Positions 1 through 64,000 of a DNA stretch of 64,000 nucleotides are shown here, piece by piece. This DNA comes from an uncultured virus (IMG/VR IMGVR_UViG_3300013105_000023) (Duplodnaviria; Heunggongvirae; Uroviricota; Caudoviricetes), in the IMG/VR virus record IMGVR_UViG_3300013105_000023; one strand, written 5' to 3'. Both the position numbers and the translations under genes were made by a program. Each line of letters begins with the position of its first letter. Position 1 is the first letter of the stretch. Under the pieces are notes generated by a model. The model did no database searches and had not been told where the DNA came from. It was given only the letters and a program-made list of their open reading frames with translations.

Positions 1-3000
1 GAAATGACCCTGGACAAGGAAACGACCGAAGTGACCCTGGGTAAATCCTTCGGTGGCATCGAGCCGGAAACCCTGCTGCGTGCCATGCACAACATCGTTC
101 AGGTGTACTCGAAGAAGCGCCCTGAGGATAACCGTGACTCACTGCAGTTCAAACGTGTGCAGAACCTGCCGGACTTCATCGGTCGTCGCTTCGAAGAGAA
201 CAAGACGCACCAGACGGTCGGCAAAGCGTTTGACCGTATCAAGTACAACATGAGCCGCTTGAAGGAAGACGCTCCGTCATTGCGTGAAGTGATTCCGTCG
301 AAGCCGTTCAACAAGATCTACACCGATTTCGTCATCGGTTCTCAGCTGTCGTCAACGCCGGACGAGACCAACCCAATCGAGTCGATCGAGAACGTCGGTA
401 AAGTTACGCTGATCGCCAAAGGTGAAGGCGGGATGTCCTCTGAGCGTCAGGCCACCAGCGAGTCACGTAACGTGCACCCGTCAAACCTGGGGATCATCGA
501 CCCGAGCCGTACCCCGGAGTCGTCATCTGCCGGCCTGGACCAGCGTTTCACCATTTCTGCCCGTCGCGACAAGGAAGGCGGCATGTACGCCCGTGCCCTC
601 GATGCGAAAACCGGTAAGATGGTCTACCTGTCCGCCAACGAGCTGATGACCAAGGTGGTTGGTTTCCCAGACGGCATCAAGAGCGGTAAACCTCAAGTTC
701 AAGCCCAGGTAAAAGGCGAGTTCAAGAGCGTGCCTCGCAGCGAAGTCGAATACTGGATCCCGTCGGGCACCGACATGTACACCATCACGACTAACCTCGT
801 GCCGTTCCTGAACGCCAACCACCCAGGTCGTCTGACCATGGCCGGTAAGGCAATCCCTCAGGCACTGTCACTGGTACACCGTGAAGCACCGTTGGTGCAA
901 ACCCTGGCGGACAACGGCCAGACCTTCGTGAAGCAAATCGGTCAGATCGTATCGACCGTGGCGCCAGCGGCGGGTACCGTCGTGAAAGCTGAGCCGAACA
1001 GCATCACCATCAAGACTGAAGAAGGCAAGCAGCACGTGGTCGACTTCGTGAAGAACCTGCCGTTCAACATGAAAGGTTTCCACGATGACGAAGCACACGG
1101 TCTGCAGGTCGGTGATCAAGTCAAAGCCGGGCAGGTTCTGTCGGACAACAACTACACCAAGAACGGTGAGTTCGCGATTGGTAAAAACCTGGAAACAGCG
1201 TACATGCCGTACAAAGGGTTCAACCACGAAGATGGTATCGTTGTATCCCGCTCTGCGTGTGCCAAGCTGACTTCGAACCACGCTTACAAAGTCGAATACT
1301 CGATGAGTAAGGAAACCGTGGCCGACCTCGGCAAGTACAAGTCAGCCTTCGCCGGCAAGTTCACCGCCGACCAGTTGAACAAGCTGGACAACCGTGGCTT
1401 CGCTAAGCCTGGTGTGACGCTGCATTACGGTGATCCGGTTTACGCCGTCCTCGAGACTCGTACGCTGACCGAGACCGACATGGTCCTGGGCCGTCTGCAC
1501 AAGACACTGGTGAACCCGTACCGTTCTGCTGCTGAGATTTGGGACCATGAAGAGCCCGGTGTTGTTACCGATTGCTCAACCGACGGCTCGAAGATCCGCA
1601 TCATGCTGCGTTCTGAGCGCCAGCTGGAAGTCGGTGACAAGGTGACCGGTCTGCACGGTAACAAAGGTGTTGTCTCTGCCATTCTGGAAGACGACGAGAT
1701 GCCGCATGCCAAGGCTACCGGTAAGCCACTCGACCTGATTCTGAACCCGGCGTCCGTGACTTCACGTATCAACCTGGGCCAAGTCTTTGAAGCTGCAGCT
1801 GGCAAGATCGCTCAGAAAGACGGCCAACCGTACAAGACCAAAGTGTACGATGAAGGCAACGTCGTGAAGAATATGATGGACAAGCTGAAAGAAAAAGGCT
1901 TGAGCGACACCGACACCGTGTACGATCCGAAGACTGGCCACGTCTACGGCGACCGCGTCCTGACCGGCCCGCAGTACATCCTGAAGCTGAACAAGACGAC
2001 GGATGCCAACTACTCAGCCCGTTCAGTTGGCGGTTACGACAACAACGCCCAGCCTACTAAGGGTGGTGACGATGGTGCGAAGTCTGTAGGTTACATGGAG
2101 TTCCTGGGCCTGCTCGGCTCAAACGCCCGTGCCAACCTGAAAGAGATCGGAACAGTCAAATCGGAAGGTGGTGATCATGCGGATACTCACGACTACTGGG
2201 ACAAGTTCATGCGTGGCCTCCCGCTGCCGCAGCCGAAAACGACGTTCGCAACGAAGAAATTCTTCGATTATCTGCGTGGTTCTGGGATCAACGTGTCCGA
2301 GCGTAATGGTAATCTCGTCGCGTCGCCGATGACTGACCGTGAAGTGCTGGCGAACTCATCAGGCGAAATCCATAAGCCTGACATGATCCTGGCCCGTAAC
2401 GTGTCGCCGGTGAAAGGTGGCCTGTTCGACATGGCAGTAACCGGTGGTCCAGAAGGCACCAACTGGTCGCATTACAAGTTGATGGAACCGATCGTCAACC
2501 CAGTGATGGAAATGCCGGTGCGTGACCTGACTGGTCTGAACCAGGAGCAGTTCAACAACGTCGTCAGCGGTAAGTTCGGTGTCATTCGTCGTGGCCACGG
2601 TCAGTTCGACTTAGTCGACACGCACAAAGACGACGCCGTCATCAAACGCATCAACGTTACCGGTCTGCTGAACAAGGCAGCGTCGGACGACGGCGAAGCG
2701 CTGGTGGGTGGGCACGCTATCAAGGCGATGCTCGGCGACATCCACGTTCAGGACGAACTGACCCATCTCCGTCAAGCAGTAGCCGATGAGAAATCGACGG
2801 CGAAGCGTGACAAGATGATCAAGAAGATGAAATTCCTGGCCGGTCTGGACAAGCAAGGGTTCAGCGACCCGTCGAAAGCGTACGTGCTGCACAACATGCC
2901 AGTGATCCCACCGGTGATGCGTCCGTACTCAATCTCCGGTAGCCGTCTGTCCTTCGCTGACGTGAACGAGCTGTACAAACACCACATGCTGGTGAACGGC

Positions 3001-3843
3001 CGTATGAAACGTCTGGACGAAGAGATCGGTATGGACATGACCTCTCCGGACATGGAAGGGATGGTTGATCTGCGTCGTGACCTGTATGAAGGCGCCAAGG
3101 CTATCATGGCCGGCGGCGAGCCGATCGACTTCCAGGCGAAGCAGAAAGGCCTGAAAGGTCTGCTCCAGCAGATCAAAGGTGACGAAGGTCCGAAGAACGG
3201 TTTCTTCCAGAGCAAGCTGTTATCTAAAAAGCAGGACTTCTCTGGCCGTGGCACCATCTACGCGGCGCCGGACGTGGGCTTCAACGAAGCGAAGATTCCG
3301 AAGGATCAGCTGTGGGAGATGTACAAGATGCACATCATCCGCGACCTGAGCCAGAAGGGTTACGATCTCGCCGAAGCGAAGAACGCGTACGAGTCTCGTA
3401 ATGATGCGGCCATGAATTCGTTCAACCACATCGTCGACACTGTACCTGTCCTGTTGAACCGTGCACCGACCCTGATGCGTACCAACATCATGGCGATGCG
3501 TCCAATTCCTTCCGAAGGGAAGACGATTGGTCTGAACATTCTGCACCTGCCAGGTTACGCCGCGGACTACGACGGCGACGCCCTGTCAATGTACGTGCCG
3601 ATGACGCCGGAAGCTGTGAAGGAAGCTCGTGAGAAGTTAATGCCGAGCAACCACCTGCATGACGCCCGCCGCGGATTCGGTAACCCGATGTTCGCCCCAG
3701 GTCACGAAGCCATCCTCGGTTCCGTACACCTGACGCAGCCGGACATGGAGCAGAAGGTCCACGAGTTCAAGACTGAAGAGGAAGCCCTCGCAGCCTTGAA
3801 GGAAGGGAAGATCAAATCCAACACCCCGATTAAGATCGGCTAA
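1..3843 (+). CDS. Multisubunit RNA polymerase, beta subunit fused to N-terminal half of beta' (probably 5'-partial)
   Basis: Beta motifs: NVHPSNLGIIDPSRTPE, GDKVTGLHGNKGVVS, PLDLILNPASVTSRINLGQ, QPTKG..GYMEF. Beta' motifs follow in the same frame: GGLFD, MPVIPPVMRP, LLSKKQDFSGRGTI, VLLNRAPTL and catalytic AADYDGD (3559-3579). The frame is open at the window edge. Confidence 0.93.
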   Translation, partial: EMTLDKETTEVTLGKSFGGIEPETLLRAMHNIVQVYSKKRPEDNRDSLQFKRVQNLPDFIGRRFEENKTHQTVGKAFDRIKYNMSRLKEDAPSLREVIPSKPFNKIYTDFVIGSQLSSTPDETNPIESIENVGKVTLIAKGEGGMSSERQATSESRNVHPSNLGIIDPSRTPESSSAGLDQRFTISARRDKEGGMYARALDAKTGKMVYLSANELMTKVVGFPDGIKSGKPQVQAQVKGEFKSVPRSEVEYWIPSGTDMYTITTNLVPFLNANHPGRLTMAGKAIPQALSLVHREAPLVQTLADNGQTFVKQIGQIVSTVAPAAGTVVKAEPNSITIKTEEGKQHVVDFVKNLPFNMKGFHDDEAHGLQVGDQVKAGQVLSDNNYTKNGEFAIGKNLETAYMPYKGFNHEDGIVVSRSACAKLTSNHAYKVEYSMSKETVADLGKYKSAFAGKFTADQLNKLDNRGFAKPGVTLHYGDPVYAVLETRTLTETDMVLGRLHKTLVNPYRSAAEIWDHEEPGVVTDCSTDGSKIRIMLRSERQLEVGDKVTGLHGNKGVVSAILEDDEMPHAKATGKPLDLILNPASVTSRINLGQVFEAAAGKIAQKDGQPYKTKVYDEGNVVKNMMDKLKEKGLSDTDTVYDPKTGHVYGDRVLTGPQYILKLNKTTDANYSARSVGGYDNNAQPTKGGDDGAKSVGYMEFLGLLGSNARANLKEIGTVKSEGGDHADTHDYWDKFMRGLPLPQPKTTFATKKFFDYLRGSGINVSERNGNLVASPMTDREVLANSSGEIHKPDMILARNVSPVKGGLFDMAVTGGPEGTNWSHYKLMEPIVNPVMEMPVRDLTGLNQEQFNNVVSGKFGVIRRGHGQFDLVDTHKDDAVIKRINVTGLLNKAASDDGEALVGGHAIKAMLGDIHVQDELTHLRQAVADEKSTAKRDKMIKKMKFLAGLDKQGFSDPSKAYVLHNMPVIPPVMRPYSISGSRLSFADVNELYKHHMLVNGRMKRLDEEIGMDMTSPDMEGMVDLRRDLYEGAKAIMAGGEPIDFQAKQKGLKGLLQQIKGDEGPKNGFFQSKLLSKKQDFSGRGTIYAAPDVGFNEAKIPKDQLWEMYKMHIIRDLSQKGYDLAEAKNAYESRNDAAMNSFNHIVDTVPVLLNRAPTLMRTNIMAMRPIPSEGKTIGLNILHLPGYAADYDGDALSMYVPMTPEAVKEAREKLMPSNHLHDARRGFGNPMFAPGHEAILGSVHLTQPDMEQKVHEFKTEEEALAALKEGKIKSNTPIKIG

Positions 3844-3877
3844 AAAGAACCCCAGGTCTCCCTGGGGTTTTTCTTTT
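3842..3877. terminator. Bidirectional intrinsic terminator
   Basis: ACCCCAGG-tctc-CCTGGGGT hairpin flanked by an A run and a T run, between convergent genes. Confidence 0.8.
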
Positions 3878-4478
3878 AGAACCATTTAATGTTCTGTTCG
3901 TACATTTCGTTCACGCGATCTTGAATCTTATCGGCGTGCTTGTCGACGTACAGTGCAGTGAGGTCCGTTCGAAGAAATTTGAAGTAACGATCCGCGTACT
4001 CCAGTGGGATGAAATACACCACCATCTCACGGTCGTTCTGCCACACTAAGCGTGGGCGGAATGGGATCACAACGGTATTCTTCAAGGATGGCTTCAGGCT
4101 GCACGCCACCCGTAAATCATAGTGGATCCCATGAGCTGCTTGCTCGAGCTGTACTGCACAGACCCAGATACGGCCATTCTCTTTGTATGTCGAGAGGCGG
4201 AACCTGCGGTCAAACTCAACGTCTACAGTCTGAGGAATACTCATGTCCCCAACGTTAAACGTACGGTCCAGAACCACATGTTTAATGAGCTCACGACGAT
4301 AAAGCCCATCCCAATCGGTTTCCCGAAGACTCGCCATCAAAGGGAGCAGTTCATCCAACGGTATGCCGCTGGGAGTTTGATACGTTTTGGCAAGTTCATC
4401 TACCAGTATGCCTTCCATGTTTACGTAGAATTGGTCTTCTACCTTAACTACATCAATTTCTTTGCCAAAGAAGTTCAT
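3876..4478 (-). CDS. Hypothetical protein, possibly Bro-N/antirepressor-like DNA-binding
   Basis: 200 aa; N-terminus MNFFGKEIDVVKVEDQFYVNMEGI resembles the Bro-N/P22 antirepressor N-terminal pattern; coupled to upstream ORF. Confidence 0.5.
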   Translation of the reverse strand: MNFFGKEIDVVKVEDQFYVNMEGILVDELAKTYQTPSGIPLDELLPLMASLRETDWDGLYRRELIKHVVLDRTFNVGDMSIPQTVDVEFDRRFRLSTYKENGRIWVCAVQLEQAAHGIHYDLRVACSLKPSLKNTVVIPFRPRLVWQNDREMVVYFIPLEYADRYFKFLRTDLTALYVDKHADKIQDRVNEMYEQNIKWF

Positions 4479-4795
4479 ACAATTTTCCTGTGATCCTTAA
4501 GTATTTCTGTAATCAGTGCATCGGGTAAAGCGTGTTCCAGTTTTTCGTTCAGGGTTTGCAGATCCTCCAGTCGGATGCAGGTGGTGTGAAACTCCCGCGT
4601 ACCCCAGGATATGAGGACGGTCTTTGGGGATATTTTGGCAGATTTCAAAGCAGCCTTGACTATCTCGCCGCCGACGTTGGCCAAGTTGCGAATGGAACTT
4701 ACTGTGATGAAAGGACGTTTACGCTCACGGACCAGTTGTAAACCACGAAAGGACATGATGTTCTGTCCTATGGTACTGCTCTTCACATGTTTCAT
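4475..4795 (-). CDS. Hypothetical protein
   Basis: 106 aa ORF with a 4-nt overlap with the next minus-strand gene. Confidence 0.55.
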   Translation of the reverse strand: MKHVKSSTIGQNIMSFRGLQLVRERKRPFITVSSIRNLANVGGEIVKAALKSAKISPKTVLISWGTREFHTTCIRLEDLQTLNEKLEHALPDALITEILKDHRKIV

Positions 4796-4819
4796 AATAG
4801 GAAAAGGCCCCAGCGGGCC

Positions 4820-5155
4820 TTAGTGTTTGAGTGGAGTGAACTCCGGAAGCGAAGACCAGAAGCGGAGCAAGACCTCTTCTAGGGCTTCGATGAACAGGTC
4901 CCGTTGATCCGGGTAATCCAATCCATTATCGGGCATGGCTCTCAGTGCTGCCATGACGTCCGGCACCAGGCTGTAATGGCCAAGGGTGAACGCTCTATCC
5001 GATTCCGAAGTGATGATGTTCGAGTACAGCGGAAGTGGTGCCACGTTTTCACGGACACGCAGAGTTTTCCAAAGCAGAACGACATCGACGTAGACTTCCT
5101 TGTTGAACTTCACAGTACTCACGGGAAGGGTGTTAATGTACAGAATATAGACCAT
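4820..5155 (-). CDS. Hypothetical protein, possibly Bro-N-like
   Basis: 111 aa; GGAGG SD; PVSTVKFNKEVYVDVVLLWKTL pattern. Confidence 0.55.
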   Translation of the reverse strand: MVYILYINTLPVSTVKFNKEVYVDVVLLWKTLRVRENVAPLPLYSNIITSESDRAFTLGHYSLVPDVMAALRAMPDNGLDYPDQRDLFIEALEEVLLRFWSSLPEFTPLKH

Positions 5156-5177
5156 GGGCGGTACCTCCGCCCTGATT

Positions 5178-5327
5178 TTACTTGAGGATCGTTGGACCCT
5201 TTAAGTTATTGTCTTTGTAGTATTTACGGACACGACGGACACGTTGATGGTCTTTTCCGGCTACCCAGCAGAGGTATCCTGCCAGTGCAAGAATGACCGC
5301 GATAAGGATTATGTCACCTGGTTCCAT
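5178..5327 (-). CDS. Small membrane protein (49 aa, not in ORF track)
   Basis: MEPGDIILIAVILALAGYLCWVAGKDHQRVRRVRK...: one TM helix then a basic tail; GGAG SD; downstream of a GGTATAAG motif. Confidence 0.55.
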   Translation of the reverse strand: MEPGDIILIAVILALAGYLCWVAGKDHQRVRRVRKYYKDNNLKGPTILK

Positions 5328-5363
5328 AGTTACTCCAAAATGAATGTGTTTGTGTACACTTTC

Positions 5364-5379
5364 CTTATACCCTAAAATA
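5364..5379. promoter_or_regulatory. Back-to-back promoter element CTTATACCCTAAAATA
   Basis: Exact 16-mer also at 7271-7286; both copies lie between divergent genes. Confidence 0.6.
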
Positions 5380-5402
5380 AAAGCGGAATGGAGGAGATCA
5401 CC

Positions 5403-5558
5403 ATGAACCCAAATACAGACTCTTTAGAGCAAGGTATCCGCGTCGGGGTAACCCTCGGATCACTCGTTGCTCTTCGTGCAGCCTTCAAAGGCTCACGTCA
5501 AGCCGGCAAAGGTATCTACCGCCGGGCAGTAAAACTGAGAGGTAAGAATGGACGATAA
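5403..5558 (+). CDS. Small basic hypothetical protein (51 aa, not in ORF track)
   Basis: Strong GGAGGAG SD; overlaps the start of the next gene. Confidence 0.55.
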   Translation: MNPNTDSLEQGIRVGVTLGSLVALRAAFKGSRQAGKGIYRRAVKLRGKNGR

Positions 5559-6213
5559 AAGCCAAGTCATTGAAGCTTACCGTCAACCGGAAACGAAGAT
5601 TATCCTGAAGTCGATGACCGACCCGCGGCCGCACAAGATCGCTTCGGCGTACTTGAAAGCCAAGGTCCGGTTACTCTTAGGGCGATCGCATGAGAAGAAA
5701 GCACTCTGGACCCGACCGATTGACGACATGTCATTCCTGGCCGTCGACGCCCTACAAGGCGGAGGCGCCCTGGGAGGCTCTCAGTTGGGACGTCGTGTCG
5801 CAGCAATGGTAGCGCCCCGGTCTATGCAGATGCAGGCCGTAGGGATGATTGGGGGCGCTCTGGCAGGGTCTTCTCTCGCCGGTGCCATTGGTAAGAAGAT
5901 CATCGGCGGAGCGATCAATGCGGCGGACCAAGCCGGCGTGCTCCCAGAAGCGTTGACACACGTCAACATCATGAGCGAACGCCAGTCTAAGTACTCCAAC
6001 ATCGGATCAGCAGCTGGGATTGCCATGGCGGTGCCACTGTCTCTGCGTCTGCTCTTGAAGCCGGGAACTTCGCCGATCGCCGCGGTGGCTGGAAGCTTAG
6101 GATCGGCCTACCTGTTGTCCCGTGCTGGGAACGCGGCTGGGAACGTTGTGGGTTACTACGCGGACAAACGTTCCGATGTAATCGGTGACACAGCAAGCGA
6201 TCCGGACGCTTGA
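5548..6213 (+). CDS. Gly/Ala-rich glycine-zipper protein, possibly internal virion/ejection protein
   Basis: 221 aa with GxxxG-rich hydrophobic segments and KxA motifs. Confidence 0.55.
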   Translation: MDDKSQVIEAYRQPETKIILKSMTDPRPHKIASAYLKAKVRLLLGRSHEKKALWTRPIDDMSFLAVDALQGGGALGGSQLGRRVAAMVAPRSMQMQAVGMIGGALAGSSLAGAIGKKIIGGAINAADQAGVLPEALTHVNIMSERQSKYSNIGSAAGIAMAVPLSLRLLLKPGTSPIAAVAGSLGSAYLLSRAGNAAGNVVGYYADKRSDVIGDTASDPDA

Positions 6214-6227
6214 TACGCCGATACGGT

Positions 6228-6452
6228 ATGTACGTGGAAAGTCACACCCCTCTATAGCTCTCTCTGGTGGGTATAGATACTCTCTATATATCTTTAAAAA
6301 AGCCTTAGTAAGTAGTTTATAGTATAGGGGAACAGTTACACTATAATAGGTGTCAAGAGTGACGTACCAAACGTATCAACGTACCAACTGCCCTTAAAGC
6401 CTTGTGACACAAGGGTTTTCTCTGATACGTCGTTGGAACATTTGGCGTATCA
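6228..6452. repeat. Dispersed non-coding repeat, copy 1
   Basis: Homologous to 39679-39902; 62-bp identical core at 6285-6346. Confidence 0.9.
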
Positions 6453-6457
6453 GAATG

Positions 6458-6488
6458 TAAAAAGGGGAGGTGACTCCCCTTTGTTTTA
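6458..6488. terminator. Intrinsic terminator, possibly bidirectional
   Basis: AAAGGGGAG-gtga-CTCCCCTTT hairpin with flanking A and T runs. Confidence 0.7.
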
Positions 6489-6851
6489 TCAAAACGCCTT
6501 GGCCATCAGGTTAGGCAATGTGGTCATACAGGTTCTTTGACGATCCAATTTGGACATGTCTTTGAGTTTTACTCGTGAAGCATAAAGGGACAGGTTGTCC
6601 AGAGCGATCCACAGCTCTTTCTTCCCATCAGGGGTTTGGATAACTTTTGCGTGTGGTGTCACGTGCTTGTTAACTTGCAGTGCCGCCTTTGAAGTATTAA
6701 CCACCAGCTCAGTGATTTGCTCTTCGTAGTCCAGTCCCAAGAATTCGCTCAGTGAACGAACAGAGACCCAAGTGGTACCCTCGGTGTGTAACAGATCAAT
6801 TGGTGAAGCTTGTACTTGAATAGTTTTGGTCAGCATAGTTTTTGCGAGCAT
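6489..6851 (-). CDS. P22 antirepressor N-terminal/Bro-N-like DNA-binding protein
   Basis: PIDLLHTEGTTWVSVRSLSEFLGLDYEEQ...TPDGKKELWIALDNL matches the antirepressor N-domain pattern; GAGG SD. Confidence 0.6.
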   Translation of the reverse strand: MLAKTMLTKTIQVQASPIDLLHTEGTTWVSVRSLSEFLGLDYEEQITELVVNTSKAALQVNKHVTPHAKVIQTPDGKKELWIALDNLSLYASRVKLKDMSKLDRQRTCMTTLPNLMAKAF

Positions 6852-6969
6852 GGTATGCTCCCTCTGTGAATGTATGAGAAGTTGGTTATTTCTTACTACT
6901 TTGCTTATACCAGGATAGCCCTTCTATGAGGGCTCAATTAGCCAAACATCTCGCCTAATCTCCTCGGTA

Positions 6970-7245
6970 CTACGTCGTGCGTTTCCTTACACACAAGTCC
7001 CACAGTTCCTGTGGTGCTTCAGACTTCCACTCCGTGAAGCCTTGCGTGCCCTCCTGGATCCAAGCCCAGTTAGGGACGTGCTCTTTAAAGAGGGTCTTCG
7101 AGTAGACCCGGATGCGGCCAAAGAGTAGAATATCTTTGACGAAATACTGCATGCGACGAAGCTCCTTATCGACGTATCCCTGCATCGGAAGTTCATACTC
7201 CCGAGCAAAAGCGCGATGTCGTACCACGAACAGCTTACTGAACAT
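6970..7245 (-). CDS. Hypothetical protein
   Basis: 91 aa; AAGGAGG SD; GGTATAAG upstream. Confidence 0.6.
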   Translation of the reverse strand: MFSKLFVVRHRAFAREYELPMQGYVDKELRRMQYFVKDILLFGRIRVYSKTLFKEHVPNWAWIQEGTQGFTEWKSEAPQELWDLCVRKRTT

Positions 7246-7314
7246 AAATCCTCCTTAGTTCTGTATATTACTTATACCCTAAAATAGGTTCAGTTGATCA
7301 ACGAAAAAGGTGAC

Positions 7315-9135
7315 ATGATGACTCAAATTATCACTCCCGGGGCGCTTCTCGTTAAGAGCATGCTCCCTGAAGCTTCAAAGCAACACTTTGACCCACACGT
7401 GGTGTTAAACAAGAACGGCGTTAAAGACCTGATTGCAAACGTGATCACTCACGGCGGTGATAAAGCAGCAGACACGATCTCGGACCTGTCTCACCTGTTC
7501 TTCCACACTGCAACCGATCACGGTTACTCGACGCCACTGTCCGACTATTACAACGATTCCGACGAACGTACGGCATTGCTGAAAGAATACGAAACGGCCG
7601 TCAACCACGTGAACGACAAGGAAGGCCTGTCAGAACGTGAGAAGCGTGAACAACTGTCCGAGCTCGGCAGCAAGTACGGTGACATCCTGACGAACCAGAA
7701 CCTGAAGTACCTGATGTCCCGCAAATCGACGGCGGCACTGATGGCACAGACCGGTGCCCGTGGTAACCCAAGTCAGCTGCAGCAGGGTACGTCTTCACCG
7801 ATCCAGTCAAAGCGCATCGACGGTACGCCAATCCCACTGGCGATCACCCACTCGTTCGCGGAAGGCTTGACACCGGCGGAGCACTTGGCCATGTCTTACT
7901 GGGGTCGTAGTAACACCGTTTCCGCCCAGCTCTCAACGTCGAAACCGGGTGACATGTTCAAATCGATCACACCAAACCTGTATCACGAAGTGGTGACCGA
8001 GGCTGACTGTCATACGCACAATGGTGTCGTTGAGCCGATCTCTGAGAAGAAGCGTGTGCTGTACCATTACGAAGCCGGCACCGATCGCCTGATCGATGAG
8101 CGTTACTTCAACGATCTGAAACACGACGGTGCCAAAAACGTGAAGGTCCGTAACACCATGACGTGCCAGGCCAAAGATGGCGTGTGCCAGAAGTGCTACG
8201 GTTTGGATTCTCGCGGCAAACTCCCAGAAATCGGTGAGAACGTCGGCGTGATCGCGGCCCAATCGGCGTCAGAAGTTCTGACCCAGATGATTCTCGGTAC
8301 TAAGCACGACGCGAAGTCCGGTAAGTCCGTTAACCCGTTCGACCAGACATCTAACTTGCTGATCAACCAGGAAAAATTCCCGGATAAGGCAACGATCTCT
8401 GAAACCAACGGTGAAGTGACGCACGTTGAGACCACGTCTCTGGGTGATGCCAAAGTGCACGTGTCTGGCAAGGAATACTTCATCCCGAACTCACAGGACG
8501 TGATCGTCGGCGAAGGTCACAAAGTGAAGATCGGTCAACCGCTGTCTACCGGTACCGTGAACCCACGTGAACTCGTGGCGCTCCGCGGCCTGGGTGAAGG
8601 ACGTCGTTACATGTCCAACAAGCTGTCTGAGATTTACGGCGGTGGCATGGATCCACGTCACTTCGACCTGATCGCCAAGAACCTGATCAAGTACGTTAAA
8701 GTGCGTGAAGCAGGAGAGACCGGATACATGCCAGGCCAGGTCGTTTCTGTGAACCACATCCAAGACGAACTGCAGAAGGACCAAGAGCTGCTCCCAATCG
8801 AGCGTGCTGCCGGTAAACAACTGGCACGCCCGGTCCTGGAATTAACCCCAGGCACCGTACTCGATGCGAATCACCTGCAGTATCTGAACAAGCATGGCGT
8901 AACTGACGTTCACACGTCTCGTTCCGGCCTGGTTGTCGATCCGCTGGTTCCCGGGATCAAGACCGTTAAGCTGAACGACACCAACTGGATCTCCCGTCTG
9001 GCGTTCAAACAGATCGGTAAGACCCTGAGCGAAGCAGCAGCAACGGGCATGGAGTCCGCGGCCACCAGCACCGACCCAATCGCTCCGTACATTCTTGGCG
9101 GTGCATTCGGTGAAGGACAGAACGGGAAATACTAA
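7315..9135 (+). CDS. RNA polymerase beta' subunit, C-terminal half
   Basis: TGARG; bridge-helix region GLTPAEH..SYWGRS; Zn site DCHT..C....GVCQKCYG; trigger loop GENVGVIAAQSASEVLTQMILGTKH; RHFDLI. Start placed at ATG 7315/7318 after an AAAGG SD. Confidence 0.9.
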   Translation: MMTQIITPGALLVKSMLPEASKQHFDPHVVLNKNGVKDLIANVITHGGDKAADTISDLSHLFFHTATDHGYSTPLSDYYNDSDERTALLKEYETAVNHVNDKEGLSEREKREQLSELGSKYGDILTNQNLKYLMSRKSTAALMAQTGARGNPSQLQQGTSSPIQSKRIDGTPIPLAITHSFAEGLTPAEHLAMSYWGRSNTVSAQLSTSKPGDMFKSITPNLYHEVVTEADCHTHNGVVEPISEKKRVLYHYEAGTDRLIDERYFNDLKHDGAKNVKVRNTMTCQAKDGVCQKCYGLDSRGKLPEIGENVGVIAAQSASEVLTQMILGTKHDAKSGKSVNPFDQTSNLLINQEKFPDKATISETNGEVTHVETTSLGDAKVHVSGKEYFIPNSQDVIVGEGHKVKIGQPLSTGTVNPRELVALRGLGEGRRYMSNKLSEIYGGGMDPRHFDLIAKNLIKYVKVREAGETGYMPGQVVSVNHIQDELQKDQELLPIERAAGKQLARPVLELTPGTVLDANHLQYLNKHGVTDVHTSRSGLVVDPLVPGIKTVKLNDTNWISRLAFKQIGKTLSEAAATGMESAATSTDPIAPYILGGAFGEGQNGKY

Positions 9136-10553
9136 TGGCATATCACCTCCAGGAACACCAGGAGCGGGTATCCAAGAAGATCGGTGAGGGCAAGTCTGTC
9201 CTCGCCTATCACTCGTTAGGGTCAGGGAAGACTCTTACGGCTTTGGATTCCGCCAGCAGCATCCTTAAAGCTAATCCGAATGCTCGGTCGCTGTTTGTCG
9301 TCCCGGCACCGCTGCGTGACAACCTGCAAAAGGAAATGGACAAGCACGGTATCGATCCGGAGATCCGCAAACGTATCGACATCGATTCCTATGAAGGTGC
9401 CACAAACAAATCCGAGAAGTACAAGAACAACAAGTACCACTTGGTGGTGATGGACGAGGCACACCGCGTACGTAACTCCGGGCTCCGCTCGGATGCTGTG
9501 CGTGACATTGCCCGTTCTGCCAAGCAGCGCTTGACCCTGACGGGGACGCCGATCTACAACCAGCGTTCTGACATTGCCAAAGTGATCAACACCACGGCCG
9601 GCAAGACGGTGATGCCGGAAGACCCGACTAAGTTTGACGAAGCGTACATCAACAAGCAGATCGTGAAGCCTGGTCTCTTGATGCGGATGCTCGGGGTGAC
9701 GCCGGGTGAAAAGTTGACGGTGAAGGATAATGCTGTCCTGAGGAAGATCGGAAAGGAGTACATGGACCGGTTCAACGCCATGGAATCCCTGAAGAGTGAC
9801 TTCCCGGACAGGACGGATGAGATGGTTCACGTCGACATGAGCCCGCAGCAGCTCCGTGCGTACCAGTACGCCGAGGGTACCATCCCGCTGCCGATGCGAC
9901 TTAAGATCCGAATGAACCTGCCGCTGGACAAGAAAGAGGCTCAGAACCTGAACTCGTTCTCAACGGCAATCCGTCAGATCAGTAACACCGATGCCGGCTA
10001 CACCACGCGCCACCCGAATGCCCCGAAGATTGACCGTATCGTCAGTGACTTCGAAGGCATGATGAAGGAGAACCCGAATCACAAAGGGATTATCTATTCG
10101 AACTATCTCGGGTCCGGCCTGGATGAAGCGTACCGTCAGATGACCGCGAAGAAGATCCCAACGGTCATGTTCACCGGTAAAACGACCCCGGCGGAACGTA
10201 AGCAAGCGATTAAAGATTACAATGCGGGTAAAGTGAAAGCGATTCTGTTATCCTCAGCAGGATCGGAAGGGCTTGACTTGCAAGGCACCCGTTCCTTCCA
10301 AGGGATGGAGCCTCATTTCAACAACAAGAAGATTGACCAAGTTATCGGTCGCGGCATCCGTTATAAGTCTCACGCGATGCTTCCGGAAGAAGAACGTAAG
10401 GTCCGTGTCATGCGGTACGCGGCGACTAAGCCGAAACTCTTTGGACACTTCTCGCGTGGCCAGGGGATCGATGACTACCTGAAAAACTCTTCGGACACCA
10501 AGGATTCACTGACCCGTGAGATCCTCAAAGCGATGACCGATAGCGATAGCTAA
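9135..10553 (+). CDS. SNF2/SF2-family helicase-ATPase
   Basis: Walker A HSLGSGKT, DEAH, LTGTP, SEGLDL, QVIGRGIR. Confidence 0.9.
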   Translation: MAYHLQEHQERVSKKIGEGKSVLAYHSLGSGKTLTALDSASSILKANPNARSLFVVPAPLRDNLQKEMDKHGIDPEIRKRIDIDSYEGATNKSEKYKNNKYHLVVMDEAHRVRNSGLRSDAVRDIARSAKQRLTLTGTPIYNQRSDIAKVINTTAGKTVMPEDPTKFDEAYINKQIVKPGLLMRMLGVTPGEKLTVKDNAVLRKIGKEYMDRFNAMESLKSDFPDRTDEMVHVDMSPQQLRAYQYAEGTIPLPMRLKIRMNLPLDKKEAQNLNSFSTAIRQISNTDAGYTTRHPNAPKIDRIVSDFEGMMKENPNHKGIIYSNYLGSGLDEAYRQMTAKKIPTVMFTGKTTPAERKQAIKDYNAGKVKAILLSSAGSEGLDLQGTRSFQGMEPHFNNKKIDQVIGRGIRYKSHAMLPEEERKVRVMRYAATKPKLFGHFSRGQGIDDYLKNSSDTKDSLTREILKAMTDSDS

Positions 10554-10602
10554 AATACGAGTGATTAGCTAAAATAGTGTTTATTTAACGGAGAACCGAA
10601 CT

Positions 10603-12462
10603 ATGAATTTTAGTCAAATGGCTCTGGAAAAGCTGAATGCTGCTTCTCCCGGCCTGAGCAAGTACGTGATTGCGTTCAAGGATATGACCTCTGAACTGCA
10701 AGATTCGGACGGGGTGGAAGTCGGCGTCTTCATCATGCGAAACGGTGGAAGCCTGTTCTACGTCCCAGTGATCTCTCGCGGCGGCGTGACGTTCCCTATC
10801 GACTCCATCTATTTGGCTGATCGTAAGGCGTTCTTCCCGTTAACCAAGAAGACCATCGAGCAGATTAAGACGAGCCAGAACTCAAACGTTGGCCAGTCTG
10901 CCCGCATCCCGCAGGGCGTCATCAGCAACCCAGATCTGAAAGACCTGGTCGTACCGCCACGCACCGGTAAGTTCATGTACGCAAGCGACGGCCGTTTAGG
11001 CGGTATCATTGCGCTGTCTGCACCGGAAATCCGCAAGGACCTGGCTGACGTGATCACCAAGTCTGCCGAAGTGAATGACGCCCTGGGCGCCATGCTGGAC
11101 CTGCCGGCACTGACCGAGTCACTGCTGAACGACGAGCGTCTGGAATTCACCATGCAGAAGCAAGCCCGTGTGCTCTTCGACGGGGATGGCCTGCCGAACG
11201 AAGCCGTTCAGAACATCCTGAACAAGGGTTACCACATCGAAGGCGAGCATGATCACACCCGTGTGGTTGTTGAATCTGCCGGTGCGTCCCACTTCACCAA
11301 GCTGACCGCTTGTGAACCTGGCCACGCGTACACCGCAGAAGGCATCGGTGGTGCAGAATTGCCAATCGCTATCCTGCCACAGAGCTCGATGAGCCTGCAG
11401 CACAAAGCCGTTCTGGTGGCCCAACCGGATGGTACCTTTGCGTTCATCGACCCTAACGTCGTTGTTCACCAGCAGGAACGCCCGTACGAAAACATCGTGA
11501 AGAACTTGCTGGAATCAAAAGCCAGTGACGCCTTCGTTCTGGTCGAGCAAGGTGACAACCGTGAAGTGATGTTCTTCGACGGCAGCGGCTACTTCGTGTT
11601 CCGTTCAACCGGTCCGGCGACGCTGGATAACGGAGTGACCATCATGAAGGGTTACGTTCTGCAAGGTGCCGGTGGCTCTACCATGGCGACCCTGGTGATT
11701 TCAGAAGGGATGCACGGCCTGATTCACGTCCAACCGACGGAAAACAAAGGTCTGAACATCTACCTGAACGCCTCGTGCAAAGCCTTCGTGGGTTACACGC
11801 CGAGCCTGGATTCTCGTATGGAACGTTCACTGTCGTCTGCGATTGTTCGTCACGAGCACCGCACACTGGCCGTTCTGCCTGAATTCCACACCATGACCTT
11901 CCACAATGGCCAGTTCGCCATTGACGGTCGTATGGTCGGTGGTCGCGGTGACGCTGCCCGTATCCTGGTGGAAGAACTGAAGCTGCAACCGAACGATTCT
12001 GAATCGCTGCTGAAATCAGCCGAAGAGAACCGCAAGGTTGAGATGCACATGTCGAAAGAAGCAGCAGAAAGCTCGAAGCCAACCCCGATCGTCGAGTACG
12101 GTCAGAAGTTGACTCCGCAAGTGCAGATTTCCGGTGACGCCCGTCAGCGTCAAATGGGCATGGCTGATCGTGTGACTGCCGCGGCGAAGACCCGTGACAA
12201 GTCTGTCGTTGAAGCGACGATCATCTCTGAGCTGCTGAATGACCCGGACATGTTCGGTACCATCAACGAATATCTCCCGGACATCGGTCAAGCTGTCGAC
12301 CGTATCGGTCGTGTACTGTTCCTGGCCCGCGTTAACTCAAACAAGCTGTCCGACACAATGGATCCAGAGGCACTGAGTAACATGGTCACGAACCTTCGTA
12401 GTTCTTACACCAATCTGGGTGAGAGCTACATCAAGCTTGAGCAGATCGCCTCCAATGTCTAA
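10603..12462 (+). CDS. Hypothetical protein, probable head/virion component
   Basis: 619 aa; first gene of the head module; GGAG SD; CTAAAATA upstream. Confidence 0.6.
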   Translation: MNFSQMALEKLNAASPGLSKYVIAFKDMTSELQDSDGVEVGVFIMRNGGSLFYVPVISRGGVTFPIDSIYLADRKAFFPLTKKTIEQIKTSQNSNVGQSARIPQGVISNPDLKDLVVPPRTGKFMYASDGRLGGIIALSAPEIRKDLADVITKSAEVNDALGAMLDLPALTESLLNDERLEFTMQKQARVLFDGDGLPNEAVQNILNKGYHIEGEHDHTRVVVESAGASHFTKLTACEPGHAYTAEGIGGAELPIAILPQSSMSLQHKAVLVAQPDGTFAFIDPNVVVHQQERPYENIVKNLLESKASDAFVLVEQGDNREVMFFDGSGYFVFRSTGPATLDNGVTIMKGYVLQGAGGSTMATLVISEGMHGLIHVQPTENKGLNIYLNASCKAFVGYTPSLDSRMERSLSSAIVRHEHRTLAVLPEFHTMTFHNGQFAIDGRMVGGRGDAARILVEELKLQPNDSESLLKSAEENRKVEMHMSKEAAESSKPTPIVEYGQKLTPQVQISGDARQRQMGMADRVTAAAKTRDKSVVEATIISELLNDPDMFGTINEYLPDIGQAVDRIGRVLFLARVNSNKLSDTMDPEALSNMVTNLRSSYTNLGESYIKLEQIASNV

Positions 12463-13099
12463 ATCTGTAGACTACCGTGGCAAGCTCTTGGCAAGGGGCA
12501 CTCGAGAGGCGGATCCGATTGTGGATCAGCTTCTTGACGGTGCGTTCCCTGAAATTGTCGAAGCTGCTACGGTGCTTTACAAAGACCGGACACAGAGAAT
12601 GTACGTGGAGTCTAGCCTACTGGCCACGAACGATCTCGAAGTGATCTCCAGGTTCCTTGAACTGGAGGTCGCTGTCCTCGACATGTACCGGTCGCTGTAC
12701 TTTGATGTGGCCCATTTCACCAAGTTACAACGCATGTCGTATCTGGATTCCGTCAAGGAAGGTCCGGATCGCAACATGAAGTCCTGGGCTCTGACCCAGG
12801 GCGTCCGCTTCCTGGAGTGGCGGTTCGGGAACGACGTCAGGATTTCCCCAGTGGAAGGCTTGTCGGCGATTTTCTCGGATTGCTACTACAAAAGCAAAGA
12901 GGCGTTCTTCAACGGCAACTCATCGGAAGCTTCGAAGGAAGCCGCCAAGTGGACCAAGCAAGCGGTGGAAGTCGCCCGTCTGCTGAAGTCGTGGGTAACC
13001 GATGCGAACGAAGCCATGAAGGACATCAATATCGCACTCGAGCAGTACATGGGTGACGATATCGAATTCCCAACTGAAGAAGACCTGGAGAATACTTGA
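12455..13099 (+). CDS. Hypothetical protein
   Basis: Helical ORF coupled to both neighbours; ATG 12455 preferred. Confidence 0.65.
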   Translation: MSKSVDYRGKLLARGTREADPIVDQLLDGAFPEIVEAATVLYKDRTQRMYVESSLLATNDLEVISRFLELEVAVLDMYRSLYFDVAHFTKLQRMSYLDSVKEGPDRNMKSWALTQGVRFLEWRFGNDVRISPVEGLSAIFSDCYYKSKEAFFNGNSSEASKEAAKWTKQAVEVARLLKSWVTDANEAMKDINIALEQYMGDDIEFPTEEDLENT

Positions 13100-14028
13100 T
13101 GGACATGTCTGTGGATTTTTTAAAGAACGTCGGTGCGGGGGTCGTTGCGGCTTTCCGTACCGGGGGCGTTGCCCTCAATGACGGGATCGTTAAGGCGGCG
13201 AGTGATAACCAACTCAATGCTGACCAAGTGGCCCGCCTCGTTGAGACGGTAAACCAGCTGGCGTACCTGTCGGGCCCGCACAGCTCAATGGATAAGACGG
13301 CAGAGTTTGATCTGGCTGATTACGAAACAGTGCTTACCACGATGCTAACCCCTCCTTCCATCGAGAAGGCGGCATCTGCCCGTCGTCCATCCCCGCTCTC
13401 GCTTTTAGCTGAGCCGATGGAAAAGGTTGCGAGTGAAGCGGATTACCAGTTCCAGGCGAACCCGGTTGAAGTCCGTAAGCATGCAGAACGTGAGTTCTAT
13501 GCGGGTCGTGACAACCTGAAGCGTATGGACGTGGAAGAAGCGAACATCGTGGAAGGCCTGCTGAAATCGGCTGCGGCCGTGAAGAGTGACCCTGATGCCC
13601 TGAACAAGATCGCTGCCCTGGCGGGTGGAGACAACCGTAAATACGGCGAGCTCTGCAGCCTGGTGTTCGGTCACGTGAAGGAAGCGTCCGGCCCGCGTGT
13701 TCGTTCTGCGGTGGACTTGATGAACGTGCAAGCCCTGGCAGACCAACTGGGTCTGGCCAAGCAGGCGTCGACCGATCGCAAGAACCTGGAAGAGCGTCTC
13801 ACCAAGATCGCCGAAGAGATTTGCCCGGCCGGAATGGACAAAGAAGCGTTCGTCGGTAGCTTGCTGCGTGCCGCGGGAACTGCTCTTCGTGGTGCCAAAC
13901 CTGGTTTAGCTACTGCTGGCAACGGCATTAAACTAGGTGGTACAATCGCTGTGGCCGCTCCGGAAGTCTCTCAGATTTCGCGTTCGGCGGCACCAAAGAA
14001 TGATATCTGGAGCAGTCTCCATAGCTAA
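13096..14028 (+). CDS. Probable internal head protein, KxA-motif rich
   Basis: About ten hydrophobic-x-K-x-A motifs. Confidence 0.6.
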   Translation: MMDMSVDFLKNVGAGVVAAFRTGGVALNDGIVKAASDNQLNADQVARLVETVNQLAYLSGPHSSMDKTAEFDLADYETVLTTMLTPPSIEKAASARRPSPLSLLAEPMEKVASEADYQFQANPVEVRKHAEREFYAGRDNLKRMDVEEANIVEGLLKSAAAVKSDPDALNKIAALAGGDNRKYGELCSLVFGHVKEASGPRVRSAVDLMNVQALADQLGLAKQASTDRKNLEERLTKIAEEICPAGMDKEAFVGSLLRAAGTALRGAKPGLATAGNGIKLGGTIAVAAPEVSQISRSAAPKNDIWSSLHS

Positions 14029-14037
14029 GAGGTTACC

Positions 14038-14586
14038 ATGAACGACACTACTGAATTACTGAAAGGGCTGCGTGAAGGCCTGGAAGCCGGCCTGCTGAAA
14101 GAAGCGGGCGTTTCCGAACTGAATGACGGTCAGCGTGAATTTATTGACATGACCGTGGCGGAATTCGAGAAGCAAGCAGGCTTCATGGATGGCTTCAAAA
14201 ACGCTTTCTCCGGCGAAGAAGTCGGTAAAGCTGCCCTGAAAGCCGGTATCCCGCTGTTAGGTGGTATCGGTGTGGCCGCTGCGGCTAAAGCCGTTGGCGC
14301 TATCGCTGGTGGCATGAACCGCGGCAAGTTCGAAACGGCTCTGCGTCTGGCGATTTCTCGTAACGCCATCCTGCAGCAAGCAGATCAGGAACGCCTGAAG
14401 TCTCTGGCTGATTCTGTCTATCACGCTGCCCCAACCGTCTCCACCGATCCGAACATCCTCGGTCAAGTCCTGGTGAACGCCATCCGTGGTGAAAACCTGG
14501 ATATCCAGACTGTGAAGATGCTGGGTGACCTGGAAGCGCGTCGTACTCAAGGTCCGGCCTTGACTGCCCGTAACTTCTCGCTGTAA
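14038..14586 (+). CDS. Probable internal virion protein
   Basis: LLKEAG and FEKQAG motifs followed by a Gly/Ala hydrophobic segment. Confidence 0.6.
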   Translation: MNDTTELLKGLREGLEAGLLKEAGVSELNDGQREFIDMTVAEFEKQAGFMDGFKNAFSGEEVGKAALKAGIPLLGGIGVAAAAKAVGAIAGGMNRGKFETALRLAISRNAILQQADQERLKSLADSVYHAAPTVSTDPNILGQVLVNAIRGENLDIQTVKMLGDLEARRTQGPALTARNFSL

Positions 14587-14625
14587 TATAACTGGGTGCC
14601 GAAAGGCACCCTTAGAGGAACCCAA

Positions 14626-16101
14626 ATGGATAAACTTTTAGACAGTCGCCACGAAGGCCATCTCGAGCTGGGCCAAGCGACGTTACTGTTTGATGACGCT
14701 GGCGGCCTGACCAAGGTTGCGGCGGCTGCAGAGATCGATAGCTTCGTGAAGGATATTCCTGTTCGCGACGGCTTCTTCTACCTGCACATCAATGCCATGG
14801 GTGCCGGCGAGTACTACGGCTCGAACAGAAACGGTGACTACTTCCCAGAGGCTCAGCTGATCCGATGGCACAAGACCTTCGAGACGTCACCTGCCCACGT
14901 ATTCCGCCACCACGTCAACAAGGACCCTGCCAAGTCAATCGGCAAGGTCATCTTCTCGTATTACAACACCCGCATGCACCGCGTTGAACTCATTGCCGAG
15001 GTCAGCAAGGAATTGGGTGCGGATGAATACATGAAGATTACCCAGTTGGGTCAATACCCGGCAACCTCTATGGCATGTAATACGCCGTTTGACGTGTGCT
15101 CCATCTGTGGCAACAAAGCTCATTCTCGCTTGCAGTACTGTACTCACCTGACTTCCCAACTGAACACCCTTTACCCGGATGGCCGTAAAGTGATGTCCCT
15201 GAACCTCGGCCCGCTGAAGTTCTTCGACATTTCGATCGTTATCCGCCCGGCAGACATCACGTCTTCGGTTCTGGAAAAGGTTGCGAACCACCAGGGCGTT
15301 ATCTCCTCGACGGAAGCCGCAGAAGCTGAAGGCTTAACGTACGAAGAGAAGATCGACGTGCCGGTTGGCATCAAGAAGGAAGCGGTTGAGAAGCTAGCGG
15401 ACTTGATCAAAGAGATTGACGGAAACGTCGTAGGCGTAGATACTCGTCTCGATGCGGTACTCGATCGTATCCTCGACCCTGAGGACAGCTTGATTACGGT
15501 ACTCCAGGGCTACCCTTTCGGGGAAGTTCTTAACGCATTTGCCGAACTCGGCATGAACCCATCCATGAGCTTCTGGTCGAAGTACTTTGCTCGTATGTAC
15601 CTCGGAAAAGAACATATGGGTGCTCTCGCAATGGCAGTGGCTGAGCATGTTGGTCCTGCAGCTCTTCCCGTCCCGGAAAGCATCCCGGAAATCGATGAGA
15701 AAGCGGCGAGCCCCATGCTGCTTAAACTATTAGTCAGATACGTCGAAGGCTCGTCCTACCGTGCTGACATGGTAGAAAAGCGTGCAGCGGCTTATGTTAT
15801 GGGCACTCCCGGTGTGGCGTCAGGTTACACTAATTGGGAACAAGGCCGGTTGCCACCTCCAAAACTGGAGTTACCACCAGCCACAGCAGAGCAGGATTCA
15901 ACCCTGTTAAGTACCCTGCTGACGATTGCCGGCTCCGCCTTACTCGCCAAGTACATGATTGCTGGGCTGGTAAAGAGAAAGTTGGAAAAAGCCAACAGTT
16001 GGATTAAAATGCCAAGTGTTGAAACAATCGTGAAATCCGCAGAGGTAACTGTTAAACTAATGGAAGGTTCCATTAAACGCCATTGCAGGAGAGTAAAATG
16101 A
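14626..16101 (+). CDS. Prohead maturation protease
   Basis: NRNGDYF, VFRHH, SMAC..CSICGN..C.HL and FFDISIVIRPAD fit HK97/assemblin-fold phage proteases; located upstream of scaffold and capsid genes. Confidence 0.75.
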   Translation: MDKLLDSRHEGHLELGQATLLFDDAGGLTKVAAAAEIDSFVKDIPVRDGFFYLHINAMGAGEYYGSNRNGDYFPEAQLIRWHKTFETSPAHVFRHHVNKDPAKSIGKVIFSYYNTRMHRVELIAEVSKELGADEYMKITQLGQYPATSMACNTPFDVCSICGNKAHSRLQYCTHLTSQLNTLYPDGRKVMSLNLGPLKFFDISIVIRPADITSSVLEKVANHQGVISSTEAAEAEGLTYEEKIDVPVGIKKEAVEKLADLIKEIDGNVVGVDTRLDAVLDRILDPEDSLITVLQGYPFGEVLNAFAELGMNPSMSFWSKYFARMYLGKEHMGALAMAVAEHVGPAALPVPESIPEIDEKAASPMLLKLLVRYVEGSSYRADMVEKRAAAYVMGTPGVASGYTNWEQGRLPPPKLELPPATAEQDSTLLSTLLTIAGSALLAKYMIAGLVKRKLEKANSWIKMPSVETIVKSAEVTVKLMEGSIKRHCRRVK

Positions 16102-16856
16102 GTGATATTACGCTGGACAGTCTGATCGCTAGCATCTCTAATGAAGATGAAGTGAATCAGGAAATGACCAAACAGGCATCTGATGCCACGACTGAGCTGG
16201 AACAAGCTCTCTCAAATTCTAACGTTGGAGAAAACAACACCATGACTAAGAGTGCACACGAAGTAGCCGGTCAGTCTATCGCTGACGCTATCCTGGCTGG
16301 CCTGAACAAGCAGGCTTCCGAAAACACCGTAGCAGCTGAAACCCAGACTATGGTCAACGAAGACACTGCCAAGATCAAAGAAACTCCGGTAGCGGGCAAA
16401 ACCGTTAGCGAAGTTGCTCAGGCTCTGCTGGCACGTGCCGCTTCAGAAGGTAAAACTGAGAAGCCAAAGCATGTTGATGCTGAAGTGAATGCCGAAGGTG
16501 GCGCTCAGACCGCTGGTCGTGCTCCAATCGATTCACAGCTGGACAAGCAAGCTGCTGAAGCCCTGTCAGCCCTGATCGCTGACGGCGTTGACTTCGCAGA
16601 AGCTGCCGAGCTGGTTAAAGAAGCTCAGGCTCACCTGAACTCTGACCTGGAGAAAGCGGCTGCCGTTTCATCTCTGATGGACAACGGTATCGACTTCGCA
16701 GAAGCGGTTGAACTGGTTAAGCAAGCCTCAGTAGGCGAAGCTGCTGGCGAATACAGTGACCTGGAGAAGAAAGCTGCTCTGGATCAACTGATGGACGAAG
16801 GTTTCTCCTTCTCTGACGCCCTGTCAGCCATCGAAGCTGTTGTAGCTGGTCAGTAA
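16098..16856 (+). CDS. Scaffold-like acidic protein with three internal helical repeats
   Basis: Repeats LDKQAA..LIADGVDFAEA, LEKAAA..LMDNGIDFAEA, LEKKAA..LMDEGFSFSDA. Confidence 0.6.
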   Translation: MSDITLDSLIASISNEDEVNQEMTKQASDATTELEQALSNSNVGENNTMTKSAHEVAGQSIADAILAGLNKQASENTVAAETQTMVNEDTAKIKETPVAGKTVSEVAQALLARAASEGKTEKPKHVDAEVNAEGGAQTAGRAPIDSQLDKQAAEALSALIADGVDFAEAAELVKEAQAHLNSDLEKAAAVSSLMDNGIDFAEAVELVKQASVGEAAGEYSDLEKKAALDQLMDEGFSFSDALSAIEAVVAGQ

Positions 16857-16865
16857 GTCCTGTAT

Positions 16866-16886
16866 GCCCCGCTTCGGCGGGGTTTT
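16866..16886 (+). terminator. Intrinsic terminator
   Basis: CCCCGC-TTCG-GCGGGG followed by TTTT. Confidence 0.75.
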
Positions 16887-16891
16887 CTGAG

Positions 16892-17512
16892 GTGAATATG
16901 CAAAAAGAATCTTCAATTGTCGGTGCCGCTAAGGCTGCCCTGGAGTCTGTCCGGGCAGGCAGAGCCGCTATTGGCAAACAGATTAACAAAGCGTATCGCC
17001 CCATCAAGTCCATTTCTCCTGCCGCTATCGGCGGGGGTCTTGTAGCCGGTCACATCGTGGGTGGTTACAGTGGGTCAGCGGCTGCACAAGCCGGCATGTA
17101 CCATATCGGTTATAACGACGCAATGAAGAAGCAAGCAGGCCTGTCTCCGTTTATTCGGAACGGTGTCACTGCGGCTCGAGGCTTTGTGACGCGTAACGGA
17201 AATGCTGTACGTGGACTCGCATCACCGATCGGCAAGAAGATCTCTCAGAATCCTGTTAAGACTGCAGTGGGTGTCGGCGTTGCCGGCGGCCTGGCAGCTG
17301 GATCCATGACGAAATCTTCAGGTTTGATGAACCGCAGTATTGCTCTTGCTCGTTTGTACGGCAAAAAGGCACCCACTACGACTAAAATCGTTGCAGGTAC
17401 CGTGTCTGCTGGACTGGGGCTCGGGGTAACACACGTGGCCGATGAGAAATTGGATGGCGCCGCAGGGCGAGCCGCAGTGTATAATTTCCGTAAGAACAAC
17501 GGAAGCATTTGA
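16892..17512 (+). CDS. Basic Gly/Ala-rich protein, probable internal virion protein
   Basis: Three segments each begun by MxK(E/Q/S)(S/A) and containing a hydrophobic GxxxG stretch. Confidence 0.55.
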   Translation: MNMQKESSIVGAAKAALESVRAGRAAIGKQINKAYRPIKSISPAAIGGGLVAGHIVGGYSGSAAAQAGMYHIGYNDAMKKQAGLSPFIRNGVTAARGFVTRNGNAVRGLASPIGKKISQNPVKTAVGVGVAGGLAAGSMTKSSGLMNRSIALARLYGKKAPTTTKIVAGTVSAGLGLGVTHVADEKLDGAAGRAAVYNFRKNNGSI

Positions 17513-17525
17513 CCAGAGAGGATCT

Positions 17526-18044
17526 ATGAATACTGAACTGATTCGTAACCGAGCTGGCGATCTGAACGCACAAGCTTCTGCTATTCGCAGCAAGTATGAT
17601 TTTTCACTGGTGAAACAAGCCGCGTTAAACTCTTTAGCAGAGAACGGCGTGGATATGGCCCAGGCGGAAAACATGCTGAATGGTTACGAGAAAGAATTTG
17701 CTCCTAGCCACACTGCTGAAATGCTGCAAGCTGCCGCGGATTTTGAGAAACAAGCGTTTGTTCTTGAAAAATGTGCTGATATTATTGATGATCTCAGTGC
17801 TAAACTACAAAGTAGTGAAGAACAAGTTGCACAGATGACCAAAGCCGCGACCGTTAACCCACAATTAGATGCATTAAAATCTAAAGGTGGATACAGCGAG
17901 TCTGATCTGGAAGCGTTAAAATCACTTCCGAAAAGCACGCTGGAAAAGATCGCGAGCGACCAAGGCCCGAGTGACCTTGGACGAGCAACCAACAGAAGCA
18001 GCGCCAACTCGGTAGACCCGATGGTCGCTTTCTGTATGTCCTAA
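17526..18044 (+). CDS. Scaffold-like coiled-coil protein
   Basis: GAGG SD before ATG 17526; coiled coil; several KxA motifs; directly upstream of decoration and capsid genes. Confidence 0.6.
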   Translation: MNTELIRNRAGDLNAQASAIRSKYDFSLVKQAALNSLAENGVDMAQAENMLNGYEKEFAPSHTAEMLQAAADFEKQAFVLEKCADIIDDLSAKLQSSEEQVAQMTKAATVNPQLDALKSKGGYSESDLEALKSLPKSTLEKIASDQGPSDLGRATNRSSANSVDPMVAFCMS

Positions 18045-18062
18045 GATAACCAGGAGAAATTA

Positions 18063-18542
18063 ATGAGCAGACTGCCTCAGTTAGAATACCGTGCGGAGTT
18101 CCTGAAAGGATGGCCACGTCCTAATGGGCTGCACTTGAACCTCCAGAGCGACGACGCGACTCTGACCAACGGTGACCTGGTAGTTCCAGTAGCTGGTGGT
18201 AAAGTTAAGCGTGTTGACGCGGCTGGTAAAGCCAACGGAGTTGGCATCATCGTTCGCGGCCCAGTGGACGACAAATCTGTACGCGTAGCAGGCGGAATCG
18301 CTTCAGGCAATGGCCGTGAAGTTGTTGGCGGTGGAAACACTTGCATCGTTCTGTTTGGTGGCTACATCGTTCGTACCTCTGCGTTCGACGACACTGCAAC
18401 CTACGTAGAAGGCGACGCGGTTAACACCTCCGCTGCTGGCGTGTTCGGCAAAGCTGCCGCCGCTGATCCGGTACTGGGTACAGTTCTGGAAGTTGAAACC
18501 CTGTCCGATGGCAAGAAAGCCCTCGTGATCCTGGTTCGTTAA
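18063..18542 (+). CDS. Head decoration/cement protein
   Basis: 159 aa beta-rich; G(D/x)LV and GDAV patterns; immediately upstream of the major capsid gene. Confidence 0.55.
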   Translation: MSRLPQLEYRAEFLKGWPRPNGLHLNLQSDDATLTNGDLVVPVAGGKVKRVDAAGKANGVGIIVRGPVDDKSVRVAGGIASGNGREVVGGGNTCIVLFGGYIVRTSAFDDTATYVEGDAVNTSAAGVFGKAAAADPVLGTVLEVETLSDGKKALVILVR

Positions 18543-18555
18543 TTAGGAGCCGATA

Positions 18556-19473
18556 ATGAACACCGAAACTGTAAACGTGCAGTTCATGAACCAATCGTTC
18601 ATCGACAAGATTGACCAGGGCCTGGTTAAAGAAGCTGGTGCTGCAATGTCAGCATTCGTTCGCCAGAAACTGCGTGAAACGGGCTTTGCTCGTAAGATCC
18701 TGACTCCGCAGATGATTACTGCGTCAGATCTGGACCGTGGCCTGGATGATCAACCTCGTGTGATCATCGAAAAGGAACCTGACTCAGTCGCGGCTTTCAT
18801 GAGCCTGTCTGGTCAGCCGACCGTTCGCTACTTCACCGGTAGCCGTTACGAAGTTCCGTTCTATAAGATCCAGTCTGAGCGTTTCGTTAAGTCGAAGTTC
18901 GAGCTGGCTACTTACCGCACGGACATCCGTAACATCCTGCAGGAAAACTCCGTTAAGGATCTGCAGAAACAAGAAGACGTGAACTTCTTCGCTGGCCTGC
19001 GTGCTATCCAGAAGAATGCTCGTGGTGTTGAGTTCGTAGCGACCACTGGTGATCGTATCACCGACCGCGTTATGAGCCTGATCCAGACTCTGGTTAAAGA
19101 CCATCAGAAGCCTGGTAAGATTCTGCTTTCACACGCTCTGTACCTGCAGATGCTGCGTGAGCCAGCTACCCAGCTGGGTGATGCGATTGCATCTAAGCAC
19201 TTCGAAACCGGTTCGATGGACAGCTTCTACGGCTTCGAGATCGTTACTACCATCAAGGGTGACATCCTGTCATCTGAAGAAGGTCAGAACAAAGGCGATC
19301 TGGTAGCAGTATTCGCACCTGAAGAATACCTGGGTCAGTTCTACAGCCTGCAGGAGCCAACTGTGTTCCTGGAAGCGAAAGCTGACATGATCGAATTCCA
19401 GACTTACGAGTCAATCGGAATCGGCATCGGTAACACCAAAGGCTTCGTGATCGGCAAGGTCGATCTGGTTTAA
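18556..19473 (+). CDS. Major capsid protein (HK97/encapsulin-like fold)
   Basis: 305 aa; strong AGGAG SD; highly biased codons; follows protease, scaffold and decoration genes; QKQEDVNFF spine-helix-like motif; terminator downstream. Confidence 0.7.
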   Translation: MNTETVNVQFMNQSFIDKIDQGLVKEAGAAMSAFVRQKLRETGFARKILTPQMITASDLDRGLDDQPRVIIEKEPDSVAAFMSLSGQPTVRYFTGSRYEVPFYKIQSERFVKSKFELATYRTDIRNILQENSVKDLQKQEDVNFFAGLRAIQKNARGVEFVATTGDRITDRVMSLIQTLVKDHQKPGKILLSHALYLQMLREPATQLGDAIASKHFETGSMDSFYGFEIVTTIKGDILSSEEGQNKGDLVAVFAPEEYLGQFYSLQEPTVFLEAKADMIEFQTYESIGIGIGNTKGFVIGKVDLV

Positions 19474-19504
19474 TCGCCACCACGGTTCTCAAGGACCTTT
19501 CTAT

Positions 19505-19528
19505 AAACCCCCGAAAGGGGGTTTTTTA
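19505..19528 (+). terminator. Intrinsic terminator
   Basis: AACCCCC-GAAA-GGGGGTT followed by a T run. Confidence 0.8.
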
Positions 19529-19542
19529 TTAGAGGAATCAGC

Positions 19543-20391
19543 ATGTTACAACTCAAGATTGCACAACCGGTGAACGTCATCGGTATTCAGTACAAAGCCG
19601 GCGATGAAGTTCCGGTGAACAAGACCCTGATCCACCGTGAAGTGGCGAAGGTGGCTTCTGGCATTCAGAAGTTGCTGGATGCTGGTTCCATTCAGGAAGT
19701 CAGTGCCGACACTTACAAGATCGTTGGCGACATCGAAGTGAATACCCTCGGTAACATCTTCGGTAAAGGCGATCAGTTTGTTGCTGCAAAAGTTTTCGAT
19801 TACGAAGACGTCGTGGATTACCCATCGTGGGTCCAGGAAGGCGTGACCAAAGGTCTGTGGACGCTGGATGACGGCATCAAGCACGTGACCGGTGTGACTG
19901 TCGCCCCAGCGACTTTTAACATCCAGGTTGGTGCCACTCAGGCTCTGACTGCAACTGTCGCTCCGGCTGACGCTGCAGATAAGACCGGTGCATGGTCAAC
20001 TTCAGATGCCACCGTTGCGACTGTCGACAACAAAGGCGTTGTGACGGCCGTTAAGGTTGGTACTGCGAAGATCACCTTCACGTCAACCGACGGTGCGAAG
20101 ACCGCTGTCGCCGACGTTACCGTTGCTGCCGCGACTGTTGCTGTCACCAGCGTAGCCGTTGGACCGACCTCTCCGTCTGTAGCCGTGGGTGCGACCGTTC
20201 AGCTGAACGCTAACGTGAGCCCGGCTGGCGCCACTGACAAGTCTGGTGCGTGGAGCACTTCCGATGCAGCTATCGCAACCGTCGACCAGAACGGTCTGGT
20301 TACCGGTGTTGCAGCAGGTACCGCTACCATCACGTTCACCACGACTGATGGCGCTAAGAAAGGCAACCGCTCAGTTACGGTTACCGCGTAA
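19543..20391 (+). CDS. Virion surface protein with two Big_2 Ig-like domains
   Basis: Two copies of V..V.V.P....VGAT.QL.A.V.P..A.DK.G.WSTSD...ATVD..G.VT.V..GTA.ITFT.TDG.K. Confidence 0.9.
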   Translation: MLQLKIAQPVNVIGIQYKAGDEVPVNKTLIHREVAKVASGIQKLLDAGSIQEVSADTYKIVGDIEVNTLGNIFGKGDQFVAAKVFDYEDVVDYPSWVQEGVTKGLWTLDDGIKHVTGVTVAPATFNIQVGATQALTATVAPADAADKTGAWSTSDATVATVDNKGVVTAVKVGTAKITFTSTDGAKTAVADVTVAAATVAVTSVAVGPTSPSVAVGATVQLNANVSPAGATDKSGAWSTSDAAIATVDQNGLVTGVAAGTATITFTTTDGAKKGNRSVTVTA

Positions 20392-20398
20392 TCCCCTA

Positions 20399-20422
20399 AG
20401 GGCCTTCGGGCCCTTTTCTTTT
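20399..20422 (+). terminator. Intrinsic terminator
   Basis: AGGGCC-TTCG-GGCCCT followed by TTTCTTTT. Confidence 0.8.
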
Positions 20423-20457
20423 AAACTAACCTCAGGACTTACTTCGCGAGGTTACCC

Positions 20458-21627
20458 ATGTCACAACTATTCAAAGTCTCATTCTTAGAACCGATCAAGC
20501 TCGGCGACGACGTGTATTCCCCGGGATACGGCTTCACTGCACCTGCTGAACAGTTCTTCGGTTCGTATTTCACCCGTGAGTTGGCCCCACTGAACCTCTT
20601 CAAGGAAGGCCTGTTTGCGGAAATCTCCCGTGGCTACTACGGCATCTTCCAGAATATCCTGGTGGAAGTCGGCAACGTCACGCTCCGTAAGGGCGATCGC
20701 TTCTACGGTTTACCACAGGAATCGAGCTCGCTCGGTTTAATCACGTTCCAGGAAGATCCCGTCGGCGACTTCATCATGCACGTCTCTTCGGTAAGCATGA
20801 CGTCGAGCCTGACGCTGATTGACCCGGGTAAAGTCACACTGGTGCCGCTGACCTTCAAGGACGGCAACAAACCGGTGAAAGTGACCGGCCCGGGCTTAGT
20901 GGCGATCGACGAGGCAACTGGGGAGTACAGCTTCGAGGTATCGGCACCACTGAAACCCGGCGTATTGACCGCAACGGTAGTCTTCAAAGCCGGTGACACG
21001 AACTACTCGTACCCTCTGCTTCTGAATGTCAAATCTCCGGACGTGACGTTCACTCAGAAGACAACAAGCATGCTGGGTGGCCAAACACTCGGGATCGAGT
21101 TCACGGCGGACGTGGCGGGAACCAAACCGGATCTGACCTTGGTGTCCGCATCAGCAGGTTCTGGCATCGTGAAAGAACTCGTGGCCATCGATAAAGCGAC
21201 CGGAACGTGGCAACTCTTCGTCACGGCACCCATGGTTGCGGCAACGATGAATGTCAAAGCCACCTTCGATCTCGGCGGCTGGACGTATGCCGTTGTGTTC
21301 CCAGTGAGCGTTACTACCAAGGAAGTCGTGCCGGAACTTCAGGGCAGCGTTCTGGATATCAACCTGACGCAACTCGTTCGGATGAAGATCATCCTGGAAG
21401 GCAAACCGGTCACGAGCTTGGTGACCAAATCCCTGGTGGCGAGCGGCTCCAAGTCGTTCAACACGTACACCAAGAAGCTTGTCAAAGTCGACGATAACGG
21501 CCTGTGGCAATGGTCGGTTTACACCAACTCGACCGAAGGCCCAATGTATTTCGACATCACGATCACCGTCGATGGTGTGGATTACGTGCTGCCGCAACAA
21601 ACGGTCATTGTTCGCAAGGGTGGTTAA
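20458..21627 (+). CDS. Ig-like repeat virion protein
   Basis: 389 aa; beta-sandwich-like repeats (IDEATGEY, IDKATGTW, VDDNGLW). Confidence 0.65.
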   Translation: MSQLFKVSFLEPIKLGDDVYSPGYGFTAPAEQFFGSYFTRELAPLNLFKEGLFAEISRGYYGIFQNILVEVGNVTLRKGDRFYGLPQESSSLGLITFQEDPVGDFIMHVSSVSMTSSLTLIDPGKVTLVPLTFKDGNKPVKVTGPGLVAIDEATGEYSFEVSAPLKPGVLTATVVFKAGDTNYSYPLLLNVKSPDVTFTQKTTSMLGGQTLGIEFTADVAGTKPDLTLVSASAGSGIVKELVAIDKATGTWQLFVTAPMVAATMNVKATFDLGGWTYAVVFPVSVTTKEVVPELQGSVLDINLTQLVRMKIILEGKPVTSLVTKSLVASGSKSFNTYTKKLVKVDDNGLWQWSVYTNSTEGPMYFDITITVDGVDYVLPQQTVIVRKGG

Positions 21628-21696
21628 TGCGGAACCCTCTGGTAAACCAGGGGGATTCTGTTAAACTATCAGAGAACTTTTCAACCCGAGGTCATC

Positions 21697-24600
21697 ATGC
21701 AAATTACCAAATTAAGCTTTCTTAGCACACAATCCCTCGGAGATAGCGTCTTTGCGGTCGAGGAAGTCGTTGACATTCCTATCGACCAAGTCTTTGGTAC
21801 CCATCGTGCTCGTGAAAAAGCCCTGATCAACTTGATTGGGTCTGACGGCGTGCAGAAGGTATCTCGTGACACCTGGAAAATCGTCAAGGACATCACCCTG
21901 GAAGCGGCCAACGCGACAATGCGTAAAGGCGATTACTTCCGTGTGAAACTGGACGAAGAAGGGGACGACTCTCCAATCCACTTTGACCTGGACGCGACTG
22001 GCGTATTCGTACTCAGCCGTGAGGTATTTGCTTCACTCCAAACCTATGCTGTTCTGGAACCGGGTAAAGAGCAGGCGATCCGCATGCAGTTCACCTTCGG
22101 CGGTAAGCCGGTGGTTGACGCCGTGCTGACCAGTGCTTTCAGCTCCCTGAACTTGGTCCCAGTAGACGCCACCAACGGGGTCTACGAGCTGCGTTTCTTC
22201 ACAGCCATGGCACCGAGTGATGACATCCTGAACATCGAAGTGACAGGCGTCTCGCTGCGTAATTCAGTGTACGAAGCCCCTGTTCACATCACTGTGCGTG
22301 AACCCCTGCTGTCAATCGTCCCGGTTGACCTCGAGCTGCACGCTGAGCAAACCAAAGACATCACTTGGCAGTTGCTGATGGAGGGTAAACCCGCTCCAGT
22401 TTCAACTTCGCTGGGAGCAACCGCTAATCCACAATCTGTGGGTGGCGTGAAGACCGACCTGATCGCCAAGATCGGTGCGTTCAAACTGATTGATTCTGCC
22501 AACGCGATTTATTCTCTGAACGTGACGGCGACGGATGAAGTCGGTGCAGCGTCCACTATCGACACTACTTACCGCTTCTCTGCCAACTTTATCGGTGAGA
22601 TTCCCGTCCCGATCAAGCTGCTGAGCAAAGAATCGCTGTACATCACCCACAGTATTGACGTGCTGGAAGCCAACCAGACTCAGCTGATCCCGATCACGCT
22701 GAAGCTTGGCGCCACGGCCCAACGTCCGGTAACTGACGCGAAGGCGGTTCAGATTGTCATCACCGGTGCGTGCATCCAGAGCGTTGAATCTGAACTGGTT
22801 CCTGTCGATCCTGCAAAGGGCGTTTATGCGTACCGCGTAACGACTAACCATAAAGGTGGTCCAATCAGCATCCGTTCGGTGCTGGCGACCAGCGGTAACC
22901 CGTACCCAGATTTCTACAACCTGACTGCCAAAGGCACCAAGGTCATTGCCCGTGCGTTGAATACCCTGCCGGCTGCCGACACTGCGGACCTGACTTTCCG
23001 TGTGACCCAAGATCGCCTGGGCGGCACCACCAATCTCGTGGGTGCAATCGCCAGGACCTTCACCGTTGGCGGCGGCGCTATTGCCCGCGTTAACGGTTCC
23101 GTGGAAGCTGTAGGCCAGGGTGTTTACAAAGTGTCAGTCACGACGAACAACGTCGGTGGATCTGTCCCTGTGACCGCAACCCTGACGATTGAAGGCGTGG
23201 ACGTAGACGTTTCGTTCTCAACGTCGGCTGCCCGTCTGTCGGATGCTGTATTGACCCCGACCGGCCCAGCGCTGACCGGTGAAACTGTACAGAACGTACC
23301 CCTGAACATCAAACTGGATGGCGTCGACTTTGACGTGACCAACGCGACGGTTCGTCTGTCAGGCTCGTCTTACGTTGCCAACGGCATCGTTCGTCGTACC
23401 GGTAAAGGCACCTACGAGATCGTGGACGTGGATGTGAACGGTAAAGGTGGTGTGCTCAACATCTCCCTGACCGCCCTGGTTAAAGGTTATTCGCAGACGA
23501 TGTTCACGACGGTCCCCGTCAACCCAATTTCAAACGTTCTGGCATCGAACGTGACTCACCTGCGTCCAACGACGACGGACAACATTCAGTTCAACCTGAC
23601 CCGTGACGGCTTAGTGCTGACCGGCATCAAGCTTGGCAAGGCGACCATCACTGGCGGCCAGGTCGTGTCGTATGACGGCACCACGACAGCCATCGATGCC
23701 AACACTGGTCGTTACCAGATCAAAAGTGTGACCGCGGGCGCCCCGGCGACGCAGGAATACTTCCAGATCAGCCTCCCGGTTGTGATCAAAGGTTACAGCT
23801 ACACGGTGATCTTCAACAGCTACACTGAAGCTATGCCGAACTTCAACGTTGGCGGCGGTTCTTCAAGCAACCCTGGCGCTGGACAAACGGTTCCTGGCGG
23901 CGGCGGTCCTGTTGTTCCTGGACTGGTTGGTGGAAACCTCGCAGGCGGACTGACCCAAGATTACTGCATGTACTTCGAAGTGGATGGCAAACCTGCCAAC
24001 ATCACGAGCGGTACCGTGACGGCGTCTGGTGTTGTTCTCGCTTCCGGCCCTGATGCACAGCTGGCGATCAAAGGCCCCGGCACTGCGTGTATCACCGGTC
24101 TGTCAACCACCACAGACGGCGGATACCTGACGATCAAAGGCTCTATGGTCATTGACGGCATCACCTATCCGTTGAACTTCGTGATCCGTAACGCCCCGGC
24201 GGCGCCGACGATCAGCAACGTGACAGTCCTTGAGTGTGAAAGCATTCAGACTCTGTACTTCACGATGAAGCAAGGCGTGACTCCGGTTCCGGATGCCGTG
24301 CTGAGCAACGTTGCGGTGACTGGCGATGCGATTGAGAGCTTCAGTGATTTCGGTCTGGTAGATGCAGACACCGGTCGTTACCGCGTGAACGTGATCACCA
24401 ACGATAAGGGCGGAAACGTTCATATCACGTTGGGTGCTACGTTCGTCGGCATGCTGTATCCAGTAAGCTTTGACACGACGGCCAAAGACCTCAGCACTGT
24501 CGGTGACGGTTCTGGTTGGAAAATGGTGGCAACGGCCCCGACGGCGGCGACCATCAGTCCTCAATCCTTCTCGTTCACCCGTGGAGGCGATCCGGTCAAA

Positions 24601-27600
24601 AACCCAAGCGTGAAAGACGTGACGGTTACTGGTGTCAGCGTCCTGAGCTCAACGGATAACGCTGAGAAGATGAGTGAAACCACTTTCCGTGTTACTTCGG
24701 TATCACTGGATTCTCGTGGCGGTGCAGTCAAGCTGAAAGCCAGCGCCAGTGTTAATGGCGTCACGTGGCACCCTATGGAGCAATCCTTCACTCTGGCTCA
24801 GGCATCGGCACCGGTTGTCACCGGTCAGACCAAGATGCTGGTTGCCCGTCAGGAAGCTACCCTGCAGTTCTCTCTGACCCGTAATGGTCGTCCCGTGAAG
24901 GCGAATACCATCACGAATATCCGTGTGAGCGGAACTCCGGTTGCCAGCGCTAAGCAGGATCTGATCGTGGTCAACGCCGCAGCAGGCCAGTATGGCACGA
25001 CCGTGACGCCAAACGACCTCGGTGGCAACATCGACGTGATCTTCGACCTGAATGAAGGCGGAGTGGATTACCCGAACTTGACCTTCACCGGTACAGCGGA
25101 TATCTATCACCCGTGGAAAGCGACGATGCTGAACGGTCCGGTTCCGGAGCGCCTGACAGCAATCGACTTCTCGTCACATTTGGATGACGGCACCCCTGTT
25201 GCAATCACCAGCGGTACTGCGGTTATCACTGGCTCTTGCCTGGTGTCGCCAACCGCGGAAACCACCCTGGTTTACCAGGATGCGACCAACAAGACGTATC
25301 GCATTCCGAACGTCATGGTGAACAACACCGGTGGCAACATCCACGTTGTTCTGAAGGTCATCTACGAAGGTGCTGAAATCATTCAGGAATTCGACTTCAC
25401 CGTTAAGGCACTGCCTGTTCTGCAAGCAGCGGCGACCGGTGCAGATCTGCCGTTCCAGACCACCAGCGATTTGACGTTCACCGTGGACCGTGGCCCGAGC
25501 AACCCGTCGGTCTTCAATAACTCGATGGTGAAAAACCTGACCGTTACTGGTGCAGCGGTAGCCGGCTATACCCCGACGATCATCCAGGTTAGTCCGGGTA
25601 ACTTCAAGCTGTCCGTACAGACCAACGGCAAGGGTGGCACCATCAACGTGGGCTTCACAGTAACGCTGGCTGGTATCGACTACCCGCTGAGCTTCACGAA
25701 GCTGGCTGTTGTAGAGCCTCCGGTGACGGCGGTAAGCACCAACACGTTGGTGACCAACACGTCTGCCACTAACATGGACTTCACGTTAATGCGTGGAACG
25801 GTGCCGTGTGCCGACGCCTTCGTGGTCCAGAGCATCACGATGAACTCGAAGTCAGTGAGTTCGTACTCGCAGTCGATCATCAACGTGAACGTGGCACTCG
25901 GCCAGTATCGCATTCAGGTTACGACTTCGGCGTATTCTGATCCGATCCCTGTCACCATCGTCGGTACCGTTCGCGGTGAACCGGTAACGTTGACCTTTAC
26001 AGCTCAGATCCAAGCCGGTGTACTGCCGACGGTGACCCTACTGACATCATCTCTGTTCCGTGGCCAGGCGTCTAACGTCAACCTGTCCTTTAAGAATGGG
26101 ACTACGGATATCAACGGTGCGGTGACGCTGGATTCCGTTGACGGTCCGCTGACCAACCCAACGCTGAACTCAAACGGGGTGATCACCGGTATTCCAACTG
26201 TGGCAGGCGCCATCGACCTGACGATTAACTTCACCTGGAAGGGTGCAAGCTACTCATCGACTGTTACGGGCATCCCGGTGACTGAAGTGTACCCCGCGAC
26301 ACTGACCTCTACGTCGAAACTGACGGTAGGGAAGTTGAACACGACGACCTTCACAATGAACGGTGCGGATGGCAACGTGTACCCAGCTTCTGGTTTCACT
26401 TTCGCAATCACCGGCTCACCATTTGCCATGAGTCAGGCTCTGGCTCGCCAATCAGACGGCAGCTTCAGCGTTGGGTTCACGCCTTCGAGTGAAAGACTGT
26501 CTACCACGTTGACGATCGTTGTGACGGAAACGGCGACCAAAATCGTCCGCTACCACACCATTATGCTTGAAGCGTTACTGAGCCTGGAGGCCCGCTTCGT
26601 CGGCACTACGCCGCTGGATTCGTCTTCCCTGACCAACCAAGTGGTGTTCGACGTGTACAACACTGTGACGAATGCCGTCCAGGGGATCTACACCAAGGTC
26701 GACATGGACAGCTTGAAAGTCGTAGGCCGTGGCTCTGTAAATAACATCACCGGATGGTCAAGCTTCACTGTACCGGGAACCCCGACAGCGGCTCGCGGTT
26801 CTTTCTACGTGAGTGCTAACCAGGTTGACATCGTTGACGCCGACTACACTTTTGACTGGAACTCTGGTCTCCGTGTGTACAAGATCCCCGGTTCATTCCG
26901 TCTGCAGAAACCAATGACGGCTACCTGGACTGACATCGCGGGTGCTCAAGGTTCTGTTAAGAAAACGCTGAAAGTGAAGCTGCTTTCTGGCTCAACTCCA
27001 GTGGTCGACGCCCTTGATTCAGGAACGACGGTCACCAATGCCACAATCAATCAAAATCTTTATCTGATTGACGCAGCAACCGGAACCTACGGCATTGACG
27101 TGACACCCAACGGTGCAGCAACTTCAATGGTCGTGACCCTGAAGGTTAAACAGGCAGTCATGCCGTCAGTGATCAACACGTTCACCGCACAGACAGTTAC
27201 CGTTACTCCGGCACCGATCACGGCTGTTGCCAACAACGTTCTGGGTCGTCAGACTCAGAATACCGGCGTGCTCATGGAAGTCTTGATCTCTCAAGGCACC
27301 GTTCCGATTACCAATGCCGTAATCAACTCGTACAGCATTACAGGTCCTGCGGTTGAAAGCGTCTATTCAGGACCAACTAACGCCGGCAGCGGCCTGTATC
27401 GTTGGGCGGTAAGAACCCGTTTCGACGGTGCGGCTAACCCACAAGTCATGATCAACGCGACGATCAACGGCGTGGGCTACGTGTTCAACATTGATTTCCC
27501 AATCGTTCCGGTTCAAGTTCTGGCACTCTCTGTTGTTTCTAGCGATCCACTGGCTAAAAACATCAGCGGGAAAGTGACTCTTAACGCAACCCGAGACGGC

Positions 27601-29766
27601 GCTACTCTCGGATTTGCAAACTCCATCGGTGGCGGCGGCGGTGTCGGTGTCCAATTCGGCACTAACATTATGGGTGCATCAAGCAACTACTCAATGAAGA
27701 GTGCAGTGATCAATCCTCAGTCGGGGAACTACATTGATTTCGTTGCTGTTCCTTTGACCAGTGGTACCGCTACGTGGACCGTTCGTCTTGTGTTGTATGG
27801 TGCGACGTATGACCTGCCGTTAACTGTTACTGTGGCGGATGCGGGAACGATCACTGTTGTGGGTGGCGTGCCAATGTATGCTGAAAAGGCTAACACGTTG
27901 ATCTTCAACATGACTCCTCCAGCTGGCGTGACCTATGACGGTACGGAGACGTTAACGGTAACGACTAAACCGACTCAGTGGGTTATTACGACTCCGCCGG
28001 TGCGTAATCCAGACGGTACTTACAGCATGGTAGTAACACCAAACGCAGAGTCTAACGACGTCTTCACCGTGACCGCTGCCAAAGGTGGAACGAACTATCG
28101 TAATGGCTGCCCGACAAACGTTGAGAACCGTTACGAGCTGCGTTTTGCTCCTAGTGGCGTGAATAGCGAGACTACCGTAGGGTTGATCTCCGCTCCGTGT
28201 AACTTGGTGACCAAACTGGGGAACACTCCTGGCGGATTTGACATGCAATCGGCGACTTTGGTTGACCGTGCGAGTGTCAAAGTGTACGCGGCGGCAGGGG
28301 TTATCAATCCAGCGGGTGCCGCACCGGATGCTGTTTATGGCAATAACTCTGCGTCATTCCGTGCGACGGTTCTTCAGAATGACTACGCGACAATGCACTG
28401 GTCAATCACCATCACGTCTCGTAACACTGGGTTTGTTTATACCGTCTACTCCGACGAGATCAACATCCATGACAATGCGAACTTGACGATGGTTACTACT
28501 GGGGCGCTGGAGTTAGGCCGTACGTTAGACATCAAGTTCAAGCTGACGTACGCCGTTTCGGGTAGACCGGTAACGAATGCCGTCCAGGCCAGCTCTCCGT
28601 CGGTAGGTGCAGGTTTAAGCAACCTGTCCAGCCTGAAAGTGATTGACGCAGCGAACGGGATCTATGCGGTGACGGCGACAGTGACGGCAACTTCGGGTAA
28701 CGTGTTCTTCACGCCTCGTTGGTCTTGGCCTCTGAGCAAAACTATCTATACTGGCGCCCAGCAGACATTTGCAACAGTCCGTGCAGTGACGGCGACGGTT
28801 CCGGCAATCGGTGCGACCACTCGTAACATCTATTTCTTAATGGTGGACGGGAACGGCCCGATCAAAGATGCGACCATTACTGCGATCTCTGCCGGGACAT
28901 ACGTTGACGCGGCTGCAGGTTCATTCACGGCGTATGACGCAACCAAAGGGGTTTACAAAGTCCCGATGACAGTGTCGAAAGCGATGGCAAACGGACAGCC
29001 TAACGATAATGTGAACGTAACTTACCACCGTACAGGTGGAGAAGACATCACGGTTCCAGTTGCGTTAGTCGTTCAGAGCCCTGGCGTCAAAGTGAGTGTG
29101 GATGGGCAAGGTTGGCCGAGTACCGGAGGTGTGGTGCCTGTAACGCCAGTGAATAACTGGTTGAATGCATCCTTCACGACCTTTGCAGCACCCCGCTTGC
29201 AAACGCTGGATGGAGTAGACCTAGGACCGATCGGTGGTAACGTGCAGAATGACTATGCAAATACCAACAAGTTGATCTATAATCCTAGCGCCTTCTTCTC
29301 GCCACAAAAGGACGTGACTCTGAAGGGTGGGACAGTTACTGCATCAGGAACCACCTACTACGTTTGGTCAGATCCGTTTGACGTTTACCGAGTGCCATAC
29401 GCAGTGATGACACCGACAACGACTAACCTCAGGGCGACAGTCCCGGGTAACTCGATCCCAGCCCAAACTCTGCCATCCTTCGAAGTGACATTCAAGGATG
29501 ATTTGGGTAACCCGTTAAGTAATGTGACTTTGACTGGAATTAACAGTAATAACAACAATACTAACTTCTACCCAGTAGGGACCGGTGCATCGTGGGCCTC
29601 AGCGATGGTGCCTAAGACTGATGGATCAGACGGTGTGTACGTGATTTCAATGAGAACCGATGGTTATGCCTTCAGCTACCAAGCGTCTTACGGTGCGACG
29701 TTCGGGGTGGACATTCCAGGTTTAGCAACGAAATCGGTGGCAGCCGGCATCAAGCTTAACTACTAA
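21697..29766 (+). CDS. Giant Ig-like repeat fibre/adhesin (2689 aa)
   Basis: Thr/Val/Gly-rich with ~100-aa repeats carrying (I/V)DAxxGxY and NxxGGxI motifs. Confidence 0.75.
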   Translation: MQITKLSFLSTQSLGDSVFAVEEVVDIPIDQVFGTHRAREKALINLIGSDGVQKVSRDTWKIVKDITLEAANATMRKGDYFRVKLDEEGDDSPIHFDLDATGVFVLSREVFASLQTYAVLEPGKEQAIRMQFTFGGKPVVDAVLTSAFSSLNLVPVDATNGVYELRFFTAMAPSDDILNIEVTGVSLRNSVYEAPVHITVREPLLSIVPVDLELHAEQTKDITWQLLMEGKPAPVSTSLGATANPQSVGGVKTDLIAKIGAFKLIDSANAIYSLNVTATDEVGAASTIDTTYRFSANFIGEIPVPIKLLSKESLYITHSIDVLEANQTQLIPITLKLGATAQRPVTDAKAVQIVITGACIQSVESELVPVDPAKGVYAYRVTTNHKGGPISIRSVLATSGNPYPDFYNLTAKGTKVIARALNTLPAADTADLTFRVTQDRLGGTTNLVGAIARTFTVGGGAIARVNGSVEAVGQGVYKVSVTTNNVGGSVPVTATLTIEGVDVDVSFSTSAARLSDAVLTPTGPALTGETVQNVPLNIKLDGVDFDVTNATVRLSGSSYVANGIVRRTGKGTYEIVDVDVNGKGGVLNISLTALVKGYSQTMFTTVPVNPISNVLASNVTHLRPTTTDNIQFNLTRDGLVLTGIKLGKATITGGQVVSYDGTTTAIDANTGRYQIKSVTAGAPATQEYFQISLPVVIKGYSYTVIFNSYTEAMPNFNVGGGSSSNPGAGQTVPGGGGPVVPGLVGGNLAGGLTQDYCMYFEVDGKPANITSGTVTASGVVLASGPDAQLAIKGPGTACITGLSTTTDGGYLTIKGSMVIDGITYPLNFVIRNAPAAPTISNVTVLECESIQTLYFTMKQGVTPVPDAVLSNVAVTGDAIESFSDFGLVDADTGRYRVNVITNDKGGNVHITLGATFVGMLYPVSFDTTAKDLSTVGDGSGWKMVATAPTAATISPQSFSFTRGGDPVKNPSVKDVTVTGVSVLSSTDNAEKMSETTFRVTSVSLDSRGGAVKLKASASVNGVTWHPMEQSFTLAQASAPVVTGQTKMLVARQEATLQFSLTRNGRPVKANTITNIRVSGTPVASAKQDLIVVNAAAGQYGTTVTPNDLGGNIDVIFDLNEGGVDYPNLTFTGTADIYHPWKATMLNGPVPERLTAIDFSSHLDDGTPVAITSGTAVITGSCLVSPTAETTLVYQDATNKTYRIPNVMVNNTGGNIHVVLKVIYEGAEIIQEFDFTVKALPVLQAAATGADLPFQTTSDLTFTVDRGPSNPSVFNNSMVKNLTVTGAAVAGYTPTIIQVSPGNFKLSVQTNGKGGTINVGFTVTLAGIDYPLSFTKLAVVEPPVTAVSTNTLVTNTSATNMDFTLMRGTVPCADAFVVQSITMNSKSVSSYSQSIINVNVALGQYRIQVTTSAYSDPIPVTIVGTVRGEPVTLTFTAQIQAGVLPTVTLLTSSLFRGQASNVNLSFKNGTTDINGAVTLDSVDGPLTNPTLNSNGVITGIPTVAGAIDLTINFTWKGASYSSTVTGIPVTEVYPATLTSTSKLTVGKLNTTTFTMNGADGNVYPASGFTFAITGSPFAMSQALARQSDGSFSVGFTPSSERLSTTLTIVVTETATKIVRYHTIMLEALLSLEARFVGTTPLDSSSLTNQVVFDVYNTVTNAVQGIYTKVDMDSLKVVGRGSVNNITGWSSFTVPGTPTAARGSFYVSANQVDIVDADYTFDWNSGLRVYKIPGSFRLQKPMTATWTDIAGAQGSVKKTLKVKLLSGSTPVVDALDSGTTVTNATINQNLYLIDAATGTYGIDVTPNGAATSMVVTLKVKQAVMPSVINTFTAQTVTVTPAPITAVANNVLGRQTQNTGVLMEVLISQGTVPITNAVINSYSITGPAVESVYSGPTNAGSGLYRWAVRTRFDGAANPQVMINATINGVGYVFNIDFPIVPVQVLALSVVSSDPLAKNISGKVTLNATRDGATLGFANSIGGGGGVGVQFGTNIMGASSNYSMKSAVINPQSGNYIDFVAVPLTSGTATWTVRLVLYGATYDLPLTVTVADAGTITVVGGVPMYAEKANTLIFNMTPPAGVTYDGTETLTVTTKPTQWVITTPPVRNPDGTYSMVVTPNAESNDVFTVTAAKGGTNYRNGCPTNVENRYELRFAPSGVNSETTVGLISAPCNLVTKLGNTPGGFDMQSATLVDRASVKVYAAAGVINPAGAAPDAVYGNNSASFRATVLQNDYATMHWSITITSRNTGFVYTVYSDEINIHDNANLTMVTTGALELGRTLDIKFKLTYAVSGRPVTNAVQASSPSVGAGLSNLSSLKVIDAANGIYAVTATVTATSGNVFFTPRWSWPLSKTIYTGAQQTFATVRAVTATVPAIGATTRNIYFLMVDGNGPIKDATITAISAGTYVDAAAGSFTAYDATKGVYKVPMTVSKAMANGQPNDNVNVTYHRTGGEDITVPVALVVQSPGVKVSVDGQGWPSTGGVVPVTPVNNWLNASFTTFAAPRLQTLDGVDLGPIGGNVQNDYANTNKLIYNPSAFFSPQKDVTLKGGTVTASGTTYYVWSDPFDVYRVPYAVMTPTTTNLRATVPGNSIPAQTLPSFEVTFKDDLGNPLSNVTLTGINSNNNNTNFYPVGTGASWASAMVPKTDGSDGVYVISMRTDGYAFSYQASYGATFGVDIPGLATKSVAAGIKLNY

Positions 29767-29769
29767 ACT

Positions 29770-29794
29770 AAAAGGGTCCTTCGGGGCCCTTTTT
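29770..29794 (+). terminator. Intrinsic terminator
   Basis: AAAAGGGTCC-TTCG-GGGCCCTTTTT. Confidence 0.75.
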
Positions 29795-29806
29795 ATGGAG
29801 ATCACT

Positions 29807-30121
29807 ATGAATAAACTCGTGTCACGAATCGCAAAGATCCCACTCCAAGCCGCCAATATCGTGGCCGGCGGGAACGCCATCGATGCCTTAAAGAAGCACA
29901 ACAACCCACTGCTCCGCAAGGCCAAGAACACTTTGACCGCAGACAGTAAAATCATGAAACGGATGGTTGAAAGATACGGCACACAGCAAGAACGTCATGC
30001 CTTCCACAAGGAACGTGTAAAGACGCATGCAGCCCGGGTAGCGACCATTGTAGGTGGATCGGCGGCCCTGTTGCATGAACGGAACAAGAGTAACCAGAGG
30101 CCTCAATATGTTTCTTACTAA
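29807..30121 (+). CDS. Small basic hypothetical protein
   Basis: GGAG SD before ATG 29807. Confidence 0.55.
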   Translation: MNKLVSRIAKIPLQAANIVAGGNAIDALKKHNNPLLRKAKNTLTADSKIMKRMVERYGTQQERHAFHKERVKTHAARVATIVGGSAALLHERNKSNQRPQYVSY

Positions 30122-30770
30122 AATTCGGGCAATTCTTACGACTATCCTCAGAATGACGACATCCTGGAAGCGATTCCTGATGAGCGTGACTCTGATGCTG
30201 ATGATCGGCGGCGGCGCCCTGGTGTACCAAGCCACAACTTTATACCTTACCGGGAACTCGGAGTATTACTCCTCTCTGGCAAAACGTCTGAAGGCGGACG
30301 ACAAGATCACTCCAGTCATGGATACCTTTCGTTCAAACATTTCCGCCGACCGCTTGATCGTCGCCGAGCTGCATGACGGCAAGAAGAACACCACCGGTGT
30401 CCGTTTTGCTTACATGAGTGGAACCTACGAATCGGATGACCGCGGTCTGACCCGCGTCCTGATGGAGTTCCAGAATATTCCGACATCGATCTTTGCCGGC
30501 ATGTGGACCCCGTTGTTAAATGGCGAATGCGTCATGGTGGCGAAGGAATCGGAAGCTGGTCAACTGGCTGCCCGATCTCAGATGGAAGATTACGGTTCAC
30601 GCCGCACGTATATGTGCCCGATCCAATCTCCGGACGACAGCTCAATGATTGGCGTGCTGATCGCAACCTGGCGTGTGGATCCAGAAGATCTCGATCCGGC
30701 TAACGTCGACCGCGAGCTGAAGAAGGCATCTTACGTGATCTCAGGCCTGATCTACGAAGCGAAGGAGTAA
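30108..30770 (+). CDS. T4 gpT-like holin candidate (TM helix plus GAF-like domain)
   Basis: Basic N-terminus, one TM helix (FLMSVTLMLMIGGGALVY) and a C-terminal domain with TYMCPI...IGVLIATW. Confidence 0.5.
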   Translation: MFLTKIRAILTTILRMTTSWKRFLMSVTLMLMIGGGALVYQATTLYLTGNSEYYSSLAKRLKADDKITPVMDTFRSNISADRLIVAELHDGKKNTTGVRFAYMSGTYESDDRGLTRVLMEFQNIPTSIFAGMWTPLLNGECVMVAKESEAGQLAARSQMEDYGSRRTYMCPIQSPDDSSMIGVLIATWRVDPEDLDPANVDRELKKASYVISGLIYEAKE

Positions 30771-30772
30771 CC

Positions 30773-31207
30773 ATGGCAACTTTAACCACCCAAATGGTCC
30801 GTGACTACCTGGCGGACTCGAAGGAAAACAACCACTTGCTGGACGACATCGAGTTCTCTGATGCTCGTATCCGTTTGGCAATCGAGCTGGCCCTGAGCGA
30901 TTTCAACGCTATGCCACCGAAGTCAGTATTCCAAGCGCTGGACTTTCCGTACATGGCGACGTTGCTGGACGGCACGTGCTACCACATTTTCCGTGGCCAA
31001 ATGGCACTTGCAGCCCGTAACACCATGTCGTACAGTGACGGTGGGATCGACATCCCGATCGAAGAACGCTTCCCGTACTACACGCAGATGATGCAGATGT
31101 TCGGCGAGCAGTTCAAAGCGTCGGCCGCCCGCGAAAAGATCCAGCTGAACCTGGAATCTGGATGGGACTCCGTCTCGTCAGACTACTCAACTTTCCCAGC
31201 GTGGTAA
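30773..31207 (+). CDS. Head-tail adaptor/neck protein (putative)
   Basis: 144 aa helical protein at the head-tail junction. Confidence 0.5.
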   Translation: MATLTTQMVRDYLADSKENNHLLDDIEFSDARIRLAIELALSDFNAMPPKSVFQALDFPYMATLLDGTCYHIFRGQMALAARNTMSYSDGGIDIPIEERFPYYTQMMQMFGEQFKASAAREKIQLNLESGWDSVSSDYSTFPAW

Positions 31208-31210
31208 TCT

Positions 31211-32101
31211 ATGTTCCCAGTAAACGTATCTTGGCTTAACTTTACCGGCTTCACTGAAGTCGATACAGTCGTGGGCGACGAACTGGGGTACTTTGACGTA
31301 CGTATCAACTTTTTCCCCGATTGGTTCCAATCAATCCGTATGGACTGGGAGGTTCCCGGGGAAATGTTGGATCTGAACCCGAAGTTTCGTGTGATGGTGT
31401 CCGAGTCTGAAGAAGGCCCGTTCCGCGAAACGACGGCACAATGGTCCAGTGACCCGTTCGTCACGGTGACCAACACGTTCGATTCCTCAAAGTTTGGACG
31501 TGAATTCTACGTGCTGCAAGTCCTGCTCTCCGACGGGCGAATCCTGAAGTCGGCGCCACAGGTCATCGGGAACCGCTTGCCCCGCTGGCAGTTCCTCCGC
31601 TGGAAGGAGATCACCCGCCGCGAGTGGATCATGCTGGACAAATTCTACGGGGTGGAGTGTGTGATCTTCCGCCGCAAGGAGTATGGCCAACGGTGTTCTT
31701 ACTGCTGGGACAGCAAGAACGAGAAAGTCACCCGAGATCACTGCGAGCACTGCTTCGGCACGAGCTACGAAGGTGGTTTCTACAAAGGGATTTCTCAGCT
31801 CTTGCAGTTCAACCAGTGGGCTGGCACGAAGAGCAACACGTATTTCGGCAAGTATGAGCCCAACCAGGTCATGGCATGGACGATGAACTACCCAACGATC
31901 AAGCCGCATGATATCATCATTCGACTGACCGACTACACGGTGTTCCGGGTAGAAATGACGCAAAACACGACGGTCATGACGGTACCGCAGCGCCAGATCT
32001 TTAAGTTGACGCAGCTGTCCAAGACATCGATCGAAAACCGGTTGCTCCAGCGTGGCGGATGGTCGCCGCAGCGGGAAAGACCGTTACACATTCACCAGTG
32101 A
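31211..32101 (+). CDS. Neck/head-closure protein with Zn finger (putative)
   Basis: CxxC...CxxCxGT motif; position before tail completion and sheath genes. Confidence 0.5.
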   Translation: MFPVNVSWLNFTGFTEVDTVVGDELGYFDVRINFFPDWFQSIRMDWEVPGEMLDLNPKFRVMVSESEEGPFRETTAQWSSDPFVTVTNTFDSSKFGREFYVLQVLLSDGRILKSAPQVIGNRLPRWQFLRWKEITRREWIMLDKFYGVECVIFRRKEYGQRCSYCWDSKNEKVTRDHCEHCFGTSYEGGFYKGISQLLQFNQWAGTKSNTYFGKYEPNQVMAWTMNYPTIKPHDIIIRLTDYTVFRVEMTQNTTVMTVPQRQIFKLTQLSKTSIENRLLQRGGWSPQRERPLHIHQ

Positions 32102-32108
32102 GGTTAAA

Positions 32109-32312
32109 ATGCAATCATATATTGGTTACGGCGAAGGCATCTCTCAAGACGAAATCGACCTGGGGATTTTCTCAGGTTTCGGCGAGGGCTAAGCATGCAG
32201 GATGAACGACTGGATTTAATCACTAACGAGGAGAACTGGGATGTTTGATGAATTCGATGGATTTGATGAGCACCCTGACTTCATCCGCGGTGAAGAGGAT
32301 TGGGGAGTTTAA
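32109..32312 (+). CDS. Three tandem acidic micro-ORFs (27, 17 and 23 aa)
   Basis: 32109-32192, 32195-32248 and 32241-32312, each with a GAGG-type SD; they fill the gap exactly up to ATG 32313. Confidence 0.45.
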
Positions 32313-32894
32313 ATGGCTATCAACTTCACGCCGCTGAAAGTCGTCAGCATGTTCCGTGATAGCCTGCGGGTCTGGTTCCGTCAGTACGGCGGGCCAGATT
32401 TCGCGTGGGATCCTGATGTGAAGAAGAATCAGATCTGGATCGGCACGGTAAACGACTATAATAGTAATGAAGCCAATCAGAAAATGCCGCGTATTCTTTG
32501 TCAACGTGGTTCCGTCCAGCAGAACGTTCAGTTCATCAACAACAGCGAGGAAGTGGTGGAAGGTACGCCGCAAGAACCTGTTAAGAAAATGCGTATGGAC
32601 CTGAACGGATCGATCACCGTCATCGTTGAAGCCGATAATGAAGGGAGCTGTGAAGCTCTTGGTGAAGCAGTCCGCCGTTTCGTCACCCGTAACCGCCCGA
32701 TGTTCGAGGAAGAGTTTGGGTTCCAACGCTTCGGATGGCAGATCATGGTTTCTGAGTGTCAAGCTGACACAGAAGACAAAGAGAAATTTAAAATACAGGT
32801 ACAGATGCCGTACATCGTTGAGGATCGCTGGAACTATAAACCAGATGCAGTGCTCCTTAAGCAGATCGTCGGTGATGTACGTGTAACCAAATAA
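32313..32894 (+). CDS. Tail completion/terminator protein (putative)
   Basis: 193 aa directly upstream of the sheath; P.I...RG motif. Confidence 0.55.
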   Translation: MAINFTPLKVVSMFRDSLRVWFRQYGGPDFAWDPDVKKNQIWIGTVNDYNSNEANQKMPRILCQRGSVQQNVQFINNSEEVVEGTPQEPVKKMRMDLNGSITVIVEADNEGSCEALGEAVRRFVTRNRPMFEEEFGFQRFGWQIMVSECQADTEDKEKFKIQVQMPYIVEDRWNYKPDAVLLKQIVGDVRVTK

Positions 32895-32912
32895 CCAGTG
32901 AGGAAAGCATAA

Positions 32913-35033
32913 ATGGCTTACAGAAAACCCAGTACCGCTGTGTACCAAGAGTTGCAAAACTCTGGTGGAGCGGCTTCGGCTACTCCAGACCTGCAGACGG
33001 TCATTATCGGTCCGCTTTACAACGAAGTGAAGATCGACCCGACCGATGAAACCTCCCTGGCAAACGCCAAAGGGACGGACGTCGCTCATTGGCTGGAAGC
33101 GGGTGAAGCCCGTAAGATGATCGAGATCGCGATCAACGGTGGTTCTACCTACCCAGGTCAGAAAGTCGTTGATGACGAGAGCATTCGTCTGTACCTGATG
33201 AACGTCCAGGTGAAAACCTACTCGTTCACCATGCCGTCTCTGAGCTTTGTTGAGCCAGCGACTTCGGCACAGTTCGTTGCGGACGTGTCTGCGGTTCAGT
33301 TCGGTTTCGCCGATAACAACCCGCTGGCATCTCTGGCTTTCGGTGACAAGACGGCTCACGTCAAGTCTGGCGACCTGCTGATCGCAACCAACGGCACCCT
33401 GACTGTTGAGACCACCATCTCTGCAGTAAGCCTGTCGGGTAACAAACTGACTGTCAGCGTGACAGACTCTCTGAGCGCTCTGGGTGGTTCTACACCGGTG
33501 ACTTTCGAAGTCTACCGTCTGCAGACCGGCCTGGAACTGAACATCTTCCGTGTTAACGCACAGGATGTTGACGTTTCGCAGATGCTGCTGGGCCAGGAAG
33601 TCCTGAAGATTTCCAACCAGTACCAAGTGCTGAACACGCCGGTTGCCGGCGACGGTTCGTACACCCTGCGTTCACCGGCTCAGTCTGCTGGTGGTGCGGT
33701 GACTCAGACTTACGTGGGCTACCGTGCTCTGCGTACCGACAAGTCACGTGAGATCCTGACGATCGAACAGACCCCAGGCGACCTGGTGTCAAAACTGGGT
33801 GCAGCAACCAGCTCTAACCCGCTGGCGCTGGGCGTAAGCATCGCTCAGAAGAACACCACCACCAGCCTGCGTGCGGTAGCGATCGAAGAAGACACCGTTG
33901 AGGCCTACCAGTCTGCTCTGCAGCTGATCCAGACCGAACGTCTGTACTCAGTGATCCCGCTGACGTCGAAGATGGAAGTGCTGACCATGGTTGAAGCTCA
34001 CGTTAAGCAGCTGTCTGGTCCGGAAGAAGCCATGTGGCGTATCGCCATCGTGTCATCTGACCCAAGCGACGTCCTGAACCTGGGTGTCTTCAATGGCTCT
34101 TACGCCATCAAGAAGAGCTCAATCGGTGACTCTGCTGGCCGCCACAACATGATCCTGAGCGTTCCAGGTGCAACCTTCCTGAACGACGGCATCGAGCCGG
34201 GCGACATGTTAAGCATCGTGACCGCTGACGACGCGAGCATCCAGGGTACGTTCAAGATCGACACGATCTACTCGAACACCACCATCGGTATCAAAGCCGG
34301 CCTGGCAGGTGAAACGGGTTACATCCCGGAAGTGGAAACTAACGTGACCAAGTTCGAGATCGTTCGCAACCTGGATCACACCAGCAAAGCGAAGAACATT
34401 GCGGCTATCTCAAGCACCTTCAAGAGCAACCGTGTGATTCACATCATGCCTTGCCTGGTCGGTATCACTGAGAACGGGACTGTGAAGTACCTGCCGTCGT
34501 ACTACCTGGCGTGTGCTGTAGGTGGAATGGTAGCTGGTTTCCCAATCCAGCAGGGCCTGACCAACCTGACCGTTGCGGGCATCGACTCGCTGCAGGGAAG
34601 TAACTTCTACTTCTCGAAGGACGATCTGAACACCATGGCTGCGGCCGGTACGATGATCTTCGTTCAGGATACACAGTCGGCTGCACCGTACTGCCGCCAC
34701 GAGCTGACCACCGACATGAGCGTGCTGGAATACCGCGAGCTCCTGAAGGTGAAGAACTGGGATTACCTGTCGTACTTCTACAAGGACATCCTGGATCCGT
34801 TCATCGGTAACTGGAACATCGTTGATGACACGATCCGCGTGATCCGTCAGACAGTGATCTCCGCTTCCGAGAACCTGAAGGCTCAGAAGCTGCCACGTAT
34901 CGGAGCACCGCTGGTGTCATACAGCATTGATACCCTGGCTCAGGACGCGACCACGAAGGACAAGATCAACCTGATCATGAAGATCGCGATCGTCGACCCG
35001 AACAACTACACCGATGTTCACCTGGTGATCTAA
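32913..35033 (+). CDS. Contractile tail sheath protein
   Basis: 706 aa; MAYRKPSTAVYQE start; C-terminal QGLTN, LNTMAAAG and HELTT pattern; followed by a tube-sized gene. Confidence 0.85.
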   Translation: MAYRKPSTAVYQELQNSGGAASATPDLQTVIIGPLYNEVKIDPTDETSLANAKGTDVAHWLEAGEARKMIEIAINGGSTYPGQKVVDDESIRLYLMNVQVKTYSFTMPSLSFVEPATSAQFVADVSAVQFGFADNNPLASLAFGDKTAHVKSGDLLIATNGTLTVETTISAVSLSGNKLTVSVTDSLSALGGSTPVTFEVYRLQTGLELNIFRVNAQDVDVSQMLLGQEVLKISNQYQVLNTPVAGDGSYTLRSPAQSAGGAVTQTYVGYRALRTDKSREILTIEQTPGDLVSKLGAATSSNPLALGVSIAQKNTTTSLRAVAIEEDTVEAYQSALQLIQTERLYSVIPLTSKMEVLTMVEAHVKQLSGPEEAMWRIAIVSSDPSDVLNLGVFNGSYAIKKSSIGDSAGRHNMILSVPGATFLNDGIEPGDMLSIVTADDASIQGTFKIDTIYSNTTIGIKAGLAGETGYIPEVETNVTKFEIVRNLDHTSKAKNIAAISSTFKSNRVIHIMPCLVGITENGTVKYLPSYYLACAVGGMVAGFPIQQGLTNLTVAGIDSLQGSNFYFSKDDLNTMAAAGTMIFVQDTQSAAPYCRHELTTDMSVLEYRELLKVKNWDYLSYFYKDILDPFIGNWNIVDDTIRVIRQTVISASENLKAQKLPRIGAPLVSYSIDTLAQDATTKDKINLIMKIAIVDPNNYTDVHLVI

Positions 35034-35079
35034 CGGTCTGGGCCCTTCAGGGCCCTAACAGTCAACAAGAGGATTTAAC

Positions 35080-35772
35080 ATGGCTACTCCAAATGACGCA
35101 CTGGGCGTCGCTACCGACAACGAAGGCCTGTCGGCTGCTTGGGACTGGAAAGGTGAATACGTTGATGGTCTTGCCAGTGGTGACGGTCTTGAGCGTTTCT
35201 CTCAAGGTTCTGCTACACCTGACACGACCATCCTGTTCGCTGGTCCCGCTCGTTTTACCGGTATCGGTAGTAACACCAAAAAGCTGCACCCAATCGGCCT
35301 GATCGATGGTTTCAGCTTCTCGAGCTCTGCACAGCTGCAGCGTATGTTCGAGATCGGTTCTAACCGTTCGTTCTTCACCCGTGGTAAGACGATCAGTCAG
35401 ATCCAGATCAGCTCCATGATCGCCGACCAACAGAACCTGCTGAAGGTCCTGACTCAGGAAGCATACAACAGCAACTCTCTGCTGGCGGGTAAATACACGC
35501 TGGATGCACAGGGAACCAAAGCCGCTGGTGTCAGCAACCTGTATCTGAACCTGGACTCGGAAATGATGGGCGTACCGTTCGGTATGCTGATGCTGTTCAA
35601 AACCAAAGGTTCCGAGGGTGCTTCTGGCCTCCGCGGTAAAATCTTAGGTGCAGCCTACCTCGAGTACTGCATGCTGTCTGGCTGGCAGTTCAACGTCCAG
35701 TCACAGGCTCCGGTTATCCAGGAGAACGTGCAGATCGAGTTCGACCGTGCGGTCCCAGTTGACCTGCAATAA
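35080..35772 (+). CDS. Tail tube protein
   Basis: PIGLIDGF..S..QLQRMFEIGS...YLEYC...IQENVQIEF; follows the sheath gene. Confidence 0.75.
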   Translation: MATPNDALGVATDNEGLSAAWDWKGEYVDGLASGDGLERFSQGSATPDTTILFAGPARFTGIGSNTKKLHPIGLIDGFSFSSSAQLQRMFEIGSNRSFFTRGKTISQIQISSMIADQQNLLKVLTQEAYNSNSLLAGKYTLDAQGTKAAGVSNLYLNLDSEMMGVPFGMLMLFKTKGSEGASGLRGKILGAAYLEYCMLSGWQFNVQSQAPVIQENVQIEFDRAVPVDLQ

Positions 35773-35787
35773 CGGTAAGTGATCAAG

Positions 35788-35810
35788 AAAGGGCCTCCGG
35801 GCCCTTTTTT
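35788..35810 (+). terminator. Intrinsic terminator
   Basis: AAAGGGCC-TCCG-GGCCCTTTTTT. Confidence 0.8.
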
Positions 35811-35824
35811 ATTGGGAGAAGAAA

Positions 35825-36934
35825 ATGTTCAACTTAGCAAGATCCCCTGGCGGTTCCTCAGCCCTTTTCTACGAAGCGTTCGTAGCCGGCGTTGACTTGA
35901 AGCGCCATGAGTGCAAGATCCGTACGGATTACGGCCAAACGATCAACGGTGTTCGCTGGCTAAAAGAAGGCGGTGCCGACGGATACGGTGAGAATAAAGC
36001 TCCGACTGAGCGTTCTCGCGTGCTGGTCATGCGTCTGGGTGCGTCCCACATTATCATGGGCTCGCTGGGGGTAATCACCAATGACGACATTCGGGCGACC
36101 GGACCGGCGATCGGTAAGCAGGGATCTCCGGCGATTGAACCGGCGAACTACTCCGTCTCCCAGTCAGCCAGCATTTCCGGTGACCAATCCTCTCCGGCCG
36201 ATCAGCGGGTCGGAGACTGGACGCGTACGTCTCACGGTGGAGGCATGATTGCTCTGCTCCGTGCAGGTACCGTTATGATGAAAGCATCACCCACCAGCAT
36301 GCTCATGCTCTCACCGTTTGACGATCTAGGGCGCTTGGTGACCCGTAACTGGGAGCATTTCACCGACGTGGACAGTACCCGCAAGATCTCCTCGGGCGGG
36401 GTCGTGTCGATGACCCATGAAGTTTTCCCAACGTCCGCCCGTGCACGCTCCGAGCTCCCATCTATGCGGGAAGTCCGCGGAGGAGCAGATGCTGTCGGAG
36501 ATGCCGGTGGAATTGCTCGCCGAACGACCTTCGATGACGGTGGTACCATGACGTCTCAGCAGACTGAATACGCCAACGGCCGTAAGCACCAGCTGGTCCA
36601 AACCGGAGGCAGCACTGTAGAGACCGACACCACGATCAATGGGTATTTCACTAAGGTTCACGGTGGCGACAAATCGTATTTCAGCATGGGCGAATCAGCC
36701 GTTCACCTGGACGTAGCCGACGATATGGCTCTCGATATGAGCAAAGATCGCATCTCCATCAAGGCGGCCGACGGTGTTGAAATCACGTGGAACCGTGGCG
36801 GCAAGCTTCAAGTGAAGACCTCCGGAGATGCAGATTTCAACATCGGCGGGAACCTGACCTTTGGCGCCCAGAGTGTCACGTACAATGTGTCTGGTCTGTA
36901 CAAAGTTAACGCGGCGGCGATTGAGCTTGGGTAA
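35825..36934 (+). CDS. Baseplate central spike (gp5/gpV-like)
   Basis: N-terminal OB-fold-like region (P...SRVLV...IMG), C-terminal beta-helix-like repeats, adjacent PAAR gene. Confidence 0.7.
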   Translation: MFNLARSPGGSSALFYEAFVAGVDLKRHECKIRTDYGQTINGVRWLKEGGADGYGENKAPTERSRVLVMRLGASHIIMGSLGVITNDDIRATGPAIGKQGSPAIEPANYSVSQSASISGDQSSPADQRVGDWTRTSHGGGMIALLRAGTVMMKASPTSMLMLSPFDDLGRLVTRNWEHFTDVDSTRKISSGGVVSMTHEVFPTSARARSELPSMREVRGGADAVGDAGGIARRTTFDDGGTMTSQQTEYANGRKHQLVQTGGSTVETDTTINGYFTKVHGGDKSYFSMGESAVHLDVADDMALDMSKDRISIKAADGVEITWNRGGKLQVKTSGDADFNIGGNLTFGAQSVTYNVSGLYKVNAAAIELG

Positions 36935-37226
36935 GCGAGTAGCACTTCAGGGGACTTTAACGGCGGGAATCACAGGATGGTCCCGTGTCGCCCTGTACCA
37001 GAACCCCGCGGCGGCCAAGGTCACGATCAACGGGCGCCGGGCCCTGAAGGTCGGCTCCGGCGGGGAAGAGCACCACAAGGACGATCGGGATCGGCCGTGC
37101 TACGTGCTCGGGGCATCGGGGAAAGTGAAGATCAACGGTGAGTACGTGGCCCGGGAAGGTGATCCAGTTTCTGACGGCGATGTGATCTCGGGTGACGGGG
37201 CGTCGAGTAACGTGACCTTCGGGTGA
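36927..37226 (+). CDS. PAAR-like spike tip protein
   Basis: VTINGRRALKVG..HH...GASGKVKINGEYVAREGDPVSDGD; start uncertain (TTG 36921 or 36927). Confidence 0.75.
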   Translation: MGKRVALQGTLTAGITGWSRVALYQNPAAAKVTINGRRALKVGSGGEEHHKDDRDRPCYVLGASGKVKINGEYVAREGDPVSDGDVISGDGASSNVTFG

Positions 37227-37565
37227 GCCAGCGTCATCCTCAGGCGTTTTCTGGCTAAAAACGGGCTGACCTACGTCCTACCCTGCAGAAGCGCTTACAG
37301 AGCGTCTGAGGGCGTTCTAAAAGAGGGGGCGATTGCCCCCTTAAGTTTTAGTCAAGGTGTCGGTCAGATGGGTAGTTCATCTCACTTTCTGAAGCTGTTA
37401 ACATTAGCTTATCCTTATACTATTAGAGGAGCCCCACACGGATTCCCATTCGGGCAATGTGTGAAGCAATCAGCCGGATTATCACAAGATAACGCGGCAG
37501 GGTCATAACTCGCATTTTGGGCATCAGTGCACCAAACATAATCGATCTCCTATTTCCTTTACACT

Positions 37566-38000
37566 TTACTTATACCAGCTTTCCGAACGGATTAGCATAA
37601 CGGGTTTCGAGTTAGGATCGTGCAACGTCGCCAAGACGGCCAGGAGTTGAATGTAATTATCTTGGTCGAGTTCAATCTCCGGGCCACCCAACCCACGCTG
37701 CTCCAGTAGGGTTAAGACACCACCGAACCACCAGAACGTGCCCGTGCAGAAATGGGCATACACTTGGTCCATCAAGCGAGCACAGAAGTCCACGGTCGGC
37801 TTCTGCAGGTCTTCAAGGTCGTCAATCGTGAAGCGACGGTCTTCATCGAACACGAGTGTTGTGGACTCGAAGCATTCCAAGTCATCTTGTTGGAGTAAGC
37901 GGTTAAGCATTTCATCTCTCGAGACTGAACCAATCAGTGGCATCCTGAGGCCGAGTTCCGGGAGAGTATATAATTGGGGTTTTACGTTTTCTGGGGTCAT
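37566..38000 (-). CDS. Hypothetical protein
   Basis: 144 aa ORF in a minus-strand island. Confidence 0.6.
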   Translation of the reverse strand: MTPENVKPQLYTLPELGLRMPLIGSVSRDEMLNRLLQQDDLECFESTTLVFDEDRRFTIDDLEDLQKPTVDFCARLMDQVYAHFCTGTFWWFGGVLTLLEQRGLGGPEIELDQDNYIQLLAVLATLHDPNSKPVMLIRSESWYK

Positions 38001-38042
38001 GATGATCTCAACTAAAAAGGGGCTCGGTAGAGCCCCATAGTA

Positions 38043-38939
38043 TTACTTCAGATTGCCAAAGAGGTCAATCTCTACAGCCGTCCGCTTGGCGTTTTCTTCC
38101 GCCAGGCAGTCTTCGTAGATACCCACGATCTCTGAAACGACCGGGGCGAACTCCACGGCGTGCGTCAGTTCACCGTGCAGGATCGCAATGGTGCTGACAC
38201 CAGCATAGATAGTCTGGTTTTCGAAACGCACGTCATGCTGGAATGCATCCAGAGCCAGACGGTTACGCAGAATAACCTGAGCAATATAGGCATCTTCATA
38301 ATCCAGGCAGTACGCCGCAAAGTACAGATCTTTCAGGTTGAACAGGATTTCACCGTTCTCTTCATCCTGCAGAACGCGGATCGGATTACCAGCGAACTTC
38401 AGCTGCGGGAGATTGCTGCGAATACCGGTTGCGACCGCCGCTTCCTGAACGCTGTCGGATTCCATCCAGCTCGGAGTATCCTTGAACAGTTCAGCTGCCG
38501 GCAGCGCCGGACGAGACGGAGTGGTGAAGCCTTGTGAAACAGGGATTTCCAGTTGGGTTTCCTGTCCATCCTGACCGGAGGCCAGCTCTTCCACTTCTTC
38601 CTGGAAACCGTTGGATTGCAACTTCAGGACACCGCCCTGATAGTTGTCGATCTGCTGGGCAATACGGGCAACCACTTCATCCCAGTCGTTATCGAACAAG
38701 TCGTTAAAGATCAGGACCGCAGTAGCGCCGTCGACATACAGGACGTCATCCTGGATGGTCGCGTACTTATCATCCGCACCTTCCAGATCACTGTATTCGT
38801 CACCATGCTCACGCTCGATAACTTCCAGGCACTCGCTCTGGATAGTGTCATCTTCTTCGGTGATCTGGCGGATCAGCTGCAGGATATCGATCTTGTTGCC
38901 AAACGTGTTGAAGAAGTTACCGCCAATAAACAGGTTCAT
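38043..38939 (-). CDS. Acidic protein with C-terminal Bro-N-like domain
   Basis: LKFAGNPIRVLQDEENGEILFNLKDL resembles the Bro-N start; AAGGA SD. Confidence 0.6.
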   Translation of the reverse strand: MNLFIGGNFFNTFGNKIDILQLIRQITEEDDTIQSECLEVIEREHGDEYSDLEGADDKYATIQDDVLYVDGATAVLIFNDLFDNDWDEVVARIAQQIDNYQGGVLKLQSNGFQEEVEELASGQDGQETQLEIPVSQGFTTPSRPALPAAELFKDTPSWMESDSVQEAAVATGIRSNLPQLKFAGNPIRVLQDEENGEILFNLKDLYFAAYCLDYEDAYIAQVILRNRLALDAFQHDVRFENQTIYAGVSTIAILHGELTHAVEFAPVVSEIVGIYEDCLAEENAKRTAVEIDLFGNLK

Positions 38940-38947
38940 GATTTTCC

Positions 38948-39415
38948 TTACAGCCAGTAGGCTTGTGGGTTTGCAGTATAGGTGTAGAGATCGACTTCAG
39001 CCAGAGGATCGACCACTGGTTCAGCCACAGGTGCTTCAACAACCAACGTAGAGTAGCGTTCGGCGAGCGTAGCGAACTCTTCTACTCGGTTGCCGAGAAT
39101 GACGCGGCCACGAGACACTTCGTCAATGTTCACTTCAATGGCCTTCTTACGGGCCATCATGATGATACCGTCCGATAACAAACCGGGGAACTTGCGGAGG
39201 AACAGACGTCCACCGATGACCTCAGTTTTGATCGGGTAGTAACAGAACGTTGGGATAGGTGGTGTCCCAGGCATACCGTTCTCATGATCAACGGTAACGA
39301 AATAGTTCACTTTGTTTTCAAGTGTCCGGCTGATAAAACTGGGCTTTTCTCCGAAGGGGTTAATCTTCAGGTTGCCCATATCTTGAAAGCTGAACACACT
39401 TCCGACTTTTTCCAC
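38948..39415 (-). CDS. Hypothetical protein
   Basis: 155 aa; GTG start after AAGGGGG. Confidence 0.6.
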   Translation of the reverse strand: MEKVGSVFSFQDMGNLKINPFGEKPSFISRTLENKVNYFVTVDHENGMPGTPPIPTFCYYPIKTEVIGGRLFLRKFPGLLSDGIIMMARKKAIEVNIDEVSRGRVILGNRVEEFATLAERYSTLVVEAPVAEPVVDPLAEVDLYTYTANPQAYWL

Positions 39416-39585
39416 AGTTCCCCCTTATAACCAATGACGTTTGATTGCTTCACGAACGATGATTGCTGAGATAGCCTGAATAGCAGCCAAAAAATGAACC
39501 AAAGTAATACGACACAGCATTCTTCCTCCAAGGTGACACGGAATCGTCTCCTATCCACAATGATAGGGCTAGGTGCCACCCATGT

Positions 39586-39618
39586 TAGTTATACCTGGGT
39601 ACGCTTAAATATTGAACA
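39586..39618 (-). promoter_or_regulatory. Putative promoter TTCAAT-N17-TATAAC
   Basis: Same TTCAATATTT...GGTATAA architecture as 47191-47219. Confidence 0.55.
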
Positions 39619-39678
39619 CGTTCCATGACAAAGCGTGATACCATGCGGGTTAGCGGAGAGTTGGGACGTGGGAACGGG

Positions 39679-39902
39679 ATGTACGTGAAAACCTACATGC
39701 CCCTATAGCCCTAAGAGGGTGGGTGGTAACCCTGTATATATCTTTAAAAAAGCCTTAGTAAGTAGTTTATAGTATAGGGGAACAGTTACACTATAAAGGG
39801 TGTGTTAAGTGACGTAACAGACGTATCAACGTACCAAATGCCCGCAAACCCTTGTCCCACAAGGCTTTCACGTGGTACGTCCTTGGAACATTGGACGTAT
39901 CA
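39679..39902. repeat. Dispersed non-coding repeat, copy 2
   Basis: 62-bp core at 39735-39796 identical to 6285-6346. Confidence 0.9.
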
Positions 39903-39953
39903 AAGCCGTTCTGGCTAAAATATCAATAGGATTAACCACGAGGAATCTCCCTA

Positions 39954-40880
39954 ATGTCACTGACAACTGAAGAAATTATTGGAGGGATGCACCGAGCACA
40001 CCGTGCCGGACAGTCCTTCGCTGCACTGATGGCGAACCCCCTCTTTGCAAACCTCCCACTGGATCAGAAACAAAAAGTCCTCGGTGGTCTGCACACTCAC
40101 ATTGCCGGAGAGTCACCATCGACGGCCGGTGCCATTGCGACCCTGCTGAAAGGCATGGCCGGTGGTGCAGCATCGGCGATCCCGGTAGGCATTGCGATCC
40201 CACTGGGAATGGAACTGGCGGAAGACGGAACTAAGCGTTCGGTCCTCGAAGCTTTGAAGATGGCGGCTGGCAACAAGAAAGTCAAAATGCTCGTCGGTAC
40301 CGGTGCAGCAATTGGTGCAGCTGGTGGCTTAGCCCGCTCGGCCTTTAACCTGTACTCTGCCCGTCAGGATTCCAACAAGTTCAAAGCCGGACTGGCCGAA
40401 GCAGCCGAAGGCGGAGAAGGTTTAGCCGGGGCCCTGTTCGGAGCAATCGGTGGGCGTTCAGCCCCAAGCACCATCTCCACGGCATCGATCGCCAAGGAAC
40501 TCGGCAACGCCGCGGCACCTAACGTGATGGCTTCTGCCCGCCTGGGACACTTGAACTCCCTGGTGACCGACGCAGACACGGACGGCTACAACGCGGTCTA
40601 CCAGCGTGCCATGTCGAAAGCTCAACAGGGTTACCCGCTGTCTCCGTCTGGCTTGAATGCCGTAGCAGAACGCTTAACCGCTGTGCACCCTCGCTTCGCC
40701 GACATGCACAATCTGGTCTTAAACTCTCAGAGTGAACTGAACATTGATCCGAATGTTGCAACCGACGTCGCTGACGACATTGCCTCAGGACAAAATCAGA
40801 ACGCACAAAACGTAAATAACCTGAACGCACTGGCTGAGCTGGCGCTTCAACTACGAGACATTAAGAGAGGAAATACGTAA
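39954..40880 (+). CDS. Gly/Ala-rich protein, probable internal virion/ejection protein
   Basis: 308 aa with GxxxG hydrophobic segments; CTAAAATA upstream. Confidence 0.6.
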   Translation: MSLTTEEIIGGMHRAHRAGQSFAALMANPLFANLPLDQKQKVLGGLHTHIAGESPSTAGAIATLLKGMAGGAASAIPVGIAIPLGMELAEDGTKRSVLEALKMAAGNKKVKMLVGTGAAIGAAGGLARSAFNLYSARQDSNKFKAGLAEAAEGGEGLAGALFGAIGGRSAPSTISTASIAKELGNAAAPNVMASARLGHLNSLVTDADTDGYNAVYQRAMSKAQQGYPLSPSGLNAVAERLTAVHPRFADMHNLVLNSQSELNIDPNVATDVADDIASGQNQNAQNVNNLNALAELALQLRDIKRGNT

Positions 40881-41743
40881 TGTCACTTCATGCCCTTAAA
40901 AATGTCCTTGAGCTGGTTCCCGAGGCTTCTGGATTTATCAAACGTGCGTACGTGGAAGAAGACTTCCCTACCAAAGATCGGGATAGTACGGTAGCCTCCG
41001 CTCTGGAAATTAACTTCCTGACCAAAGTTGCTGGTCAGACCGTCGATTTCGACGACATGGCCCGTGTCAACAAGGCCGTCCGCTTGTACGGTGTCGGTGA
41101 AGAAGTCCGCCGCCTGTCTGGCCAGATGGAAAAGGCTGCCTCACAGCGTGCAGAAGATGCTCGCGGTGTGGAATACGAACTGCGTACCGCTGAAGCGATC
41201 ATCGAGTCCAAGTGCTCGGGCTTCATGGATATCGAGAAGGTTGCGAGCCAGTCTGCAGCCCTGTATGATAACTACGCCGATGAGATCCAATCACAGACCG
41301 TCCGTCTGTACGCCGGTGCAGGTAAGCTCAACAAAGAAGCTGCCCTGATGGCATTGGAAGCTCGTGCAAAAGTTACGGGTAGTCCGGAGTTTGTGAAGCT
41401 GGCGGGTGTATTCCGCGGCACCAACCCCGATGCCCTTACCGTCGAAGAAAACCGTGCACTGGCAAACGCCGTGGTTCACTTTGAGAAGAAAGCCGGGTAC
41501 CTCGGTGACTTCTACAAAGACGCTTTCTGGATCACCAAGGAAGCCATGGACCGTTCGATCACCGTTAACCTGGGTGCCAAGAGCGTCCCTGCGGTTAAGC
41601 TGCAAGGATTGCCAAAGGCTCAAATCCAGCAAATGATCGGTGACGACATTGCGGAATTGCTGTCCGGCGATCTGATGACGATGAAGCGTGGCGTGGAAGC
41701 CCTCCCGCTGCCTGAAAAACAACTACTCGCGAGAATGTGCTAA
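40880..41743 (+). CDS. KxA-motif-rich probable head protein
   Basis: About eight hydrophobic-x-K-x-A motifs. Confidence 0.6.
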   Translation: MSLHALKNVLELVPEASGFIKRAYVEEDFPTKDRDSTVASALEINFLTKVAGQTVDFDDMARVNKAVRLYGVGEEVRRLSGQMEKAASQRAEDARGVEYELRTAEAIIESKCSGFMDIEKVASQSAALYDNYADEIQSQTVRLYAGAGKLNKEAALMALEARAKVTGSPEFVKLAGVFRGTNPDALTVEENRALANAVVHFEKKAGYLGDFYKDAFWITKEAMDRSITVNLGAKSVPAVKLQGLPKAQIQQMIGDDIAELLSGDLMTMKRGVEALPLPEKQLLARMC

Positions 41744-42226
41744 ATGCTGAGCAAACTGAAAGCAACCCTGGATAAACGTTATGGCGCCGAGTGGCCACAC
41801 CTGGAGCTGGAAACCATCTCTCTGGACCTTGGTGTTGTACTGACGCCGGTGATGCTTTCACAGCTCACCATTCTGCGTGCGGTGGGTGACCATCCGCATA
41901 TGTTTGAAAACGACGCGTCTTACTTCCTGCGTTTCGTAGAAGCGGCTAACGCCCACGTGGTCGACCCGACGGTGGCATACATGCCAAACGTGCTGGAGCT
42001 CGCGTGGGGTTTGATCGAGCTAAAAAGAATCCTGCCAGGCCTGGAGTATTCGAATGCCATTCAGACCATCTGCCACTACATCCTGCAGGACGAAGGCTTC
42101 GGGTTTGCCCCGCCGCCGTTTGACTTCATCACCGCTCCTTTTGAAAACCAATGGGAAAGCGATGAGCAGAAAGTCGACCGGGCCAAGGCTATCCGCCTGT
42201 ACGCCTTAGCGATGGAGAGAATGTAA
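41744..42226 (+). CDS. Hypothetical protein
   Basis: 160 aa, coupled to both neighbours. Confidence 0.65.
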   Translation: MLSKLKATLDKRYGAEWPHLELETISLDLGVVLTPVMLSQLTILRAVGDHPHMFENDASYFLRFVEAANAHVVDPTVAYMPNVLELAWGLIELKRILPGLEYSNAIQTICHYILQDEGFGFAPPPFDFITAPFENQWESDEQKVDRAKAIRLYALAMERM

Positions 42227-42459
42227 TGCCAACTCTTGATGATGTAATGGCCAAACTGGAAGATATCCATTCCGATGTAAAAAAGGGTCTGGACTTCCTG
42301 TCCGAACTGCAAGGAGCCGCAATGGGTTCCTGGCAGTGGGACAAGAAAGCCGGCATTCTCCGCATGTACAATACCGAAGGGACAGAGATCGGGATCTTCT
42401 CCGTTTCTGACTCGCCGGATAAAGCCATGCGGGAACGCCGTACAGACCTGGAATCTTAA
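42226..42459 (+). CDS. Hypothetical protein
   Basis: 77 aa; GGAG SD; its stop overlaps the stop of the convergent E1 gene. Confidence 0.6.
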   Translation: MPTLDDVMAKLEDIHSDVKKGLDFLSELQGAAMGSWQWDKKAGILRMYNTEGTEIGIFSVSDSPDKAMRERRTDLES

Positions 42460-43499
42460 CGGATACCCAGGATAGTAGCCATCTGCGGGGAAACTCTTTC
42501 GAGCGTACCCGCTTCAAGCATATCATTTACCGATTTCACAATCGGATCCCAGAACTCTTCCTGACTTGATCCATAGACCGAATTCATCGTACGCGTTGAT
42601 ACGGGATACGCACGGACGTCTTCGTCAGGTTCCAAACGATGGCGGTTACCGGTCAGCACGCCTTCAATCCAGTCACGATCCAGACGCGTCTGGTCGTTCC
42701 CGTTATGAATATCGTAGAACCAGGTTTCCACTTTGATTGGCATCATCATGTAAATGTTCTGAAAGACAGAGAACATCGACATCGCCATGACCGCATTCAC
42801 TGCTGCCGTTTGTTCCAGGTCCGCACAGGAAGCATCTGGGTCCCCCTGGTAGCCAGAGGAACGCAGGTACTCCGCCATTGGACACGGAATGTAAGGCAGA
42901 GGGATGTCGGCATTGGCCGCTTTCTGCACCAGACGGTTGAGGATATCCAGATCCGCATCGGTATCCCGACGGGACAGCACACGGGACGAATACACACGGG
43001 TTTGGCCGAAGGTGTTTTCGTTACCGGCATCCACGATCAGATGCTCAATACCCGAACGCAGCGTCGACATGAGGATCGATTGGATGATCTCAAAGCGGGC
43101 CTTCATGTTATCAACGCACAGGAAGATAGTTGACGGACGATCGGTTACCAGACGCTGGAAGTTTTGGGGCACGTGGTTGGAAAGCCAATGGGACCAGTTA
43201 TCCGAATCCCGGAAGTAGTGCGGGATGCACACAATCGGGAGTTCGAATGCTGCACCGTAACGTTCAGCCAGACATTCAGCCTTGTTACGACCCACGTCGT
43301 CCACGATGAAGTTCTGACGGGTGAGGTTTTTGACTTCCACCTCGTCGCCGTCGATGAGAGTCATGGTGGGGACCAGATCGTTCCACTGACCGCGGGACAT
43401 AATCTGGCCGAGCATTGGCAGTAGGCGGCCACCGGTGCCGCCACAGCCTACCACCACCACATTATTCATAATCTGACGGTTTTTGTAGGAAAACATCAT
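42456..43499 (-). CDS. ThiF/E1-like ubiquitin-activating enzyme (PRTRC ThiF-like)
   Basis: VVVGCGGTG, DGDEVEVKNLTRQNF, GRNKA, CVDNMKAR, DAGNENTFGQ; candidate catalytic Cys in DASCADL. Confidence 0.9.
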   Translation of the reverse strand: MMFSYKNRQIMNNVVVVGCGGTGGRLLPMLGQIMSRGQWNDLVPTMTLIDGDEVEVKNLTRQNFIVDDVGRNKAECLAERYGAAFELPIVCIPHYFRDSDNWSHWLSNHVPQNFQRLVTDRPSTIFLCVDNMKARFEIIQSILMSTLRSGIEHLIVDAGNENTFGQTRVYSSRVLSRRDTDADLDILNRLVQKAANADIPLPYIPCPMAEYLRSSGYQGDPDASCADLEQTAAVNAVMAMSMFSVFQNIYMMMPIKVETWFYDIHNGNDQTRLDRDWIEGVLTGNRHRLEPDEDVRAYPVSTRTMNSVYGSSQEEFWDPIVKSVNDMLEAGTLERVSPQMATILGIR

Positions 43500-44701
43500 G
43501 CACTCCGAATGTCGAAATCTTTATTTAAACGCTCGATAACTCTGCGAGCTTCGCTTGCCGTGTTTACCACGAAGATGCCTTCCTGGAAGAGGATTTCATC
43601 ATCAACAACCGCACTTGCCAGCTCTTTGGCAACCGCAGCGTTCATTTCATCATCTTCTTCGTTGTAGACAGAGTTCATGAGATCGGTGACGGCATCATCG
43701 AAAGGAATATCGTCGGCCAAACCCAGGCTCAGTAGGTTGCTTCGTCCGAACTCCGGATCCAGAAAGTCTAGCGCTTCAGATCGCGCGGCCCCCGTGCTCG
43801 CCGTGTTTCCTTCCGCGTCCTGTCCTTGAAATCGGGCATTCCAATTGTCAATACCCTCCTCCGCTTCCTGCTCATACTGGCTTAACGCGTTGTAGCCACT
43901 GCCGACACGTGAACCACCACCGAACACTTTTGAGCCAGCTCCGGTAGGATTGCGATAGTCGTACCGCGGCGCCGGTGCCGTATAGCGCTGCACTTGCACG
44001 TTTCCCATCCAGCCTTCCACTTCCGGAGATACCGACTTTTCCGGCGTTGCGAAGAAGTCCTCCATGTTAAGGTTATTCACCTTGTCTTTGTACGCGTTGA
44101 AGCGCCAGATGACTTTCGGTGAGTTGGTATCCAGACGGCCGGCAACACCGGAGATGCCTGCGTACGTCTTGTCATCGCTCTCATCGGTGCCAGAGAAGAA
44201 GGCATCCATGGAGTTGTGCGAGTGGATGTCGAGGATAACCTCTTCATCTTCCTTCACGTGAGACCAGTCGTACGTTACGCGGGCTTTAGAGACCTGCTGG
44301 GTTGGGATTGCCACACGGTAAGACTCAGTGGTTTTGTTCCACACGATGTGGGCCATGGCTTCGTAATCACCGTGACCAGTACCGCTCGGAGGAACCATCG
44401 CCATCACTTTCTTAAAGAACCCCAGGATATCCGTCAGCATCTGCACCGGAATCTTCTGGTTGTTCACCAGCGGGTTCAGGTAAGGCTTCAGCTTGGATGC
44501 ACCCAGTTTGATAGGCAGCTCACCGACTTTGACCAGTGAAGAACGACCGAGGGAGAATTCATTGTAGCGGTACACCACCCCATCTTTAGCCAGGATGTGG
44601 ACAATCGGATCTTGCAGGAAGTTGCCGCCTTCAAAGTAGGCATCTTCACTGACCAGGCAGTTCATAAAAGGGACCAGCTGCATTACGCCATTAGTGCTCA
44701 T
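43496..44701 (-). CDS. JAB/MPN+ metallo-isopeptidase (PRTRC protein A-like)
   Basis: Upstream Glu (YEAMA) and DIHSHNSMDAFFSGTD (HxH-x7-S-x2-D); long acidic C-terminal extension. Confidence 0.88.
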   Translation of the reverse strand: MSTNGVMQLVPFMNCLVSEDAYFEGGNFLQDPIVHILAKDGVVYRYNEFSLGRSSLVKVGELPIKLGASKLKPYLNPLVNNQKIPVQMLTDILGFFKKVMAMVPPSGTGHGDYEAMAHIVWNKTTESYRVAIPTQQVSKARVTYDWSHVKEDEEVILDIHSHNSMDAFFSGTDESDDKTYAGISGVAGRLDTNSPKVIWRFNAYKDKVNNLNMEDFFATPEKSVSPEVEGWMGNVQVQRYTAPAPRYDYRNPTGAGSKVFGGGSRVGSGYNALSQYEQEAEEGIDNWNARFQGQDAEGNTASTGAARSEALDFLDPEFGRSNLLSLGLADDIPFDDAVTDLMNSVYNEEDDEMNAAVAKELASAVVDDEILFQEGIFVVNTASEARRVIERLNKDFDIRSA

Positions 44702-45480
44702 TCGTCTTCTTCCTCTTCATCATCGTTATCGTTGTCATCTTCGTCCAGTTCATCTGGGCTCTCGGTGACGGCAGTTGGGTAACCTGGCAGAATCCCGAAC
44801 GGGAACGCCTCTTTGTCTTTCAGGTAGCTGAACAGCTGGCTTGGAGACCAGCCGTCACGGGTGCGGGTGCCCAGGTCGTCGTTGAACGGCGAGGCCAGCA
44901 GCACGTGGTGATACACTTCGTTCAGACCACGAAGATCGGTGTCATACAGCGTGCGGTAGGAGTTCGCACCGACGCACATGTTGCCGTCACCATACTGGTT
45001 CGGGAACGGCAGTGCCCACAGACGGTTACGGTGGTTCTGAGCATTGGTACCCCAATCGTCCAGACTCGGGACCTCATCCTCTTTGTAATCCGTGCAGAAC
45101 CACTTCACCTGCTCCAGGGTCCAGCGGTTGTTGTTACTGTTGTGATTGAGCTTGCAGAAGATCACCGTCGGCGGCACCGGGCAGCGATACGTACCTTTGC
45201 CCCCGCGGGAACGGTTCGGTGCGTACTGCAGGTCGGCGATACGCTCTGGGAAGTACAGCAGCAGTTGCAGCTCCGTGCGGGAGCTCTTCATGGCCACGGT
45301 TTCGCTCGGCAGACGGAACGAACGCGTAGGTTCACGTTCCTGAGCCGCTTCCCCAGAGACAACCCGATCAAGCTCAGCCTTGAAGTCACCCATCGAGATG
45401 TTTTTGAAGGCACCCTGACCGTTCGGGACGCGAACGTGGTTTTCATACAGGGTGATTTGGATTCCTGAATTGTTACTCAT
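44698..45480 (-). CDS. Prokaryotic E2-like conjugating enzyme (Prok-E2 family D/PRTRC protein B-like)
   Basis: LWALPFPNQYGDGNMCVG parallels the E2 HPN...G.(I)C motif; SPFNDDL; acidic tail. Confidence 0.8.
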   Translation of the reverse strand: MSNNSGIQITLYENHVRVPNGQGAFKNISMGDFKAELDRVVSGEAAQEREPTRSFRLPSETVAMKSSRTELQLLLYFPERIADLQYAPNRSRGGKGTYRCPVPPTVIFCKLNHNSNNNRWTLEQVKWFCTDYKEDEVPSLDDWGTNAQNHRNRLWALPFPNQYGDGNMCVGANSYRTLYDTDLRGLNEVYHHVLLASPFNDDLGTRTRDGWSPSQLFSYLKDKEAFPFGILPGYPTAVTESPDELDEDDNDNDDEEEEDE

Positions 45481-45722
45481 ACGTAGTTGATCCTCGTACG
45501 AATTGCGGTGTATGGCCCAAAGTTGAACTCCATTGGGTTACGGCGGCGGCCGCTGTCCGGTGGGTTACGGGTCGTACGGAAAGTGATGTTACGCAACATC
45601 ATCATGCGTTGAAGCGGGGTGGTTTCCGGATTCAGCAATTGACGCTGCAGTTCTGCCATGACGACGGGACCGCTAGCTACGATCTCGCGGGCGTTCTGGA
45701 GCCCTTGTAATAGATCTTGCAT
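45477..45722 (-). CDS. Hypothetical protein in the Ubl operon
   Basis: 81 aa; AGGAG SD; overlaps both neighbours. Confidence 0.6.
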   Translation of the reverse strand: MQDLLQGLQNAREIVASGPVVMAELQRQLLNPETTPLQRMMMLRNITFRTTRNPPDSGRRRNPMEFNFGPYTAIRTRINYV

Positions 45723-46678
45723 ACGGAGAATGCTCCTAACTGTTTGAGAACATGAACGAAAGTGTCGAGATACTCGGTGACCACCGGTGTGTAGTTCATA
45801 CTCTGAGCCTCTCTTGCACGCTGGTTCGGTTGAACCTCAGTCTCTACTCGAGTTAAGGGACTGAAAGCGTCATAGACGAAAGCTAAGGATACGACCAGAG
45901 CACGGTAGCGTGTTCCGCGGTGTTGGCGAATAACCCGGTCATCGACAACGGACCACGTTGGTTTAGTTGCCGCAGCAATCTCTTCCAAGTGATCGAATGT
46001 TTTCGGGCAATAGACCAGGCGGACACCATGACGAATGGCCATGCTGTCAATGTAGCGAAGGTAACGGCGGACCAGAGGCGTGTCTTCTAAGTACACGCTG
46101 TAGGTTCTGACGCGGTCGGCCGGGTGTGCAGTGGACAGAAGCGTGTGATACGTTCCGGTCTCTGCCTCGGTGTAGACCAGCTCGTCATCCTGGAAGTGGT
46201 TATAGTCGGCGGAAGCGATAGTGTTATCGTTCCCGTTGATATGCAGTAGCGTGCGGATCGGATGTTTGATATCCTTGTGCACGAACTGCATCATCAACTC
46301 GAGCATACCCTGAACGCTTTCACCGCCACGACGAGAGAATGCGGCCACGACCGAACGATTATCGTGCTGGACGTACGGAACCATTTTCTCTTTGAAGAGG
46401 GCCGAGTTCAACTGATCGGCAGCCGTGTTCAGGTAAGAGAACCAGTGGCCGAGAGTGTTCAGGTTAGAGGCGGTTTCCGCCCCGGCGATAGCCCCGAACG
46501 CGTCGTCGACGTCGGACTGTGGGTGTACGGTGCCGCTGGGATTGACTCGCGTTCCCAAACCCACCTGGCCCAGAGACTCGAGGACCAATGCAGCTCGATG
46601 GTCTTCGGGATCCATAGGTTGGATGGCCATGTTACGGAATATCGTGCCGGCGGCGGAGGTGAAAAGTAAGTGGGACAT
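45677..46678 (-). CDS. Hypothetical protein in the Ubl operon
   Basis: 333 aa; GGAGG SD. Confidence 0.7.
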   Translation of the reverse strand: MSHLLFTSAAGTIFRNMAIQPMDPEDHRAALVLESLGQVGLGTRVNPSGTVHPQSDVDDAFGAIAGAETASNLNTLGHWFSYLNTAADQLNSALFKEKMVPYVQHDNRSVVAAFSRRGGESVQGMLELMMQFVHKDIKHPIRTLLHINGNDNTIASADYNHFQDDELVYTEAETGTYHTLLSTAHPADRVRTYSVYLEDTPLVRRYLRYIDSMAIRHGVRLVYCPKTFDHLEEIAAATKPTWSVVDDRVIRQHRGTRYRALVVSLAFVYDAFSPLTRVETEVQPNQRAREAQSMNYTPVVTEYLDTFVHVLKQLGAFSVCKIYYKGSRTPARS

Positions 46679-46693
46679 AAATCCTCCAGTAAC

Positions 46694-46730
46694 TAAAAAA
46701 AGAAAAGGAGCCCGAAGGCTCCTCTTTTTA
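46694..46730 (-). terminator. Intrinsic terminator between the Ubl gene and the enzyme genes
   Basis: Minus strand reads AGGAGCC-TTCG-GGCTCCT followed by TTTCTTTTTTT. Confidence 0.8.
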
Positions 46731-46745
46731 GACTAAGCCTTTGGC

Positions 46746-47129
46746 TTAGCCTTTAGTACCGGTACGGCGGGTAAAGTAGATGTGACGTACGCCGTCAACT
46801 TCTTCTTCGCGAGCATCCATAGATGCAGTCTGGAAAGCTGAGTCGAACTGACGTGCTGCGTCATCTTTGCTGATGTCCATACCGTCCAGAGTACGCGGAT
46901 CGCGGCCCGGGATGTGAACTACAGTGGAGTTCGCGCCTTTGGTGCCGGTGCGGCGGGTAAAGTAAATGTTGCGAACGTTACCGACCACTTCTTCGCGAGC
47001 ATCCATAGATGCAGTCTGGAAAGCTGAGTCGAACTGACGTGCTGCGTCATCTTTGCTGATGTCCATACCGTCGAGGGTACGAGCGTCACGGCCAGGAATG
47101 TGAACAACGGTAGAAGTGATAGTCGACAT
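46746..47129 (-). CDS. Tandem di-ubiquitin-like protein (PRTRC protein C-like), 127 aa
   Basis: Two near-identical units of 65 and 62 aa, each ending YFTRRTGTKG; AAGGA SD before ATG 47129. Confidence 0.85.
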   Translation of the reverse strand: MSTITSTVVHIPGRDARTLDGMDISKDDAARQFDSAFQTASMDAREEVVGNVRNIYFTRRTGTKGANSTVVHIPGRDPRTLDGMDISKDDAARQFDSAFQTASMDAREEEVDGVRHIYFTRRTGTKG

Positions 47130-47190
47130 CGGGTGTTTCCTTGTAGTTAAAAGTTTAGTTTTTACGGTGGTAGTATTCTTCACCACAGTT

Positions 47191-47219
47191 ATTATACCAA
47201 CGTATTCTAAAATATTGAA
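47191..47219 (-). promoter_or_regulatory. Sigma70-like extended -10 promoter for the Ubl operon
   Basis: Minus strand reads TTCAAT-17 nt-TATAAT, with TGG immediately before the -10 box. Confidence 0.65.
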
Positions 47220-47238
47220 TACCTAATCGGAGAAATTT

Positions 47239-48837
47239 ATGAAAAAAGCTACTTCGAGTCAATTGGCGGCTGCCTTGCTCGAACTGAAGGGGAAACCCAT
47301 CGATTTCGACAACTATCGGCCGTTCCGAAAGATCTACGATATCGATCCTGACATCATGGTGTTCAAAGCTGGACGCCAGATCGGGAAGTCAGTTTCACTC
47401 GGCGGACGTTTAGTGTCGAAGAGTATCGGCCGTGCGTACTTCAACTCACTGTACATCGCCCCGTTCCAGATCCAGGCGAAGCGTTTCTCGAATGCTTACC
47501 TTGACGCCTTCCTGGAATCGCCGCTCGTGAAGAAGTACTTCCGTAAGACAAGCGACACGAGCAACGTGTTCGAGAAGACTTTCTCTAACGGCTCAAAGAT
47601 TTACCTGTCGTATGCCCAGACCGAATCTGACGCCGACCGTATCCGTGGTCTGATGGCGGACCTGCTGACCGTCGACGAAGTCCAGGACGTCTCGTATGAC
47701 GCACTGCCCCCAATCTTCGAAATCCTGAACGCCTCGGAATACGCCCTGAAGGTCCTGGCCGGCACGTCCAAGTCTTCGGCGAACACCTTGGAGCAGCTGT
47801 GGCTCCGTACCAACCGTCTGGAGTGGGCCACCAAGTGCACCCACTGTAACCACTGGGTCATCCCACGGGATTACGAGACGTGCATTGCGATCTGTAAACC
47901 TCAGGGCCCATCCTGTGACAAGTGCGGTGGGTTGATCGACGTCGGTACCGGCCAGTGGATTGCCACGAACCCGAGCATCAAGAACCGTGTGGGCTTCCAC
48001 CTTCCGCAGCTCATCGTCGGTGACAACTGCCGTCCGAAGAAGTGGGCTCGTCTGGTCGATAAAGTCCAACAGGCTCAGGAAGGCGGTCTCTATACGCCAG
48101 CCACGCTGGCCAACGAAGTGTTCGGTCTGGCGACAGACCTCTCCGGCCGTTCCCTGTCGATGCAGGAAGCGATGAACTGCTGTGTTCCCGAGTGGAAAGG
48201 CTGGGCGTCCCCGACCGACTTCTCGAACAAAGTCTGGGCCGCGATTGCCCCGACGATCACCCGTACCGTTCTGGGCGTCGACTGGTCCGTTACCGGTGGT
48301 GTTAAGTCCTATACTGTTGCCTCCGTTCTGGGGTATGATGGGTACGGTAAATGCTACCTGCTTGAATCCCGCAAGATGCAGGGTATTCACATTCTGAGCC
48401 AGGTAGAGGAAGTTTGTAAGCTTGCCCTGAAGTGGAACTGTGCGATCGTCGGTTCTGACCGTGGCGTCGGTGTTCTGCAGGGACAGTTGATGCAGAAAGA
48501 ATTAGGCCACAACAAAGTCATCATGATCAACTACGTGGCGGCCAAGAAGCGTCTGCGTTGGGATGGCGAAGGTCAATACCTCGCAGCCGACCGCTCACAG
48601 GCGATCGACAACGTGATGATGAAATGGCGTCTCGGCCAGCGTTCCTTTGTGGCGCCGTGCTGGGAAGTGACCGAAGGTATGTGGACGGATGCGTTGAACG
48701 TGTTCGAAGAAGAGACTAACGTGGGTCGCCGCGTGTACCGTCACCACCCGGATGAGCCGGATGATTGGATGCACTCTGTGGTATTCGGCAACGTTGCCTA
48801 CCAATACCTGAGCGGTGATTTCTCGTATACTGAGTAA
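47239..48837 (+). CDS. terL: Terminase large subunit
   Basis: Walker A GRQIGKS, Walker B LTVDE, GTSK coupling motif, CxxC ribbons, nuclease LGVDW and PDDWMHS. Confidence 0.88.
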   Translation: MKKATSSQLAAALLELKGKPIDFDNYRPFRKIYDIDPDIMVFKAGRQIGKSVSLGGRLVSKSIGRAYFNSLYIAPFQIQAKRFSNAYLDAFLESPLVKKYFRKTSDTSNVFEKTFSNGSKIYLSYAQTESDADRIRGLMADLLTVDEVQDVSYDALPPIFEILNASEYALKVLAGTSKSSANTLEQLWLRTNRLEWATKCTHCNHWVIPRDYETCIAICKPQGPSCDKCGGLIDVGTGQWIATNPSIKNRVGFHLPQLIVGDNCRPKKWARLVDKVQQAQEGGLYTPATLANEVFGLATDLSGRSLSMQEAMNCCVPEWKGWASPTDFSNKVWAAIAPTITRTVLGVDWSVTGGVKSYTVASVLGYDGYGKCYLLESRKMQGIHILSQVEEVCKLALKWNCAIVGSDRGVGVLQGQLMQKELGHNKVIMINYVAAKKRLRWDGEGQYLAADRSQAIDNVMMKWRLGQRSFVAPCWEVTEGMWTDALNVFEEETNVGRRVYRHHPDEPDDWMHSVVFGNVAYQYLSGDFSYTE

Positions 48838-48863
48838 CCTAAAATAGCCAAGAGGAAAATGAC

Positions 48864-49433
48864 ATGGCCAAGAAGAAGCAAGATTCAATGATTGACGATG
48901 TAAACCCACTGTTTGCGGACAGTGACTTCAAACAAAGCGAAATGGCGACTCCGGACGAGATGTTCCCGGAGACTGCGGAAGCGACCCCAGCTGAACCAGA
49001 ACCGGAAGTTCCTGCAGATCCGTCAGAAGAACCTGCTAAGCCGGAACTGACTGAAGAGCGTAAAGCCCACCTGCTGTCGATCGTCGACACGATCATGTTC
49101 GAAGGCAGCTACAGCGAAGTTGTGCCGTTTGGTCGCAAGTACAAAGCGACCTTCCGTTCGCGTACCGCTGGTGAAGACAACGAGATTTCTCAGCGTCTGG
49201 ATGGCCGTACCTTCAACACCATGATTTCTTACCAGAACCAGAGCTCCCTGCTGACCCTGGCGTACGCCCTGGTCGATCTGAACGGGGTTAACCTGCGTGA
49301 AATGAGCGTGAAAGACCGCTACGCTCACGTGGCCGGCCTGCCGTCTCAGCTGGTGGTAATCCTGACAGATCTAATGTCGAAGTTTGACCAGACCGTGATG
49401 CAGGCGATGGAATTCGGTAAGGAAAATTTCTAA
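48864..49433 (+). CDS. Tail assembly chaperone (gpG-like)
   Basis: Upstream of the tape measure gene; ends in slippery heptamer A AAT TTC before TAA. Confidence 0.65.
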   Translation: MAKKKQDSMIDDVNPLFADSDFKQSEMATPDEMFPETAEATPAEPEPEVPADPSEEPAKPELTEERKAHLLSIVDTIMFEGSYSEVVPFGRKYKATFRSRTAGEDNEISQRLDGRTFNTMISYQNQSSLLTLAYALVDLNGVNLREMSVKDRYAHVAGLPSQLVVILTDLMSKFDQTVMQAMEFGKENF

Positions 49434-49792
49434 AACAGTCATGGGCGAAGCTCCGGATGGACCTCTATCTCAAGGGGATTCATCCGGACGTCCTGGGTTC
49501 TCCGAGGGATGTCATCTTCAGGCAGCACGCTATGAACGAAATCGTTCAGGAATCCAGGAAGCTTATGGCTGGGGTCGCAGGCTCCCTCGGTAACAGTCAG
49601 GCCGCCAAGCAGATTCTTCAAGATTTCGCTAAGAGCTTGTTTGATACACCGCAAACTAAGCAACACCGTCATGCGGATATGCTTAAGTATTACAACCAGC
49701 ACGTTAAGCATCTGGCTCCAGAAGCCAAGTTGGTTACTGATGGTCAAAACAAGTATCTCAAAGTGTCAGGTCTGGAGGAATTGAATGGCTGA
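49421..49792 (+). CDS. Tail assembly chaperone extension (gpT-like), probably read by -1 frameshift
   Basis: The -1 frame opens at 49421, spanning the slippery site; no clear SD for ATG 49457. Confidence 0.65.
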   Translation, partial: GKFLKQSWAKLRMDLYLKGIHPDVLGSPRDVIFRQHAMNEIVQESRKLMAGVAGSLGNSQAAKQILQDFAKSLFDTPQTKQHRHADMLKYYNQHVKHLAPEAKLVTDGQNKYLKVSGLEELNG

Positions 49793-52700
49793 TAATATGT
49801 TCTCACAAGCACCGATGTCCACGTATTACGGCTTCGGTATCAACCCGGCGTACACCACGCCGGCTTACATGTCCAACTTCCGTCCGGCGTACGCGTCGGA
49901 CACTGATCCCTATAACCCGTACTCGCAGAACCGCTCCTACGCTGATGCCCTGCGGACCCAATACCTCTTCCAGCCTGCTGGCACCTTTGCTTCTGACCCG
50001 TCAGAGGATGAACGTGCTAACAACTGGGCCCTGAACTCAATGAACTCCGATGGGTTCATGAACGGCGTCACCAAGATCGGCGTCCCGCTGGGTGCCTGGT
50101 ATGCGGCCAACAAGTTCTTCGGGCAGAAAGTCGGTGCGAATTCGCCGACCGCTGGCCTGTACAACCGTTCCTCAGCGTATGCCCGTGCGATCTACCAAGG
50201 TCAAGGCATGGGTGCAGCGGCGAACGCGTGGTCGTCAGTGGCTGCGAGACAGTCTCTGGGCGGCGCTATGGGGTCTGGCTTCGGTCGTTTTGCAGGGAGT
50301 ACCTTCGGTAGGGGTATCGGTCTTGCGGGCCGTGCAGTGGGTCTGGGAGGCGCTCTCGGGGGTGCTGCAGCAGTCGGTGGGACCGCCGGTGCCGTGCTCG
50401 GTGGAGCGGTCGGTGCCTTAGCGGCTCCAATCCTCGGCGGAGCGGCCCTGGCTAAAGCGTCAAACTACTACCTGTCAGATCCGTACGTCGGGATCCGCCG
50501 GGGTGAAGACGCGATGCTGGCCAACTCGGCCAACACGTTCGTCGGTGGGCAGGCTACGCCTAACATGGGGACCTTCGGGATCTCTGCCACGCATGCCAAC
50601 TCCCTGAGCCGTGCCTTTATGTCTTCAAACATCCAGGACAAAGGGTTCAAGCCGGGCGATTACGCTGCGATGGCAGACTACGGGATGCAAGCCGGCCTCT
50701 TCAATGAAGTTGGCAACATGAACGTCGACCAGATGAAGAAGAAGGTCGAAGGCATGGCAGACGCCGTCAAGATGATCATGGCGGTGGCCAACACGAACTC
50801 CGTGAAGGAAGCGATCCAGTACATGGGCCGCTTGAAGGCTGCAGGTGTGTCAACTACCGGTGGGATGAACCGTGTGATGTCCGAAATGGGTATCGCGAGC
50901 GGTGTTTCCGGTGCGTCGGCCGAACAGATCATGAACACCGTGGGTAACCAAGGCCAGATGATCGCTCAACGTCTGGGCATCCTGCCAATCATGGGTCAGC
51001 GCCAAGCATCCAGCATCTTTGCCGGCTTCGCGAACGCCTACAAGTCTGGCTCTCTGCATCAAGCGGACGTAGCGGCTATGGGAGGGGTCGAAGGGGCGAC
51101 TCAGCTGGTCATGGAAGGTGGCGGACGTATCATGAATAACCCGTACTTCAAAGCCGCGATCAACTCCGGTGCTGAACTCGGTACTGGCAACATGCTGAAC
51201 GTGTCGCAGGCCTTCGGTGGCCGCCGTGCGAGCAACCCACTGCAGTCGTTCTCAGAAGATCAGCTGAACTTCGGGGTTAACGCATCGCAGTACCTGGGCA
51301 AACATTCGATGGGCAGCACCGTGCTGAATTACCTGTACGATAAGTCACGGTACACGCCAGCCGCTCAGATGAAGGACGGTTCGGGCAAGGTCAACATCAT
51401 GTCGGCTGTCGGTATGGCTATCGCTCGTGGAGAACTCTCTGCGGAAGAAGGCCGTGCGATGATCGAGCAGTACAAAATGACCAAGGAACCTGACTACCAG
51501 CGTCGCATGGAGCAGGCCACTCGTGGGTCAGCAGACAAGCAGATGCAACAGTACGCGTCTCAGCAAGGCTACGACACCCTGTCCGGTGTGCCGTTGATTG
51601 GCCGCATGTACCAAGTCGGGCGTGATCTGAACCGGGATGGCTTAGCCGGAGGTTCGGCAATCGGCGGAGCATTCACCAAGATGCGTGCCGAGATGGCGGA
51701 CTCGTGGGATTCCTTCGCAGCCGGTATCCAGGGTCGTACCCGTGACCAAGATCGACCGGTTGCCCGTTACGGTATGGAAAACGGCGTACAGACGTACCAA
51801 ACGACGGATTACTATGCGGCCACCGACAACGGCCACCGCATGACCCAATATGACGGTGTCATGAAGGCAATTGCCGCAGACTCCGCTGCCGATCCGACTT
51901 CGGAACTCGGTAAGGTCGTAACCCAGTTGAAAGCAAACTTCGGTAAGAAGGGTGCGGACAACCGTGCGTTGCTCGACAAGTACTACCGTCTGAAGAAAGG
52001 TGACGTCGGTGCCCCAGGTGGCTACTCAAAGGCGGAGTACATGGACTTTGCCAACCAGGGTCTGCAGTACGGCGTGGCCAAAACGACCAAGCAGACGGCA
52101 GCGGATCTGAACCCGAAAGTCAGTGATGACTTCCTGACGGCGTACGTCGACGGGCTCGAAGGCAAGGGTCGTGCCGCGGTGAACAGCGAGTACGTGAAGT
52201 CTGATGCGTACAAGACTGCTGGGTTCATGGACAAGTACACGCCGTTCGGAGATGGCTTTGAGAAGTTCGCCAAAGGTCGTTTCGGTAAAGGCGACGGTGC
52301 CCGCGTGTTCAACGCAGCGATCCGTTCTCAAGCCCGCACCGGTAAAGCGGACCTCGGTGATCTGTTCGACGCCGGCGGTGACGGTAAGACGTCATACTAC
52401 TCAGCGGACTTCGGTAAGCTCCTGTCGCAGTACAAGCAGGATAAATCGAAGATGTCGGCGGAAGATCGCTCTCGTGTGGAAGAATACCTGGCGATGCAGA
52501 AGATGTCCGGCCTCGGCGGGGACAAACTCAGTGCTATCGACCAAGGAATCCTGGCTCTCGGCCGTGGTGACACGGACAAAGCCGGTATTCTCTACGGAAA
52601 AGACGGTGACGCTCTGAGAGCCGGTGCGAGCAGCGCCATCAACGCGGCGACGGAACGTATGGACGTGTCGAGTTACCGTAAGGGTGTCAAAGGGGCTCTG

Positions 52701-53126
52701 GTTGGAGCGAGTTACACCGGTGTTGACGTTGACGCCCTGGACTCACGTACCGATTCATCGCTGGGTTCACTCTCTGCTCAATCCCGTGCAGAAATGATCA
52801 AGCGGTCTGGCGAGATCTCTGCCGCTGCCCGTGACAACATCAATCAGAACGTGACGGAATCACAGAATCTGAGCGACAAGTTCGGTGGGGAAGACGCCCT
52901 GAAGTCCTTCGGTGACGTCGCAGACGGAATTGGTAAAGCGACAGAAGGCTTGTCCGGTTCGGCAGATGCCCTGACTAAGGCCGCCTCGGAACTCAGTAAA
53001 GCAGCAAAAGCCGGAGGAAATGATCCAAGATTGACGGCAGCGATCGAAAATCTAAACAGGATCCTCCCGGGTCTTAAAGGTGGACCAAGCCCGGGTGTGA
53101 ACAATAACTTCGGAGGACCACGATGA
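49785..53126 (+). CDS. Tape measure protein
   Basis: 1113 aa, Gly/Ala/Met-rich helical with hydrophobic segments; follows the chaperones. Confidence 0.75.
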   Translation: MADNMFSQAPMSTYYGFGINPAYTTPAYMSNFRPAYASDTDPYNPYSQNRSYADALRTQYLFQPAGTFASDPSEDERANNWALNSMNSDGFMNGVTKIGVPLGAWYAANKFFGQKVGANSPTAGLYNRSSAYARAIYQGQGMGAAANAWSSVAARQSLGGAMGSGFGRFAGSTFGRGIGLAGRAVGLGGALGGAAAVGGTAGAVLGGAVGALAAPILGGAALAKASNYYLSDPYVGIRRGEDAMLANSANTFVGGQATPNMGTFGISATHANSLSRAFMSSNIQDKGFKPGDYAAMADYGMQAGLFNEVGNMNVDQMKKKVEGMADAVKMIMAVANTNSVKEAIQYMGRLKAAGVSTTGGMNRVMSEMGIASGVSGASAEQIMNTVGNQGQMIAQRLGILPIMGQRQASSIFAGFANAYKSGSLHQADVAAMGGVEGATQLVMEGGGRIMNNPYFKAAINSGAELGTGNMLNVSQAFGGRRASNPLQSFSEDQLNFGVNASQYLGKHSMGSTVLNYLYDKSRYTPAAQMKDGSGKVNIMSAVGMAIARGELSAEEGRAMIEQYKMTKEPDYQRRMEQATRGSADKQMQQYASQQGYDTLSGVPLIGRMYQVGRDLNRDGLAGGSAIGGAFTKMRAEMADSWDSFAAGIQGRTRDQDRPVARYGMENGVQTYQTTDYYAATDNGHRMTQYDGVMKAIAADSAADPTSELGKVVTQLKANFGKKGADNRALLDKYYRLKKGDVGAPGGYSKAEYMDFANQGLQYGVAKTTKQTAADLNPKVSDDFLTAYVDGLEGKGRAAVNSEYVKSDAYKTAGFMDKYTPFGDGFEKFAKGRFGKGDGARVFNAAIRSQARTGKADLGDLFDAGGDGKTSYYSADFGKLLSQYKQDKSKMSAEDRSRVEEYLAMQKMSGLGGDKLSAIDQGILALGRGDTDKAGILYGKDGDALRAGASSAINAATERMDVSSYRKGVKGALVGASYTGVDVDALDSRTDSSLGSLSAQSRAEMIKRSGEISAAARDNINQNVTESQNLSDKFGGEDALKSFGDVADGIGKATEGLSGSADALTKAASELSKAAKAGGNDPRLTAAIENLNRILPGLKGGPSPGVNNNFGGPR

Positions 53127-53332
53127 ACATCGAAATCGTCAACATGAATGCAACTGAGTTGTTCCGTCAGCAGGTAATCGGCGCCATGGAGGGCGTCCGG
53201 TTCCAAAACTCTGGTGGAACCCAAACCTATCTCCCGCTGCAGCTCGGCGGGGTTTTTGCCCAACTGGACTTGCTGTCCGGTGGACACGCACTGCGTATCA
53301 CGAGAATCGTAGAGGAATCAAATGGCGGATAA
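53123..53332 (+). CDS. Small hypothetical protein
   Basis: 69 aa; GGAGG SD; overlaps both neighbours. Confidence 0.6.
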   Translation: MNIEIVNMNATELFRQQVIGAMEGVRFQNSGGTQTYLPLQLGGVFAQLDLLSGGHALRITRIVEESNGG

Positions 53333-54734
53333 CAAATACGGAATTGCCCGTATCAACCAAGAAGGCGAACGTCTCTTTACCGTTCGTCCTCGCTACAACG
53401 CCACCAGCGAAGATAACCCGACGCGTGGTGAAGCTGCCACGCTCCGTCTGGTATTGAGCGAGAAGCCTGACGCCTCGACGATCAATGCGTTGACAGCCGG
53501 CATGCCTTACTTCGAAGCGATTGCGTTCAAACGCATGATGAACCAGGACGAAGGCAACGGTGGTTACAAAGACTTCATCATGACCGACTTGGCGTATGAC
53601 ATGTCTGAGAAATATCAGGTGTTCCATACGTTCGGCGGCCATGAGGCAGTCTACTTTTACGGTCAGAACCCACTGGCGATCCGTGTGTCGGGCATGTTGA
53701 CGGACGATCTGGATAACGACCAGTTTGCCCGCTTCGCCCAGCTGTACACGAACCACTTGCGTGGAACCAAGGCCGCCCAGAACTACGCGATGGTCGAACT
53801 GGCCCTGCCGAATGCCACGTTCTTCGGGTCGATCACCAACATCTCGTTCCAGCAGAACGCCGCTCGTGATACCGACATCGGTTTCACCATGGGCTTCCTG
53901 GTCAAAGAGACGATCTTCCGGTCAACCGACGTGTACTTCCAGGATGATTCTGGTGAGGTCTCCGACTACCAGGACGAGAACTTCCTGGGTACGCGACCAA
54001 CGGCGACGATCACAGCGTCTGACATCTACACCAAGATTGCGGACTTAACGGCAGAGATCGACGACCTGGGTCGCTCGACCAATGCCAACAGCATGCTGGG
54101 ACGTGGCGGCACCGGATCCGGCGGCTTCAATATCTTCGGCGTCTACACGCAGGCGATCAACTCGATTCCATCGATGTCGGATCTCCTGGGTATCGGTCCG
54201 GAAGACATTGCCGCGATCCTGACGTCGTGGAACAACACGCTGAATGACATTCTGTCGGTGCCGAATGCCATCATCAACAAGGTGAATAGCTACGCGGACG
54301 AGGCTGTGTCATACTTGACGACGGTCGAGCGTGGACTTGACCAGATGATGGGCCAGATCACCGGTACCGTCGGGGCGTTCTACGGCGCTGTCGACAAGGT
54401 TAAGGACACGATCGGCACCATTGCCAACTTCCCGGAAAGCCTGGCATCCCGTGTGGGTCGCTTCCTGGATAACGGCTTCATGTCACCAAACGGAGCGGAC
54501 GGTTCCTTCCTGCTCAGTTCACACGGCGGCGGCAACGGGGACAGCCCCAGCAATGCCCTGGTCGGTGGCGGAGCCCTCGGAGCGGCGGCCGCGGCGAGTT
54601 TGCTGTCTGCGGGGTCGCGAGCAGATCCGGGACCACAGCGTGGCGCCACGATCAAGCCAGTTCCGGTTAACGTAGGTATCGTGAAGAATTCAGATCAAAC
54701 GGCAACACTGCCAGTGGGAGTAATCGATGAGTAA
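53322..54734 (+). CDS. Baseplate/tail tube initiator protein (putative)
   Basis: EKYQVFHTFG..YFYG..P..I.VSG.L tube-fold-like pattern; follows the tape measure gene. Confidence 0.55.
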   Translation: MADNKYGIARINQEGERLFTVRPRYNATSEDNPTRGEAATLRLVLSEKPDASTINALTAGMPYFEAIAFKRMMNQDEGNGGYKDFIMTDLAYDMSEKYQVFHTFGGHEAVYFYGQNPLAIRVSGMLTDDLDNDQFARFAQLYTNHLRGTKAAQNYAMVELALPNATFFGSITNISFQQNAARDTDIGFTMGFLVKETIFRSTDVYFQDDSGEVSDYQDENFLGTRPTATITASDIYTKIADLTAEIDDLGRSTNANSMLGRGGTGSGGFNIFGVYTQAINSIPSMSDLLGIGPEDIAAILTSWNNTLNDILSVPNAIINKVNSYADEAVSYLTTVERGLDQMMGQITGTVGAFYGAVDKVKDTIGTIANFPESLASRVGRFLDNGFMSPNGADGSFLLSSHGGGNGDSPSNALVGGGALGAAAAASLLSAGSRADPGPQRGATIKPVPVNVGIVKNSDQTATLPVGVIDE

Positions 54735-55407
54735 TTTAGGTGTTCGTTCCTACGCCAACTCGATGTTGATCGAGAACCTGTTCCGTCAGCGGGCCATGCC
54801 AGACCTGCTGCCGAACGTGAAATCCTTCACGACCCGCATCCTGATGCCGAGCGTGAAGATCGTCGAGGATGATTGTCACACGTTGATTGGCCGTAACGTC
54901 TCGGCCGATGACTATTCCATGGTGGGCTTGCTCGCCTTGGATACCGACGAGATCATCGATGAAGCGTACGTCGTGGAACGTTACAAGAAGAACATTTTCA
55001 CGATTCGCGTGCGTGACACGTGTGCATGTACCAGTACCGGTGGCATTTGTCGTAAGTGCTTGCACGGGACGTTTATCCGTTTGGGTATCAAGGACGATGT
55101 TCCGGCGGTGGGTTCCACCATCCGCATGCCAGTGGAGTCCTCGTCGTACCTGAACGCTCTGGCCAAGACTTACAGTGGCGCCCTGCTCGGGGTAAAACCC
55201 ATGGCGGCAGCGCCATTGCCGATCCGTCCTGATTTATACGGTGGGATGGTGACCCACGAGGAAATGACAATGGTTATCCGTGAGATGGCGTCTTTAAAAA
55301 TCCCAACAGATGAGGTAGACTACCTCAATGGGATTCACGACAAATTCGAACGTGCCCTAGCGATTGTTGCTTACTACGGAGTCTACGGTAATGCGTTTAG
55401 AAAATAG
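54727..55407 (+). CDS. Truncated RNA polymerase beta'-like Zn-binding paralog
   Basis: IVEDDCHT..G...TDEIIDE...VRDTCACTSTGGICRKCLHG aligns with VVTEADCHT..G...TDRLIDE...VRNTMTCQAKDGVCQKCYG of 7315-9135. Confidence 0.75.
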   Translation: MSNLGVRSYANSMLIENLFRQRAMPDLLPNVKSFTTRILMPSVKIVEDDCHTLIGRNVSADDYSMVGLLALDTDEIIDEAYVVERYKKNIFTIRVRDTCACTSTGGICRKCLHGTFIRLGIKDDVPAVGSTIRMPVESSSYLNALAKTYSGALLGVKPMAAAPLPIRPDLYGGMVTHEEMTMVIREMASLKIPTDEVDYLNGIHDKFERALAIVAYYGVYGNAFRK

Positions 55408-58400
55408 TCTTGGCGGGGATAACATTTACACCAACTTTCGGGTGTACGTGGAAGGGGTAGAAATCCCCTTCTCTTCAGCCAATATCTCCAACTCCTATGG
55501 TGGCCTCCCAACGGCCACCGTTTACGTTGCCCCTTGGCGTGGCTTCACGGAGATCACGAAGGGATACTTCCCGAAAATCCAGATCTTCTACCGTGACTTC
55601 AACCAGGGCCTGGCACCGTACGACGTTAAACGGCTGATCAGCACCATTCCGGATATTGAAGGTGCCGAAGAACGACTCGAAAACGCCAAAGAGACCTTCA
55701 ACAAGGTCGAGCGTAACGCGTACAAACTGCTGTTCGACGGCGTTATTGCCAGCGTCCAGGACTCCAAGAGCCTGGGTGGCGACGGCGGCCAGTCTTCTAT
55801 GGCGTTCAACTGCGTCCACCCTCACTATTTGCTGAACGAAATCCTCTTCAAGTTCATCGGGACCAACCCGGAGACCGAGACGGCGAAGGATTCTGCGTTC
55901 GGGATCATGGTCGACGGCGGTAACGTCGGTTCAGTCTTTGCCATTGAGCAAGCCTTGGCCGGTGTCCACGAGCCACGCGACGGGGATAAGACCCTGGAAG
56001 CCGGTGGCAGTGACACGTCAGTGCTCTCAGAAGGCATGCAGGACAACTATTGGCGCCTTCAAGGCATGCCCGGTGTCATTGTGGCCATGTGGAACTCCCT
56101 GAAACGCTCGGCTTACTCCGCGGCGTCGCAGGAAGACAAGTCGATCATGACCAAAATGTACATTCCGCTGTTAGAAGACGGCTTGAAGTACTTCAACCGC
56201 ATGACGGGCCACCCGGTAATCGAAGGAGCGATCCAAAAGGACGCTCAGATCGCCCCGACGCCTGCTCCAACGGTGACGCAGACAGCAGAAAGCAACACGA
56301 CACCAACCGGAAAGCTTCCCGAGCCGCCAAAAGGCACCCTCGGACAGAAGTTCATGTCGGATAAAGGTAAAAAAGAGCTGATTGAGTTCTCTGAAGGCCG
56401 TCGTTACCGTCTTTACGACGATGCTACCGGCAAAGAGATCACTTTCGCGGCCGATGCAGTGGGTACGCCGACCATCGGTGTAGGTCATGCCGTGAAGAAA
56501 ACGGATACCACCTACGATAAAGTCACTCTTTCGGACTTGGACATCGATAAACTGCTGAGCCAAGACGTGGCGTCGGCGACACAGGCTGTAAACAACCTGG
56601 GATTAACCCTGTCACAGGGTCAGTTTGACGCTCTCGTGGACCTGACGTTTAACGTTGGCCCTGGTGCCAAGGGCGGTAAGGACGGAGCACTGTGGCAGGC
56701 AAGCGGCGAACCGTCAACGATCGTCCGTTTGATCACCGAAGGGAACACCCAAGGCGCTGCTGACGGCTTCCTCGCGTGGACCAAAGCGGGTGGATCGGTA
56801 TCTCAAGGTCTGGTGACCCGCCGTTCACGCGACCGTTCATTCTTCCTGGATGCTCCGCTGCCCTCCTCCCAGGAGTTGGCAAACCAAGCCGCCGCGGCCA
56901 AAGGGACCACCGAAGAGATGTCGAACAACAACGGCAAACTCGTCCCGGCCAACCTGAATGGCTTGATGCCGCGTGCCATGGCCGAACAGCTGCTGCACAT
57001 CATGTCCAACGATCTGATGTCAGGCGGTACCGGTGAAGTGACGTCGTTTGGTTCGTTCATTCAGCAGTTCCTGCAGATCATCGAGTACGATCACGTCATC
57101 CTAAGCTCGCCGGCAGTACTGGGTATCGCGGGCCGCCGTGAAGTCATCGACCACGTGTTTAAACCGAAGATGTTTGCGTACTATTCACCGATCTGTAACG
57201 TCATTCTGCCACACATGTACGAATCGATGAGTGTGAACCTCGGGACAGACCAAGTGCCTTCCCGTGTGATCTACAACGCGATGCCGTTCCAAGCGGACTC
57301 GGCCATGAATGCCACGACCGATGTGTTCGCCCACAACTTCATTGCCCCACACTCTGTCCGTAAGGCGCTGGCCAACGGCGGTAACCTGTCCAAGACGTTG
57401 CTCCCAATGCGTGCGACCCCTGGCAAATACGAGTGGGCGAGCGGTGTGCGGACGGCGGACGGTAACCTGCCATTCTGGTACAGCGTGCTGTCTCAGCAGT
57501 CTGAATCAGCGAACGTCGGCGACTTGGCAGACAAAGACACCGGTGCCCGCCTTAAAGCGGCATGGTTGAAGCTGTATCCAGAAGACCCGAACCTGAACCC
57601 GTGGGACGTGACGCTGGCGGGAATCAACGCGTATGAACGCTTGTTCTTCACCGGTGTCGACGTGGAATACTCGAACATCTACTCGTCCGCCCGCTCTGGC
57701 GTCGTGGATGGCGTGTTCAACCCGTTCATCATCCCGGGTTACCCAATGGACGTGGTCGATCCGTCGCCGCTCCGTGAGTCATACCACGGTTTCTGCACCA
57801 GCGTGAACCACTCAATCGATGCATCGGGCTACTCTTCGACCAACATTGGGATGAGCTCTGCGTACACCTTCTCGGAATTGGCCACGTGCTACATCCCGGG
57901 AACGTATCCGTGGCTGCTCGCTCAGTTGAAGATGGATGAAAACCTGAAGATGTACGGCAATACGCCTGCTTTCCAGCGTGCCTGCCAGTACTACGTTGAC
58001 GTGCTCGGCGTCGGTGCAGCAGATCCGACCATCCTCGAAGCGTACTCAACCGGTAGACCAATCCCGGTGACGCGTAACATGGGTGTCTGGGAGATCGGTG
58101 GCTCAGAGGCCGTGAATGATCCGTCTCGCCCAACGCTCTACACGACGGCACTCGGTAACCTGAACCTCGTGGCCCGCAACATCTCGACGCTTCTGGATGT
58201 TCAGATGGAACACAGCGTTCTGGCTGAAACTTTCGTGGATATCGACATGTGGAACCAAGGGTCACCGACCGTGGAAGAAGTCCGCAAGGGTCCGTGGGTG
58301 AATGACGGCAAGACCGCATCGAGCAGTACGCTGCGGGGTCGCGACATGGAGTCTTCGGCGTTCATCGACTACGAGTTCGACGGCGAGACGCCAGATCCAA

Positions 58401-58909
58401 TCGTGAACGGCGGTCCACGTGATACCAACACGTCTCCGACGCCAGGTGCTCCGATCACCAGCGATGAGAATGCGGCCAAGAGTCTGCCGGCCACGCCAAC
58501 CGTTCTGCCTAAACTAGGTAAGCGGTGCTCGGTAGGCGTACTGGACTCGTCTTCACAGTCGATTCTGGCCTCCTGTCACCCGGATCTGATTAAGGTCGTG
58601 ATGAAAGTCATCGAGACTCGCCCTGTGGTCGTCACCAGCGGTTACCGCTCTGGCGCCAAGCAGCAAGCCCTCGAGAACGACGCGTCGTCTTACGCTCAAG
58701 GTGCTGGCAACGGCTCTCGCCACCGTAAGTACCCGTCATGGGCGGTGGACATGGTGCCGTGCAACGATCTGCATGCATCTTCACGTGCGGTGATGAGTAA
58801 CTTCGCCCAGTACGTACTGCAAGTCGGGAACTCACTCGGCGTCAAGCTGCGTTGGGGCGGGAACTTCTCAACCTATGATCCGGTGCACTTCGACTTAGGC
58901 CTCGGTTAA
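55391..58909 (+). CDS. Baseplate hub protein with GH24 lysozyme insert and C-terminal M15-type peptidase
   Basis: Hub-like N-terminus (FRVYVEGVEIP) and NPFIIPGYP. Lysozyme motifs: EG..Y.D..TIGVGH, QGQFDALV..TFNVG, GLVTRR. Peptidase motifs: TSGYRS, SRH..AVD, WGGNF..DPVHF. Confidence 0.8.
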   Translation: MRLENSLGGDNIYTNFRVYVEGVEIPFSSANISNSYGGLPTATVYVAPWRGFTEITKGYFPKIQIFYRDFNQGLAPYDVKRLISTIPDIEGAEERLENAKETFNKVERNAYKLLFDGVIASVQDSKSLGGDGGQSSMAFNCVHPHYLLNEILFKFIGTNPETETAKDSAFGIMVDGGNVGSVFAIEQALAGVHEPRDGDKTLEAGGSDTSVLSEGMQDNYWRLQGMPGVIVAMWNSLKRSAYSAASQEDKSIMTKMYIPLLEDGLKYFNRMTGHPVIEGAIQKDAQIAPTPAPTVTQTAESNTTPTGKLPEPPKGTLGQKFMSDKGKKELIEFSEGRRYRLYDDATGKEITFAADAVGTPTIGVGHAVKKTDTTYDKVTLSDLDIDKLLSQDVASATQAVNNLGLTLSQGQFDALVDLTFNVGPGAKGGKDGALWQASGEPSTIVRLITEGNTQGAADGFLAWTKAGGSVSQGLVTRRSRDRSFFLDAPLPSSQELANQAAAAKGTTEEMSNNNGKLVPANLNGLMPRAMAEQLLHIMSNDLMSGGTGEVTSFGSFIQQFLQIIEYDHVILSSPAVLGIAGRREVIDHVFKPKMFAYYSPICNVILPHMYESMSVNLGTDQVPSRVIYNAMPFQADSAMNATTDVFAHNFIAPHSVRKALANGGNLSKTLLPMRATPGKYEWASGVRTADGNLPFWYSVLSQQSESANVGDLADKDTGARLKAAWLKLYPEDPNLNPWDVTLAGINAYERLFFTGVDVEYSNIYSSARSGVVDGVFNPFIIPGYPMDVVDPSPLRESYHGFCTSVNHSIDASGYSSTNIGMSSAYTFSELATCYIPGTYPWLLAQLKMDENLKMYGNTPAFQRACQYYVDVLGVGAADPTILEAYSTGRPIPVTRNMGVWEIGGSEAVNDPSRPTLYTTALGNLNLVARNISTLLDVQMEHSVLAETFVDIDMWNQGSPTVEEVRKGPWVNDGKTASSSTLRGRDMESSAFIDYEFDGETPDPIVNGGPRDTNTSPTPGAPITSDENAAKSLPATPTVLPKLGKRCSVGVLDSSSQSILASCHPDLIKVVMKVIETRPVVVTSGYRSGAKQQALENDASSYAQGAGNGSRHRKYPSWAVDMVPCNDLHASSRAVMSNFAQYVLQVGNSLGVKLRWGGNFSTYDPVHFDLGLG

Positions 58910-58922
58910 GGGTATAAGAAAT

Positions 58923-59213
58923 ATGGCTCAATACAGTGACATTTTGACCTACCCTGAAGGACTTCCGGCCCAGCTGCCGGAGTCCCAGGTGGTGGACCCA
59001 GATGCGAATCTGGCAGAAACCGACAAGATGAACGTCGTTCGGCGTTTTAACAACATGATCCCAACGGTGCTGATCTCTGACCAGCGTCTCTCGACGACCT
59101 CGAATGCAAAGGACTGCTTCGTGTACCGTCGGAATTCGCTCAAGCTGCAGCAACTGATGGTGGATTACTCGTACAACGTCGTGCGGGCGTTCAATTTAAC
59201 TCAAGAGGTGTAA
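58923..59213 (+). CDS. Hypothetical protein
   Basis: 96 aa ORF within the operon. Confidence 0.55.
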   Translation: MAQYSDILTYPEGLPAQLPESQVVDPDANLAETDKMNVVRRFNNMIPTVLISDQRLSTTSNAKDCFVYRRNSLKLQQLMVDYSYNVVRAFNLTQEV

Positions 59214-59214
59214 C

Positions 59215-59916
59215 ATGAATGATTTAGGCGACAAGGATCTCGAGCTATTCCACGCGTGGAAAAACACCGGGGATAAGAAGGCTCTGAAGAACCTGGTGAA
59301 CAACCTGAAGCCGATCATCCAGAGTGAGACGACGAAGCTCTCTGGAAGCTTGCCTGCCTCGGCCTTGAAAGGTGAGGTCGTCTCCTGGACGATTCGTGCT
59401 ATCAAGGATTACGATCCGAGCAAAGGCACCAAGCTGTCGACCCACGTCTATAACTGGACGCGTAAGGCCAAGCGCCTGAACTACACGTACCAGAACCTGG
59501 CGAACATGGGTGAGGACAAACAGCTGCAGTACGGCAAGTACAACCTCGCGGTGACCAACCTTGAGGATGAACACGGCCGGGAACCGACCAACAAGGAAAT
59601 TGGCCAACGGCTGGGCTGGTCGGAGAAAGAAGTCGAGAAGTATAAAGGCCTGATCTTCCAGGATCACTTTGAGTCCGGCAATCTGTACTCTGCCGAGCAC
59701 TCACGGTTCAACTCGGACCCGCTGAAACTAAACTACATTAGAGACAAGCTGACCCCGGACGAACTGAAGATCCTTGATGGACGAGCGAATAAGATCCCTG
59801 CGGGTGATATCGCTCAGTCACTCAACATGAACATCAACCAGTACAACTATGCGTCCGGTAAGCTGACAAGTAAAGTGCAGCAACTACTATCGGAGTATGG
59901 AACGTGGGACAACTAA
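59215..59916 (+). CDS. Sigma70-family sigma factor (compact, FliA/SigF-like layout)
   Basis: Region 2 RAIKDYDPSKGTKLSTHVYNW, region 3 GREPTNKEIGQRLGWSEKEV, region 4 LTPDELKIL..DIAQSLNM. Confidence 0.88.
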   Translation: MNDLGDKDLELFHAWKNTGDKKALKNLVNNLKPIIQSETTKLSGSLPASALKGEVVSWTIRAIKDYDPSKGTKLSTHVYNWTRKAKRLNYTYQNLANMGEDKQLQYGKYNLAVTNLEDEHGREPTNKEIGQRLGWSEKEVEKYKGLIFQDHFESGNLYSAEHSRFNSDPLKLNYIRDKLTPDELKILDGRANKIPAGDIAQSLNMNINQYNYASGKLTSKVQQLLSEYGTWDN

Positions 59917-60296
59917 CCGACATCCCTGGACTGGTCAAACAGCATTTCGAAAAGGTTTCGGGCTACTTCGGTAGCCTTTCGGGGTTCTTTGGGGACCCCG
60001 AGTCTCCTCCGAAAGACGCCAAAGACGCTATCCAGGGCGTGGACCTCTCAGGTCTGCGAAGAGCAATCCAGAGTCGTGTAAACGGCTCTGCCTCCACCGC
60101 CAATGCCGCCCTTTTAGATTCCTTTCGTAATATGGACTCCGTCGTCGCCGAAATGGGCCTGCGGAACATGTCACGGGCGGAGTATTACCGTGAGGCGGCA
60201 TCTGAAGCGGGTATCCGTGAGGCAAACTGGCAAAGCACCATGCAGGGTAACCTGTACAACTTAACGGGAGCCCGACCGGCTCCGAAGGATAGCTGA
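59904..60296 (+). CDS. Hypothetical protein
   Basis: 130 aa; GTG start after GGAG. Confidence 0.55.
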   Translation: MGQLTDIPGLVKQHFEKVSGYFGSLSGFFGDPESPPKDAKDAIQGVDLSGLRRAIQSRVNGSASTANAALLDSFRNMDSVVAEMGLRNMSRAEYYREAASEAGIREANWQSTMQGNLYNLTGARPAPKDS

Positions 60297-60802
60297 TGGC
60301 CCGCGTAGGCAATAGTGAAAACCTAAAGCAGCAAGACCGCTATGATCTGCTGCTCTTGAGCTTCCCCGACGGCTTCCCGAACTCCAAGCTGGAATTCACG
60401 CTTGGGGAAAACCCACGGAAGATCACCGGGCTGCAGAAAGTCGTCCAGGTGTTCATCAAGTGTTTGATGACCGGGCAAGGGAGCGACCCGATCTACCCGA
60501 AGCAAGGCACAGACTTCCGCAATTACGTGTGGTATTCTAACATCACCGAAAGCGCCACGGCGGCCCGGGCGGCGATCACGTCTGCAGTCAAGCAGGCGAG
60601 TGACCAAGCGAAAGCCATTCTGAACTCCTATCTGTATTCTGCGGAGTCTCAGCTGGAGAGCGTCGAAGTGCTGGATGCCGTACAGGGTAGCGAAACAACC
60701 ATCGTCAAGGTCCGCATCCTGACCAAAGCCGGCGTAGGCGCCCCGATCGCCCTGCCGTTTAACAGTACCGGTTTAGTCCTGAATGAGGTAACCAATGGCT
60801 AA
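60296..60802 (+). CDS. Baseplate wedge protein, gp25-like
   Basis: GLQKVVQ..IK.LMT..GS...P..GT motif. Confidence 0.7.
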   Translation: MARVGNSENLKQQDRYDLLLLSFPDGFPNSKLEFTLGENPRKITGLQKVVQVFIKCLMTGQGSDPIYPKQGTDFRNYVWYSNITESATAARAAITSAVKQASDQAKAILNSYLYSAESQLESVEVLDAVQGSETTIVKVRILTKAGVGAPIALPFNSTGLVLNEVTNG

Positions 60803-62384
60803 CGATATCTTTTCCGTAATGAGCTCGCTGGAGTTGTCAGCCGATGACGTCCAGCAAGCAGAAGTCTTCGCCCAGCAATATCTGGAGTCGAAGTTCCCGA
60901 CGGTCGACTTCCGTCAGGGCACCGGTGTGCGTGACTTGGTGATTCGTCCCAACGCGATGCTGATTGCTCTGGTCCGCAAGTACACCGAAACGTATTTCGA
61001 CAATGCCACCCTGGCCAACGTCACTGAAAGTACGCCGGCTGAAGTCGTTGACAACATCCTGTCGAACTTCTTCGTCACCCGTAACAGCGGTTCCTTCGCG
61101 ACGGTCCGCACACGTCTGTACTTCCTGTTCCAGAATGGGATTCCAAGCAACGTGAGCCTGCCGACGTCAGCGTTCTTCTCACCCGATAACACCCACATGT
61201 TCTTCCCGTCGGCTCCGGTCTTTGCCCAGCCGCTGAAGGACGGTGACACGCCGATCTCCGGAATGACCTACCTGCAGTACGATTCCTCGGAAGAACTGTG
61301 GTATTTCGACGCGGACATGTCCTCACAGACGTCTGACGAAGCGTTCAACGACTTCAAAGACAACGATCTGCTGTACTTCACGCTGTTCAACCCGTACTTC
61401 GTGAAAGGCAAGATCCTGTACCAGGACACGCCAGCCGTTCGTCAGGAAACTAACCTGGAGATGGTGGACCGTTCGTACAACTCGATCTCAACCCGTAACC
61501 TGATCAACGACCCGTCGATCACTTCGCGTCTGTATGACGTGTTCAACTACCTGCAGCGTATCAAGGTGGTGGGCATGGGTGATCCGGACATGTGGCGTGA
61601 CTACGTGCAGGTTGAAGGCGTCTTCGAGAACCTGCAGACCGAGAAGCTCGACAAGTTCCGCATCCACATTGGTGGTACCGTGGATATCTACGCTGACACG
61701 CCGTTCCGTACGTCTGTCGTGCAGTACACCACGAACGCAGCAGGAGTGATTGAACTGACCGGCGGAATCTTCGACATTGAACGCTCAACCCTGTCTGGTG
61801 GCGTGGATGCCGACCAGATTCCCCAGACGGCGACCGCGGCGATCTCCTACCCGAACACCACGGTGTACACCGATCACGTGCCACTCGTGCCGCAGAAAGA
61901 CTTCGGCCTGTCGGCGAAGCAGATCGTGCACATCGACTTCGGTCTGGACTACCCGAACCAGACGGCAAGCTTCGTGGTCCGCAAGTTCACCGGCCTGGAA
62001 GACATCCAGTCGTTCCTGGAAGATCAGCAGTCCCGTGTCGTCTGTGCAAACCAACTGGTCCGTGCCTTCGAGCCGATCCTGGTGAACGTGGAAGCCAAGG
62101 GTTACGAACAATCGTACTCGGCCACACAGATCTCTGCTGCCCGCAAAGCGATCGAAGACTACTTCAACCAGACTCCGGTTAATGGTACCATCTACGTCTC
62201 AGAGATTTATAAGCTGATTGGCGACGCCGGTTTGACCAGCATCAAGGCACCTCTTCCTGTGAGCGTTTACGCCATCGCGAAGGACTTGGTTGGCACCAGT
62301 GCGACGATCACAGACGGGTACACCGCAGGCAGCACGCAGCGTTTCTACCTGGATACCTTTACTGTTACTCCGGAGCCTAAATGA
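60795..62384 (+). CDS. Baseplate J/gp6-like protein
   Basis: DFRQGTGVRDL, R..G..A, ETNLEM..R and GGTVDIY motifs. Confidence 0.8.
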   Translation: MANDIFSVMSSLELSADDVQQAEVFAQQYLESKFPTVDFRQGTGVRDLVIRPNAMLIALVRKYTETYFDNATLANVTESTPAEVVDNILSNFFVTRNSGSFATVRTRLYFLFQNGIPSNVSLPTSAFFSPDNTHMFFPSAPVFAQPLKDGDTPISGMTYLQYDSSEELWYFDADMSSQTSDEAFNDFKDNDLLYFTLFNPYFVKGKILYQDTPAVRQETNLEMVDRSYNSISTRNLINDPSITSRLYDVFNYLQRIKVVGMGDPDMWRDYVQVEGVFENLQTEKLDKFRIHIGGTVDIYADTPFRTSVVQYTTNAAGVIELTGGIFDIERSTLSGGVDADQIPQTATAAISYPNTTVYTDHVPLVPQKDFGLSAKQIVHIDFGLDYPNQTASFVVRKFTGLEDIQSFLEDQQSRVVCANQLVRAFEPILVNVEAKGYEQSYSATQISAARKAIEDYFNQTPVNGTIYVSEIYKLIGDAGLTSIKAPLPVSVYAIAKDLVGTSATITDGYTAGSTQRFYLDTFTVTPEPK

Positions 62385-64000
62385 CCGACTACATCTCATC
62401 AGCCGATTTAAACGGCATCGGTGAGCGTGCTGCGGTGAAAGGGCAGATGGCCTATTACTATGGGCTGTCTGACTTTTGGTTGCAAATCTTTGCCGACCAG
62501 GACCTCGTGGATTCGCTCCTCGAGGTTTCAACCCAGCAGCTCGGCGACGTGTACGGCCAGTTCCTGCAACGTGCGGGGAATATCTCCCTGTCCACGATCC
62601 AGGAGTCGTACAACTCCCAGCTGAAGCTGTTCCTGTTCTCTCCGGGCGACGCCGTCGACGGTCTGACTGGCTCGGTCTTCAAGTTGCCAGAGCGTGTGAC
62701 GAACATCTCGTTCATCATGAACCGCCCAATGCTGCCGTCAATCAGCCTGTCGAAAGGCGTGCACTTTGAGATCAACGAAGACTTCACCGAGATCTCTTTC
62801 TACAAGCCGCTGGCCGAAATGGGCTTCCCACAGCGTGTGACCGAAGCCGGTGTCACCCAGTTTGCCCTGTGGGCATCGAACGTGTGCGTTGACGAGAACA
62901 TCATTTACTCCCAGTTTGGACGTGCCGTGGGCATGACGCCAGACCGGGCAATCGGGAACTACAAGGACTTCGTGAACGGGCTCTACTTCCTGTATTCACA
63001 CGGTCCCGTGATCAACTACATGCAAGCCGGTGTTAACCTGGCGCTCGGTATTCCCACCGTTCGTGCCAACGAAAAGGTCATGAGCGTGCTGCAGAACCCG
63101 ATCAACGGCCACTGGGAAATCCTGACCGCCACCAACTTCTACGATATCCCGTACGGATTCCAACCGGACGTGGCGGAAGGTGATGCTCTGGTTGAAGGCA
63201 CACAGCTGGTGAACTGGGTCGACATCAAGGACTACCAGAAGTCCGGCGAGTGGTGGTACAACACGTTCATCCCTGCCGAGCTGACCGGTGGTGTGCAGTA
63301 TCCTCCTGTGCAGCCGAACACCGATATGGCGTACATTATGCGTCAATACTTGCGTTATAACACGTTCATGGTACTCTTCCAGCAGACCGGCGTGGACATG
63401 CAAGGCTATTACACCGTATCGGATGTCATTTGGCGTGCCCGCCCGAGTCACACTTTCCCTGTGTTTGTCTGGAGAGCGCCAATGGGTGATGAGATTGTGA
63501 TGATCACCGATGACGACTTCGAGATGAACCAACGTGTTGATATTGAGGATAACATCTATGACACAGCTATTATCGACTTCGTCCGCGGAGACAAGAGCAC
63601 ATACTTTGACCGTGGAACCAACTTTTACAACCGCTTCCAAATCCCTGTTTACCATCAAGGAATGCTCGGAGATGCTCCAAAGCTGGGAGAATTCCGAGGC
63701 CGCAATGCAGATGGCACAGCACTCTCTGGAATTGGCGGCTGGGTTGATGAAGCGGGAGAAGCCGTCGATTCCGACATTCAGCGTATCGACCCCGTCCTCT
63801 CGAGCCGAGGATCTATGGCGGTCGTTCGCGGCCGTTCGACCGGTCTCCGCGGTAAGAGGGGTAGTGATACCACCGGATCAACCGGGCTTCTTCGCACTTA
63901 TGTGAATGCTGAAGGGCAGACGTTAGACCTGGACACGCGGAACATTGTCCCGCTGTACCTCTGCCACAAGGACGAGCTGGTGGCCAAACTGGCTAAAATC
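62381..64000 (+). CDS. Baseplate wedge/tail protein, 3'-partial (not in ORF track)
   Basis: ATG 62381 overlaps the previous stop; starts MTDYISSADLNGIGE and is in frame with sense codons at the window end (CHKDELVAKLAKI). Confidence 0.7.
   Translation, partial: MTDYISSADLNGIGERAAVKGQMAYYYGLSDFWLQIFADQDLVDSLLEVSTQQLGDVYGQFLQRAGNISLSTIQESYNSQLKLFLFSPGDAVDGLTGSVFKLPERVTNISFIMNRPMLPSISLSKGVHFEINEDFTEISFYKPLAEMGFPQRVTEAGVTQFALWASNVCVDENIIYSQFGRAVGMTPDRAIGNYKDFVNGLYFLYSHGPVINYMQAGVNLALGIPTVRANEKVMSVLQNPINGHWEILTATNFYDIPYGFQPDVAEGDALVEGTQLVNWVDIKDYQKSGEWWYNTFIPAELTGGVQYPPVQPNTDMAYIMRQYLRYNTFMVLFQQTGVDMQGYYTVSDVIWRARPSHTFPVFVWRAPMGDEIVMITDDDFEMNQRVDIEDNIYDTAIIDFVRGDKSTYFDRGTNFYNRFQIPVYHQGMLGDAPKLGEFRGRNADGTALSGIGGWVDEAGEAVDSDIQRIDPVLSSRGSMAVVRGRSTGLRGKRGSDTTGSTGLLRTYVNAEGQTLDLDTRNIVPLYLCHKDELVAKLAKI

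What the first reader, a model, noticed from the sequence alone, without database searches (positions are those of the whole stretch)
42456..47219. Phage-encoded complete ubiquitin-like conjugation operon (Ubl, two unknown ORFs, E2, JAB, E1)
Seen: six minus-strand genes under one promoter, the last five translationally coupled, inserted among + strand virion genes next to terL. They include an E1/ThiF with nucleotide-binding motif and candidate Cys, an E2-like PFPN..G..C, a JAB HxH-x7-S-x2-D, and a Ubl ending in Gly. Established: these families match the PRTRC (ParB-related, ThiF-related cassette) system, known mostly from bacterial plasmids and ICEs and functionally unresolved, whereas characterised bacterial E1/E2/JAB systems (CBASS Cap2/Cap3, Bil) are host anti-phage defences. 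Inference: here the virus carries writer and eraser with no ParB or CD-NTase in the window. It may tag host or phage proteins, or remove or decoy host Ubl-based defences.
Basis: partly seen in the sequence, partly recalled or inferred. Interest (0 to 1): 0.95.

Follow-up and report, generated by a model that had tools for sequence, protein, structure and literature searches.

The report
Phage-borne ubiquitin-like tagging operon
A group of large Salmonella and Vibrio phages carries its own set of genes for attaching a small ubiquitin-like protein to other proteins, a diverged relative of a plasmid gene cassette whose purpose is still unknown.

Summary
Six minus-strand genes at 42456-47219 sit beside terL in an Arash-like myophage of about 176-183 kb. 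They encode a tandem di-Ubl, two clade-specific proteins (333 and 81 aa), an E2-like protein with an invariant Cys, a JAMM/JAB peptidase and a ThiF-type E1.

Profile-profile comparison links four of them to the PRTRC core: Ubl 89%, E2 88%, JAB 96%, E1 97%. Gene order also matches (C, variable slot, B, A, ThiF). None reaches an NCBIfam cut-off, and the nearest complete genome has no ParB. The E2 model's best structural matches are eukaryotic E2s, at weak Z (5.5 or less). I could not model the Ubl fold.

- The Ubl is a head-to-tail repeat. It is triple with a C-terminal cap in Vibrio phages and single in other relatives, which suggests polyubiquitin-like precursors cut by the JAB.
- A conserved terminator separates the Ubl gene from the five enzyme genes.
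- The Ubl promoter is the only TTCAAT-N17-TATAAT site in the 176-kb related genome.
- The 333-aa protein occurs only in this phage clade and has no recognisable fold.

The operon is syntenic in every relative examined and under purifying selection. Canonical PRTRC cassettes are already annotated in temperate phages. This is therefore a new variant of a known kind, with targets and role unknown.

The parts
47191..47219 (-). Sigma-70-like promoter: TTCAAT, 17-nt spacer, extended -10 TGGTATAAT
   Evidence: Read. Conserved in 7 of 7 loci printed. TTCAAT-N16-18-TATAAT occurs once, and TGNTATAAT twice, in the 176,323-bp related genome. Exact TGGTATAAT occurs once in the window. This is a consensus match only; no expression data.
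46746..47129 (-). Tandem di-Ubl gene (127 aa). Unit 1 is 46935-47129 and unit 2 is 46749-46934; each ends in TGTKG, and unit 2 is followed directly by the stop codon
   Evidence: TRF period 186, 1.9 copies; alignments. hhalign against PRTRC_C/Prok_Ub gives 89%, E 2.3e-6 over 66 columns. NCBIfam PRTRC_C E 0.033. ESM Atlas lead to a Prok_Ub cluster, score 0.85. dN/dS 0.10. Fold not modelled.
46693..46726 (-). Intrinsic-terminator-like hairpin (10 pairs) plus T-run between the Ubl gene and p333; likely attenuator
   Evidence: Present with different stem sequences in 7 of 7 loci folded (-23 to -30 kcal/mol for the intergenic stretches). Function inferred.
45677..46678 (-). p333: clade-specific 333-aa protein with an N-terminal helical bundle and a C-terminal alpha/beta domain. 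It occupies the slot that PRTRC protein F holds in plasmids
   Evidence: 33 homologues by word search. An exhaustive profile search of 1.84 billion representatives found only 6, all E 1.9e-60 or better. AF2 pLDDT 85.4, pTM 0.84. No informative fold match. hhalign against F-slot proteins 0.4-1.4%.
45477..45722 (-). p81: 81-aa protein whose start overlaps the p333 3' end by 46 nt; conserved N-terminal MQDLLQ and a C-terminal aromatic plus Val/Ile
   Evidence: No family hit.
44698..45480 (-). E2-like protein (260 aa): UBC-like core at about residues 52-234, invariant C169 in PFPNQYGDGxMC, acidic C-terminal tail
   Evidence: Alignment of 30 sequences. AF2 pLDDT 81.4. In VIA wide, rows 1-22 all carry E2/UBC titles, Z 5.5-3.8; E2s recur in pdb_via at Z 3.4 or less. 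Prok-E2_D is sub-threshold in 19 of 30 members. hhalign against PRTRC_B 88%, E 3e-6, with the Cys aligned.
43496..44701 (-). JAB/JAMM metallopeptidase (401 aa) with a 113-aa N-terminal domain and a variable, partly low-complexity C-terminal half
   Evidence: Prok-JAB 31.8 bits; PRTRC_A 74.3 bits, below cut-off 101.8. Invariant E114, HxH-x7-S-xx-D. hhalign against phage Dina PRTRC_A 96%, JAB domain only.
42456..43499 (-). ThiF-type E1 (347 aa): GCGGTG loop, RQ and DN..R motifs, invariant Cys206 and Cys225
   Evidence: PF00899 E 1e-12; PRTRC_ThiF 56.1 bits, below cut-off 144.75. Alignment. hhalign against Dina PRTRC ThiF 97% over residues 13-230, with Cys225 opposite a Cys.

Best explanation
This is a phage-encoded ubiquitin-like conjugation cascade that descends from the core of the PRTRC cassette (Ubl, variable slot, E2, JAB, E1). 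It has lost ParB and the other PRTRC accessory proteins and has become a fixed part of a clade of large myophages.

Proposed mechanism, step by step:
1. The Ubl gene is transcribed from its own sigma-70-like promoter. Most transcripts stop at the hairpin behind it, so Ubl is made in excess while read-through supplies the five translationally coupled downstream genes (inferred).
2. The Ubl is made as a head-to-tail precursor. The JAB metallopeptidase cuts after each TGTKG to expose the C-terminal Gly (inferred from the architecture).
3. The ThiF-type E1 adenylates that Gly, possibly forming a thioester on Cys225.
4. The Ubl passes to Cys169 of the E2-like protein and from there to lysines of target proteins.
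5. The JAB can also reverse the modification.
6. The clade-specific p333 and p81 are the likeliest specificity factors or first substrates (inferred).

Shown here: the genes, their catalytic motifs, their homology to PRTRC components, their conservation and the purifying selection on them. Not shown: any enzymatic step, the Ubl fold, the targets, or the timing of expression.
For: - Catalytic motifs are intact and invariant in E1, E2 and JAB across relatives at 44-76% identity.
- The E2 model's best structural matches are E2 enzymes: rows 1-22, best Z 5.5, rmsd 3.9 A over 123 residues.
- Profile-profile links to PRTRC C/B/A/ThiF are 89/88/96/97%, and gene order is the same.
- All Ubl units end in TGTKG. 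The gene is single in 5 loci, double in 3 (window, L003, L004), and triple in Vibrio phage D69 with linkers and a 5-residue C-terminal cap. The cap and internal junctions would need endoproteolysis at the Gly.
- In L004 the two units are identical in protein but only 88% identical in DNA over the last 180 nt. This points to strong purifying selection rather than a recent duplication.
- The operon is syntenic beside terL in 8 of 8 IMG/VR loci (JAB and E1 are missing only where contig L010 ends) and is present in Arash.
- dN/dS is 0.04-0.10.
- Promoter and terminator are conserved in 7 of 7 loci.
- In phage Arash the E1, JAB, E2 and p333 homologues were detected by LC-MS in sucrose-gradient particles at 430, 369, 226 and 379 spectra (PMC10585845 Table 2, passages read). 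I assigned the rows by matching coverage to protein length by hand: 267/346, 253/412 and 244/320. The E2 row, at 100% coverage, cannot be checked that way and follows from the +1 numbering shift those matches imply.
Against: - No biochemical or expression data exist for this window.
- The Ubl fold was not modelled. Its sequence links are modest: PRTRC_C E 0.033, hhalign 89%, no Pfam Prok_Ub hit.
- The structural support for the E2 is weak in absolute terms. Z is 5.5 or less, Foldseek found nothing at E 0.001 or better, and the tool warns that Z under 8 can be a common arrangement.
- All NCBIfam PRTRC scores are below cut-off.
- The canonical E2 His is replaced (FPN instead of HPN), and the downstream His of Iyer's class 6d is not invariant here.
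- Multi-beta-grasp Ubls of Bil and Bub operons act as single units, not as precursors (PMC11601603, passages read), so the repeats need not be cleaved.
- The Ubl and p81 are not listed in the Arash particle proteome, which also lists ribonucleotide reductases and other non-structural enzymes.
Confidence: 0.62

Rival explanations
1. Role variant: the cascade serves virion morphogenesis. The Ubl marks or cross-links a structural protein, or chaperones assembly as proposed for the lambda tail-assembly Ubl and JAB pair. The enzymes associate with particles.
For: The operon sits among virion genes beside terL in 8 of 8 IMG/VR loci. E1, JAB, E2 and p333 homologues were found in Arash particle preparations at hundreds of spectra. 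There is a phage precedent: a Ubl plus a JAB in lambdoid tail-assembly clusters (PMC1779556, sections read).
Against: The operon is on the opposite strand from the structural block and has its own host-type promoter. In Vibrio phage D69 it follows co-oriented small genes, one annotated as a RecBCD inhibitor, and no terminase is annotated within about 5 kb. The Arash proteome lists 116 proteins including metabolic enzymes, so presence there is weak evidence. The Ubl itself is not listed.
Confidence: 0.2
2. Role variant: it is a counter-defence or host-takeover device. The phage tags host proteins early in infection, or its JAB or Ubl interferes with host Ubl-based immunity such as Bil or CBASS Cap2/Cap3.
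For: The Ubl gene has a host-type promoter that is unique in the 176-kb related genome. The operon has the same orientation as the non-structural gene blocks. In D69 it is adjacent to a gene annotated as a RecBCD inhibitor. Bacterial Ubl systems are known anti-phage defences (PMC10557695 and PMC11601603: abstracts in search listings, passages of the latter).
Against: There is no similarity to Bil, Bub or Cap3 components beyond the generic E1 nucleotide-binding region (PADLOC). Fixed position and universal presence in the clade are unusual for accessory anti-defence genes, which tend to vary (established knowledge, not tested here). No timing data exist.
Confidence: 0.25
3. There is no protein conjugation. 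The E1 and Ubl act as an adenylation or sulfur-carrier pair like ThiF-ThiS or MoeB-MoaD, or the cassette is a selfish PRTRC remnant of no use to the phage.
For: The E1 also hits ThiS/MoaD adenylyltransferase models at low scores. PRTRC function is unknown, and some plasmid cassettes lack protein A.
Against: An E2-like protein with an invariant Cys and a JAMM peptidase with an intact site are retained over long divergence. No rhodanese domain was found on the E1, and none of the six proteins hit a biosynthetic family. dN/dS of 0.04-0.10 and strict synteny argue against a decaying passenger.
Confidence: 0.08

Closest known systems
PRTRC system (NCBIfam TIGR03734-03742), which I read as operon class 6d of Iyer, Burroughs and Aravind 2006. 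It is found on plasmids and ICEs and in temperate phages such as Ralstonia phage Dina
   Same: Core gene order is the same: Ubl (C), variable slot, E2 (B, Prok-E2_D), JAB (A), ThiF E1. Profile-profile homology holds for all four core proteins. The Ubl is about 65 aa and ends G-x-K-G. The E2 lacks the canonical His. In phage Dina the PRTRC_C protein also carries a C-terminal extension after GRKG, which would need processing.
   Different: All scores are below the curated cut-offs. There is no ParB. None of the six proteins hits PRTRC D, E or F, and p333 shows no likeness to F. The slot holds the clade-specific p333 and p81. The JAB N-terminal domain is not detectably DUF2016. The Ubl occurs as tandem repeats. 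The cassette is fixed in a lineage of 172-187 kb phages; for Arash the authors found no lysogeny genes (passage).
PRTRC-like cassette in a Deltaproteobacteria MAG (locus L085)
   Same: Order is identical: Ubl (63 aa, ending GTKG), two small ORFs, E2, JAB, E1. Its E2 matches the phage E2 profile at 96%, E 2.2e-9. Its E1 is the best cellular match to the phage E1 profile.
   Different: It lies closer to canonical PRTRC: ThiF 126.6 bits and Prok-E2_D 37.6 bits, the latter above cut-off. It has a single Ubl and no p333 homologue.
Bacterial Ubl defence systems: Bil, Bub and CBASS Cap2/Cap3
   Same: They share the logic of an E1-E2-peptidase cascade that conjugates a Gly-terminated modifier. Some of their Ubls have two or three beta-grasp domains (PMC11601603).
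   Different: No PADLOC model matches any protein here except generic E1 similarity to Cap2 (best E 1.8e-7, residues 12-84). E1 and E2 are separate proteins. There is no CD-NTase. In this operon every repeat carries the same C-terminal motif, which fits a precursor rather than a multi-domain unit.
Eukaryotic polyubiquitin precursor genes
   Same: Both have head-to-tail repeats of a strongly conserved modifier. In Vibrio phage D69 a short C-terminal cap must be removed. Synonymous divergence between repeats whose protein sequences are identical is seen in L004.
   Different: There is no detectable sequence relationship to ubiquitin. The presumed processing enzyme is a JAMM peptidase encoded in the same operon. 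Cleavage has not been shown.
Lambda/T1 tail-assembly Ubl (protein I) with JAB+NlpC (protein K)
   Same: A Ubl with a C-terminal Gly and a JAB peptidase are encoded by a phage (PMC1779556).
   Different: Those clusters have no E1 or E2; the Ubl there is a domain of an assembly protein.

Membership tests
PRTRC system (NCBIfam) | ThiF-family protein above the TIGR03736 cut-off (144.75 bits) | tested here: not met
   56.1 bits. Homology is still clear: hhalign 97% against the phage Dina PRTRC ThiF.
PRTRC system (NCBIfam) | Protein A (JAB) above the TIGR03735 cut-off (101.8 bits) | tested here: not met
   74.3 bits, covering profile positions 94-185 of 192. hhalign 96% for the JAB domain only.
PRTRC system (NCBIfam) | Protein B (E2, Prok-E2_D) above the TIGR03737 cut-off (131.45 bits) | tested here: not met
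   No hit for the window protein; 2 of 30 homologues hit, with best E-value 0.16. Pfam Prok-E2_D 18.5 bits, below 25. hhalign against a PRTRC_B alignment 88%, E 3e-6.
PRTRC system (NCBIfam) | Protein C (Prok_Ub) above the TIGR03738 cut-off (45.95 bits) | tested here: not met
   14.3 bits, E 0.033. No Pfam Prok_Ub hit. hhalign against a PRTRC_C alignment 89%, E 2.3e-6, end to end.
PRTRC system (NCBIfam) | Associated ParB-family protein (TIGR03734) | tested here: not met
   0 matches at E 1 or better for TIGR03734 and for Pfam ParB_N in the complete 176,323-bp genome that is 95% identical over the operon. The window itself was not scanned with these models.
PRTRC system (NCBIfam) | Proteins D, E and F | tested here: not met
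   None of the six operon proteins hits these models. p333 against F-slot proteins scores 0.4-1.4% by hhalign. The rest of the genome was not scanned for D and E.
PRTRC system / Iyer 2006 class 6d operon | Gene order Ubl, additional protein(s), E2, JAB, E1 | tested here: met
   Window order compared with phage Dina and with Cupriavidus, Aromatoleum and Sphingobium plasmids.
Iyer 2006 class 6d operon | E2-like protein with a conserved Cys, lacking the canonical His, with a conserved His further downstream | tested here: inconclusive
   C169 is invariant and FPN replaces HPN. The downstream His (YHH) varies among the 30 sequences. The HPN spacing of canonical E2s is recalled, not taken from a call.
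Iyer 2006 class 6d operon | JAB with the JAB-N (DUF2016) N-terminal domain | tested here: inconclusive
   A conserved 113-aa N-terminal domain exists, but there is no DUF2016 hit and hhalign to Dina protein A covers the JAB domain only.
UBC/E2 fold | Helix, beta-meander, Cys loop and helices, superposable on solved E2s | tested here: met
   AF2 pLDDT 81.4. In VIA wide, rows 1-22 are all E2/UBC entries: Z 5.5-3.8, about 115-129 residues aligned, rmsd 3.3-4.8 A. The Z values are weak and Foldseek found nothing.
JAMM/JAB metallopeptidase | E ... HxH-x7-S-xx-D metal and catalytic motif | tested here: met
   E114, H160, H162, S170 and D173 are invariant in 7 of 7 sequences. Prok-JAB scores above cut-off.
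Beta-grasp Ubl (Prok_Ub) | Beta-grasp fold with an exposed C-terminal Gly | not testable with these tools
What is shown is the C-terminal Gly and profile homology to Prok_Ub members.
Bil / Bub / CBASS type II (PADLOC models) | Matches to the systems' E2, Ubl, peptidase or CD-NTase models | tested here: not met
   Only the E1 hits Cap2 'E1-E2' models, through its nucleotide-binding region. No SMODS domain is found in the related genome.

The most novel reading that the evidence does not exclude
The phage runs a virus-owned ubiquitin-like writing system on the infected cell. E1, E2, JAB and p333 travel with the particle, or are made at once. The Ubl is produced in bulk from the only host-type promoter in the genome, as a polyubiquitin-like precursor. 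Host or phage proteins are tagged within minutes of infection to redirect the cell or blunt its defences. If so, this would be the first functional handle on the unexplained PRTRC family.
Probability: 0.15. Interest if true: 0.9.

Novelty: new variant of a known kind. Interest (0 to 1): 0.72.

Why it matters
PRTRC-type cassettes are common: PRTRC_C alone is found in 254 plasmid records. Yet no function has been shown for them, as PMC13366799 states. In my five literature searches the only phage-borne case of this E1/E2/JAB/Ubl cascade was that paper's annotation-level note of a PRTRC cassette in a Burkholderia gladioli prophage. None concerned a large phage like this one.

In this clade the core cascade is stripped of ParB and fixed in phages that infect hosts from Salmonella to Vibrio. 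One member, Arash, is in culture and its proteins have been seen by mass spectrometry. That makes three things directly testable: whether PRTRC-type enzymes conjugate proteins, what they modify, and whether viruses of bacteria use Ubl tagging for their own ends rather than only suffering it from host defences such as Bil. The tandem Ubl genes would also be a prokaryotic-virus parallel to polyubiquitin precursors.

Tried and rejected
- **E2 model:** Foldseek against PDB gave no match at E 0.001 or better.
- **p333 model:** Foldseek against PDB and BFVD gave none. VIA wide gave only generic three-helix-bundle matches to residues 1-120, best Z 5.3. pdb_via gave best Z 4.1.
- **PDB sequence searches with profiles:** E2 none; p333 best E 0.16; Ubl best E 0.41.
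- **Family libraries:** PHROGs had no family for any of the six proteins. PADLOC matched nothing except generic E1 similarity. NCBIfam scans of 34 p333 and 30 E2 homologues gave no meaningful family.
- **ESM Atlas:** nothing for p333 and only a lead for the Ubl.
- **p333 comparisons:** no similarity to the L085 200-aa ORF or to PRTRC F-slot proteins.
- **Single-sequence hhalign to phage Dina:** E2 and Ubl comparisons were not significant. Only alignments on both sides gave signal.
- **Word search with the Dina Prok_Ub domain:** no candidates.
- **Arash 'structural protein' labels:** rejected as proof of virion location, because 116 of 272 proteins, ribonucleotide reductases among them, are in that list.
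- **Clostridial JAB-ThiF pairs on mobile elements:** 120 relatives were found, 80 kept and 8 inspected. They are more distant. Where an E2 was found it mostly lies 4-6 kb away (adjacent in L011, L054, L075 and L085), and no Gly-terminated Ubl was evident.

Full report
**What is there**

The window is part of a large myophage genome. A 6.9-kb stretch around the finding matches Salmonella phage Arash (180,819 bp) at 72.6% identity over 41% of its length. It also matches an IMG/VR genome of 176,323 bp with direct terminal repeats at 95% over the whole operon. Between the plus-strand virion genes and terL (47239-48837; PHROG terminase large subunit, E 6.6e-43) lie six minus-strand ORFs:
- Ubl, 46746-47129
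- p333, 45677-46678
- p81, 45477-45722
- E2-like, 44698-45480
- JAB, 43496-44701
- E1, 42456-43499

The last five overlap by 46, 4, 4 and 4 nt. The E1 stop overlaps the stop of a convergent plus-strand gene by 4 nt.

**The enzymes**

The E1 hits Pfam ThiF (E 1e-12). It carries the GCGGTG loop, the RQ and DN..R motifs and two invariant cysteines, C206 and C225. C225 lines up with a Cys of the PRTRC ThiF protein of Ralstonia phage Dina (hhalign 97%).

The JAB protein scores above the Prok-JAB cut-off (31.8 bits against 25). It has an invariant E114 and H160-x-H162-x7-S170-xx-D173.

The 260-aa protein hits Prok-E2_D only below threshold: 18.5 bits, with 19 of 30 homologues at E 0.1 or better. An AlphaFold2 model built on 30 sequences (pLDDT 81.4, pTM 0.69) found nothing with Foldseek. 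In the Foldseek-independent VIA search, however, rows 1-22 all carry E2/UBC titles. The best is 5a31_Q, with Z 5.5 and rmsd 3.9 A over 123 residues, spanning model residues 52-234. E2s also recur in the second look. These Z values are low, and the tool itself warns about values under 8. I therefore read this as a diverged UBC-like core, not as proof. The invariant C169 sits in PFPNQYGDGxMC. From memory, the P-N-x4-G-x2-C spacing equals that of the HPN...C loop of canonical E2s; that comparison comes from no call.

**The Ubl**

The first gene is a tandem duplication: period 186 nt, 1.9 copies, 87% matches. Its two units, of 65 and 62 residues, each end in TGTKG, and the second is followed directly by the stop codon.

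Relatives vary in copy number:
- L005-L009 and Arash carry one unit of 65-66 aa.
- L003 and L004 carry two.
- Vibrio phage D69 carries three, separated by linkers and followed by a five-residue cap.

In L004 the two units are identical in protein but 88% identical in DNA over their last 180 nt. Orthologous units are slightly closer to each other than paralogous ones: 0.833 and 0.839 against 0.811 and 0.817. The duplication is therefore old and both copies are held by selection.

Sequence links to known Ubls are modest:
- PRTRC_C, E 0.033.
- No Pfam Prok_Ub hit.
- An ESM Atlas lead to a cluster in which 32% of members carry Prok_Ub, score 0.85.
- An end-to-end profile-profile match to seven PRTRC_C proteins: 89%, E 2.3e-6, 66 columns, with the G-x-K-G ends aligned.

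I could not model the fold.

**The two unknowns**

p333 has 33 homologues in the word-indexed search. An exhaustive profile search of 1.84 billion representatives found only 6, all at E 1.9e-60 or better. The family is therefore confined to this phage clade as far as HMMER can see. Its model is confident (pLDDT 85.4, pTM 0.84) and shows an N-terminal helical bundle followed by an alpha/beta domain. Neither PDB nor BFVD gave an informative match.

p333 occupies the slot that PRTRC protein F (Pfam alpha-hel2) holds in plasmids and in phage Dina, but it shows no similarity to F. That slot also varies among plasmids. Sphingobium has a 74-aa and a 269-aa hypothetical protein there, and a Pseudomonas aeruginosa plasmid has a 455-aa one.

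p81 has a conserved N-terminus and a conserved C-terminal aromatic plus Val/Ile. It has no family.

**Regulatory signals**

Upstream of the Ubl ATG lie TTCAAT, a 17-nt spacer and TGGTATAAT (47219-47191). They are conserved in 7 of 7 loci printed. In the 176-kb related genome this -35/-10 combination occurs once, and TGNTATAAT occurs only twice.

Between the Ubl stop and the p333 start there is a 10-pair GC-rich hairpin plus a T-run (46726-46703). It is present in 7 of 7 loci with different stem sequences. I infer a strongly expressed Ubl transcript, with attenuated read-through into the five enzyme genes. No expression data could be obtained.

In the whole related genome the operon is a minus-strand island inside the plus-strand structural block. 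It has the orientation of the non-structural gene blocks.

**Conservation**

All 8 IMG/VR loci found with the E2 profile carry the operon next to terL. JAB and E1 are missing only in L010, where the contig ends. Identity to the window over L004-L010 is 68-83% for the Ubl, 32-49% for p333, 37-70% for p81, 44-75% for E2, 48-75% for JAB, 59-76% for E1 and 83-98% for terL. The top of each range is L004, the closest relative after the near-identical L003. dN/dS against L003 is 0.10 (Ubl), 0.07 (p333), 0.04 (E2) and 0.10 (E1).

In the phage collection, the E2 is found in 4 records (Arash and Vibrio phages D69, D181 and D148, about 187 kb). The JAB is found in 10, including temperate Ralstonia and Burkholderia phages with canonical PRTRC.

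**Relation to PRTRC**

In Ralstonia phage Dina, RefSeq annotates PRTRC proteins E, C, F, B, A and ThiF in that order. Pfam reads C as Prok_Ub (88 bits), F as alpha-hel2, B as Prok-E2_D (155 bits) and A as DUF2016 plus Prok-JAB. The same C-F-B-A-ThiF order holds in Cupriavidus and Aromatoleum plasmids.

The phage proteins are homologous to C, B, A and ThiF by profile-profile comparison, but every NCBIfam score is below its cut-off. A Deltaproteobacteria MAG locus, L085, is an intermediate. It has the same order and a Ubl ending GTKG, with ThiF at 126.6 bits, PRTRC_A at 73 and PRTRC_B at 30. No ParB, ParB_N or SMODS match exists in the related complete genome. I therefore treat the operon as a diverged, ParB-less offshoot of the PRTRC core, not as a member.

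I take PRTRC to be operon class 6d of Iyer et al. 2006 (section read). That class has a small Gly-terminated Ubl, a helical protein, an E2-like protein without the usual His, a JAB with an N-terminal domain, and an E1.

**Protein-level evidence from a relative**

The Arash paper (PMC10585845; passages and Table 2 read) lists proteins found by LC-MS in sucrose-gradient particles. Its numbering is one higher than GenBank's. I worked this out by hand, because the coverage values fit GenBank lengths only with that shift:
- 77.17% = 267/346 (E1)
- 61.41% = 253/412 (JAB)
- 76.25% = 244/320 (p333 homologue)
- 80.50% = 128/159 (the neighbouring 159-aa protein)

The E2 row, at 100% coverage, cannot be checked this way; its assignment follows from the shift.

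On that reading, E1 (430 spectra), JAB (369), E2 (226, 100% coverage) and p333 (379) were detected, while the Ubl and p81 are not listed. The list holds 116 proteins, including ribonucleotide reductases. The authors themselves allow for carry-over of abundant proteins. This shows expression, not virion location. The paper's supplements were not opened.

**Most likely mechanism**

I favour a conjugation cascade. JAB matures the tandem or capped Ubl precursor at TGTKG. E1 adenylates the Gly. The Ubl moves to E2 Cys169 and then to target lysines. JAB can reverse the modification. p333 and p81 provide specificity or are the substrates.

The main evidence is as follows:
- Three intact catalytic sites are retained from Salmonella phages to Vibrio phages.
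- The Ubl is under ubiquitin-like sequence constraint.
- The precursor architectures make sense only with endoproteolysis at the Gly.

The main weaknesses:
- There is no biochemistry for this system or for any PRTRC.
- The Ubl fold is unmodelled.
- The structural Z-scores for the E2 are weak.
- Multi-domain Ubls in Bil and Bub operons are not cleaved (PMC11601603).

**Role**

The role is open. Position beside terL and detection in the particle fraction favour morphogenesis or packaging. The opposite strand, the unique host-type promoter and, in D69, upstream co-oriented small genes that include one annotated as a RecBCD inhibitor favour an early, host-directed or counter-defence role. Universal presence and fixed position argue against a dispensable passenger.

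**Novelty**

In five literature searches the only phage-borne case of this cascade was PMC13366799, which reports a PRTRC cassette in a Burkholderia gladioli prophage at annotation level and states that the function is unstudied. No paper described one in a large phage like this one. RefSeq already annotates PRTRC in phage Dina. The family and its presence in phages are therefore known. What is new:
- the ParB-less diverged form, fixed in a clade of 172-187 kb phages;
- the polyubiquitin-like Ubl genes;
- the promoter and terminator design;
- the clade-specific p333 and p81.

Noticed in passing
window 43496-44701 (JAB), residues about 205-340: The JAB protein is only 85% identical to its L003 counterpart, while Ubl, E1, E2, p333 and p81 are 98-100% identical. 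The differences cluster in the low-complexity C-terminal half. This may be a recombination or hypervariable segment.
   Followed up: partly
L091 (Vibrio phage D69) 5992-7008: The E1 reading frame is open for about 85 codons upstream of the annotated ATG and encodes the GCGGTG loop, but it holds no ATG, GTG or TTG. The annotated CDS is therefore N-terminally truncated, or a non-standard start or re-initiation is used.
   Followed up: partly
PMC10585845 Table 2 against OQ632216 (L001): Protein numbers in the Arash paper's proteome table appear shifted by +1 relative to GenBank locus tags. I inferred this from coverage fractions that fit GenBank lengths only with the shift. GenBank 'structural protein' labels agree with the table only in part.
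   Followed up: partly
G001 position 135252 (minus strand): This is the only other TGGTATAAT in the 176-kb related genome. Its downstream gene was not examined.
   Followed up: no
window 47165-47187 (minus strand): A short hairpin lies in the Ubl 5' leader just after the -10 box. Relatives have a different sequence at the same place that also looks self-complementary (seen by eye, not folded or tested). It may be an mRNA-stabilising or regulatory stem.
   Followed up: no
L012-L084, L086-L090 (Oscillospiraceae and other Clostridia genomes): JAB-ThiF gene pairs distantly related to the phage's occur on apparent mobile elements. They sit next to VWA, DNA polymerase III beta-like, serine recombinase or integrase and DUF6094 methyltransferase genes, often in several copies per genome. 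Where an E2-like gene was found, it mostly lies 4-6 kb away.
   Followed up: partly
L092 3384-3773 (Ralstonia phage Dina PRTRC_C): The annotated protein is 129 aa. Prok_Ub covers residues 2-64 and ends in GRKG, followed by a 62-residue extension. Canonical PRTRC Ubls can therefore also be precursors that need C-terminal processing.
   Followed up: partly
L085 2436-4133: A caspase-like protein (EACC1-associated type, E 2.9e-15) is encoded just upstream of the PRTRC-like cassette in the Deltaproteobacteria MAG.
   Followed up: no
window 21697-29766 and 55364-58909: There is a 2689-aa ORF, and a 1181-aa ORF with two endolysin-type domains (PHROGs 7 and 465) in the virion block. Neither was analysed further.
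   Followed up: no

Follow-up and report, generated by a model that had tools for sequence, protein, structure and literature searches.

Eukaryotic polyubiquitin genes are built of head-to-tail units, each of which ends in an activatable tail, and the locus considered here raises the question of whether a virus has arrived at the same arrangement. The gene is found in a 64,000-nucleotide stretch of DNA (referred to below as the window) from an uncultured virus, IMGVR_UViG_3300013105_000023. An earlier sequence-only reading had described it as a head-to-tail di-ubiquitin-like precursor (di-Ubl) resembling polyubiquitin genes, which is either cut after its internal TKG by a co-encoded JAB peptidase or conjugated whole as a pre-formed chain. 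At issue are whether the duplication is genuine, whether its units are modifiers, how the repeat has been maintained, and in which form the product would be used.

Anatomy of the Tandem Gene

With respect to gene structure, the minus-strand dimer, its unit coordinates and its 186-nt period as given in the sequence-only reading were all reproduced by ORF translation, MAFFT alignment and Tandem Repeats Finder, the last of which returned one array (period 186, 1.9 copies, 87% matches, score 560). The gene and its immediate surroundings contain the following features.

46749..47129, minus strand: di-Ubl coding sequence, 127 aa; ATG at 47129, stop codon at 46746-46748
46935..47129, minus strand: unit 1, residues 1-65, ending in RRTGTKG
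46749..46934, minus strand: unit 2, residues 66-127, beginning with ANSTVVH and ending in RRTGTKG, then the stop codon
46988..47072, minus strand: unit 1 copy of the 85-nt core, which both units share without mismatch
46802..46886, minus strand: 85-nt core of unit 2, the gene-conversion tract; in the unit-1 state at 8 sites where the nearest record, L002, differs
46703..46726, minus strand: terminator-like hairpin, 10 pairs plus a T-run, directly after the di-Ubl stop codon
47191..47199, minus strand: TGGTATAAT, an extended -10-like element upstream of the di-Ubl gene, found by eye

The reading frame is open through both units, and translation bore out the claim that each ends in YFTRRTGTKG. 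The di-Ubl homologues share an MSTITS start, and an AAGGA ribosome-binding site is located 9 nt before the ATG. The TGGTATAAT element was absent from the output of a consensus scan and is a lead only.

At the DNA level, the two units show 90% mean column identity (MAFFT), and their longest identical run is the 85-nt core, which was recovered at exactly the coordinates previously reported. Outside this core, the last 58 codons contain 14 synonymous differences and 5 amino acid changes, in line with the earlier description of flanks that carry synonymous and a few amino acid changes. Overall, 53 of the last 58 residues are identical, and 23 of the 174 compared bases differ. Between the units, about 1 base in 10 is different. 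Specifically, unit 1 of the window lineage reads GNVRN at a site where unit 2 keeps the family consensus DGVRH; this stretch is near-invariant in 28 monomer-type sequences, and unit 1 departs from it at three positions.

These base differences, along with the open frame and the confinement of perfect identity to just 85 nt, argue against an assembly or sequencing artefact, which the sequence-only reading had named as grounds for rejecting its proposal. Moreover, the 176,323-bp viral genome nearest to the window, an independent and complete record (L002/G001; 100% completeness rating, direct terminal repeats), contains the same dimer, a protein cluster at 98% identity is found on 7 contigs, and diverged dimers occur in other records (P0002-P0004 and L010). 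An artefactual duplication is thus not indicated, and we regard it as extremely improbable.

Unit Number among Related Phages

The genome from which the window derives measures ~176 kb and is related to Salmonella phage Arash, a 180.8-kb myovirus with which the window region shares 74% DNA identity. Comparing unit number in related phages, as had been recommended, revealed that it varies from 1 to 5, with 1, 2, 3 or 4-5 units in individual relatives and the same tail on each. Near-length searches yielded 4 further dimers (127-128 aa), one truncated form and 26 monomer clusters, of which 24 are 63-67 aa in length and 2 are shorter; all of these proteins, dimers included, terminate in RRTGTKG or a close variant of it. 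When the full library was searched with a single unit, 17 cluster representatives were returned, 13 of which contain 2-5 tails, with or without linkers. Within these 13 multi-unit representatives, [RK]xGxKG is kept at every internal unit end found, and six have 1-3 residues past the final KG (A, K or ALA). L068 (AKR) and L059 (ND) likewise extend beyond the last Gly. Across 34 sequences, the R, T, G, K and G of the tail are invariant. A degenerate, tailless unit was observed in P0034 and P0038, and in many multi-unit relatives (P0036, P0039, P0044, P0045 and P0034) the last unit is preceded by a long, strongly acidic linker made up of E/D runs interspersed with Y or F.

A DNA pattern scan of viral contigs returned 49 stretches, comprising 28 family loci on 27 contigs and 21 chance matches. 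The 27 family contigs divide into 14 with monomers, 11 with dimers and 2 with 4-5 tails, in a sample that is biased to one Arg codon family and includes near-identical contigs. Across the family contigs, unit number varies while the remaining operon is kept. New subfamilies also came to light, among them one with a 140-aa dimer on six contigs (L051, L065, L074, L076, L077 and L083). At least three junction forms are represented (KG/AN or AT, KG/SVN or SVT, and KG/AEIS), which suggests repeated events, and we propose that duplication and loss account for the differences in unit number between related phages. A prophage or plasmid origin of the subfamily was also considered and is ruled out, within reach of the patterns used, by the absence of any relative from 185,579 bacterial and archaeal species genomes (one genome each, searched with two profiles).

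Fold of the Units and Their Tails

In terms of fold, an AF2 model of the dimer (mean pLDDT 81) contains two beta-beta-alpha-beta-beta units. In unit 1, strands at residues 6-10 and 17-20 are followed by a helix at residues 26-37 and by strands at residues 42-49 and 52-59, and pLDDT falls below 50 only at junction and tail residues 63-65. Both units end in RRTGTKG, and together with this low pLDDT they display the flexible, Gly-ended tail anticipated for a ubiquitin-like (Ubl) modifier.

The best Foldseek matches to the dimer were a di-ubiquitin-derived binder, linear di-ubiquitin, ISG15 and tandem POTRA domains, all with E values of at least 8.5e-3. Alignment with VIA-align returned mostly beta-grasp proteins (GB1, protein L, Fubi, ISG15, SUMO, UBX and MoaD) at weak Z scores of 3.3-5.0, and FdhD topped the wide structural search by the same method. 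At the sequence level, di-Ubl matched NCBIfam PRTRC_C with an E value of 0.021 (score 14.9 versus a cut-off of 45.95), while a five-tail relative matched Pfam Prok_Ub at 2.3e-5 (24.5 bits; cut-off 25) and another relative did so at 9e-4. Pfam gave no ubiquitin match for di-Ubl, and Ubl, E2-like and JAB profiles run against PDB sequences gave no usable match and none to a solved Ubl, E2 or JAB. Taken together, the modeled unit is consistent with a small beta-grasp fold, at scores that do not constitute proof. The earlier designation of di-Ubl as a tandem ubiquitin-like protein is supported by the AF2 fold, by neighbors that are mostly beta-grasp proteins, and by the weak PRTRC_C and Prok_Ub matches.

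An Operon of Predicted Conjugation Enzymes

The two-unit Ubl gene is the first of an operon in which it is followed, on the same strand, by the genes listed here in order.

45677..46678, minus strand: 333-aa protein of no assigned family; synteny retained in all close relatives
45477..45722, minus strand: 81-aa ORF, overlapping the 333-aa gene at its end; synteny retained in relatives
44698..45480, minus strand: E2-like protein, 260 aa, with Cys169 in PNQYGDGxMCxGxNSYR
43496..44701, minus strand: JAB/JAMM peptidase, 401 aa, with an extra domain at the N terminus
42456..43499, minus strand: ThiF-type E1, 347 aa, with GCGGTG loop, NLxRQ, Asp130 and Cys225

The co-encoded JAB on which the sequence-only reading relied is indeed present with an intact JAMM motif, and it is accompanied by an E2-like protein with an invariant Cys and by a ThiF-type E1, the set of partners expected of a Ubl modifier. 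The JAB protein matches Pfam Prok-JAB (1.4e-7) and NCBIfam PRTRC_A (9e-21; 74.3 versus a cut-off of 101.8), and its JAMM residues Glu114, His160, His162, Ser170 and Asp173 are invariant in 10 JABs down to 25% identity (alignment A7). Similarly, the GCGGTG loop, NLxRQ, Asp130 and Cys225 of the E1 are invariant across 10 sequences (alignment A8), and the protein matches Pfam ThiF (1e-12) and NCBIfam PRTRC_ThiF (3e-15; 56.1 versus a cut-off of 144.75). PHROGs gave a weak match for the E1 and none for the other operon proteins.

The E2-like protein matches Pfam Prok-E2_D with an E value of 0.0018 (18.5 versus a cut-off of 25), and this was the sole family matched by 8 of 32 E2-like homologues. Cys169 is invariant across all 32 sequences (alignment A6). 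A Foldseek search with the AF2 model of this protein (pLDDT 83) found nothing meaningful (best E 0.13). VIA-align of the same model placed E2 enzymes at ranks 1-7 and in most of the top 30, with UbcH10 at a Z score of 5.7 over 118 residues and others at 4.5-4.9 over 116-130 residues. As these Z scores are modest, the E2 assignment is read jointly with the HMM match and the invariant Cys. Judged by their conserved motifs, the operon enzymes look active.

The association of these genes is a stable one. JAB and E1 genes lie downstream of the Ubl gene on the same strand in all 16 records with enough flank (the window, 8 close loci, L011, L012 and 5/5 further records; two short contigs end earlier). 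The gene for the terminase large subunit is located upstream of di-Ubl in divergent orientation, and the Ubl gene adjoins terminase and virion genes in close relatives. The 333-aa protein gave no match in Pfam, NCBIfam, PHROGs, PADLOC or the protein Atlas, and it is only 32-49% identical among relatives in which the E1 is 59-76% and TerL 83-98% identical; we consider it a candidate specificity factor. Shorter, unrelated-looking proteins (199 and 173 aa) replace it in L011 and L012.

These enzymes also bear on the possibility that the units are not modifiers, and serve instead as a structural or regulatory beta-grasp domain, a ThiS/MoaD-like sulfur carrier, or a multi-core precursor on which a ThiF-like adenylating enzyme would act, as happens in some RiPP pathways. 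The only matches of the E1 to sequences of solved structures are to ThiF-type proteins, MccB and PaaA (E 1.7e-5 to 7e-4), the structural matches of the unit are weak, and the neighboring terminase and virion genes in close relatives could be taken to point in the same direction. However, the MccB and PaaA matches cover E1 residues 3-78 only, which is the generic Rossmann part, and the operon always includes an E2-like protein whose Cys is invariant as well as a JAB whose JAMM motif is complete, neither of which belongs to sulfur-carrier or RiPP pathways. Moreover, the unit is predicted with confidence to fold as a 60-residue domain whose flexible tail ends in Gly, as opposed to a short core peptide. 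A function other than that of a modifier is, in our estimation, improbable.

Two differences among the operons of relatives were also observed. The operon proteins of the window and L002 are 98-100% identical except for the JAB, at 85% (window 43496-44701, L002 9234-10439), and the JAB differences fall mostly in the C-terminal half, which suggests a recombination patch or fast evolution of that half. In L011, a distant relative, a gene for an HNH endonuclease with an AP2 domain (11392-11937) separates the JAB and E1 genes and looks like a homing-endonuclease insertion in the operon.

Selection and Gene Conversion within the Repeat

In several relatives, the units of one gene are identical as proteins and distinct as DNA. 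Specifically, the units of L010/L085 share 58/58 residues with 20 synonymous codon differences, units 2 and 3 of L012/L058 share 58/58 residues with 16 synonymous differences, and the units of the L051-type 140-aa dimers share 66/66 residues with 30-32 synonymous differences. For these protein-identical pairs, pS is 0.35-0.72 with zero amino acid change (Nei-Gojobori; Fisher p 6e-11 to 4e-21). Because gene conversion would erase synonymous differences too, this pattern, as read from the sequences, means that each unit is separately under strong purifying selection. The units of the window have a pN/pS of 0.11. In the six contigs with 140-aa dimers, there may be selection against identity of the repeat DNA as well as for identity of the protein.

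Other members of the family are more differentiated. The units of L059 are strongly diverged (35/59 identical, pN/pS 0.8), and the 3-5-unit proteins combine differentiated unit types with acidic linkers. In a poorly resolved unit tree built on 58 columns, units pair by genome and not by position, and the unit-1 label requires 5 changes. This tree was also considered as a means to discriminate independent duplication from concerted evolution, which 58 columns cannot separate.

With respect to the 85-nt core, the sequence-only reading had proposed recent duplication or gene conversion, and comparison with L002 distinguishes between the two. Of the 384 bases of the di-Ubl gene, 10 distinguish the window from L002, all within the core or at its edge, and at 10/10 of these sites the two window units agree with each other. 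At 8 of the sites, unit 2 of the window has the unit-1 state, whereas unit 2 of L002 has the common monomer state (DLSKED); at the remaining 2, the window units likewise match each other. The longest identical run between the L002 units is 17 nt. Since the L002 units are diverged to this extent and the differences are confined to the core, the duplication predates the split between the window and L002. The core is a recent gene-conversion tract in the window lineage, so that gene conversion stands as its origin and recent duplication does not.

A Proposed Model for Processing of the Dimer

With these observations in hand, our preferred reading, which we hold to be somewhat probable, is that di-Ubl is a linear precursor of two ubiquitin-like modifiers, that it belongs to a phage-borne conjugation system, and that it is cut by the JAB after the internal Gly. 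We infer the following steps. The di-Ubl gene would be expressed from its own promoter-like region, and its product would probably be made in excess over the downstream enzymes, because a terminator-like hairpin separates the gene from theirs. The JAB would cut after Gly65 (RRTGTKG/ANS) to generate two units, each with a C-terminal Gly. This Gly would be adenylated by the ThiF-type E1, and the unit would then be transferred to Cys169 of the E2-like protein and from there to lysines on proteins of the phage or its host. Conjugation may also be reversed by the JAB.

In terms of cleavage, the junction is flexible in the model, the P1′ residue is small (Ala), and conservation of the internal tail is no less strict than that of the terminal one. 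The extra residues that follow the final Gly in some relatives would need to be removed before activation, and therefore a tail-cutting activity appears to exist in the family. The JAB peptidase BilC is described as cutting its Ubl between Gly97 and Ala98, as well as a Ubl-GFP fusion (PMC10557695), and BubCD as cleaving BubAB, a Ubl-E2 fusion (PMC11601596). Several observations weigh against a precursor. Close monomeric relatives end exactly at Gly and a stop codon, such that the conserved JAB is not needed for their maturation. The deviation of unit 1 in the window, the divergence of L059 and the tailless units of P0034 and P0038 also count against it, since differentiated units fit a multi-domain modifier as well. 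Finally, the fold matches are weak (Z of 5.0 or less, Foldseek E of at least 8.5e-3), and the family HMM matches are all below their cut-offs.

The main rival to the precursor model is accordingly that the dimer remains uncut, is activated only at Gly127 and is conjugated whole as a two-domain modifier, comparable to ISG15, FAT10 or the Ubl2/Ubl3 proteins of bacteria, with the internal tail acting as a linker. Bil and Bub Ubls with 1-3 beta-grasp domains are reported to act as one protein (PMC11601596, PMC11601603), and ISG15 is among the best Foldseek matches to the dimer. Within the family, the units of L059 and of the 3-5-unit relatives are differentiated and separated by linkers, and in the window the 5 differences between the last 58 residues of units 1 and 2 include the three departures of unit 1 from near-invariant positions, which keeps conjugation of the whole dimer a live alternative. 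Nonetheless, the internal RRTGTKG is kept letter for letter in every dimer, as is [RK]xGxKG at internal unit ends, and a mere linker would be expected to drift. Moreover, the fact that several lineages hold their units identical as proteins despite 16-32 synonymous differences is what selection should produce when its object is a monomer that, once released, has to suit a common E1, E2 and set of targets, and close relatives work with a single unit. We therefore view conjugation of the uncut dimer as possible but rather unlikely, and retain release of single units by the JAB as the preferred reading.

Relationship to Known Systems

The PRTRC system of TIGRFAM/NCBIfam, which is the same as the set of genes designated '6d', includes a ParB-related partner and PRTRC D/E/F proteins. 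No ParB-like or PRTRC D/E/F protein was found by NCBIfam among the proteins of the operon described here, in which the 333-aa and 81-aa proteins both lack an NCBIfam match. The '6d' operon was described by Iyer, Burroughs and Aravind in 2006, and its row in Table 1 of that paper lists a small single Ubl, a JAB with an N-terminal domain, an E1-like protein, an E2-like protein without the classical His, and a fast-diverging protein (PMC1779556). The window resembles this row in its gene set, in having E1, E2 and JAB as separate and not fused proteins, in the N-terminal domain of the JAB and in the presence of a fast-diverging protein. Furthermore, its best HMM matches are PRTRC_A, PRTRC_ThiF and Prok-E2_D, with weak matches to PRTRC_C and Prok_Ub. 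All of these matches are below curated cut-offs, however, and scores below the NCBIfam and Pfam cut-offs indicate a distant '6d'/PRTRC relative only. The Ubl is also tandem here and single in row 6d, and the carriers are large phages of the lytic type, not plasmids or ICEs. Among the PRTRC papers listed in our literature search, none was mechanistic by title or abstract.

The resemblance to polyubiquitin genes put forward in the sequence-only reading is supported in several respects. The units are arranged head to tail without spacers, each has a complete tail, their number varies from 1 to 5 between relatives, some genes encode extra C-terminal residues, and in several relatives the units are identical as proteins and differ by synonymous changes only. 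In contrast to polyubiquitin, there is no detectable sequence similarity to ubiquitin (Pfam, PDB), the tail is RRTGTKG and not LRLRGG, and the phage unit is a shorter, four-strand beta-grasp. The likely cutter is a JAB metalloprotease, and the units of the window are identical at 53/58 residues, not throughout.

Within prokaryotes, the Bub ('6e') and Bil systems likewise combine Ubl, E1, E2 and JAB and include tandem beta-grasp domains (polyUbl, Ubl3). In these systems, the domains are reported to form one differentiated protein and Ubl3 to build Ca-dependent filaments (PMC11601603), and they contain fused enzymes (JAB-E1, E2-E1, Ubl-E2) and a DUF6527 protease (PMC11601596). In the present case, every unit has its own tail, the enzymes are separate and the carrier is a phage. 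No DUF6527 match was found in the operon by Pfam, and PADLOC returned only generic E1/E1-E2 matches, for the E1. In modifiers of the ISG15/FAT10 type, the first domain lacks an activatable tail of its own, whereas unit 1 of the window keeps the full RRTGTKG. Finally, the I and K tail assembly proteins of lambda and T1 pair a Ub-like protein (TAPI) with a JAB-NlpC protein (TAPK), as described in PMC1779556. They share with the window a phage Ub-like domain and a JAB peptidase near virion genes. They differ from it in having no E1 and no E2, TAPI has no tandem, Gly-ended free tail, and no homology was detected here.

Implications

Bacterial ubiquitin-like conjugation is currently known as host defence against phages (Bil, Bub and type II CBASS). 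No description of a phage-borne system of the present kind was found in the literature outside subscription-only papers, and the locus apparently belongs to a wider, undescribed pattern of large phages that carry a Ubl-E2-JAB-E1 operon with a modifier gene of variable unit number. In a broader formulation, which we find plausible but stop short of calling likely, a widespread group of large lytic phages (~108-185 kb) encodes a full conjugation system in which the polyubiquitin logic has evolved independently, with 1 to 5 or more Gly-ended units that are kept identical by selection or homogenised through gene conversion, are in some cases followed by additional C-terminal residues, and are released by the JAB. 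If true, it would provide a first example of a polyubiquitin-type precursor outside eukaryotes, as well as a virus-side use of ubiquitin-like tagging in bacteria. The presence of full machinery in phage genomes beside packaging and virion genes raises the question of what the phage tags, whether virion parts, host proteins or host defences. The tandem modifier gene also offers a testable case for the origin and upkeep of polyubiquitin-type genes far from eukaryotes, in which duplication, loss, gene conversion and per-unit purifying selection are all open to study. A cultured relative, Salmonella phage Arash, makes the system tractable, and it could serve as a model for the uncharacterised '6d'/PRTRC family.

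Annotation of Phage Arash and Other Observations

With respect to Arash itself, the GenBank entry gp251c (72 aa, L001 7078-7296, minus strand) is read in another frame than the conserved 66-aa Ubl ORF (7091-7291, minus strand). Because gp251c is annotated in the wrong frame, the Ubl is missing from the annotated proteome of Arash, and the words ubiquitin and ThiF are absent from the Arash paper. The virion proteome of Arash was considered as evidence of packaging and set aside, as its 116 proteins include obvious non-structural enzymes and their numbering relative to GenBank is unclear. Elsewhere in the window, two long ORFs are found on the plus strand, one of 2689 aa at 21697-29766 and another of at least 1280 aa at 1-3843.
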